This document shows, piece after piece, positions 1-34,042 of a stretch of DNA of 34,042 nt. The DNA is from an uncultured virus (IMG/VR IMGVR_UViG_3300011587_000017). Its lineage: Duplodnaviria > Heunggongvirae > Uroviricota > Caudoviricetes. The translations under genes and the position numbers were made by a program. How positions within the stretch are numbered: position 1 is the stretch's first letter; the number at the start of each line of letters is the position of its first letter. The stretch lies in the IMG/VR virus record IMGVR_UViG_3300011587_000017, positions 62,001-96,042 of that record. One strand, written 5' to 3'. The notes below the pieces were generated by a model that had not been told where the DNA came from, did no database searches, and saw only the letters and a list, made by a program, of their open reading frames with translations.

Positions 1-1451
1 CCATATGCTGAGCTGATGGCGGAAAGGGTCGTGACGCCCATTTCTTTGAGAACTTGGTACGCACGGGCAGTTTTGAACTCATCTGCCTGTGGACGGGCTG
101 GTCCGCTCCAATTCGCGGTGCAAGCGGCATCTTTGTTTTCGAGAAACTTATCGATACCACCGGGGAATTCGAGTTTCCCCGTCATTACCATTTCCTCTAG
201 CCAAGCCTCATAAACAGCCTGACAGAAAGGAATAATGATGTTGTTGCGACGGCGCATGACAGTTAGCCATTCATTGGCACCCGCCATGCGAACTGAAGAG
301 TATGTCGCGCCGCGATAGTCGCCGGTGAGCGATTCATAGGAAATGTTGAAGCCAGCAGCGATTTCTCGCAGTAGCCATCCCATAAACGAGTCGTATTGCT
401 GCCCAGGCTGCTTTGCTTCAGTGAATTGAAGCTCGTCATTCGGGAAAAGATGAGCGATGCGGCCGTGTTGCGTAAGGTCGATCTGCGAACCGTCGTACCA
501 TTCACCTCGAGCGGCGCCAAAATCTCTGATGTCAAAATCAGTGCTCTTCTGAGCGTCTCGATCCGTAAACAAGCCATCAAAAGCCGCGATACCTTTGATA
601 TCGGTCTTTAGCGTTGCGGCAAAAATTGTCTGGATTAACGCGCTTGTGAGCGTAGCATCGGCATATTGATCGACCTGACGAGTCACTTTCAGGACATTCG
701 CGATAGGAGATATACCGCGAGTAGTACTGATAGCCGGATCGAAATAGTGAAGTACATTTCGCCGACCGTCTCCGTCGCAAGCTTGGATTTCAACAGCATC
801 TTCCGTCCCAACGCCCGCAGGCTTGCGACGAATGAGATAAGATTGCGGACAACCCCAGCCATCGACTTTGACGCCTTGATAAAGGCCGCCCTCCATATCA
901 TTACGGTTTTCGAGACGAGACGGAGGCAGCAAGGCTACCTTCGTCATGGTTTTTGTATGCGGACGATCAATAAGAGGCAGAAGCCCAAGGATCTCCCCAT
1001 AGGCGAGATATGAGGCGTACGCCGCTTGCTGCTGCATGTAGAAGTTCATGCGTCCACCCGCGTCGCATTCACGCGGATTGATCGCCCAGAGATAGAACTT
1101 GGAACCGACCTTACGGCTCCATTTATTCGCCTGCTTTGCCGTCCAACCGAGAGTCACAGCATCCGGCCGGGGCGCCAGCTTGAGACCATCCCCGACAACA
1201 CCGCCTGTACTGACTGCAACACCATTCCCGATGAAACCGGAATTCTGGATACTATCGATCGCGCGGGCAGCGGCCTTTTCCCACGAGTTTTGGATGTCGA
1301 CGTAGCCTTCACGCAACGCCGGCCGCCATGAAAACATGAGCGGATTTTTCTCACCCTTGAAGTAAGCCGCCTGTGGCTGCGGATATGGCAGCGGCGCGCG
1401 CGATACAGCGGGCACGCGGTATCGCGGCTTCTCAATGCTTGCTTCAGCCAT
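1..1451 (-). CDS. Phage portal protein, lambda family (3' end runs off the window)
   Basis: Absent from the ORF track, presumably because the frame has no stop inside the window. Manual translation from ATG 1451 down to ~600 is open: MAEASIEKPRYRVPAV...KAAARAIDSIQNSGFIGNGV...VVGDGLKLAPRPDAVTLGW...ECDAGGRMNF...RGISPIANVLK...YADATLTSALIQTIFAA, typical of lambda gpB-like portals. Starts just after the TerL stop. Confidence 0.9.
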   Translation of the reverse strand, partial: MAEASIEKPRYRVPAVSRAPLPYPQPQAAYFKGEKNPLMFSWRPALREGYVDIQNSWEKAAARAIDSIQNSGFIGNGVAVSTGGVVGDGLKLAPRPDAVTLGWTAKQANKWSRKVGSKFYLWAINPRECDAGGRMNFYMQQQAAYASYLAYGEILGLLPLIDRPHTKTMTKVALLPPSRLENRNDMEGGLYQGVKVDGWGCPQSYLIRRKPAGVGTEDAVEIQACDGDGRRNVLHYFDPAISTTRGISPIANVLKVTRQVDQYADATLTSALIQTIFAATLKTDIKGIAAFDGLFTDRDAQKSTDFDIRDFGAARGEWYDGSQIDLTQHGRIAHLFPNDELQFTEAKQPGQQYDSFMGWLLREIAAGFNISYESLTGDYRGATYSSVRMAGANEWLTVMRRRNNIIIPFCQAVYEAWLEEMVMTGKLEFPGGIDKFLENKDAACTANWSGPARPQADEFKTARAYQVLKEMGVTTLSAISSAY

Positions 1452-1457
1452 GAACAC

Positions 1458-3311
1458 CTACCCATGAAGTCTTTTGGAGAGCTCACGCAGGCTCGGACGG
1501 GCCGATGCATTGCTGCCTTTGAGCTGTTCGTATCGTTTTTCGTACTCGAAACGGCAAAGGTTCTTGGCGGCCAAGGCATAGACAGTGCAGTCTAATGCTT
1601 CAGCACGCTTCTTTCCGATGCGTTCGAACGAGATGACCGGTCGGCCTTTGACGTACTTGATCTCGCGTCGCTCCGACGTGAACTGGTCAAACCATTCAGG
1701 CTGGAGCGTATTCGAGTACCGAAACGACTGCTGATCGCCCTTTTCCAAGGGCAAATTGACCAAAATGTCGGTTTTTACGGTATCAACACCCACGATATAG
1801 AGAGTGGCAGTACGGTTTCGCCGTTTGTTGCGGCTTGCCCGAAGAACCGGATGTGGTCCGGCCTGACCTTTAATGGCGACGATGCGTCGTGCCATCGTGT
1901 ATTCGCAAAAGTCATAGACGCGTTGCGTCATATTACCGTCGCCGGAGTCGACGCATGCCGCTTCGACACCAATTTCACCGCCGAGCGGATGCTTCCATCT
2001 CGTGGAAAGCAGTGCATCGAGCTCGTCCCAAGTCGATTGCAGTGTAGCGTTACCGCGAATGACGTAGTGGCCAAGAATGTAGCGATTATCTGGGCTATGC
2101 CCGATGAAAACCACTTCCAGACGGTCAGGCTGAACGTCGACGCCGGCTGTGATGTACGCAACCGCTTCGGGTATATCTTCCCGCCACTGGTTTGCCTCGT
2201 GATCCCAATCAAGGCCGAAGTCCTCAAGTCGGGTCAGAAGTTCGTTTGCGCTGACATAGTTGATCGCGGTGGACCAAACACGGCCGAGCACGGTGTTGTA
2301 AAACACCTGCATATCCGAAGGACCATTTTTGACGGCCTTTTCGTATTCTTCGGCCAGTTTTGCCCATGACGCGTTCGCAAACTGCGAAACCAGCGCATTT
2401 AGACGGAAGCCAGCATGGTTTTTGACTTCCGGCCGCATAGCCCGCCATTCACCATCCTCGACCATTTGCGGCTTGTACCGCTCCTCGATCTCGGAACCGC
2501 AGTGCGGGCAGATGCAGACGGCCTTTTCGGGCTCCCCTCGTGGCCAATCGATGTGCTGCCAGAGCATTTCGAATGGCGTATCGCAGTGGATACAGGGCAC
2601 TTCAAAGATTCGCTGATCAGACTCGTCGTACCTTTTGAGGACGATAGATTTCGCTTCGTCAGTAGGCGTAGAGCCAATTACGATCTTGCGATCAGCGAAA
2701 GACGTGGTGCGCTTTTCCGCCAGCTTGATTGGATCACCTTCATTGGTGATTTCCATGCCGTCGACCTCATCCGCCAGCAGCACTTTGGCTGTGTGACGGC
2801 GAAGGTTACGCGGAGCGCGCGCCGATAGGATTTTCAGCGATCCACCACCTTGCATGGAGCGCTGAGTAAGTGTGTTACGGCCGTCGAACCGACCAATTCG
2901 CATCACCTCTCGGAGCGCTGGGCTCTCACGGAAAGCGGGATCGATTTCGTCAACAGCGATACCGCGGGCGTCGTCGTCCGTCGGCATAAGAAGAATGATC
3001 GGGCACGGGTCATTAACCGCGATGGCGCCGATTGCAGCAACCAAACCGACGGTGTAGCCGGTTCGGGCAGATTTGATCACGGAAACCCGCTCAATTGTCG
3101 GGTCACCAATCGCGTCGAGAATGCCTCTCTGGTACTTCCATGGGCGAAAACGACCAGGCGCCGAAGACGACGCCTTACTTAATCGGAAATTTTCAGCAGC
3201 CCATTGCGAGTACGATAGCTTATCTGGCGGGCGCAAAGCCTTCGCCAAGCCACGTGCAAGCACGTGGACTGCGTTACTTGCCACTTTTGAAAGACCTCTT
3301 GTCGCCGGCAA
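1458..3311 (-). CDS. terL: Terminase large subunit, lambda GpA family
   Basis: Deviant Walker A KSARTGYT, Walker B LLADEVD, GSTPT motif, CxxC pairs, nuclease motifs TAGVDVQ / VDSGDG / EALDC. True start may be GTG 3284. Confidence 0.95.
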   Translation of the reverse strand: MPATRGLSKVASNAVHVLARGLAKALRPPDKLSYSQWAAENFRLSKASSSAPGRFRPWKYQRGILDAIGDPTIERVSVIKSARTGYTVGLVAAIGAIAVNDPCPIILLMPTDDDARGIAVDEIDPAFRESPALREVMRIGRFDGRNTLTQRSMQGGGSLKILSARAPRNLRRHTAKVLLADEVDGMEITNEGDPIKLAEKRTTSFADRKIVIGSTPTDEAKSIVLKRYDESDQRIFEVPCIHCDTPFEMLWQHIDWPRGEPEKAVCICPHCGSEIEERYKPQMVEDGEWRAMRPEVKNHAGFRLNALVSQFANASWAKLAEEYEKAVKNGPSDMQVFYNTVLGRVWSTAINYVSANELLTRLEDFGLDWDHEANQWREDIPEAVAYITAGVDVQPDRLEVVFIGHSPDNRYILGHYVIRGNATLQSTWDELDALLSTRWKHPLGGEIGVEAACVDSGDGNMTQRVYDFCEYTMARRIVAIKGQAGPHPVLRASRNKRRNRTATLYIVGVDTVKTDILVNLPLEKGDQQSFRYSNTLQPEWFDQFTSERREIKYVKGRPVISFERIGKKRAEALDCTVYALAAKNLCRFEYEKRYEQLKGSNASARPSLRELSKRLHG

Positions 3312-3810
3312 TCACGCTCGCTTCGACTTCATCAGAGAGGTCGAGCAGCATGTCGCGAACCATATCGCGCAGGACTTCGCCATCGTGGGCGGTGAGATGG
3401 GGGATGCTGGTGCGCGCCTTGCTAGGCATCGTCAAAAGCATTCCTTTGATCACGCCTGCGAAAGCGGACCAGCTTGCTGAAACCTCATCAAGCGTTAGAA
3501 TTTCGCCTTTGAGCTGGGCAAGCTTGATGGCTTTGATCTCTTTATCGATCCGAGTTTCTTCAGCTCGTTCGTCTGCGAGATTGTTGCCGCCTTTTGTAGC
3601 CCTACCCGCTGCCTGCTCACGCAAGCGGCTGAGGTAGTTCTGAATGGACGGGAGCGTTTCGTACCGCCCTCTTCCTGCAGCTGGCACAAGGACGCCGGTG
3701 ACCTCCAGATCCCGGATAGATCGGATAGATATCCCTAGAAGGGTCGAAAGGTCAGCCTTGCTGCAAGTTTCGGGAATCCATACGCCGCCGACACTTGCTG
3801 CCTTAGCCAT
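3274..3810 (-). CDS. terS: Terminase small subunit, Nu1-like
   Basis: N-terminal wHTH (KADLSTLLGISIRSIRDL...GRGRYE) followed by a coiled coil; overlaps the terL start. Start moved to ATG 3810. Confidence 0.85.
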   Translation of the reverse strand: MAKAASVGGVWIPETCSKADLSTLLGISIRSIRDLEVTGVLVPAAGRGRYETLPSIQNYLSRLREQAAGRATKGGNNLADERAEETRIDKEIKAIKLAQLKGEILTLDEVSASWSAFAGVIKGMLLTMPSKARTSIPHLTAHDGEVLRDMVRDMLLDLSDEVEASVIAGDKRSFKSGK

Positions 3811-3818
3811 GACACATC

Positions 3819-4370
3819 CTAAATTCCGAGAGATAAGGTGACGTGGCGCGTCACTCGCTTTTCGAGATCCAGCGCAGCGAAGGATTCCGCTTGCGCAACG
3901 TTCGGTCGTGAGGGCTTCGCAAGTTCGTTTGCGAGCACAGCCATGTGGAGCTTCTTGAGGGGCTTCCGCTTCTTTGTTGTCCGGACGTAAACGTCGCTTC
4001 CGATCATGAAGGACTTGCGGAAGATCCTGCGGACGTTCCAGCCCGTTGCCTCTGTGCCTGGCATCGAGCGGTTCCACGACGGTCGACCGTAACGGCCGAG
4101 CGAAATAGCCTCATCCGCGGTGCGAACGGTTGCAGTCAGATTCATCGAGGACGCGCGGATGACCTTAGTTTTGGTATTAATCCGGCTTTTCGGAACGCCA
4201 GTTGTGGCAGCGATCCGGGTAACCGACTGACGTTTTTGCTCATCAGCGTGCTCGGAAACACCTCGCGCCATCGCAGAACGAAGCTCAGGGGACTGAATAG
4301 TCCTGATCATCTTATCGAATGCGCTCGAGCCATTGTATTTGACGTCAAGACGGTAATGAGGACCTGCCAT
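3819..4370 (-). CDS. gpZ-like minor tail / tail-completion protein
   Basis: 183-aa basic protein (AMARGV...RIAATTGVPKSRI...FRKSFMI...VYVRTTKKRKPLKKL) resembling the lambda gpZ family; in the late operon. Confidence 0.6.
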   Translation of the reverse strand: MAGPHYRLDVKYNGSSAFDKMIRTIQSPELRSAMARGVSEHADEQKRQSVTRIAATTGVPKSRINTKTKVIRASSMNLTATVRTADEAISLGRYGRPSWNRSMPGTEATGWNVRRIFRKSFMIGSDVYVRTTKKRKPLKKLHMAVLANELAKPSRPNVAQAESFAALDLEKRVTRHVTLSLGI

Positions 4371-4405
4371 CGTTGATGCGTCCCTAAATCAATGATACTT
4401 GGATA

Positions 4406-4426
4406 CGCACCGCCACAAACATCAAA
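4406..4426 (-). promoter_or_regulatory. Candidate late promoter/activator site, copy 1 (TTTRATGTTTGTGGCRGYRCG)
   Basis: 17/21 identical to 6053-6073. Upstream of gpZ-terS-terL-portal, with a TATCAT -10-like hexamer downstream. Confidence 0.5.
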
Positions 4427-4435
4427 GAAACTTCG

Positions 4436-4633
4436 ATGTCGCCACAAGATTTCCAAGCTTGGATTGATGAAATGAAAGCCGCCGCCCTTGCGCGCTCTGA
4501 TGCAGAGTGCGCGAGGCTGCTAGACATCTCTGCAAATGCCCTCATCGCTATTAAAAAGCGCGGCGGAGACCGTAGAACGGCTCTGGCCTGTCGGGCGCTT
4601 TTGCATCGGATGGAGCCATATGGCGGCGGCTAA
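4436..4633 (+). CDS. Small HTH DNA-binding protein
   Basis: 65 aa, SDAECARLLDISANAL HTH-like segment; opposite strand to the late operon. Confidence 0.65.
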   Translation: MSPQDFQAWIDEMKAAALARSDAECARLLDISANALIAIKKRGGDRRTALACRALLHRMEPYGGG

Positions 4634-4636
4634 GGC

Positions 4637-4879
4637 TCAAACTACGCCATTGCTGGCGGTGAGCCTGCCTTCCGCAATCTGTTTAAGACGGCGGGAGACC
4701 TCGCGGGGGCCGTTTGGAGTGTACCGGCGACGGCCGCCAGTTCGAACTCGCCTGCTTACGCCACGCGAACCTTTACGGGGCAAAGTGGACCAGAAGGGCT
4801 GCAACGGGACCAAAAAGCCTGCGATGCTGGAAAATGCAGATAGCATGACGCTCGCCATTGGTTTGAAACCAAAACGCAT
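4637..4879 (-). CDS. Hypothetical phage protein
   Basis: SD GGAG before ATG 4879; basic C-terminus PNGPREVSRRLKQIAEGRLTASNG. Confidence 0.6.
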   Translation of the reverse strand: MRFGFKPMASVMLSAFSSIAGFLVPLQPFWSTLPRKGSRGVSRRVRTGGRRRYTPNGPREVSRRLKQIAEGRLTASNGVV

Positions 4880-4926
4880 AATTCTCTCCAAATTTTAAGG
4901 TTGATGCCGGGATTACCCGCTTAACA

Positions 4927-5058
4927 CCGTTATATGAGCCTGCTTCGCAGCAGACAGGGGCGGCGGCGTTGCTTCTTCAGCGCGAACGTAGTCTTGGTCC
5001 TAGCTCCCGGCCGGCCAAGTCGGAAATTTCCCGCCCCTCGTGCACATCCGCCACGGCG
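4927..5058 (-). ncRNA. Putative structured ncRNA C, directly 3' of tRNA-fMet
   Basis: On the minus strand an AGGGGCGG/CCGCCCCT 8-bp stem encloses two hairpins, followed by a GTCTGCT-GCGA-AGCAGGC GNRA hairpin, with outer GCCGT/ACGGT closure. No credible ORF. Confidence 0.5.
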
Positions 5059-5062
5059 GATT

Positions 5063-5138
5063 TGGTTGCAGCGACCGGACTCGAACCGGTGATTTCCAGG
5101 GTATGAACCTAGCGGGATGACCACTTCCCTACGCTGCT
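5063..5138 (-). tRNA. tRNA-Met(CAT), initiator (fMet)-like
   Basis: Cloverleaf AGCAGCG...CTAGG-TTCATAC-CCTGG...GGTTCGAGTCC...CGCTGCA-ACCA; 1:72 mismatch; CCA encoded. Confidence 0.9.
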
Positions 5139-5150
5139 AAACTCTTGTGA

Positions 5151-5378
5151 TTAAATGTTTCCCGGCGCGTACTGGCGTGGGTTATTGGGATCGATCTTAC
5201 GCGGCATTGGCTCGCCAATCGGGAACAGACCGACCTGACCAAACCATGCAAAGCACCAGCTTACGGTTTCAAAACGAGCCGCACGTTCTTCATCTGGCGT
5301 CATAGCTGGGAAACCTTCGGCATCACATGGGCCGATAACCTTGCCGATGTATGGAAGGATGGTTCCAAAGATGCGCAT
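5151..5378 (-). CDS. Hypothetical protein within the tRNA cluster
   Basis: 75 aa; SD GGGAG upstream of the ATG. Confidence 0.6.
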   Translation of the reverse strand: MRIFGTILPYIGKVIGPCDAEGFPAMTPDEERAARFETVSWCFAWFGQVGLFPIGEPMPRKIDPNNPRQYAPGNI

Positions 5379-5390
5379 TGAGATCTCCCT

Positions 5391-5446
5391 AAAAAGAAAA
5401 CCTCGCCCGATGGCGGGGCTAAAAGACCGGATTATCCGGTTTTTTG
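5391..5446 (-). terminator. Tandem intrinsic terminator-like hairpins after tRNA-Gly
   Basis: Minus strand: ACCGGA-TAA-TCCGGT-CTTTT, then GCCCCGCC-ATCG-GGCGAGGT-TTTCTTTTT. Confidence 0.6.
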
Positions 5447-5450
5447 AAAC

Positions 5451-5524
5451 TGGAGCGGATAGCCGGGATCGAACCGGCGCAGACTGAGTGGAAATCAGGA
5501 ATGCAACCTCTACATCATACCCGC
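5451..5524 (-). tRNA. tRNA-Gly(TCC)
   Basis: GCGGGTA...CCTGA-TTTCCAC-TCAGT...GCCGG-TTCGATC-CCGGC-TATCCGC-TCCA; U73 discriminator; 74 nt. Confidence 0.9.
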
Positions 5525-5529
5525 TTAGT

Positions 5530-5685
5530 TCAGAACGGGCCGGACGCTACACCGGCTGCACTTAGGATCAAGGGCTTAGTTAACGTCTCTTATCCAGACT
5601 GTCTCTAGACATTGCCGTGTTCAGCAACCCGATGAACCTTGATCCCCATCGATTAGCGTGTCTGCTTTCCACGCCGCCGATCTGA
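5530..5685 (-). ncRNA. Putative tRNA-like ncRNA B (acceptor-, D- and T-like arms; anticodon arm replaced by a branched domain)
   Basis: TCAGATCGG/CCGTTCTGA closing stem, GGCGTG-GAAAGCAGA-CACGCT arm, GGGATCAAGG/CCTTGATCCT stem with internal hairpins, GCCGG-TGTAGCGT-CCGGC arm. Fills the Thr-Gly spacer. Confidence 0.65.
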
Positions 5686-5686
5686 T

Positions 5687-5762
5687 TGGTGCCGACAGCA
5701 GGAATTGAACCCGCACCCCCCGGTTTACAAAACCATTGCTCTACCAATTGAGCTATGTCGGC
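5687..5762 (-). tRNA. tRNA-Thr(TGT)
   Basis: GCCGACA-TA-GCTC-AATTGGTA-GAGC...ATGGT-TTTGTAA-ACCGG...GGTTCAATTCC...TGTCGGC-ACCA. Confidence 0.92.
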
Positions 5763-5769
5763 GTGAAAC

Positions 5770-6032
5770 TTCGGCTTCAGCAAAGGCATCCTGTGCCACC
5801 GGCTTGCGCCGTCATCCACCTGTCAGCGTAACTTTCCGCCGTGTCATCACGGGCCGTGCCGTGCCACCTACTAACGCTCTCCACCTCCAGCCTTACCTTC
5901 GGTTTCAACGAGACGCCTTCGCTCAGGATCTTTCAGGGACCACGTATGCGCCGGACACATCTTCTTTGGTATTCTGGCGGAGGTGCCCGCTATCCCTAAT
6001 TGACGAACACCCATGGGTTTTGCGGGCCGATT
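5770..6032 (-). ncRNA. Putative multibranched ncRNA A, 5' of tRNA-Thr
   Basis: Minus-strand helices GCCCGC/GCGGGC, CACCTCC/GGAGGTG, CCGTG-ATGA-CACGG, GGC-GCAA-GCC, ACC-GAAG-GT and an outer TCGGC/GCCGA. No credible ORF. Confidence 0.45.
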
Positions 6033-6052
6033 GACGTCTTTTCAGCGCGTCC

Positions 6053-6073
6053 CGTGCTGCCACAAACATTAAA
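6053..6073 (-). promoter_or_regulatory. Candidate late promoter/activator site, copy 2
   Basis: CGTGCTGCCACAAACATTAAA versus CGCACCGCCACAAACATCAAA at 4406; upstream of the ncRNA/tRNA cluster. Confidence 0.5.
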
Positions 6074-6149
6074 TTTCAATCATTTAACAGATGTTCCTCA
6101 ACCCCAAAGGGAGGAACCCCCTTTAAAAAAATAACTTCGCCGATTATTT

Positions 6150-6192
6150 GGGGTGCTGCGCCCCGCAGGCCATGCAAGACATATACGGTCCC
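6150..6192 (-). other. Putative cos site (cosQ-like GGGACCG plus cosN-like GGGCGCAGCACCC)
   Basis: Minus strand reads GGGACCG-N22-GGGCGCAGCACC, against lambda GGGTCCT-N23-GGGCGGCGACCT. Dyad GGGGTGC-T-GCGCCCC at 6150-6164. Oriented towards terS, and a GpA-type terminase is present. Confidence 0.65.
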
Positions 6193-6715
6193 TAAAGCTT
6201 TCTCGATGCATCGCATTTGCCGCAGCGCAGGCCATGGGTGCGCATTTGTATGTCATCATGTGGGCATACCCCACTCACAACAGACGCCTCTCTATGGGCT
6301 TCTATGTGGCTTTACATGGGACGGCTTCTAGCCTGGCTGTCATGCTACGCATCACCTCATCTATTGCCCCCTCATACCATGGGCCATGGCTTAGACTGGC
6401 ATGGCTTGCAAGTGTGGGTGCACAGGTAGCGGCAAGGCGTGCTTAGTGCTGATCGGTAAAGCGTATGGTCTAAGCCTTTGGGCCTTGCATTGGCTTGCTT
6501 ATGCTGCAGTGCGCATATGTCCCCATGCTATCGGTATGAACGGACATATACGCGGGGAGTGCTCACTCTGGCAACTAACATCATGAGTCGCGATTTAGTG
6601 TTAGGTAACATGGGGTTGACATTATGGGCCTATTGTTACCCCCTGCAGGCCCTACCCTAGACCGCAACTATTTAGCTGTTTTTGTGCTTTTTTTCGTATT
6701 ACCTGCATTTTGTGC

Positions 6716-6744
6716 TTGCATCATACGTAACTATAGATTACCTT
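6716..6744 (+). promoter_or_regulatory. Early promoter with embedded repressor operator
   Basis: TTGCAT-N17-TACCTT containing GTAA-CTATAGA-TTAC (6727-6741); same layout as the promoters at 23452 and 25273. Confidence 0.75.
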
Positions 6745-6869
6745 TAGATCATGGAAAGCGAAACGAAGCGCTAACCACCGACCGCAAGGAAAACAGGCAG
6801 AGGGCATGGTCTCTAGACCACGGCTGAACAGGCAAGCCCATAACGCCACGACCGAAAAGGCAAACTGAA

Positions 6870-7058
6870 ATGCTCAAGTGCATCAAGTTCCAGAATTATG
6901 ACCATGCCGCTGAAATGATGGGCTTTGCCATTGAAGATGGTCATGCCACAGCTTGGAATGTGAATGATAATGGCTTGGTTCGCTATCTCTGTGCAAAGTC
7001 TGGCTTCTGGCTTGATCTCACCAAGGGCACGTTCGCCGCATGGCAGTATGCGTATTGA
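6870..7058 (+). CDS. Small early hypothetical protein
   Basis: 62 aa; preceded by the start-associated motif. Confidence 0.7.
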   Translation: MLKCIKFQNYDHAAEMMGFAIEDGHATAWNVNDNGLVRYLCAKSGFWLDLTKGTFAAWQYAY

Positions 7059-7070
7059 AAGGTAACCAAC

Positions 7071-7205
7071 ATGAGCAAAACGAAAGGCCAACTTGATTAT
7101 GAGAACGCAGTGGCAAAGCGCCCCTTTTACGAGGACGGCACGCCGCGCAAGACGTGGGACGAGTTGCCAGACTATGCCAAATGGTCATGGGAAAGTCGTG
7201 CTTAA
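7071..7205 (+). CDS. Small early hypothetical protein (44 aa)
   Basis: Manual translation MSKTKGQLDYENAVAKRPFYEDGTPRKTWDELPDYAKWSWESRA; SD GAAAGGT. Confidence 0.7.
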   Translation: MSKTKGQLDYENAVAKRPFYEDGTPRKTWDELPDYAKWSWESRA

Positions 7206-7270
7206 GCCTTTTGGTTACCCGCTCACGGGCGGGCTTCCTGAATGCTTAACCAAGGGAAAGGGGTTTTACT

Positions 7271-7408
7271 ATGAAACACGCAAACGATAACAGCCGCCGC
7301 AACCGTGTCGTTACCATGGGCAACATGGGCCGCGTTCGCCGCGATGACCGCCGCCAGGCTATAGCAGCCAAGGCCGCGTATCTAAACGACGCCCTACGGG
7401 GCGCATGA
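7271..7408 (+). CDS. Small basic early protein (45 aa)
   Basis: Manual translation MKHANDNSRRNRVVTMGNMGRVRRDDRRQAIAAKAAYLNDALRGA; purine-rich SD. Confidence 0.6.
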   Translation: MKHANDNSRRNRVVTMGNMGRVRRDDRRQAIAAKAAYLNDALRGA

Positions 7409-7463
7409 CTAGAAACTGACTTTCTACCGGCGCTAGACGCCACGACCGCAAGGACAACCGAAA

Positions 7464-7697
7464 ATGAAAACCTTTATACTTCTGGCCTTTGTTTGGGGTG
7501 CTTCGCCCTCTCCTGACGTCTATGTCATTGACCACGGCCTTACAGGCGAAGATTGCATAGCCGGCCTCATAAACCCGCCGAAAGTGGGTTATGATGAAGA
7601 TGGTAAGGCTTTTGACGTCTCCACGGCAGAGATTGCTTGTGAACTGGATATCGACCCCGAGGAGCCTTGCAACTGCATTCTTGATGAGGATGATTAA
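7464..7697 (+). CDS. Small acidic hypothetical protein with a hydrophobic N-terminus
   Basis: 77 aa; preceded by the motif; Cys-containing, acidic tail. Confidence 0.7.
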   Translation: MKTFILLAFVWGASPSPDVYVIDHGLTGEDCIAGLINPPKVGYDEDGKAFDVSTAEIACELDIDPEEPCNCILDEDD

Positions 7698-7699
7698 GC

Positions 7700-7942
7700 A
7701 TGGCGGAACAGTTTGACACAATGCTGTTTGCTAAAGCGCTGGTAAAGCGCGGCATGTCCTCAAAGGACGCTATAGCCCTTGCGATTGAAGCTAAGGCGCA
7801 TATAGTGGATAGCATGGCAACGAAAACCGACCTTAGAACAGAGATTGCAAACAGTGAAATGCGGATGACTATTCGCATCGGCGGAATGTTTATCGTTGCC
7901 GTAACTGTAATCTTGGCGGTTTTGCCCTTTCTCCTGAAGTGA
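7700..7942 (+). CDS. DUF1640/CCDC90-like membrane-anchored protein
   Basis: FDTMLFAKALVKRGM...MATKTDL...C-terminal TM helix. Confidence 0.75.
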   Translation: MAEQFDTMLFAKALVKRGMSSKDAIALAIEAKAHIVDSMATKTDLRTEIANSEMRMTIRIGGMFIVAVTVILAVLPFLLK

Positions 7943-8063
7943 ACGGCGCGGCCTTCAGGCCGCCCACTATCAAGCCTCTTTGCCATGGGCGCGGATGTGC
8001 CCCTGTCATGGCGCCTTGACGCCTTCAACCGGGCTATATGCCCACGACCGCAAGGAAAATACG

Positions 8064-8696
8064 ATGTCTACTGTTTCCGTTAATGCCCGCCTGTTTCGTG
8101 CCGTTGCCGCTTTCGTCTCGTCGGATGAAGCGCGCTATTACCTGCAAGGCGTTCATATCGAACCCCATGCGAAAGGCGGCGTCATCATGGTCGCGACAGA
8201 CGGGCAGAAGCTCATGTGCGTATGGGACAAAGACGGCGCGATGAAGGGCGAAAATCCAATCGTGAAACTTGACAAGGCCGCGCTGAATGCCTGCAAAGCG
8301 GTTCGCGGCGAACAGGGAGACCGCCGAATTCTCATTGAAGGCAAGACCGCGACAATTCAGGACCACGAACACAATCCGGTTGCGACCGCTTACAACGTTC
8401 TGATTGACGGAACTTATCCATCATGGCGGCGAGTAATGCCTAACGTTCAAAACCCAGCGCCGTCAGCCTATGACGCCAAGTATCTTTCAATGTTCGGAGA
8501 CGCTTGCGGCGTTCTGCGCGATGATAAATGTAGCCAGATTTCACTTTATGGCGATGCAGACGGAGCGGCAATTGTGCGTTTTTCTAACATTGATTTTGCG
8601 TTCGGCCTACTGATGCCGCTGCGGTTCAACGGCGGCACGGGCTTGCCTGCCTTCATGAACGACCCCGAAGTCGAAAAGCCCGCTCAAGCCGCATAA
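8064..8696 (+). CDS. DNA polymerase III beta-clamp-like domain protein (210 aa)
   Basis: EARYYLQGVHIE...MVATDGQKL...IDGTYPSWRRVMP...LLMPLR resemble the DnaN middle and C-terminal domains. Start moved to ATG 8064. Confidence 0.7.
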   Translation: MSTVSVNARLFRAVAAFVSSDEARYYLQGVHIEPHAKGGVIMVATDGQKLMCVWDKDGAMKGENPIVKLDKAALNACKAVRGEQGDRRILIEGKTATIQDHEHNPVATAYNVLIDGTYPSWRRVMPNVQNPAPSAYDAKYLSMFGDACGVLRDDKCSQISLYGDADGAAIVRFSNIDFAFGLLMPLRFNGGTGLPAFMNDPEVEKPAQAA

Positions 8697-8797
8697 CGCA
8701 AGCCGCTTTTATCATAGGCGGGCAACCGTTCCGCCTATGCCATGGCCGCTTGTGGCTCAATTTGGGGCTTGCCCCACGACTGAACAGGAAAACGACC

Positions 8798-10285
8798 ATG
8801 CACATTGATGCAACTTATTCCCCTGAAGATGACAAAATCCGCCTCTACGCCACGTCACGACTGGACGCGGAAACATATGCAAGAGTGAAGGCGGCGGGCT
8901 TCAAGTGGGCACCGAAACAAGAATTATTCGTAGCTCCCAAATGGACTCCAGCCCGAGAAGATTTGGCCGTCGAGTTGGCTGGCGATATCCAAGCGGAAGA
9001 AATGACGCTTGCTGAACGGGCGGAGATCAAGGCCGAACGGCTGGAGGAATTGGCGCAAAAGCGGAACCGTGAAGCGGCGTCGATGAGCCGTTACGCTGAC
9101 GAACTTTCACAAGCTTTCTATATGGGGCAACCTATCCTCATTGGGCACCATAGCGAGCGCAAAGCCCGTAAGACGCAAGAACGTATGCACGCGGCACAAG
9201 GAAAATCCGTGAAGGCGGAAAAGGCCGCAAACTATTGGCTTTATCGTGCAACAGGCGTTGAATGTTTCGCCAATATGAAGAATGACCCGCGAACCCGCGC
9301 CAATCGAATCAAGACTCTACTCGCTGAATTGCGAGACCTGCAGCGCGACATTAACAGGGCACATAATACGCTAGATATTTGGGCAAAGTTCACGACTGAC
9401 GAACAGATTCGCCACGCGCTAGGCTGGTTGGACTCCCGCGATACAATGTCGGGTTGGGAAACCTTTTCAAAGGTTGATAAAGGTGAACTGGCACCATCTG
9501 AAGCCCGTTTGAAATGCATTGCCAATGCTGAGAACCTTATCAATGGCCCTAACCGCAAACGTTGCATTGAACACATTCTGAATCGTCTTGCGTTTGAACG
9601 TTCTATGCTTGGTGACGTTCCAAGATTTAACGGTGAATTGACGCCTGTCATCATTCAGGCGTTCGCCCGTGAACACGGCGCGGAAAAGCCGAAATGCACC
9701 ATTGCCGATGAAGGTTTTTATTTGCTGGAGTCGCCGGTCCCATTGCCAGCTCACATCAGTGAGAATTCATGGCTTGAGCTGAGCGGCGATGAGTGGCGCG
9801 ATGTTATGCAGGCGTGCGGTTATACCGTGCCAACGCCAAAGCCGCGCCGTGTATCCAGCAAGCCCGCGCCTGTTAGCTTGATCAATCCAACGCCGGAACA
9901 AGCGGAACAATTGCAGCGCATTTGGAACCTGCACATGCGTGCAGCGTGTCAGGGGCAATCATTTGTTACGCCGAAAGAGAATGCAGTCAGGGGGATTACA
10001 CAAGACATTTATTCACGCAATTCGAAGGGCGCATATTCGAAATATGAAACTGTCGAGATTGGCGCGGACGGTCGCCGCATTGAATGGAAATGGTTGCGTA
10101 TGGAACGTGTTTTGTCCGGTACGCCGGTTGCACGCATCCGCATTTATAGCGGCGGTTATGAAACCCATAAGCCGCGTGCGGTTGTGCAAATTACTGACAA
10201 GCCGTCAAAGGCGCTTCCAATTGACCTTGACGCTATTGAGCGTGAAGCGCTCGCAGCTATCACGGAAAAGGAGTCGGCGGCATGA
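8798..10285 (+). CDS. DUF3560 domain protein
   Basis: ATYSPEDDKIRLY...GFKWAPKQELFVAPKWTP...GQPILIGHHSERKARK. Start ATG 8798, after the motif. Confidence 0.8.
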   Translation: MHIDATYSPEDDKIRLYATSRLDAETYARVKAAGFKWAPKQELFVAPKWTPAREDLAVELAGDIQAEEMTLAERAEIKAERLEELAQKRNREAASMSRYADELSQAFYMGQPILIGHHSERKARKTQERMHAAQGKSVKAEKAANYWLYRATGVECFANMKNDPRTRANRIKTLLAELRDLQRDINRAHNTLDIWAKFTTDEQIRHALGWLDSRDTMSGWETFSKVDKGELAPSEARLKCIANAENLINGPNRKRCIEHILNRLAFERSMLGDVPRFNGELTPVIIQAFAREHGAEKPKCTIADEGFYLLESPVPLPAHISENSWLELSGDEWRDVMQACGYTVPTPKPRRVSSKPAPVSLINPTPEQAEQLQRIWNLHMRAACQGQSFVTPKENAVRGITQDIYSRNSKGAYSKYETVEIGADGRRIEWKWLRMERVLSGTPVARIRIYSGGYETHKPRAVVQITDKPSKALPIDLDAIEREALAAITEKESAA

Positions 10286-10884
10286 ACCCAAATGTTTACA
10301 AGCGCCCCAATAAACCAAGGTTTGTTTCTGTCAAACAGCGCGACGATTTTGCGCCAATTGCCAAAGCTGAACCTATCGAGATTATCGCTGTAGACAAGGC
10401 TACTGAGTGCCATGTCACGCCTGATGATGTAGCTGACCGCATGGTCGGCTACTTAGGGCCGACGGGCGATTACCTGACGCTCGAACCAAGCGCCGGAACC
10501 GGTCAGCTCACAAAGGCGCTTTTACGGTCTGGACATAGTCAGTTCGAAATAACCCAGATCGAACGGCACATTAAGCTCGCGGCGGGCCTGCACAAATTTG
10601 GCCCCGTAATTAACCGCTGCTTTCTCGAATATGCGTCTGAAGCCAATGGGAAAGTTGAATTCCCGCGGGTGATAATGAACCCGCCTTTTCGGGAAGTCAG
10701 AAAACACATCGCCGCAGCCTTGAGTCTAATGGGTCGCAATGGGCACGAGTGCGCGCCATGCTTGGTGGCACTTGTACCGGTCACGTTTGAGCACTCGGGC
10801 GCCGAACTATTGGAAGTTCTTTCACCTGACACGTTTGCGACGGCGAAGGTTAACACCAAGATAATTCGTATCGTGAAAGGCTGA
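10282..10884 (+). CDS. SAM-dependent amino (N6A/N4C) DNA methyltransferase-like
   Basis: TPDDVA, LEPSAGTG (motif I), MNPPF (motif IV); ATGA overlap with the DUF3560 gene. Confidence 0.8.
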   Translation: MNPNVYKRPNKPRFVSVKQRDDFAPIAKAEPIEIIAVDKATECHVTPDDVADRMVGYLGPTGDYLTLEPSAGTGQLTKALLRSGHSQFEITQIERHIKLAAGLHKFGPVINRCFLEYASEANGKVEFPRVIMNPPFREVRKHIAAALSLMGRNGHECAPCLVALVPVTFEHSGAELLEVLSPDTFATAKVNTKIIRIVKG

Positions 10885-10888
10885 TTCA

Positions 10889-11185
10889 ATGCTGAATTTC
10901 ACAAGCGACCAACTTTTCAACTGTTGCACGCGCTTTGCTCCTCCTGACTGGTCCGAGTTGGTAAGTCTGGAATTGGGCGCTTGCCGCACTGAAAGCCAAG
11001 AGAACGGCGACGAATTCACAATCGGCGGTCTGGATCGCGACAAAGCGGAATTCTTCACTGTCTACGCTCGTGACAAGGAAGGCTATGCAGACGCAATAAC
11101 CGATATCCCGAAATTCTTCGCCGGTTGCCTCATCATGGCGGAACTATCCCGCATAAGCGGCCTTCCCGCCTCTGTAGTCTGCTGA
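10889..11185 (+). CDS. Hypothetical protein
   Basis: 98 aa, tightly packed in the operon. Confidence 0.65.
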   Translation: MLNFTSDQLFNCCTRFAPPDWSELVSLELGACRTESQENGDEFTIGGLDRDKAEFFTVYARDKEGYADAITDIPKFFAGCLIMAELSRISGLPASVVC

Positions 11186-11226
11186 ATTAACCCGCGCTCT
11201 AGCGCACGACTGAAAAGAGAAAAACA

Positions 11227-11361
11227 ATGATCCGTGATTTTATCAGCCTTTGCGCTGTTGTTTCCTTCGTGACCGTTTTCACGCTCTGGGCTTCCGTTGC
11301 CACAAGCTCCAACGTCACTGAACAGCGCCCACAGTTTGCACAGGTGGAGGACTCGAAATGA
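11227..11361 (+). CDS. Small membrane peptide (44 aa)
   Basis: Manual translation MIRDFISLCAVVSFVTVFTLWASVATSS...; preceded by the motif; ATGA overlap with the next gene. Confidence 0.65.
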   Translation: MIRDFISLCAVVSFVTVFTLWASVATSSNVTEQRPQFAQVEDSK

Positions 11362-11603
11362 AAATTTATTCAGTAGGCGTCACGATTTACGCCACCGTTT
11401 ACGTGCGAGGCGAGTCTGCCGAGTCCGCGCACGAGACAGCCGGCGAGTTGCGCAATTTGGCTGTGGAGGTTGAAGGCGATGACCACAACCTGTTCTGCGG
11501 CTTTGAATTCAACAATCCGGAACTGCCTGCACTCAGTATTAGTCCTTGCGTCACCATTGGTGACTTGGAGCCAGTTGCCAGCGTTGAAGAGGTGGCAGAA
11601 TGA
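11358..11603 (+). CDS. Small acidic hypothetical protein
   Basis: 81 aa; SD GGAGG. Confidence 0.7.
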   Translation: MKIYSVGVTIYATVYVRGESAESAHETAGELRNLAVEVEGDDHNLFCGFEFNNPELPALSISPCVTIGDLEPVASVEEVAE

Positions 11604-11869
11604 GACAGAATCGCGTGCCTGTTATGATGTCAGATGTCGAGTTGGCGTCGATAGATGAATGGCGCTGGCAGAACCGTATATCGACCCGCTCCGAAGCGAT
11701 CCGCCAGCTGTGCACCAAAAGCCTTGATGCTGACGATTTACTCGAAGCAATGCTGAATGCTGAGCGCTTTATTCGCGGCTTCGAAGACGACGAATTGCAG
11801 GAAGGCGTTACCGAACTGCTGGAACAATTGCGGTCAGTAATAGCCGATGCGGGAGGTAAGCCGACATGA
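11600..11869 (+). CDS. CopG/ribbon-helix-helix protein
   Basis: RVPVMMSDVELASIDEWR...TRSEAIRQL. Confidence 0.7.
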   Translation: MRQNRVPVMMSDVELASIDEWRWQNRISTRSEAIRQLCTKSLDADDLLEAMLNAERFIRGFEDDELQEGVTELLEQLRSVIADAGGKPT

Positions 11870-12060
11870 GACGCCAAAAGCTGTCCGTGGGCGACCGGAT
11901 CACCTTTAAGGCTGCAACTCGCGCAGGTAAGCCAAAACTGACGAGGGTAGTAAACGGATTTTGGGGCGATGGCCGGCCTACTGTGAGGGCTCACGGATAT
12001 GCTGACTTTGTCGTTAGCTGGAAAGAGATCCCAGCAATTCAACCTGTTGCCCAACGTTGA
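11866..12060 (+). CDS. Hypothetical protein
   Basis: 64 aa; SD GGAGGT; ATGA overlap. Confidence 0.65.
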   Translation: MRRQKLSVGDRITFKAATRAGKPKLTRVVNGFWGDGRPTVRAHGYADFVVSWKEIPAIQPVAQR

Positions 12061-12140
12061 TTGCTCTTAATGACGTTCAATATCTGCTATTGAGAATGTA
12101 AAATGCATTGAATCGAAATAGCCAACCGAAAGGAAACGGG

Positions 12141-12449
12141 ATGGCATACAAAGTCTATAAAAAGAACATGAGCCCGCAGGATTTCAGCGAGGCTCTAAAC
12201 GACGCAGGCATTACGCTTGACGACTTCGTAAAGCTGACAGGCAGGCATAGAGCACAGGCTCATCGGTATCTAACCGGAGAAGATGAGTCAGGCCCAACGC
12301 TAGCTGAAATTGTGATCGTTGAATTTCTAGCCGATAACCCCGGCCTCGTTCAGCCGATGCTAGAAATTGCGGCAGAATGGACAGACGCCGAACGGGAAAA
12401 CAGTGTTCCCAGAACTGAAGCTAGAAGAGCCAAGTTCGATAATAACTAA
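12141..12449 (+). CDS. HTH-like DNA-binding protein
   Basis: MSPQDFSEALNDAGITLDDFVKLTGRHRAQAHRYLTG; SD AAGGA before ATG 12141. Confidence 0.65.
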   Translation: MAYKVYKKNMSPQDFSEALNDAGITLDDFVKLTGRHRAQAHRYLTGEDESGPTLAEIVIVEFLADNPGLVQPMLEIAAEWTDAERENSVPRTEARRAKFDNN

Positions 12450-12485
12450 TCCGGCGCGTGCGCCACGACCGAAAGGAAAAACCAA

Positions 12486-13952
12486 ATGCATATCAATATC
12501 GGACAAACCAGCCTCAATCAGTTCGTCTCCCTGCCCCTCAAATTGGCCAACCGTCATGGCGTCATTGCTGGAGCCACTGGCACCGGCAAGACCGTGACAA
12601 TGCAGGCAATGATTGAACAGTTTTCCCGCGCTGGCGTGCCAGTCTTTGCCGCCGACATCAAAGGCGATCTCTCTGGAATCGCTGTAAAAGGCCAGCCAGG
12701 TGTCATTGCTGAGCGCTATGCCGAAATGGTCGGTTCTTACACTCCAGACGCGTGCCCGGTTCAATTCTGGGATATCTATGGTGACCATGGTGCTCCGATC
12801 CGCACATCCGTACAGGAAATGGGAACACAACTGCTTTCCACAATGCTGCAGTTAAATAATACGCAGTCCGGTGCGCTCGAAATAGCCTTTCGGATTGCAG
12901 AAGATGACAGAAGTTATCTTCTCACACTTAATGATTTGCGCTGGACGCTAAACGCCATGCTTGAGGAGCGCGAAGATGTAAGCCAGCGTTATGGCAATGT
13001 CACGGCTTCATCGATATCCGCAATTCAGCGCAATATTCTTACACTGGAAGCACAGGGCTGCGACAAGCTGTTTGGCGAGCCGCCCTTTGAGATTGCCGAT
13101 TTTCTGCGTATCGATGACAGCGGCCGTGGAGTGGTTAATCTTCTTGACGCGACGCAGCTAATTGAAGCGCCGCGAGCATATGCAATGCTGTTGCTGTTCT
13201 TGCTCACCAAACTGTTCAGGGAATTGCCGGAAGTCGGAGATTTGGACAAGCCAAAACTGGTTTTCTTCTTCGATGAGGCTCATCTGCTGTTCAAAGACGC
13301 GCCTAAGCCGCTTCTCGAAAGCATCGAACGGCTTGTGCGTCTGGTCCGATCGAAAGGCGTCGGCGTATTTTTTGCCTCTCAGGCCGCTTCCGACATTCCG
13401 GAGACAGTTCTGGCACAGCTCGGCACCCGAATTCAGCATGCCTTGCGGGCATACACACCTTCGGCTCAGCGGATGGTGAAAGCAACTGTAGCAGCTTTCC
13501 GGGTCAATTCGGCTCTCGACACATCCGCTGCTATTACTTCGATGGGAATTGGCGAAGCGCTCGTCTCCGTCATGAGTGAAGGCAATATCCCCTCGCCAGT
13601 TGAACGCGTCCGCATCTTACCACCGCGCGCGCAGGTCGGGCCGATCAGCAGCGAGCTACGTTCTGACTTGCTCCAGAAATCCGAGGAATATCTCAAGTTC
13701 TCCGAAGACTTACCCGACTTTGAACAGGCAGGGGTGTTTCGCAATCGGATGCTTGTGAAGAGAGGATTCCAACCAATGGAAGTGGACGTGAAATCCCCGC
13801 CCGCACCAGCGAATTGGCAGGAAATCTACGCTCCATTAGAGGAAATCAGCGACTTCCGCCCTCCTCGCAAACCAAGGTATGCTCTTCGGTTCTTTGTGGT
13901 ATGTGGAATGTTGTCGTTAACGCTAATCACTTTATCCTTTTGGATTCAGTAA
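12486..13952 (+). CDS. DUF853 (YjgR-like) HerA/FtsK-superfamily ATPase with C-terminal TM helix
   Basis: ANRHGVIAGATGTGKT, ADIKGDLSG, PEVGDLDKPKLVFFFDEAHLLF, RSKGVGVFF, QLGTRIQHALRAYTP. Confidence 0.9.
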   Translation: MHINIGQTSLNQFVSLPLKLANRHGVIAGATGTGKTVTMQAMIEQFSRAGVPVFAADIKGDLSGIAVKGQPGVIAERYAEMVGSYTPDACPVQFWDIYGDHGAPIRTSVQEMGTQLLSTMLQLNNTQSGALEIAFRIAEDDRSYLLTLNDLRWTLNAMLEEREDVSQRYGNVTASSISAIQRNILTLEAQGCDKLFGEPPFEIADFLRIDDSGRGVVNLLDATQLIEAPRAYAMLLLFLLTKLFRELPEVGDLDKPKLVFFFDEAHLLFKDAPKPLLESIERLVRLVRSKGVGVFFASQAASDIPETVLAQLGTRIQHALRAYTPSAQRMVKATVAAFRVNSALDTSAAITSMGIGEALVSVMSEGNIPSPVERVRILPPRAQVGPISSELRSDLLQKSEEYLKFSEDLPDFEQAGVFRNRMLVKRGFQPMEVDVKSPPAPANWQEIYAPLEEISDFRPPRKPRYALRFFVVCGMLSLTLITLSFWIQ

Positions 13953-14036
13953 ATTAGTTGATAAGAATTCTTAACAATGCCCATCACAAGCCACCCATCA
14001 CGAAGTGTAAATTGACTTTAATATGTCGTCATGAAA

Positions 14037-14222
14037 TGACCGTTACGGGTGCTGAACACAGGTATGTAGGCGGACAACGAACCTGAGATGGTGGTGTTAA
14101 TACAGCAGTGATTGCTTCGGTTTATCCCGAAGTGAGATCTGCACCGGGTGGTGTATTAAATTACAATATTCGGGTTGGGATAAGTCGAGGGCGTGCCTAC
14201 GCCGTGTTCAGAAATCCGGTCA
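14037..14222 (+). ncRNA. Putative ~185-nt rod-like hairpin RNA or structured leader
   Basis: Nested helices TGACCG/CGGTCA, CTGAACAC/GTGTTCAG, GTAGGCG/TGCCTAC, AACCTGA/TCGGGTT, TTAATACA/TGTATTAA, CTTCGG/CCGAAG; TTGACT at 14012. Confidence 0.6.
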
Positions 14223-14258
14223 GTATTGGCCGTTTTTGAATAAATGTAGGAAAAATTC

Positions 14259-14615
14259 ATGTCTGACGTAAATCATCGTCCGGCGTTGTCGTCACACGCC
14301 CTCGCCTTTGATGAATTCTTAAAACTGCCGTTCGTTCGTAGTCGCCCTAACGATGGAGCTCCGATTAATCGTTGGGTGCCGCCTGCAGGTTTGTCGTACG
14401 TCGATGCAAGCCGAACCGGCAAAACGTTCGCAGATGAATTCATGAACTATCTGCAGGATCATCCGAGTGAGATCGGAAGCAATAAATTAGGACTGATCGC
14501 ATCGGATATCGATTACAGCAACCCTTATACAAAGGGGTTCTGGGTCGGGTTCTTTGCAAGGATTGAAGTTTTAGCGACCAAGGTTTCTTCGAGAAATAAG
14601 CGGGCCGACGAGTAA
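14259..14615 (+). CDS. Hypothetical protein (moron-like)
   Basis: 118 aa; SD AGGA; has its own upstream region and a downstream terminator. Confidence 0.75.
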   Translation: MSDVNHRPALSSHALAFDEFLKLPFVRSRPNDGAPINRWVPPAGLSYVDASRTGKTFADEFMNYLQDHPSEIGSNKLGLIASDIDYSNPYTKGFWVGFFARIEVLATKVSSRNKRADE

Positions 14616-14622
14616 TCGGCAT

Positions 14623-14650
14623 AAGAAAAGGGGCGGTTTCCCGCCCCTGT
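14623..14650. terminator. Terminator between convergent genes
   Basis: AGGGGCGG-TTTC-CCGCCCCT with an A-tract on the left (U-tract for the minus-strand transcript). Confidence 0.75.
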
Positions 14651-15097
14651 TCACCATGCCTCAATTCCAGCTTCGTTGAGAATGCCTGCAATTTTGTCGG
14701 CGCCGTTATCCCTTTGTCGGCGAAACGTCGAATAAGGTATCTTCACTCTGTTGCATGCCGTTTTAGCTTGCACCTTGCGAACATCCCACATCACCGACAA
14801 CATCAGGCACCGTTTAAATCCCGGCTGTGCATTGAGAAGTCTGGGCCAAGCCTCAATGTGTTCGTTGCCATACAAAACCAGATCTTTCTGACTGACCTCA
14901 TGTGGCTTCCAGCGCTTTGGCCGTTTCTCGTCCGATTTAGCACTTGGCTGCGCCCATATTGGCCAATCATCGAACATTTCAGGCCAAAACCCTTTGCCGC
15001 CTTTTGGCTTCCAGCTTCCGCCAATGGCTTCCTCAATGGTCCAAGCCTTGACGAGCGCGGCTCGTACTGATTTTCCATCCCAGATGAGATCCCTCAT
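14651..15097 (-). CDS. Candidate late-gene regulator (Q-position protein with C-terminal HTH)
   Basis: Last gene of the cro operon; AKTACNRVKIPYSTFRRQRDNGADKIA HTH-like end. Confidence 0.55.
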   Translation of the reverse strand: MRDLIWDGKSVRAALVKAWTIEEAIGGSWKPKGGKGFWPEMFDDWPIWAQPSAKSDEKRPKRWKPHEVSQKDLVLYGNEHIEAWPRLLNAQPGFKRCLMLSVMWDVRKVQAKTACNRVKIPYSTFRRQRDNGADKIAGILNEAGIEAW

Positions 15098-15438
15098 TTA
15101 CTGAACCTCCCATCTGTTACTGCTTGGTACAAATCATCTTGTGCGGCCGAGATTACCACTCGCCGAATGAATTCTTCTGGCGGGATTCCGATACGCAACG
15201 CTCTCCTGCTTATGAGCCTCCGCTCCTGGTACGACATCGGCACATTGATGAAGACAAGCTTCTGAGCTCGCCCGTGGCTGGGTAAGCGCCAGTTATACCA
15301 CTGGCGCCGTATAGTATGGGAAGTCGTGCCGTCAGCTAGGATCTCAGCAATTTCCCTAGATGAGCGGCCCTTACCCGTCCAGAAGCCGACATGAGCCGAT
15401 TTGGCATTGTTCCATCGTTTCCGCTTTGGGGCCTTCAT
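15094..15438 (-). CDS. Hypothetical DNA-binding protein
   Basis: GRSSREIAEILADGTT HTH-like segment; ATGA overlaps. Confidence 0.65.
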   Translation of the reverse strand: MKAPKRKRWNNAKSAHVGFWTGKGRSSREIAEILADGTTSHTIRRQWYNWRLPSHGRAQKLVFINVPMSYQERRLISRRALRIGIPPEEFIRRVVISAAQDDLYQAVTDGRFSK

Positions 15439-15710
15439 CGTGCCGATCCTTGTTTTTCGGCTGGTTTAAACAGCGCCTCTGCTTTCTTTCTGTGCGAGAG
15501 AATGACCTCACCGCCTCGTTTGTAATCCCCGTTGAGATACTTCAACAGGCTAGCAACAGCGGCCTCTAACGCCGCATCCTTGCTAGGATAAATGATGGGT
15601 TTTGCACCCTTCCCTAAGATTGGCTTTGGGCGGCCGTCACGCGGCATGCGCGTCATTGCCCAATAGCAGCCGCCTGGCAGCGGCCGTGCGTAACATGCAA
15701 ACTGATTCAC
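15435..15710 (-). CDS. Hypothetical protein
   Basis: 91 aa; overlaps the flanking genes by 4 nt. Confidence 0.65.
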   Translation of the reverse strand: MNQFACYARPLPGGCYWAMTRMPRDGRPKPILGKGAKPIIYPSKDAALEAAVASLLKYLNGDYKRGGEVILSHRKKAEALFKPAEKQGSAR

Positions 15711-17146
15711 GACAGGAACCCCGCAAGCTCGGCCTGGTCGTGACGTTCAGGCGAGGAAAACATTGTATATTCGGCTTCGAAGATGATTTCGCGTGACTGA
15801 CCCGGCGTGCCTCGACGCCGTTTGTGGTTGATTAGCCATCCTTTGCCGACGCTCTTTTCATATCTTTGAATGAGCTCATCTCGTTTGTTCTCACGAGTTT
15901 CGACTGACATGAGCTCTTTGTAGAGCGGCTCTGGCCGAAAAAGAGAAAACCAAACATCAAGGTTTTGCTTCACGCTACCGCCACCATAGGCGTCACCATT
16001 GATCGGACGGATCGACCCGCCGACTTTCCACCGGCCTTTCCATTCTTCATTTCGCTGAATGAGAATGACAATCGCGATATCCAATGATTTGGCGATCGCT
16101 TTGAGACCGCGATACAGCGCATTGACACGTTCAGCGAAGAGCTCACCCGGCTTGCCGGGCAGATTGATCATTTTCGCATGGTCAATGACGATGAGATCCA
16201 AGCCTTTTGATTTTTTAATCGCCTCAGCCTTAATCCGGATATCGGAGAGCGTGCAGTCAGAGAACGAAACGATATCGAATTCCATGTTTCGGGAATTCAT
16301 CATTTCGGATTCGATGCGCTGCAGCTCACGTGTATCCATGCTGTAGGAATCGATACGATCTAAGCTAATTCGGCTTGCCTGTGCAGCCGCTTGAAGCGCC
16401 GCTTCTTCATCCGTGATCTCAATCGAAAAGAACGCGGATTTGAAACCTTGGAGGGCCGCATGACGGCACTGCTGCAAGCTGAAGCTAGTTTTACCGCCGC
16501 CAGAGTCCGACATAAACCCGACCAGGTTGCCGTGACGCAAATCGCCACAGACTTCGGTGATCTCAGGCAGAAACCACGGAATCGAAGCCCTTGTGCCCAA
16601 ACTTTCCTTGGCTACACGGTCCAAAGCTTTAGGCAACAGGACGCCATATTTGGCGGCGCCTGCTCGCTCATCCCCTTCTCGGGAAATGCTAGTCAGCTCA
16701 TCGGCAAAAGCTGCGATCAGCTTCATCGGAGAGACGTCAACAGGCAGACAAGTTGCACGTTGTGCAATTTCGCCGGCGACAGCAACGATCTGACGTCTGG
16801 TCCAGAGTTCCAGAATGCCCCGGCCGTAGTCGTATGCACCTCCGAATGTCACCGCCTCTGTCGCGAGCCGTGCGACGTATTTCGTGACACTCATGTCCTT
16901 GTTGATGTTCTTGGTCGGTAGGTATGGCAGCATATTAGCTGGAGTCGCTGGGCGGTTTTCTGCGATCAGCTTCCCCATAGTGTCGAAAAGCTCCTGATGA
17001 AGCGGTTCAATGAAGTGGTGCGGCTTCAGAAAGCCAGCAACCTGCCAATAGTTCGAGTTGTTGACCAGAAGGGAACCGAGCAAGGCTTGCTCGGTTTCGA
17101 TACCGTCTGGCATCTGTGGCTGAATATTTCTCTCGTGCATAACCAT
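15707..17146 (-). CDS. dnaB: DnaB-like replicative helicase (divergent)
   Basis: ETEQALLGSLL N-domain, Walker A SDSGGGKTS, FFSIE, LIVIDH, LKAIAKSLDIAIVIL. Start moved to ATG 17146. Confidence 0.85.
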   Translation of the reverse strand: MVMHERNIQPQMPDGIETEQALLGSLLVNNSNYWQVAGFLKPHHFIEPLHQELFDTMGKLIAENRPATPANMLPYLPTKNINKDMSVTKYVARLATEAVTFGGAYDYGRGILELWTRRQIVAVAGEIAQRATCLPVDVSPMKLIAAFADELTSISREGDERAGAAKYGVLLPKALDRVAKESLGTRASIPWFLPEITEVCGDLRHGNLVGFMSDSGGGKTSFSLQQCRHAALQGFKSAFFSIEITDEEAALQAAAQASRISLDRIDSYSMDTRELQRIESEMMNSRNMEFDIVSFSDCTLSDIRIKAEAIKKSKGLDLIVIDHAKMINLPGKPGELFAERVNALYRGLKAIAKSLDIAIVILIQRNEEWKGRWKVGGSIRPINGDAYGGGSVKQNLDVWFSLFRPEPLYKELMSVETRENKRDELIQRYEKSVGKGWLINHKRRRGTPGQSREIIFEAEYTMFSSPERHDQAELAGFLS

Positions 17147-17259
17147 CACCACCCCCTCGTGAGGATGAAAACTACAGTGCCCAGCCAAACTGCGAACGAG
17201 CAGGCGGAAACGATAAGGGACACTTCGCGAACGCGATCCCAGAACTCTCTGTTCTTCAT
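17146..17259 (-). CDS. Small membrane peptide (37 aa)
   Basis: Manual translation MKNREFWDRVREVSLIVSACSFAVWLGTVVFILTRGW; overlaps both neighbours. Confidence 0.6.
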   Translation of the reverse strand: MKNREFWDRVREVSLIVSACSFAVWLGTVVFILTRGW

Positions 17260-18347
17260 CGGACGATCTCCACTCGCTGAGCCGCACGCGTCACAGCGGT
17301 ATAAAGCCAGCGCGCCGCGTCATCTCGGAAACAACGGCTTTCATCAAAAACTATGACGTTATCCCACTGGCTGCCTTGAGATTTGTGGCATGTGAGAGCA
17401 TACGCGTAGTCGAACGGCTCATATTTCCGCTGTTCGCTCCAAGGCAGCTCTTTCTCGGTTCCAAGCGTCCAGGCGTGATGGGTATGAACCTTAATCGGGA
17501 TCTTTTTCACGCCGTCATCCTGCGAAGAGACCAGCATGGAGGTGTCGTCTGGTTTCTGCTTGAGAATTTTGGAAACCTCGAAGATCCCGCCGTTAAACAG
17601 ACCCTTTTCCTTCACGTTTTTCAGGCAAACCACACGATCACCCGGCTGGAAATGCCCCTCCATTCCCTTCAATTCACGGAGCCGTTGGTTGTAGATGCGA
17701 CGGGTCTTATTGAGACCAACCAGGATTTGATCTGCGGCAAGGACACGATCTGAATCGATATCGCTGCGGCGTAAAACTTCGCTGTCTCCGTAACGACCGT
17801 ATTCCAGCTTCTTGCCCTGTCTGATCTGCATAGACATCGCGACGATTGGGTTATCTTCTGCTTGGCGATGCACTTCAGTCAGCATGAAATCGGGTTTGCC
17901 GGCCGTGAAGTAGCCTTCGCCACTAACCGGTGGAAGCTGTGCCGGATCTCCAAGGACGAGAACAGGAACGCCAAACGAAAGCAGATCCCGGCCCGTCTCT
18001 TCATTCACCATCGACACCTCATCGATGATGACCAGTTTGGATTTACGGATATCGCTATCGTAATTGATCGAGAATTTGGGCTCGTCGCTATCTTCGTCTG
18101 CAGGCTTGTAGATCAGACTATGAATCGTCTGAGCTCCGCGGCATCCCTTTGAACGAAGGACCAGTGAAGCCTTGCCGGTGAAGGCTGCGAAACTCACATT
18201 GCCGACGCTCTCAGCGAAGTGTTTCGCCAGTGTCGTTTTGCCAGAACCCGCATATCCACCGAGATAGAAGAATGGTTTTCCGCGTGGATTTTTAACCCAA
18301 TTATGAACGGCCATAAGCGCGTCGTCTTGCTGTGGTGCCCACTTCAT
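17256..18347 (-). CDS. RecD/Dda-like SF1B helicase
   Basis: GYAGSGKTT, IIDEVSMV, GDPAQLPPV, LTEVHRQ, TCHKSQGSQW, LYTAVTRA. Confidence 0.92.
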   Translation of the reverse strand: MKWAPQQDDALMAVHNWVKNPRGKPFFYLGGYAGSGKTTLAKHFAESVGNVSFAAFTGKASLVLRSKGCRGAQTIHSLIYKPADEDSDEPKFSINYDSDIRKSKLVIIDEVSMVNEETGRDLLSFGVPVLVLGDPAQLPPVSGEGYFTAGKPDFMLTEVHRQAEDNPIVAMSMQIRQGKKLEYGRYGDSEVLRRSDIDSDRVLAADQILVGLNKTRRIYNQRLRELKGMEGHFQPGDRVVCLKNVKEKGLFNGGIFEVSKILKQKPDDTSMLVSSQDDGVKKIPIKVHTHHAWTLGTEKELPWSEQRKYEPFDYAYALTCHKSQGSQWDNVIVFDESRCFRDDAARWLYTAVTRAAQRVEIVR

Positions 18348-20179
18348 TCTGCTGCCTCCAGGTAGGATGAGCGGCCAACATCGGAACCCGATGGCGCATC
18401 ATCTGCCATGATCGCCGCAACACACGCCTGCATTTTTCTGCGAGAGACAGCGTTGCCGATCTGCTTAATTTTCTGAGTTTTGTTTCCCGCGAACTTGTAA
18501 TCGTCCAAGCCCATTGCGCCGGCTAATTCGTGCGGCTCCAGCATCCGAAAGAGAATATCGACCCCCCCCGCATTGTGTTCGGGCTCGACCAAATCCACAT
18601 GACCAGACGCCGTAATCGTCGGAACTGGATTCCCCAAACTGTGCACCCTTGGGGCTTGCCCAGCACGCTCACCGTGCTGTGCGGTGACGAATGCGAGTTC
18701 GCCTCGGATCGCTCCCGTAATTGTAGGAAGCGGGTCATCACTCGGGTTTAGGAACCGCTGTAAACCACCTTCGTGTGTCACAGGCAGAACGACTGCAAAT
18801 TCGCCGCCTTTTGCAGTAGTGAGTGTGGGCAATGGCTCCGCCAACACTCTTGGGGACGCACCGCCGCTCGATTGCGTAACAGGAACGACCATTCCGAACC
18901 GGCCTTTTGATGTGATTGTTGGTAGTGGCTGGCTTGGAGGCGTGCACGTCTCACCTGATCCAGAGCCGTAGTAAGGCGAGATAAGGGCGTGCGATCCGCC
19001 GTTCCCGCCAGTTGTGGATGTTGGCAGCGGATTGCTGACAGATCTTGGCGCACCACATGTGGCCTGCGAGAGAACAAAAGGCTCTACTAGCATCGGTCTT
19101 GCGCAACCTGGTCTATCCGCCCCGGCTCCGCCAGTCAGGATAGTAGGTAACGGCTCAGAAGCGGGGCGTGCTGCGCCACCGGTGCTTTGAGAAAGAACAA
19201 CCGCTTCGCCAACATAAAGATGAGGCGCATGGGCAGTCTGAGTTGGGAGTGGATTGTTAGTCGAAGAGGCCGTCGACTGCCCTTTCATGTTCACTACGAC
19301 AGGCTCTGCGATTGCAATGTGCGTGCCGCTTGCTGCGATCGTCGGCAGCGGAACGTCGATGCCTTGCGCAGTCATATGATTGCGAAGGACCACAATAAAC
19401 GGCTCCGGCCAGTGATGTTTGATAGCTCCGGCATAAATGCGCGAGAGTGTCTTCGCGGCGAGTGGCTTTTTCCTGTTAAAGATTGACCTGCCTTTGATCG
19501 ACCAATCGATAATCTCGCTAGCTGGTCTCCAGTTCTGTTCAACAGAGAACAAACCTTGCTCCGATTTTGCCGTCTTCTTGTGCGACGGCATCGGCCAGCG
19601 GACTTTCTTTCCATCTGAACGAGCCATTAGAATGAAACGTTGGCGAGTAGTTGCATCACCATAGTCGGCGGCATTAAGTTTCCGCCACTCCGGTTCAAAG
19701 CCAAGCCGCTTTAGGGTTTCAATCCAGGCATGGAAGTATTCGCCTTTACGCGACGGGATAGGTCGGCCGGTCTCAGGATCTACTGGCCCCCAGCTGATGA
19801 ACTCCCAAACGTTCTCAATGATAATTCGCTTCACATTAAGTTCGGTGAGCCAAGTGATGATATGCCAAGGATCTGACCGTTGCTGGTCGCTCGTTGGCTT
19901 GCCGCCACGCGCATTCGAATGGTGCGTGCACGTCGGTGAAGCCATCAGCAGATCAAGATAGCCTTCTGGAACCAACAGGTGCGGACGAACGGTTGCAATA
20001 TCCTGAACGAAATGGCGCGCGTTTGGATGGTTCAGCTGATGCGTTTCGATCGCTAGAGGCCAATGGTTGACGCAAACTAGCTCCATTTCCATCCCTAAAT
20101 CACGAAAAGCATAGGCTGCGCCGGTCGAAGAACCACCGGCACCACAGAGCAGATCCGCTACCAAAAACTTCTTGGTCAT
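18344..20179 (-). CDS. C5 cytosine DNA methyltransferase with a repetitive variable region
   Basis: DLLCGAGG, SPTC, ENV, LNAADYG..TTRQR, QIGNAV; eight P(L/V)PT repeats. Start ATG 20179. Confidence 0.92.
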   Translation of the reverse strand: MTKKFLVADLLCGAGGSSTGAAYAFRDLGMEMELVCVNHWPLAIETHQLNHPNARHFVQDIATVRPHLLVPEGYLDLLMASPTCTHHSNARGGKPTSDQQRSDPWHIITWLTELNVKRIIIENVWEFISWGPVDPETGRPIPSRKGEYFHAWIETLKRLGFEPEWRKLNAADYGDATTRQRFILMARSDGKKVRWPMPSHKKTAKSEQGLFSVEQNWRPASEIIDWSIKGRSIFNRKKPLAAKTLSRIYAGAIKHHWPEPFIVVLRNHMTAQGIDVPLPTIAASGTHIAIAEPVVVNMKGQSTASSTNNPLPTQTAHAPHLYVGEAVVLSQSTGGAARPASEPLPTILTGGAGADRPGCARPMLVEPFVLSQATCGAPRSVSNPLPTSTTGGNGGSHALISPYYGSGSGETCTPPSQPLPTITSKGRFGMVVPVTQSSGGASPRVLAEPLPTLTTAKGGEFAVVLPVTHEGGLQRFLNPSDDPLPTITGAIRGELAFVTAQHGERAGQAPRVHSLGNPVPTITASGHVDLVEPEHNAGGVDILFRMLEPHELAGAMGLDDYKFAGNKTQKIKQIGNAVSRRKMQACVAAIMADDAPSGSDVGRSSYLEAAE

Positions 20180-20766
20180 CGCAAAACCCCCATCATCATA
20201 GCTTTGACAATCTGGCTGGACGACGCGCCGACAGCGACGCCTACTGCGTCCGATTGGTCGTTGTTGGTGACTTTGATTTTCAAGGCTGTACACCGGGCGC
20301 GGGTTGCCCCTTTCCAGTCATCACGCTCCCAACCCGGACGTGTTCCGAAGCCAAGGAACGTCTTGCGCCATGTTACCGGTGCGATTGTCATGAACGGGAT
20401 GCGAAATGCCCCTACGATAGCGGCTGCAGCCCCTGTCATCTGATTTGAGGAAATAACGGCGTTCATGCCGCCGCCTACCGCCTTTTCGACAACCTGCTCT
20501 TCGCCCATGAATTTGACTTTAGCCTTCACCTTCCCGCCGCCACCTGGCATCGTGCGGATTGGTTGCTCAAGGGCGACAAAATCAGGGCGTTCGACCTTCA
20601 GAAGCTTCATCAGCTCTAGGCCCAAACGCGCACTCATATCCTCGTACTTGTCAGATTTTTCTTCTTTGGCGCGAATGACACCTACGCGAATGGCGCTGAG
20701 CGGCGCATTTGTATCGTAGATCGCGAAACCGCAATTCTGCGCTTGATCGAGTCCTAAAATGATCAA
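20176..20766 (-). CDS. RuvC-like Holliday junction resolvase
   Basis: ILGLDQ...VALEQP...TWRK...NQSDAVGV; likely TTG start at 20766 after GGGGAG. Confidence 0.75.
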   Translation of the reverse strand: MIILGLDQAQNCGFAIYDTNAPLSAIRVGVIRAKEEKSDKYEDMSARLGLELMKLLKVERPDFVALEQPIRTMPGGGGKVKAKVKFMGEEQVVEKAVGGGMNAVISSNQMTGAAAAIVGAFRIPFMTIAPVTWRKTFLGFGTRPGWERDDWKGATRARCTALKIKVTNNDQSDAVGVAVGASSSQIVKAMMMGVLR

Positions 20767-21047
20767 TGTTTGATCTCCCCGAGACGCCAAATCTGCGCCT
20801 CGCTATCTTTGACGAGCGCAAAACCGTGCGGCCTCAGCACCTCGTTGCATCTGATAATTGTGTTGTGAAATTCGATTGAGAGCGGATCTTGCTCGACACT
20901 CTCGCACCCGACGGATCGGATGATTGTATCTTTGGTAAAGCCTACGCCGTGACTTCGTTCGAAGAGGGCGATGGTCTGATCAACCAGATAACTTTGGTGC
21001 TCAGACCATCTGGGATGGGTTGGAAGCCGAGTTATTGGCCGCCACAT
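20763..21047 (-). CDS. Hypothetical protein
   Basis: About 94 aa filling the gap between the MTase and RuvC genes; start uncertain. Confidence 0.5.
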   Translation of the reverse strand: MWRPITRLPTHPRWSEHQSYLVDQTIALFERSHGVGFTKDTIIRSVGCESVEQDPLSIEFHNTIIRCNEVLRPHGFALVKDSEAQIWRLGEIKH

Positions 21048-21616
21048 TCCGCCCTGCCCTTGTAGTAAATGACTGGATCGCGATGCATGCGATCTATTAC
21101 CGGGCGCCAGATGTACCAGGCGTGGTCCTCTGTCCCGGTTTTGCCGTTGCCTTCCCAGCTGATCCGGTCCGTCAGAATGATTTTCGCAGCCCACCGACTA
21201 TTGTTCTGGAAGAGGTGTTTTCGAGAACTTCCGGAATCGAACTTCGCAGTGAGAAGAAGCGCAACGTAACCATCGCATCGTGCTAAAGCCTTCTCAGCAA
21301 ACTTGACGGCTTCCCGGTTTTGCTTTCCGTAGGGCGGATTTGTGATGATGACGTCAGGCACAAGGAACGGCGTGTTATCCGACAGAAAATCGAAGTCGAA
21401 GTCATGTTCCCGGCCGTATGAAGCGATATCGCTAGTCACCACCTCAGCACCAGTTTCGGCGATCACATCGGCCATCTGGTGGTCGCCAGCGGCACATTCC
21501 CAGACGACTAGACGAGATCCGATCTGGAGAACCTGCAAAACGGCACGCGTTGCCCAAGCCTCAGTAGGATAGAAGCTGTTTTGCTTGAGCTCATAATTAG
21601 AAGCTACGACGGTCAA
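21032..21616 (-). CDS. Amino (N6A/N4C) DNA methyltransferase
   Basis: FYPTEAWAT, WECAAGDH, IITNPPY; likely TTG start at 21616 after GGAGG. Confidence 0.85.
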   Translation of the reverse strand: MTVVASNYELKQNSFYPTEAWATRAVLQVLQIGSRLVVWECAAGDHQMADVIAETGAEVVTSDIASYGREHDFDFDFLSDNTPFLVPDVIITNPPYGKQNREAVKFAEKALARCDGYVALLLTAKFDSGSSRKHLFQNNSRWAAKIILTDRISWEGNGKTGTEDHAWYIWRPVIDRMHRDPVIYYKGRAECGGQ

Positions 21617-21717
21617 TTTATGCCTCCGAAATGAGCCAAAAGGCCGGGCAAGAAAGGTAATACGGGCATGGTCAGTGAGATGGCCCAAAAAAAGCGGGGT
21701 GCAAATTTACCGATCAT
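21613..21717 (-). CDS. Small hydrophobic peptide (34 aa)
   Basis: Manual translation MIGKFAPRFFWAISLTMPVLPFLPGLLAHFGGIN; fills the gap and overlaps both sides. Confidence 0.45.
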   Translation of the reverse strand: MIGKFAPRFFWAISLTMPVLPFLPGLLAHFGGIN

Positions 21718-22435
21718 TGTGTGCCCCACGTTGGTCGAGTGCTGAACGGCCGGGAGGAGGATCACCGCAAAGTGCACGCGTTGTTGCCTGAGATCTTTGC
21801 TGCGTGAAGTTCTGCCGAGTGACCGGCTTTTTGAACGCGTTTAGTGGCGTCATATCTGGCGCAGCGGGTTGTCGCTTCTGAACTGCTTTGAGCGGCGCTT
21901 CCGGCTGAACGATCACGTTTCGCTTTGGAAGTGACTGAGCTTTTGGCTTTTCCTCGATACGAACGTTGAGATGACGGGCTACCGCTTCAGAAGGCTGACG
22001 CTTCTCTTTTTCAATGCTTCGTACAGATGGAATTCTTGGCCCGGTCTCAGCTGCCCAACGAGGCAGTTTGAGCTCAATGAATCCGTCTTCAACCTTTTTC
22101 CAGTTGCAGGTTTGAGGCGCTTCAGTCCTTGCTACAAAACGAGCCTGTCGGCCAAGGCGGATCTGGAAATGACCATTACCGCGTGATGAGACATCCTCGA
22201 CATATGCGACGCCAGCGTCATGCTTACGGATTCGGATCAGGCCGTGGTGCTCGCCCTCTCCGATGAGGACTTCGATTGGTGTGCCATCGATTAGGCCAAG
22301 GTTAGCTCCAACGGAGCGGGCGATTTTGATGAAGAGACGCGGGGTAACTCTACCCCGAATCCCTACCTTGATACCTGACCCCTGGTCGCGCTCTGACTTG
22401 CCAGAATGGTCAATTACCGCAGCAATAAACGACAT
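21707..22435 (-). CDS. Hypothetical phage protein
   Basis: 242 aa in the operon; C-terminal GDPPPGRSALD motif. Confidence 0.7.
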   Translation of the reverse strand: MSFIAAVIDHSGKSERDQGSGIKVGIRGRVTPRLFIKIARSVGANLGLIDGTPIEVLIGEGEHHGLIRIRKHDAGVAYVEDVSSRGNGHFQIRLGRQARFVARTEAPQTCNWKKVEDGFIELKLPRWAAETGPRIPSVRSIEKEKRQPSEAVARHLNVRIEEKPKAQSLPKRNVIVQPEAPLKAVQKRQPAAPDMTPLNAFKKPVTRQNFTQQRSQATTRALCGDPPPGRSALDQRGAHNDR

Positions 22436-22440
22436 GGATG

Positions 22441-22959
22441 TTATTCCTCGTCGTCGTCTTCGTTTGCACCATCGTCGTCCGCCGCAGCATTGAGCTTTTC
22501 CATAGCGCTACGGAGGTTTTCACGGGCTTCGCTCTGGCCTTCGTCGTAGCCGCGCAGCCACGCCTGGTCTTCATCCGATCCGTCCATGAATTCACTGACG
22601 CGATCTTTTGCGGCCAGACCGGCAACCTTGCCCTGATCGAACACTTGATCGAGATATGGGCGATTGTCGGTGAATAGGTCGCCTTGGGCGGGCGCAAGCT
22701 TGAGAAGCGAGAGGATGTTGTTTCGGCGGCGATGCGCGTCGAGAACCTTATCTTTGTCTTCGGCCTGAAGGGTTTTACATGCGAAATCGAGTTCACCCAG
22801 CGTGATACCGTAGCTCTGGGTCTGTTTACGATCCGCTTTGCGCTTGACGTTGATGGCTTCGATTTCAGCCTGGTAAGAAAGCTCTTTACGGACACGGTCC
22901 ATCAATAGAGCATCATATTCGCCTGCGGTAAGTTTCGAATTGTCACCGATACTTGACAT
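22441..22959 (-). CDS. Hypothetical protein, possibly GapR(DUF2312)-like N-terminus with an Rmf-like C-terminal motif
   Basis: IGDNS N-terminus, coiled region, AWLRGYDEG; family call is weak. Start ATG 22959. Confidence 0.6.
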   Translation of the reverse strand: MSSIGDNSKLTAGEYDALLMDRVRKELSYQAEIEAINVKRKADRKQTQSYGITLGELDFACKTLQAEDKDKVLDAHRRRNNILSLLKLAPAQGDLFTDNRPYLDQVFDQGKVAGLAAKDRVSEFMDGSDEDQAWLRGYDEGQSEARENLRSAMEKLNAAADDDGANEDDDEE

Positions 22960-23160
22960 AGCAATACCTATAGTCGGTCTGTCACCACCCACGTCGAAGG
23001 GCGGATGAGTTGATTTTCATGGTTGAGAAATCATGAGGACCGGCTAGAACTGCCTTGGCCCTCTGGGGCTCGATCCCGCGCCTGTCGTGTGGAAATGCTG
23101 GGCGTTGGATCGGTATTCGGTCGACCATCGAGAGGTTGGCGCCTTTCGGTGGTCGATTTT

Positions 23161-23385
23161 TTAGGTGGGTTGTGAATTAGGGCTCTGTTGAAACAGATGC
23201 GGCGGATAAAGGATTGGATCGATTTCGCTCGCTGGTTTTGCCGTGATCTCCGCAATTTTCAGAACGTACTCAGGGGGAACCCGTTTCCATCCATAAAGCG
23301 TTTGGTGGTGTTTGATATCGAGTTCACGTGCAAGCGCCATTACGCCTCCCGCCATCTCGCATGCTTCTTTGACAATGGTAATCAT
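23161..23385 (-). CDS. cro: Cro/YdaS-like repressor
   Basis: AGGVMALARELDIKHHQTLYGWKRVP; divergent from cI. Confidence 0.85.
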   Translation of the reverse strand: MITIVKEACEMAGGVMALARELDIKHHQTLYGWKRVPPEYVLKIAEITAKPASEIDPILYPPHLFQQSPNSQPT

Positions 23386-23480
23386 GCATTAATAGGGGTA
23401 ACCCATAATTACCCTACATGTCAACAGTAAATGCAGATTGCGCAATTAAAATTGACACTACCGTAATTCTGATTTACTTA
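23378..23480. promoter_or_regulatory. cro/cI divergent promoters with GTAA-N7-TTAC operators
   Basis: Operators at 23398-23412, 23427-23441 (TTGC), 23463-23477, and a variant at 23378. TTGACA-N17-TACTTA ends 6 nt before the cI ATG. Leftward TTGACA at 23419-23424. Confidence 0.8.
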
Positions 23481-23486
23481 TCGCGC

Positions 23487-24173
23487 ATGACAAATAGAGC
23501 TAAAGAAATCGGTGAACGCATTAAGATCGCTCGCGAAATTGCTGGTGTGAGCCAGAAGTCGCTTGGTGATCATGTCGGCACGACACGGAATGCTGTGTCG
23601 CGATGGGAGTCGGGCGATGCGTCGCCAGCCTCAGAACGCTTTCCAGCTATTGCAGAACACCTGAATACAACCGTCGATTGGCTAATGCTTGGAAACGGCG
23701 AGCGTGAACGCACCTCCCCTCATCCTGAGCCATCGAACGGATCTGTCATTAATGCTCCTTTAGGTCAAAATGGCCTACTCCCTGTGTACGGCCAAGCGGT
23801 CGCAGGAGTTGAAGGGCAGTTTCCCATGAACGGGAATATTCTATTTTTCGTCGTTGCACCCCCACAGATCGCACGGATCGATGGGGCATATGCTGTTGGT
23901 ATCTCAGGCGACTCGATGTTCCCTCGGTATGAGGATGGCGAGATTGCATTTGTGAATCCAACGCGACGGGTAAAAAAGGGCGATTACGTTGTTGCTCAAG
24001 TCCAGGTGGACGAACACGAACCGCCGCAGGCGTATGTAAAACGGTTTGTGCGACACAATGACGAGGAACTAGTCCTGTCGCAATTCAATCCGGCCAAAGA
24101 CCTGACTTTTGACCACGAGAAGGTAGTGTCTGTGCACTACATCGAGTTGGCCGGGACGCCAGACAAAGAATAA
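23487..24173 (+). CDS. cI: CI-type repressor (HTH-XRE + S24 peptidase)
   Basis: GERIKIAREIAGVSQKSLG...VSRWESG; GDSMFP catalytic Ser; YVKRF catalytic Lys. Start ATG 23487, probably leaderless. Confidence 0.92.
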   Translation: MTNRAKEIGERIKIAREIAGVSQKSLGDHVGTTRNAVSRWESGDASPASERFPAIAEHLNTTVDWLMLGNGERERTSPHPEPSNGSVINAPLGQNGLLPVYGQAVAGVEGQFPMNGNILFFVVAPPQIARIDGAYAVGISGDSMFPRYEDGEIAFVNPTRRVKKGDYVVAQVQVDEHEPPQAYVKRFVRHNDEELVLSQFNPAKDLTFDHEKVVSVHYIELAGTPDKE

Positions 24174-24192
24174 CGGAAGAAAGTGGGGGCGT

Positions 24193-24729
24193 ATGATTTT
24201 TCTGTTCGTTTTATTTATGACGGTGGTTTCATATCTGGCCGCCGTTCGAGTCAAGAAAACCACTACGAACACCGGGCTTATCGGAATGACTGCCCTAATT
24301 TTGTCACCTGCGGTGTTTGGCTATGCTGTTGTCCGATACTTTCAATCGAAGAAAGAAGGTTCCGGACAAGCAACGCCCGCTGTTGCCGCAATGCTGGTGG
24401 CCTACGCTGTTATCGCAGTGGCAGGTATAGGATTTGTTGCTCACGACAGTCAGGCCGAAGCTGTAAAGGGCACAATAAACAGCCTTTTGGAAACCGAGCT
24501 GACGAAAAAGGGCGTCACCGCAAAGTTTGTTAGCATCCCACACCTTGCTGGCGTGCCCTTCATCGGTCCAAGCGCATACGACGGGTATTTCTCGGCAGAT
24601 GGCCTAACTGGAAAACAATGCGAATTTGCAACCTTTGCATTTAAAGTTCAGACCGTTTCCGATGATGGGTCATGGGTATTAAACATTCCAGGCGATGATT
24701 TTTCACTGATTAAAGCCTGCACTAACTAA
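24193..24729 (+). CDS. Membrane protein co-transcribed with cI
   Basis: Three hydrophobic helices followed by a soluble domain; 19 nt after cI. Confidence 0.7.
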   Translation: MIFLFVLFMTVVSYLAAVRVKKTTTNTGLIGMTALILSPAVFGYAVVRYFQSKKEGSGQATPAVAAMLVAYAVIAVAGIGFVAHDSQAEAVKGTINSLLETELTKKGVTAKFVSIPHLAGVPFIGPSAYDGYFSADGLTGKQCEFATFAFKVQTVSDDGSWVLNIPGDDFSLIKACTN

Positions 24730-25205
24730 TTTAATAAACTAGCAGAATATATATTATTATGTATTCTAAGGTTTTGATTTCCCAAGGGTCTTAGACTGTA
24801 GGAAAGATGCAGTAATCCCTTTAGGCCGATAAAACAGCCGTGGATTACTGCATCCGAAACTTCCCAATGGGCATGAGCCGTGAGGTTTCGAAGCATCCCC
24901 GGTACACCATATGACGGTGCATAGCCGACCCGGTTCATGGTGATTTTTCTATTGGCTTCGGAGCCTCACTGACCGGGTAATCACTCCCGTTGTGCTTGTC
25001 AGTCCCTCTGGTTTTTAACACTGTCCAGCCAGCTACACCGTCCGAGTCCTAGCACAGCACTATGGAGCGGACTTCACGGCTCCCAACTACTACACGATCA
25101 TCACAGAAGCGGCTTCAGGGGCCGGCAACCATTCCGTCGTGAGACCATATCTTTCGATGTAGGTGATCCATAATGCGCCGGTACGCAGAACATTTGGCCG
25201 GCTTC
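24730..25205. other. Structured non-coding region with an AT-rich end; candidate replication origin or ncRNA
   Basis: 13-bp perfect inverted repeat 24806-24854, long-range helix 24875-85/25072-82 and several more; AT-rich 24728-24780. Confidence 0.5.
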
Positions 25206-25209
25206 CATC

Positions 25210-25301
25210 AGATAGCAATCTATAGTTACCCCCGTCAATATCACAAAAGGAATTTTTAGTTACCTTTTTCACTTGACGAGGGGGTAATATGCAGTTACCT
25301 A
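25210..25301. promoter_or_regulatory. Divergent promoters with three operators
   Basis: Leftward TTGACG-N17-CTATCT (25238-25210); rightward TTGACG-N17-TACCTA (25273-25301). Operators at 25215-29, 25249-63, 25284-98. Confidence 0.8.
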
Positions 25302-25364
25302 TTGAGCATCGAAGGCACGAAGAGGTGAAATAATCCAATCTGCCTTTCAATGGAGAACTGCCAA

Positions 25365-25646
25365 ATGTCTAATCCGCAAGACATAACAAGCCCATCGATA
25401 GACGGAGCTCATCGTTACACGTGGGGCATACTTTCAGACGTTGGTGACGTCTTGACCGAACAAAACCATCCAGATCGAGAATTCTTTCAACAACACGTCC
25501 TCAAGCATTTTTCGATCAAGGGGATGGGTACTTACGTCAGCTCTGCACGATACGCAGCAAACCGCGTCATTTCCTCTGTGAAATCAAAGCCTGACGCAGT
25601 GAAAGACAGCGAGCGCTTCCTGAAACTATTGGAACAGTTCGCCTGA
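25365..25646 (+). CDS. Hypothetical protein, first gene of the rightward early operon
   Basis: SD GGAG before ATG 25365. Confidence 0.65.
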   Translation: MSNPQDITSPSIDGAHRYTWGILSDVGDVLTEQNHPDREFFQQHVLKHFSIKGMGTYVSSARYAANRVISSVKSKPDAVKDSERFLKLLEQFA

Positions 25647-25729
25647 TAACCCCGCCCTAACGGGCAATTTCAAAAAACTCACTCATCCAAGCCAGTGGCA
25701 ATCGCTTCTGGCAACAGGAGAACTTTGCC

Positions 25730-26008
25730 GTGAGCAAGCAAATCGAAAAAACTGAAGAGCAAATCGCTAAGGACAAGGAAGCTGTCAAGGCGATGACTGG
25801 CGCAAAAGCCGCCATGGAAGCATCACTCCGCCGTATAACCGTTCTCGAAAACGCGCTGGAGTCTGTGCAACGTCAGTCTGAGACATTGAGCAAAGCTTTT
25901 GGGAAGGATGTCTTTCTCAATGTCTGGCAACGCGGCGGTGACTATAAGCCCGAACGTATCAGCACCCTTTTTGAAAATATCAACAATACAATCAAGGCGG
26001 CGCTGTGA
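25730..26008 (+). CDS. Hypothetical coiled-coil protein
   Basis: SD AGGAG, GTG start. Confidence 0.7.
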   Translation: MSKQIEKTEEQIAKDKEAVKAMTGAKAAMEASLRRITVLENALESVQRQSETLSKAFGKDVFLNVWQRGGDYKPERISTLFENINNTIKAAL

Positions 26009-26280
26009 GCTACGACCATCTCCTCGACTACCTCGGGGATTTGAGAGCTCCAGACGCTCCTGAAATCCCTCCAGGTGGGTCAACCGGCGACGAAAAAGCA
26101 GATGCTCGCCTCTGCGCTTACGCCTTTAAAGCCAAGAGCAACGCCGACCCTATCGCATATCTGAGAAAGAAGGCGGCCGATCTTTATCAGATTGTGACGC
26201 CCGAACCATGGCCGACACTGACGCTTAAGCGTCTAGCCCAATGGTGCTCAGAACATCAAGAAAGCACAAAGCATGACTGA
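26005..26280 (+). CDS. Hypothetical protein
   Basis: GTGA overlap; 91 aa. Confidence 0.6.
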   Translation: MSYDHLLDYLGDLRAPDAPEIPPGGSTGDEKADARLCAYAFKAKSNADPIAYLRKKAADLYQIVTPEPWPTLTLKRLAQWCSEHQESTKHD

Positions 26281-27364
26281 AACCATCTCTAATGATCTTG
26301 TGATTAGCCTTCCCAAGACCATCACAGCCGAACTCTTCACCAACGAATCCGAATTCGACAAGCTTGTGAATAAAATCGAAGCTGCTGTGAAGAACCATGT
26401 AGCGGATGTCACGACCAAAAAGGGCCGTGAAGCCATTGGATCTCTGGCGCGCAAAGTCTCCAGTACGAAGGTTGTGCTCGATAATGCGGGCAAGGATCTG
26501 ACCGAGGGTTGGCGCACGCAGACGAAGTCCGTGAACGATGCACGTAATCGGATCAAGGACAAGCTTGACGCTCTTCGCGACCAGGTACGCCAGCCGCTTA
26601 CAGATTGGGAGAATGCAGAAAAGGCACGACTGGAAGGTCATGAACAGCGCCTGCAGCGTCTCCAGGCGATCGCGAGCACGGGTTTTGGACAGACGACAGC
26701 ACAGTTGAATGCTCTCAAAGACGAACTGACTGCACAAGACATGTCCGCTGACGCATGGGATGAGTTCCACGGCAAGGCGTCCATTATGCACGGTGCCGCC
26801 GTCGATACTATTAGTCGCCTCATAACTGATGCTGAGAAACGTGAAGCCGAAAAGGCAGAACTTGAGGCGCTACGAGCTGAGAAGGAAGAGCGCGACCGTA
26901 TCGATCGGGAGAAGGCGGAATTAGAGCGCCTAGATCGCGAAGCAAAAGAAAACGAGGAGCGCGAGCGGCTGGCCGAAGAAAAGCGGCTGAAGGACATCGC
27001 AGACGCGGAAGCGCGGGCTCGGGAACAAGCCGAGATCGAGGCAAAGGAACGCGCAGAGAAAGCCGAACGTGACGCGAAGGAAGCCATTGAAAAGGCAGAA
27101 CGCGAAAAGCAGGAAGCAATCGAAAAAGCTGAGCGTGAGAAGCAGGAGGCAATCGAAGCATCAGCTCGGGCTGAAGAAGAGCGCAAGCGCAATGAGGAAG
27201 ATGAGCGACGTCTCCGCGAGTCAGACGAAAAAAACCGCAAAGCCATCATTGGGGACGTGCTTGAGGACGTGATTCAAGCCGCTCAGATCTCGCTGGAAAC
27301 TGCGGAAATCATTGTCACTGCTATCGCCACTCAACGCGTCCGTCATACGCAAATCAATTTCTGA
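26273..27364 (+). CDS. Coiled-coil phage protein of the recombination module
   Basis: DVTTKKGREAIGSLARKVSSTKV...DALRDQVRQPLTDWE; E/K/R-rich with AIEKAEREKQE tandem repeats. Confidence 0.8.
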   Translation: MTETISNDLVISLPKTITAELFTNESEFDKLVNKIEAAVKNHVADVTTKKGREAIGSLARKVSSTKVVLDNAGKDLTEGWRTQTKSVNDARNRIKDKLDALRDQVRQPLTDWENAEKARLEGHEQRLQRLQAIASTGFGQTTAQLNALKDELTAQDMSADAWDEFHGKASIMHGAAVDTISRLITDAEKREAEKAELEALRAEKEERDRIDREKAELERLDREAKENEERERLAEEKRLKDIADAEARAREQAEIEAKERAEKAERDAKEAIEKAEREKQEAIEKAEREKQEAIEASARAEEERKRNEEDERRLRESDEKNRKAIIGDVLEDVIQAAQISLETAEIIVTAIATQRVRHTQINF

Positions 27365-27371
27365 GGCTGCG

Positions 27372-28331
27372 ATGTTTGATGCTTCTCCAATTTCACAGGA
27401 ACGCGAATGGGATGGGCTTCCGATAACGGAGCCCGGCCTATACCGCAATGTTCCAATCGAACGCTATCACAGCGATCCGGGCTTGTTTAATGGCGAGTTT
27501 TCCATCTCGTCCACCGGCCTTAAAGCTATCGCCCGGCGCCCGCTCGAATACTGGCGGACGTCTCATTACAACCCGTTTCGTAAAGAGCCGAAATCCACGG
27601 ATGCCTTTGAATTCGGTAAAGCTGCTCACATGCTCGTTCTGGGTGAAGAAGGCTTTACCGAGCGTTACGCACTGCAGCCAGACACTTACATTAACAGCAA
27701 GGGCTTGGAGTCCGCTTGGAATTACAATTCCAACGTATGCCGTGGTTGGCGCGATGAGATGCGTATGTCAGGACGCTCCATCATCACGAATAGCGAAATT
27801 GAAGCAATTCGCGAAATTGCCAATTCGCTGAGACAAAAAACGCTTGTCCAGGAAGGCATTCTGAACGGGCTAATCGAACGCTCTGTTTTCTATAAGATCG
27901 GCTCGATTTGGGTGCGTGTGCGGCCCGACGTCTGGCCAAGATATGGCGGCGATTTTGTCGACTTCAAAACCGCTGCATCGGTTGATGATGAGAGCCTGTC
28001 GAAAGCTCTGTACGAAACAGGCAACTACATCCAGGCCGGTCTGACACGCTGGGTTGTACGTGAGCTTTTCGGAAACGATGCATTTTCGTCTTTCACCTTT
28101 GCCTACGCCGAGAAGTCAGAGCCTTTTGATGTCCGCTTCAAGCAGCTTGACCAAGAGGATCTCGATCTAGGCGAACTCCAGGCCAGGCGTGCATTCGCGC
28201 TTTTAGAGCACTGCATCCAAACCGGTGAATGGCCCGGATACGACGGTCACGACGAGGACGTCACTTGGACGCGCATGAGCGAGTTCAACCGGAAACGAAT
28301 TCGCAAACAGCTGGGGATTTCAGATGAGTGA
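27372..28331 (+). CDS. RecE/exonuclease VIII-like PD-(D/E)XK nuclease (DUF3799-like)
   Basis: ISSTGLK, FGKAAHMLVL, RVRPD, VDFKT, YIQA, GEWPGY. Confidence 0.85.
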   Translation: MFDASPISQEREWDGLPITEPGLYRNVPIERYHSDPGLFNGEFSISSTGLKAIARRPLEYWRTSHYNPFRKEPKSTDAFEFGKAAHMLVLGEEGFTERYALQPDTYINSKGLESAWNYNSNVCRGWRDEMRMSGRSIITNSEIEAIREIANSLRQKTLVQEGILNGLIERSVFYKIGSIWVRVRPDVWPRYGGDFVDFKTAASVDDESLSKALYETGNYIQAGLTRWVVRELFGNDAFSSFTFAYAEKSEPFDVRFKQLDQEDLDLGELQARRAFALLEHCIQTGEWPGYDGHDEDVTWTRMSEFNRKRIRKQLGISDE

Positions 28332-28647
28332 GCACGTAACAGGCGGCCCAGCCTTCCCTTTTCAGTTTGATCAGACCTACGAACAGAACTTTGGGCATGA
28401 GGAAGGAATGACCGTCCGTCAATATGCGGCAATTCATTTGCGCGTACCAGAAAGCGGCGACGACTGGCTCGATCTAATGATCCGCAAGGCGAATTTGCGG
28501 GATACGGCGGTTCAGGCGATGGCGGGAATGCTTGGCGGTGAAACTGAAGACTCGGCGTTCTCCGAGGATGTAGCAGCGGATCGCGCACGGAGAATGGCTG
28601 AAGCAGTCTTGAGAGAAACAGATGAGGATTTCAATGAAATCGTCTGA
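28324..28647 (+). CDS. Conserved phage hypothetical protein
   Basis: TGGPAFP...GMTVRQYAA...LRDTAVQAMAG. Confidence 0.75.
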   Translation: MSEHVTGGPAFPFQFDQTYEQNFGHEEGMTVRQYAAIHLRVPESGDDWLDLMIRKANLRDTAVQAMAGMLGGETEDSAFSEDVAADRARRMAEAVLRETDEDFNEIV

Positions 28648-28834
28648 TTTTTACCAAGGCTCAGCAATCGAAGACCCGATGATTGTGATGCGCATGATCG
28701 CTATGGGCCGAAACATCTTTTGGAAGGGACGCGTCTACTCGAACGCGTTCATGCGCGGGCAGCGCATCCAAACAATCATCTCACATACCGAAAAAGGCGC
28801 GTTCTCTTTCGCGCATGAGAGGAATCCGAAATGA
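28634..28834 (+). CDS. Hypothetical protein
   Basis: SD GAGG; overlaps neighbours. Confidence 0.6.
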   Translation: MKSSDFYQGSAIEDPMIVMRMIAMGRNIFWKGRVYSNAFMRGQRIQTIISHTEKGAFSFAHERNPK

Positions 28835-29943
28835 GCAATAGTATAGCTCTTCACGACGAAACCGGTGTTCAGGCCACTGCGGAGATCCGCGCGCCGCAGT
28901 CCGGTTTGAATAAGGAAAAGTTTGCCGAGTGCATGCAGTGGGCGACCATGCTCGCCAACTCTTCACTGCTTCCTCAAGCACTCACACATGAAAAACCCGG
29001 CAAGGATGAAACCAAGCTCCCGCATGAGCGCGTCGTTGCCAACTGTTTCTACGTCGCGACTATCGCTGATGCTTGGGGAGTGATGCCAACCGCACTCGCA
29101 CAAGGCGTCTCCCTTGTTCACGGCCGTATCTGCTTTGAAGGCAAGATTGTGGCCAGCGCGATCGAAAAGCATCTTGGTTTTGTTCTCAGCCATTATGTCC
29201 AGGGTGATGGCGATGACATGCGGATTTGGATCAGCGACGTTCCATTTACTGACGAGGTAGTTGCACATTTGGTGCCCAATTACCGTCGTACCGACATGCG
29301 TATCATGGATGGCACAGTTAAAGACTGGAAAACCACCGGCAATAACAGCCCATGGCGCCCGAATACTTATGCGAAAATGCTTTTCTATCGCGGCTGTCGT
29401 GAATGGGCCCGTGTCTACGCGCCTGGCCTTATCAGCGGAATCTATACGCCGGACGAGTTCGATGATGCGGTCTCGGATGCTCGTGCCCAACGAGCTCGCG
29501 ACGTCACGCCATTGAAGCCAACTGTTGGCGGCCATCTGCGCCTGCGTCCAGCTGATGACGACGATATCGAAGGGTTCACAGCGGACGGGATCGAGAAAGA
29601 GACGACTGCACTGCGTGACAATGCCGAGAAGGCTGCAGAAGTCAGCGTCCCTGAACTTGATGATGCGGAACGTACGAGCCTCACCCAACTCATCCGACAG
29701 TGTAAGGCTGCAAGCACAAAGTCAGCCGACCAGGCAAAGCTAGATCCGGCTGTCGTGGTCGATATCGCCAAGGGCTTCAACTCCACCGGCAATCTCACAA
29801 CAAAGCTTGCAAGAGACAAGGCTGGCACCATCACACGCTCGTTCAAATCGGTCTGCGAAGGCAAGACAAGCCTGGAAGCCGCAGTTCAATACACCTGCGG
29901 AATCGTCGGCGTCGAACCGGCTTCACTTGATGAGGTGAAATAA
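28831..29943 (+). CDS. RecT/Redbeta-like single-strand annealing protein
   Basis: ANCFYV...GRICFEGKIV...SPWRP...MLFYRGCREWARVYAPGLISGIYTPDE; close to the RecE-like gene. Confidence 0.8.
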   Translation: MSNSIALHDETGVQATAEIRAPQSGLNKEKFAECMQWATMLANSSLLPQALTHEKPGKDETKLPHERVVANCFYVATIADAWGVMPTALAQGVSLVHGRICFEGKIVASAIEKHLGFVLSHYVQGDGDDMRIWISDVPFTDEVVAHLVPNYRRTDMRIMDGTVKDWKTTGNNSPWRPNTYAKMLFYRGCREWARVYAPGLISGIYTPDEFDDAVSDARAQRARDVTPLKPTVGGHLRLRPADDDDIEGFTADGIEKETTALRDNAEKAAEVSVPELDDAERTSLTQLIRQCKAASTKSADQAKLDPAVVVDIAKGFNSTGNLTTKLARDKAGTITRSFKSVCEGKTSLEAAVQYTCGIVGVEPASLDEVK

Positions 29944-30332
29944 TGGCTGCTCGATTCAAAAGCCCTGACACTGCGTTTTCTCTGGCCCCATCAGCGGGCC
30001 AGAAGCAACCGCGTGTAATGGATGATGCCCACCTCAAGTGGATACGCACCCTGCCCTGCATTTTAACCGGCCGGCATCCTGTTGACGCCTGCCACGTCCG
30101 GTACTCCGACCCGAAGTTCTACAAGCGAGAAACCGGACGCGGTGAAAAGCCTGACGACAAATGGGTGGTCCCGATGTGCCGAGATATGCACGACACTCAG
30201 CACTCGATGAACGAACGTGCCTTTTGGGCTCGCCACAAAATCGACCCTGTCGCCGTCGCAGCCGCACTGTTTCTGCATTCTGGAAATGATGCAGCGGCCG
30301 AGACCATCTTCCGAAATGCGAGGAAGCCATGA
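29943..30332 (+). CDS. DUF968 / HNH-like nuclease
   Basis: HLKWIRTLPC...ACHVR...KPDDKWVVPMCRDMHDTQH...ERAFW. Confidence 0.8.
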   Translation: MAARFKSPDTAFSLAPSAGQKQPRVMDDAHLKWIRTLPCILTGRHPVDACHVRYSDPKFYKRETGRGEKPDDKWVVPMCRDMHDTQHSMNERAFWARHKIDPVAVAAALFLHSGNDAAAETIFRNARKP

Positions 30333-31267
30333 CCATCCCAGATGAAGCAGTACAAGCTATGCCAGAGCGCATTTACGCGGTGAAGCAGACGGAAGGCTCA
30401 AACTGCGTTGTCAGCTTCGACACACCAAGCCTTGATTACAATGTTGAATACGTGCGTGCGGATCTTGCCCTTCCTTTCCTGCAAGGGGTGAAGGTGAAGG
30501 GTCTGGAGTGGTCCGCTGCAAAGTTTCCAGAAAGCTATGTGAGCAAAAACAGCTCCATTCAATATTCCATTACATGGGACGATGACGCGGAATGGTCGGA
30601 GCTTCCTAAGCCATACGATCTTTGCCGAGGCGATAGCGATGGTGAGGCTTTGGGTAGCTACGAAACGGCAAACGACGCCAAAGCCGCAGCACAGTCCGAC
30701 TATGAGGCTCGCATCCTGTCCGCGATCGAGGTGTCAGTATGTCAGACTTGCAAAGGTCACGGCATTATCGGCGGCCTGTATCGTGTTGGTGACGGTGATG
30801 TAGATGGATGGGAAGAAGCTTGTCCAGATTGCGCCCCATCCCCGCGCGCGCAGGCGTTGGAGGAAGCGGCGAAGCTTTGCGAGAAGTACGCACAAAGCTA
30901 CCAGAGCGGCTTATGCCATTACGGTTCTATTGATAAGGACGCGGGGCGAGGTCGCCAAGAAGGTCATATCAATGCCGGGAATGAACTTGCCGCAGCAATC
31001 CGCGCCCTCTCGTCTCAGCCTGTAGCGGATGGGTGGCGCTCAATGGATAGTGCTCCAACGAACGGGAAGCACTGCATTCTCTGCATCAAGGATGGTTCGT
31101 TTTACTATTCGGTTCAGGGAGCATTCCAAAACGGCAAGTGGAACTGCGTTTATCGAGACGATGTTCAACCTCTGTGCTGGATGCCAAACGTCAGAGTACC
31201 TGCTCAATTCCTCCCAGCCTCACCGGGAGCGTCGGACACCCACCCGACAGGAGGTAGCGATGACTGA
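30329..31267 (+). CDS. Mosaic hypothetical phage protein
   Basis: Modules AKAAAQSDYEARIL, CxxCxGxG, ALEEAAK, WRSMDSAPTNG. Confidence 0.7.
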   Translation: MTIPDEAVQAMPERIYAVKQTEGSNCVVSFDTPSLDYNVEYVRADLALPFLQGVKVKGLEWSAAKFPESYVSKNSSIQYSITWDDDAEWSELPKPYDLCRGDSDGEALGSYETANDAKAAAQSDYEARILSAIEVSVCQTCKGHGIIGGLYRVGDGDVDGWEEACPDCAPSPRAQALEEAAKLCEKYAQSYQSGLCHYGSIDKDAGRGRQEGHINAGNELAAAIRALSSQPVADGWRSMDSAPTNGKHCILCIKDGSFYYSVQGAFQNGKWNCVYRDDVQPLCWMPNVRVPAQFLPASPGASDTHPTGGSDD

Positions 31268-31988
31268 TCGGATCACACAGAAATATTTGCGCCGTTGGCC
31301 TGACAGTAAGCGCGCAAAGTCATGGGCCGGTCGCTTGGTTCATATCCAGACCGAAAACGGCGTTTGGCGCATCAATGGCAAAGGCTACACATACTCTGGG
31401 AAAGAGGACGCGTGGGTTTTACCGTTCGAGGATGCTCAGAAAGAGGTTGCACATTGTGGGCCAGAAAAGCAGGCCACATTTATCTTAGCCACCCGCCCCG
31501 CCGCGCCGGTCGAGGGGTTGGAGACGGTTGGGCACATGGCTAAAACCCGCGTGGGTTGGGTACCTTCGTTTCACGGTACCGGCCAGCCTGTCGTCACCCG
31601 CTCGCAGGCCGAGGCCATCATTGTGGCGAGGGATGCGGAGATTGAGCGCTGGAAGGACCTGTATGGCAATTCGGCTAATGCCAACAGTGATCTGCACGAC
31701 AAGGCAGCCAGACTCCAAGCCAACAACGCTGCGCTGACTGTGCGGGTTAAGGCACAAGCCGAGCATATCGCGACATTGGATAGCAATCTTGAGGCAATGG
31801 AAAAGCGTGCTCAGGAAGGCGAAACCCAACTCGCGGCGGCAAGGAAGGAGATCGAAGTATACGGACCTTATACGCCTACTTGGTTAGGGCCATGCGTATG
31901 GGCTGGCATCAAGGAAGAGTTACCACCTCAACTGGTAGACAGAGAAGTTTGGATTTCGACGTCAAATCCTAATGAGGTGAAGCAATGA
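31260..31988 (+). CDS. Mosaic hypothetical phage protein
   Basis: SD GGAGGT before ATG 31260; coiled-coil C-terminal half. Confidence 0.7.
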   Translation: MTDRITQKYLRRWPDSKRAKSWAGRLVHIQTENGVWRINGKGYTYSGKEDAWVLPFEDAQKEVAHCGPEKQATFILATRPAAPVEGLETVGHMAKTRVGWVPSFHGTGQPVVTRSQAEAIIVARDAEIERWKDLYGNSANANSDLHDKAARLQANNAALTVRVKAQAEHIATLDSNLEAMEKRAQEGETQLAAARKEIEVYGPYTPTWLGPCVWAGIKEELPPQLVDREVWISTSNPNEVKQ

Positions 31989-32125
31989 AGCTTCCAGACT
32001 TAACCCCGCTATTCTATCTCGCAGGCTTCGGATTGTTCTGTGCTGCTATTTTAATCATCGGCGGTGGCGGCTGGCTTGGTTATCACCTCATTCGTGCAAT
32101 TCTTTTCTATGTAGGTGCTGCATGA
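31985..32125 (+). CDS. Small membrane peptide (46 aa)
   Basis: Manual translation MKLPDLTPLFYLAGFGLFCAAILIIGGGGWLGYHLIRAILFYVGAA; ATGA overlaps on both sides. Confidence 0.65.
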   Translation: MKLPDLTPLFYLAGFGLFCAAILIIGGGGWLGYHLIRAILFYVGAA

Positions 32126-32424
32126 CCCTCATTGACAGACTATCCAAGCTGGACGGGCATCGCCATGGAGTTCGAATTACTCGGGAAAACTGCATGTTCA
32201 ATATTCCCGATCTAAAGCGCTTCAATATTGGCGATGAAGTTATCTGTGATGCATCGGCGGAATGCGACCGCTTCGAAGGCGTGATTATCGGTCTCGAATT
32301 GAGACGGGCTTACGGTTCCGAACGCCTTGAGCCATGTATCACCCTTCTGCATGACGGTTACATCACGGATGGGTTCAAGCCGGGAGACTTGCGCGCAAAG
32401 GAGGCATCGAATGGCAACGATTAA
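32122..32424 (+). CDS. Hypothetical protein
   Basis: 100 aa; overlapping gene chain. Confidence 0.65.
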   Translation: MTLIDRLSKLDGHRHGVRITRENCMFNIPDLKRFNIGDEVICDASAECDRFEGVIIGLELRRAYGSERLEPCITLLHDGYITDGFKPGDLRAKEASNGND

Positions 32425-32617
32425 GCTTGTGAACGTTGATGAGCATGATTTGGCCTATGCGGCCAACTTAGCGGTTCATTTCGTACGTCAATATCCGGAT
32501 CGAATGGGGCTTAGGAACGGCGTGGCATTCACCAAGGACTGCGTTGATTATTCGCTCTACATCTATCGCACCAAAACGCAAATCGTTGTTCGCGGGAGGT
32601 CCAGCCATGGCGAGTAA
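32411..32617 (+). CDS. Hypothetical protein
   Basis: SD GGAGG before ATG 32411. Confidence 0.65.
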   Translation: MATIKLVNVDEHDLAYAANLAVHFVRQYPDRMGLRNGVAFTKDCVDYSLYIYRTKTQIVVRGRSSHGE

Positions 32618-32858
32618 GGAACGCGCCGAACTGATTGAGGAAGTGAAAGAACTTATCTTGGATGGGAATTTGTACAGCAGAACCCTTCAGGAAACGTCAG
32701 AACGCATCCTATCAACCATCCTCGCCGCACTAGGCGATGCGACAGGGGAGATGTGCAAAGCTGGACGAAACGAAACCATTGGCGTCGGTCATATTTACGC
32801 ATCCGACATCTGGCGGGCCATGCTCAACGCCAGCCCACTAGGGGAGCAGAGCGAATGA
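32607..32858 (+). CDS. Hypothetical protein
   Basis: SD GGAGGT; IWRAMLNASP C-terminus. Confidence 0.65.
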   Translation: MASKERAELIEEVKELILDGNLYSRTLQETSERILSTILAALGDATGEMCKAGRNETIGVGHIYASDIWRAMLNASPLGEQSE

Positions 32859-33061
32859 AGCTGACCCGCACCCAACGGTTAATGCTTTCAAATATTGCCG
32901 ACTTCGAAAATGGCAGAGGGCTTAGCTTTAACGCCATTTCGTGGGCCCCGATTAAGAGGCTGATCAAAAAGAGAGCAATAGTCAAAAATGGATCACGAAA
33001 AGGCTTCGTGTTCTACAAAATCACGCCAGAAGGTCGCCAAGCCCTGAAAGGCGGGGAGTGA
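32855..33061 (+). CDS. Small winged-helix-like protein
   Basis: MKLTRTQRLML...YKITPEGRQAL. Confidence 0.65.
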   Translation: MKLTRTQRLMLSNIADFENGRGLSFNAISWAPIKRLIKKRAIVKNGSRKGFVFYKITPEGRQALKGGE

Positions 33062-33066
33062 TGGCC

Positions 33067-33339
33067 CTACCGCGTCGGATACTTCGGAAACTTGGCCATG
33101 CCTTCAACCTCGGCACTCTCGTGGGTCAGGATAATGCCGATGTTCTTACCTCTGCATTCAACGCAGCGAAGCTTTGGAACAAGATCATTGTGCAACGCGC
33201 CATGGTCCTCGCCAAGCTTTTCAGCAAGTGCGGGCAAGTCAAGCGCAACGTTGTGATGACAGCCGTTACAGTAAGCCGTGATCCTGTATCCGTACTTGAT
33301 GCACTCACCAATCGTCCTGTTAGTGCTGATATATGCCAT
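33067..33339 (-). CDS. Zn-ribbon (CxxC...CxxC) hypothetical protein
   Basis: CNGC and CVEC; SD AGGAG; opposite strand to the operon, with its own promoter. Confidence 0.75.
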   Translation of the reverse strand: MAYISTNRTIGECIKYGYRITAYCNGCHHNVALDLPALAEKLGEDHGALHNDLVPKLRCVECRGKNIGIILTHESAEVEGMAKFPKYPTR

Positions 33340-33362
33340 GCCGCTCTCCTGTCAGGCGGCAG

Positions 33363-33391
33363 GTATTACACCGTGAACACAAACAGAACAA
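33363..33391 (-). promoter_or_regulatory. Promoter with an alphaproteobacterial LexA box
   Basis: GTTC-TGTTTGT-GTTC (33375-33389) overlapping TTGTTC-N17-TAATAC. Confidence 0.7.
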
Positions 33392-33468
33392 ATCACAAAT
33401 TTCGAGGCGGACGACTATCATCCAAAGACTAATCGATTGCGCTGTATATTTTTGGAGGCGTTGGATAA

Positions 33469-33780
33469 ATGACCAAAAAACGAGCGCATACCCAACGATT
33501 TCGGTCGGTCGCTGAAGGATACGAAACCACCTCCGGCAAGAGACGCATACCCTTAACACTCGATACCGACTTGCTGGCGAGAATAAATGAAATAGCTAAG
33601 GCGAACGATCGGTCGGTTTCATCGACAATCGCGGACATGATCCGGAGCCAATTCGAAAGCCGTGACACGGCAGCGCTTCAACTTACACCACAAGAAATTC
33701 AGTTGCTCAGATCTCATCGCGCAATCTTTGGACATGCCAGAGAGCGAGCGTCTACTGATAGGAGAGAAAGCCATGAATAG
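33469..33780 (+). CDS. Arc/ribbon-helix-helix protein
   Basis: [36 protein letters not shown]. Confidence 0.7.
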
Positions 33781-34042
33781 CGAAACAGCACATACCAACA
33801 GCATCCTTTCAACGTCTCAGTTACACCTGCGCCCACGGCTGCGGAGAAAAGACGTCCCGGAATATCTGTTGACCGTTCACGGGATTGATATCGCTTACTC
33901 GACACTTGGAAAGCTCGCCAGCATTGGCGGCGGGCCAGCCATGCAATACAGCGGACGCATTCCGCTTTACCATAAAAAGGATCTGGATGCCTGGGCGAGC
34001 GAACGGCTTTCAGAATCCGTCAGATCGACTTCTGACAAGTGA
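33773..34042 (+). CDS. Excisionase-like HTH protein
   Basis: [10 protein letters not shown]...[34 protein letters not shown]; last gene of the early operon in the window. Confidence 0.75.

Follow-up and report, generated by a model that had tools for sequence, protein, structure and literature searches.

One motif, repeated through one accessory operon

The window, meaning the whole 34,042-nt stretch of DNA analysed, is part of a 96,042-nt virus record and contains an accessory operon that is probably early or anti-restriction. The element hosting this operon is a temperate alphaproteobacterial prophage. The operon holds small ORFs together with DnaN-like, DUF3560, MTase-like (NPPF), RHH, HTH-like and HerA-like genes. 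A preliminary description had listed eight copies of a short motif in it, all of which are present, and a repeat search of the sequence found the same motif family de novo, as repeats D1-D5. The features, by position in the window, are as follows.

6740..14650, + strand: operon containing all copies, from the leader to a convergent terminator-like palindrome at 14629-14648
6776..6793, + strand: leader copy 1 (CACCGACCGCAAGGAAAA), repeat D4; adjacent 4-bp hairpin absent
6808..6842, + strand: leader copy 2, GGTC-TCTA-GACC then ACGGCTGAACAGG; covariance model R1, E 1.1e-12
6846..6872, + strand: leader copy 3 (CCACGACCGAAAAGG), hairpin absent; ahead of ATG 6870 of the first gene (62 aa)
7271..7408, + strand: p45, a 45-aa arginine-rich ORFan (11 K+R); 5 of 5 differences listed from relatives are synonymous
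7429..7466, + strand: copy ahead of a 77-aa gene, GGCG-CTAGA-CGCC-ACGACCGCAAGGAC...ATG; E 4.3e-5, outside the R1 training set
8031..8066, + strand: copy ahead of the DnaN-like gene (8064-8696), GGGC-TATAT-GCCC-ACGACCGCAAGGAAAA...ATG; E 2.8e-6, outside the R1 training set
8764..8800, + strand: copy ahead of the DUF3560 gene (8798-10285), GGGG-CTTG-CCCC-ACGACTGAACAGGAAAA...ATG; model R1
11194..11229, + strand: copy ahead of a 44-aa gene, GCGC-TCTA-GCGC-ACGACTGAAAAGAG...ATG; model R1; the gene heads a coupled block, 11227-12060
12109..12143, + strand: ninth copy, partial and hairpin-less (CCAACCGAAAGGAAAC), of the wider-family type with CG missing; ahead of ATG 12141 of a 102-aa HTH-like gene; model R2, E 0.066
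12453..12488, + strand: copy ahead of the HerA-like ATPase gene (12486-13952), GGCG-CGTG-CGCC-ACGACCGAAAGGAAAAA...ATG; model R1

Two copies have larger hairpins upstream of them, terminator-like but lacking a T-run, at 7945-7965 and 8715-8741.

The core of the motif, CACGRCYGNNNRG, has nine matches on the two strands of the window against 0.61 expected, and none of 100 shuffles reached nine. Seven of these matches are on the + strand of the operon, between 6819 and 12476, and the matches at 26625 and 33834 are without the remainder of the motif. Permitting one mismatch dilutes the signal (24 matches in the window, 14.7 expected). Across the full record, ACGRCYGNNNRG occurs 13 times in the forward direction, seven of them inside the operon, and twice in reverse. 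Covariance model R1, which was trained on four motif copies, recovered both remaining structured copies with the E values listed above; its next-best match had E 0.4 (98,042 nt, both strands), and it found no further copies in the 96-kb record beyond the structured ones. By the core counts and the model, every copy lies on the coding strand of this one operon; the earlier description had not seen the motif in the others. The 96-kb record has no antisense copy with up to four mismatches, Rfam families gave no match to the module, and it is not a host-wide repeat.

Ribosome site, start codon and hairpin

ACGAC precedes the ATG of six genes by 20-22 nt, as first described (A-to-A distances 22, 22, 20, 22, 21 and 21 nt), and CACGAC hardly varies in this phage, seven of the eight copies departing from it by no more than one change. 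A Shine-Dalgarno (SD) sequence had also been placed inside the motif, and this is correct: the 16S 3' end is GGATCACCTCCTTTCT in three Rhizobiales genomes, so GAAAGGA is a 7-nt SD complementary to the 16S tail. What had been described as a GNRA mini-stem overlaps this sequence. The correlation of CC/GG with CT/AG in the mini-stem is real (three against three among the structured copies), but the T-A copies have GAAC/GAAA loops in common and so may represent a single event within the genome.

The module is locked to the start codon and not to the upstream stop, and the gaps from stop to hairpin range from 4 to 89 nt. Genes without a module overlap or nearly abut the previous gene (10285/10282, 11361/11358, 11603/11600, 11869/11866 and 7697/7700). 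One module opens every gene block whose translation is uncoupled from that of the preceding gene. Two of the leader copies had been taken to have no ORF behind them, and the motif therefore to be more than an RBS. Behind the copy at 6808, an AUA (6840) lies 20 nt downstream at the place of a start codon, in frame and stop-free to ATG 6870. Behind the copy at 6778, an AUG (6806) 27 nt downstream opens a 20-codon uORF that ends 1 nt before the same ATG. That argument is therefore weakened.

In six of the eight copies a perfect 4-bp stem with a 4-5-nt loop ends exactly at the base before ACGRCY, an arrangement with a background of 0.93% per position (binomial P 1.7e-11). These six copies have five different stems (GGTC, GGCG twice, GGGC, GGGG and GCGC). 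In alignments that are model-fitted and made up entirely of paralogues within one genome, 36 of 36 cells are paired, with double-sided changes at three of the four stem pairs, and slid controls are 31-47% paired. A stem that varies and stays paired is thus confirmed in the six structured copies but not in the leader copies 6778 and 6848, which have no hairpin. The loops of this first hairpin are not conserved in this phage (CTAGA, TATAT, CTTG, TCTA, CGTG). Folding is weak: 53-nt segments have an MFE of -6.1 to -9 kcal/mol and a z of -0.06 to -0.5 against shuffles, with z -1.8 in copy 6808 alone and -0.32 for the entire leader.

The hairpin could mean that the module is an intercistronic RNA-processing site, through which gene blocks would gain separate half-lives. 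Cleavage by an endonuclease, for instance RNase E, would fall within the A/C(U)-rich flank or ACGAC. The hairpin would then be left as a cap, at the 5' end on the downstream mRNA or at the 3' end on the upstream one. Stabilising 5' and intercistronic hairpins are established in E. coli ompA and the Rhodobacter puf operon. Here a hairpin with single-stranded A/C-rich flanks stands between the blocks of a long operon, and the larger terminator-like hairpins upstream of two copies are consistent with processing as well. However, the anchor is the start codon rather than the end of the upstream gene, the stems are weak, and the leader copies follow no gene that they could protect. We consider processing unlikely.

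Cassette exchange in near relatives and a wider family

The operon was compared with contigs of four near relatives, for which 40 of 963 differences were listed. Among the differences listed, the relatives swap neighbouring genes and retain every motif-bearing intergenic segment, and indels fall just 5' of hairpins (7423, 11188), none inside a module. Genes are replaced or deleted at 7062-7195, 7681-7925, 10688-11006 and 11278-11994 or 11307-12047. One relative has a 482-nt insertion at 12409-12448 with its right edge 5 nt ahead of a hairpin, and in a relative the leader is kept from ~6739 on with the preceding 143 nt replaced.

Exchange of this kind might suggest that the module acts on DNA, as a PeSL-like or attC-like handle for recombination or boundary between cassettes, or as a single-stranded DNA hairpin signal. 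The operon is a mosaic with gene replacements and deletions, the insertion ends close to a hairpin, and unrelated genes follow the module in several phages. Yet among ~13 cassette joints (26 edges) in the four relatives, one edge abuts a module and one more lies within 40 nt, where ~1.6 would be expected by chance (modules and margins cover ~6% of the stretch). The swaps do not break at the motif, and so the recombination handle proposed earlier is unsupported. The copies have only a core of ~18 nt in common, with differing stems; no promoter-like site lies at the modules (7 sites in the region, 6.8 expected), and the window showed no integrase of the integron type. A DNA-level role is highly improbable.

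A second covariance model, R2, with hits taken at E<=0.5, places the module in a family of the form hairpin-A(CG)ACY-GAAAGGAA-N-ATG, found in the window and in five prophage contigs (L154, L167, L011, L022 and L149). All 19 matches at this threshold are on the operon (coding) strand. The members precede 20 mostly unrelated proteins, with only four homologous pairs, and their loci have DnaN-like, DUF3560, MTase and HerA genes in common; the family is restricted to one operon type. ACGAC is not universal in it: other prophages have hairpin-AACC-GAAAGGAA, with CG absent. The model that selected the hits favours paired sequences; in the resulting 19-member family, pairing holds in 96.4% of 111 cells, compared with 65.8% when shuffled and 23-49% when slid. 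The fifth stem pair in L022 alternates between A-T and G-T, which, read as RNA, would pair only on the motif strand. An AYYG loop with a CA/UG closing pair is conserved in all five contigs, and one L022 module is followed by a 34-aa K/R-rich ORF.

Parts of the module also belong to the general start context. Among 736 SD-ATG starts in the retrieved loci, 16.6% have a GC hairpin ending at -19..-25, compared with 9.8% in control segments further upstream and 4.9% at -5..-11, a mild general enrichment (14.9% against 9.7% without four repeat-rich loci). The A/C-rich 4-mers CAAC, TAAC, ACCA, AACC and CCAC are 2-2.8x enriched directly upstream of SDs in these loci. CAACCGAAAGGAA is an occasional ribosome site of host genes (8 matches against 3 in the control, 61 genomes); about half of these matches precede an ATG, and one has a hairpin.

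The module might then be a neutral relic, a good ribosome site spread by duplication or by cassettes from related phages, whose hairpin would be functionless. A/C-rich leaders are the general rule in the retrieved loci, and many Rhodobacterales and Rhizobiales elements have the partial motif CCAC(G)...AAGGA in front of their DUF3560 orthologues. But six copies with five stems are all perfectly paired and all abut ACGRCY at the same base, with the very low P given above, and the family is maintained across six prophage contigs ahead of unrelated genes. A relic is very unlikely.

Possible function and comparison with known systems

Strand specificity, locking to the start codon and compensatory stem changes indicate that the element is best read on mRNA, in agreement with the cis-acting RNA element first proposed. 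With a probability of roughly 45%, our best explanation is a module that acts in cis on the mRNA to start translation, its hairpin being a boundary or a stabiliser. Such a region would be modular and read on the polycistronic mRNA of one accessory operon. Each module is built, in order, from five parts: a flank rich in A and C; a small GC hairpin that stays paired while its sequence varies freely; an unstructured spacer that is conserved, ACGACY in this phage and AACC in related ones; the extended SD GAAAGGA, complementary to the 3' tail of 16S rRNA; and an A-rich spacer with the AUG. The hairpin, ending at -21 to -23, would lie at the 5' edge of the 30S footprint and form a structural boundary against pairing between the ribosome site and the coding RNA upstream. 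Further possible roles are a docking or standby surface and, once the mRNA has been cut between cistrons, a 5' barrier against decay. The outcome would be the same strong, context-independent initiation for unrelated, often-swapped genes. We infer insulation or stabilisation by the hairpin, for which a dedicated factor would be unnecessary.

Against this reading, a pure insulator has no need of a near-invariant CACGAC, nor of the conserved loops seen elsewhere (AYYG; TTCGCAG in L021). Three tandem leader copies exceed the need of one gene, and the hairpins are weak by their z values.

A serious rival, though in our view a less likely one, is a lineage-specific trans-acting reader for which the module would be the binding site. 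Such a factor would repress, activate or time the translation of all module genes jointly, or antiterminate their transcription, and the tandem leader copies would be a loading or titration site. CACGAC is near-invariant though a ribosome site needs no such thing, and each phage lineage has its own conserved signature beside a free stem: here the 3' flank, in the five contigs the AYYG loop with its closing pair, and in L021/L233 the loop TTCGCAG, at 14 of 16 AAGGAGAC sites. From their sequences, these signatures (CACGAC, AYYG, TTCGCAG) look like recognition sites. The three copies in tandem, the leader kept where the DNA before it was replaced, and the K/R-rich ORF behind an L022 module also point to a reader, which could be a host factor or one of the operon's own proteins, either p45 or an HTH or RHH protein. 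The arginine-rich p45 is a real gene, given that its five listed differences are all synonymous, and is a candidate trans-acting RNA binder, no more than that. Against a reader, the hairpin-1 loops are unconserved in this phage, and p45 has no Pfam or PHROG match, falls in only 2 clusters in 5.8 billion proteins and has no homologue in the other family-carrying loci. The motif has no antisense copy in the record, and the AACCGAAAGGAA core serves host genes as an ordinary ribosome site.

The likeness to mycobacteriophage start-associated sequences (SAS) that had been suggested, with structure as the difference, is upheld by the description of SAS and extended SAS (ESAS) in Cluster K mycobacteriophages (Pope et al. 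2011, PMC3203893). Both SAS and the module are short, asymmetric, one-orientation repeats that serve non-structural genes only, lie directly ahead of the start codons of unrelated genes, and combine an SD core with conserved bases that pairing to 16S leaves unexplained. An inverted repeat lies upstream in about half of the SAS, resembling the module hairpin. The SAS consensus, GGGATAGGAGCCC, 3-7 bp from the start, is unrelated in sequence to the module, and its hosts are actinobacteria, unlike the module's. The authors see no support for RNA pairing in the changes of the ESAS arms and favour a DNA-binding protein, whereas the module has compensatory changes and a free stem sequence.

The promoter-early stem-loop (PeSL) cassettes of T4-type phages, as described by Arbiol et al. 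2010 (PMC2839356), are likewise small repeated stem-loop regulatory cassettes that flank non-essential, often-exchanged genes. A PeSL is a sigma-70 promoter with a terminator and mediates recombination; the module differs in having no promoter-like site, no T-run and cassette joints elsewhere.

Aca-type HTH regulators bind both promoter DNA and a 5'-UTR RNA hairpin. They offer an analogy only, in the idea that a phage regulator of early anti-defence genes reads a small hairpin close to their ribosome site; the module, unlike theirs, is repeated through the operon, and no Aca homologue was identified here.

In lambdoid phages, boxA/boxB nut sites have a conserved boxB loop that N reads, and each operon arm has one site. 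Nut sites and the module both join a short linear element to a small hairpin in an operon leader, with a GNRA-type loop and an arginine-rich small protein encoded nearby. Unlike in nut, the hairpin-1 loops vary, the GNRA element, with a stem of only 2 bp, overlaps the SD, and there are 6-9 sites, every one tied to a start codon.

The element of L021/L233 was not picked up by the model R2 search, and it differs from the module in its fixed loop TTCGCAG and its SD, CAAGGAGACCA. It too is a freely co-varying GC hairpin a few bases upstream of a conserved SD, precedes many accessory genes, and occurs in the same operon type, with DnaN-like, DUF3560 and MTase homologues.

The motif operon and the copies of its module

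The window is the final 34 kb of a 96,042-nt IMG/VR provirus record. A Pfam search with 54 proteins from the window and 74 from the remainder shows a tandem pair of prophages in this record, and the window is part of the second. Judged from record 1-62000 (outside the window) and window 1-4400, one element is HK97-capsid siphovirus-like and carries a NusG-like gene and, at record 37529-38812, an integrase; the other, the window's own, is a P2-tail/lambda-portal phage. Neither an RNA polymerase nor a sigma factor appeared among the window prophage genes. The module studied here, a small hairpin followed by an ACGACY spacer and a Shine-Dalgarno (SD) sequence before an ATG, belongs to one operon, which the tRNA trio separates from the packaging genes. 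The main features are:

3-4077, - strand: lambda-type portal and terminase (Pfam)
5063-5762, - strand: three phage-borne tRNA genes, Met-CAT, Gly-TCC and Thr-TGT
about 6740-14650, + strand: motif operon
8064-8696, in the motif operon: DnaN-like protein
8798-10285, in the motif operon: DUF3560 protein
10282-10884, in the motif operon: methyltransferase-like protein
12486-13952, in the motif operon: HerA-like ATPase
convergent to the motif operon, - strand: replication operon (Cro-like, DnaB, Dda-like helicase, C5 methylase)
in the window: CI-type repressor
in the window, + strand: RecT/exonuclease operon

The motif operon also codes for small ORFs, an RHH protein and an HTH-like protein. The methyltransferase-like product of 10282-10884 contains EPSAGTG and NPPF motifs.

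The copies are real, as a core count against shuffles, an unaided repeat search and a covariance model all recover the family. The core CACGRCYGNNNRG has 9 matches in the window against 0.61 expected, a number reached by none of 100 shuffles, and seven of the nine lie on the + strand at 6819-12476. A shorter core has 13 forward matches in the whole record, seven of them in the motif operon, and 2 reverse matches. The de novo repeat search found the family by itself, and a model built from four copies retrieves both other structured copies (E 2.8e-6 and 4.3e-5), with nothing beyond the structured copies better than E 0.4 in 98 kb on both strands. Elsewhere in the window, operons rely on ordinary GGAG/GAGG sites and show no repeat of this kind, in line with the preliminary description.

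That description had given all eight listed copies two hairpins. Six of the eight do have the first, a fully paired stem of 4 bp closing a loop of 4-5 nt and ending at the base preceding ACGRCY, and the leader copies at 6778 and 6848 are without it; six of eight has a P of 1.7e-11, because such hairpins end at just 0.93% of positions. The first stem was said to vary and yet remain paired, and this is confirmed: the six stems (GGTC, GGCG, GGGC, GGGG, GCGC and GGCG) are paired in 36 of 36 cells of a model-fitted alignment, with both-sided changes at three of the four stem pairs, against pairing of only 31-47% in a control with the partner slid. Hairpin stability is modest: the five copies before genes have z of -0.06 to -0.5, the leader as a whole has -0.32, and copy 6808 has -1.8.

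When the distances were re-measured, ACGAC again lay 20-22 nt ahead of six ATGs, and a partial copy without a hairpin lies upstream of the ATG at 12141. Two leader copies had been described as having no ORF behind them, which needs amending. An AUA in frame with the first gene lies 20 nt after copy 6808, and the AUG 27 nt downstream of copy 6778 opens a 20-codon uORF that ends one base before the first gene's ATG. Longer GC hairpins without a T-run are found at 7945-7965 and 8715-8741 (+), 65-25 nt upstream of two motif copies and 3' of the preceding genes; their sequences are GGCGCGGCC-TTCA-GGCCGCC and CATAGGCGG-N9-CCGCCTATG.

Ribosome site, architecture and candidate roles

The 16S rRNA 3' end is GGATCACCTCCTTTCT in three Rhizobiales genomes, which makes GAAAGGA a 7-nt SD, and the 3' half of the motif is, as predicted from its sequence, a ribosome site. 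The "GNRA loop" and the second mini-stem therefore fall within the SD. The second hairpin of the preliminary description thus stands in part: a C/G versus T/A correlation fits a 2-bp stem closing a GNRA loop and recurs in other phages (CG 11, UA 6, in an alignment that is ambiguous there), but inside the window genome it may be a single event. Module-bearing genes are the heads of translationally coupled blocks, and genes without a module overlap or almost abut their upstream gene. ACGACY was also considered as a 16S rRNA pairing site; its complement AGTCGT occurs once in the 16S of two Rhizobiales genomes, which is chance level for a 6-mer, and the idea was dropped.

In 61 genomes, a shorter core, CAACCGAAAGGAA, has 8 matches against 3 for the control, and about half of the matches precede an ATG, which makes the core a good but unexceptional ribosome site in these hosts. 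Among 736 SD-ATG starts in loci L005-L245, a small GC hairpin ends 19-25 nt upstream of the start codon in 16.6%, compared with 9.8% in control windows further 5' and 4.9% at -5 to -11. A/C-rich words are over-represented just 5' of SDs in these loci, and in 15 of the 38 orthologues of the DnaN-like gene a GC hairpin ends 15-30 nt upstream of the start codon. Together these observations make the architecture general, and what is special to the window operon is its dense, sequence-conserved repetition. The window variant itself, CCACGACYGNRARG, is found 0-8 times per strand, similar to the 0-11 of a backward-read control, in 401 genomes from the order to which the closest named relative belongs; none of five inspected host places has the hairpin-SD-ATG context, and one has a chance 4-bp stem. 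REP/MITE-type repeats are scattered in many copies over a host chromosome, and this origin was rejected on the same counts.

The best-supported reading, to which we give a probability of about 0.45, is that the module is a cis-acting mRNA translation-initiation element whose hairpin would serve as a boundary or stabiliser. Phage accessory operons swap genes constantly, and a gene that has just arrived needs immediate expression. If initiation modules are portable and bring a structural boundary with them, this would account for uniform expression of unrelated cassettes, and such modules would be the natural counterpart to the insulated ribosome sites designed by synthetic biologists. That the module is instead an RNA processing site seems doubtful.

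Several established types of element were compared and set aside. A sigma-70 promoter is rejected because no such site coincides with a module (promoter-like sites in the region number 7 against 6.8 expected) and the ATG is just 20-22 nt away. A T7-like or N4-like phage RNA polymerase promoter was dropped, as the 54 + 74 proteins scanned include no RNA polymerase gene. An intrinsic terminator has, on the transcribed strand, a T-run directly after its GC hairpin; these hairpins are followed by ACGACY, and no + strand terminator site is found at the modules. The lambdoid nut site combines boxA with a boxB of conserved GNRA-like pentaloop, is read by N and occurs once per early operon arm. Here the loops of the first hairpin all differ, 6-9 sites share one operon, and none of the small operon proteins matches the N family at E<=5. 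An antisense box of the P1 c4 type needs a complementary copy elsewhere in the phage. Three 18-nt variants searched at <=4 mismatches had no reverse-strand match in prophage B, and two distant reverse-strand matches elsewhere in the record are both at 4 mismatches. Sequence inspection found neither an integrase nor matching core sites for an integron attC.

Contigs from four public runs, with 80-97% likeness over most of the operon, served as near relatives. They retain every module-bearing segment. Neighbouring genes are swapped or deleted (7062-7195, 7681-7925, 10688-11006, and 11278-11994 or 11307-12047), one relative has a 482-nt insertion at 12409-12448, and the 143 nt before 6739 are replaced in one relative that keeps the leader. 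Intramodule conservation is documented in part, from 40 of 963 differences, among which indels at 7423 and 11188 sit just 5' of hairpins. It had been proposed that the motif is a recombination handle for shuffling cassettes; one of about 26 joint edges in these contigs abuts a module and the gene swaps break elsewhere, so the handle gains no support, and any DNA-level role is highly improbable. A neutral relic is very unlikely.

The main rival, possible though unlikely, is that a lineage-specific factor reads the module. It draws on the invariant CACGAC of the window phage, conserved loops in other phages, the tandem leader copies and a candidate reader, p45, an arginine-rich ORFan of 45 aa with 11 K+R at 7271-7408 (+). 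p45 is a real gene, as all five of its differences in four related contigs, among the 40 listed of 963, are synonymous. Pfam and PHROG searches gave no match for p45, and a search of 5.8 billion proteins found just two clusters; for want of a match, membership of a known antiterminator family was rejected.

A wider family and its closest analogues

BLAST, pattern and protein scans of named phages, viral contigs, genome loci and metagenomes found no further near relative. Among named phages, a BLAST search with the operon hit 6 records at <=5% coverage apiece, all due to the HerA gene or a 51-nt stretch, and single modules gave no E better than 0.2. An exact-pattern scan of viral contigs with CCACGACCGNAAGGA gave at least 118 single, chance-like matches, with no hairpin or multicopy case among the matches listed. 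A regex for the variant found 0 copies in 24 DUF3560 loci, 26 HerA loci and 69 genome loci. The metagenome scan with a 77-aa protein gave 3 distant loci, none with the motif, and the DnaN-like protein found no loci in a single-protein scan and 80 in an alignment-based scan, with no match to the four-copy model below E 0.09.

The four-copy model has one outside match (E 7e-4), in locus L154, where GCCA-ATTG-TGGC-AACCGAAAGGAAAAC...ATG stands ahead of a DnaN-like orthologue with 33% identity; a second copy there precedes an unrelated gene. A second model, built from eight copies, adds members in L167, L011 (also L012 and L013), L022 and L149, and all 19 of its matches at E<=0.5, from six sources, are on the operon strand. 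The family consensus is an A/C-rich flank, G-NNN-loop-NNN-C, A(CG)ACY, GAAA, RGGAAA and ATG. The window variant is set apart by an inserted CG and variable loops; the other members have common AYYG loops with a CA/UG closing pair. Pairing is 96.4% of 111 cells against 65.8% in shuffles, with the caveat that the model used to pick and align the matches itself favours paired positions. Among the 20 proteins encoded downstream, only four pairs are homologous, and homologues of the DnaN-like, DUF3560, methyltransferase and HerA proteins are common to the family loci. The family is a clean, small RNA motif of at least six alphaproteobacterial prophage contigs, and it is missing from Rfam; in the window, a search of 6000-15000 on both strands against the curated covariance models of Rfam 15 gave 0 matches at E<=1. 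No description of such an element or of DUF3560 operons was found in the literature.

The closest described analogue is the start-associated sequence of Cluster K mycobacteriophages (SAS, with its extended form ESAS), which has the same position and logic. The SAS consensus is a 13-bp GGGATAGGAGCCC lying 3-7 bp before the start codon, and ESAS are 17-bp inverted repeats with conserved half-sites whose arm changes do not support RNA pairing (PMC3203893). Judged against this account, the likeness drawn in the preliminary description holds for orientation, non-structural genes and position, as a single accessory operon carries every copy, always on its + strand and ahead of mostly unrelated proteins. 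It fails for sequence and spacing, the module core being an unrelated CACGACYGNRARG 20-22 nt before the ATG, and for the arms, since module stems of 4-5 bp vary freely in sequence yet stay 100% paired through compensatory changes. PeSL, as presented in PMC2839356, joins a strong sigma-70-like promoter to a terminator stem-loop in a recombining cassette. The module differs from PeSL so described in having no promoter-like site or + strand terminator-like site at any copy, and in that just one of about 26 cassette joint edges abuts it.

A more ambitious reading, decidedly doubtful, is that the modules are operator RNAs of an undescribed kind of phage post-transcriptional regulon, with a small cognate reader in each prophage lineage. 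p45 would be the candidate reader here, acting like an N/Tat-type arginine-rich peptide. The recognised signature would be the 3' flank CACGAC here and an AYYG or TTCGCAG loop elsewhere, and the tandem leader copies would be a loading site. A reader bound beside a sequence-free stem could then toggle a swappable set of early anti-defence genes jointly. If dedicated factors do read these signatures, the modules would be a new class of phage RNA operators, controlling operons with orphan methyltransferases and other likely anti-restriction genes.

Other repeats in related loci

Different repeated hairpin-before-SD elements occur in other loci with the same operon type. In a Bradyrhizobium sp. 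Tv2a-2 contig (L021/L233, 1700-12800), whose operon is of this type, a GC hairpin precedes 14 of 16 AAGGAGAC sites, with a free stem and a fixed (T)TCGCAG loop 8-14 nt upstream of the SD CAAGGAGACCA. L007 (5900-11060) and L008 (5562-8040) repeat a hairpin CCCC-N3-5-GGGGGAAT whose 3' arm is the SD, for example CCCCCTACCGGAGGAATAGAAATG, and which would be a sequestered ribosome site. In L022, about 15 copies of a further repeat, CC(C/T)CGGC-TACG-GYYGA-TTT(T), lie at 3680-10020, often upstream of genes in pairs 27 nt apart. Each forms a hairpin of 5 bp with a UACG loop, followed by a T-run; most changes in the 3' arm are C to T and would leave G-U pairs intact in the RNA. A HerA-containing viral locus (L171) has a 17-bp palindrome, ATCAACATAATGTTGAT, at about nine sites (e.g. 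1140, 2277, 6989 and 9454), operator-like or stoperator-like in appearance. In L014, about 30 tandem 18-bp units (CGCACRGGTTTCCGRC-like) at 3800-4320 adjoin a DUF3560 homologue.
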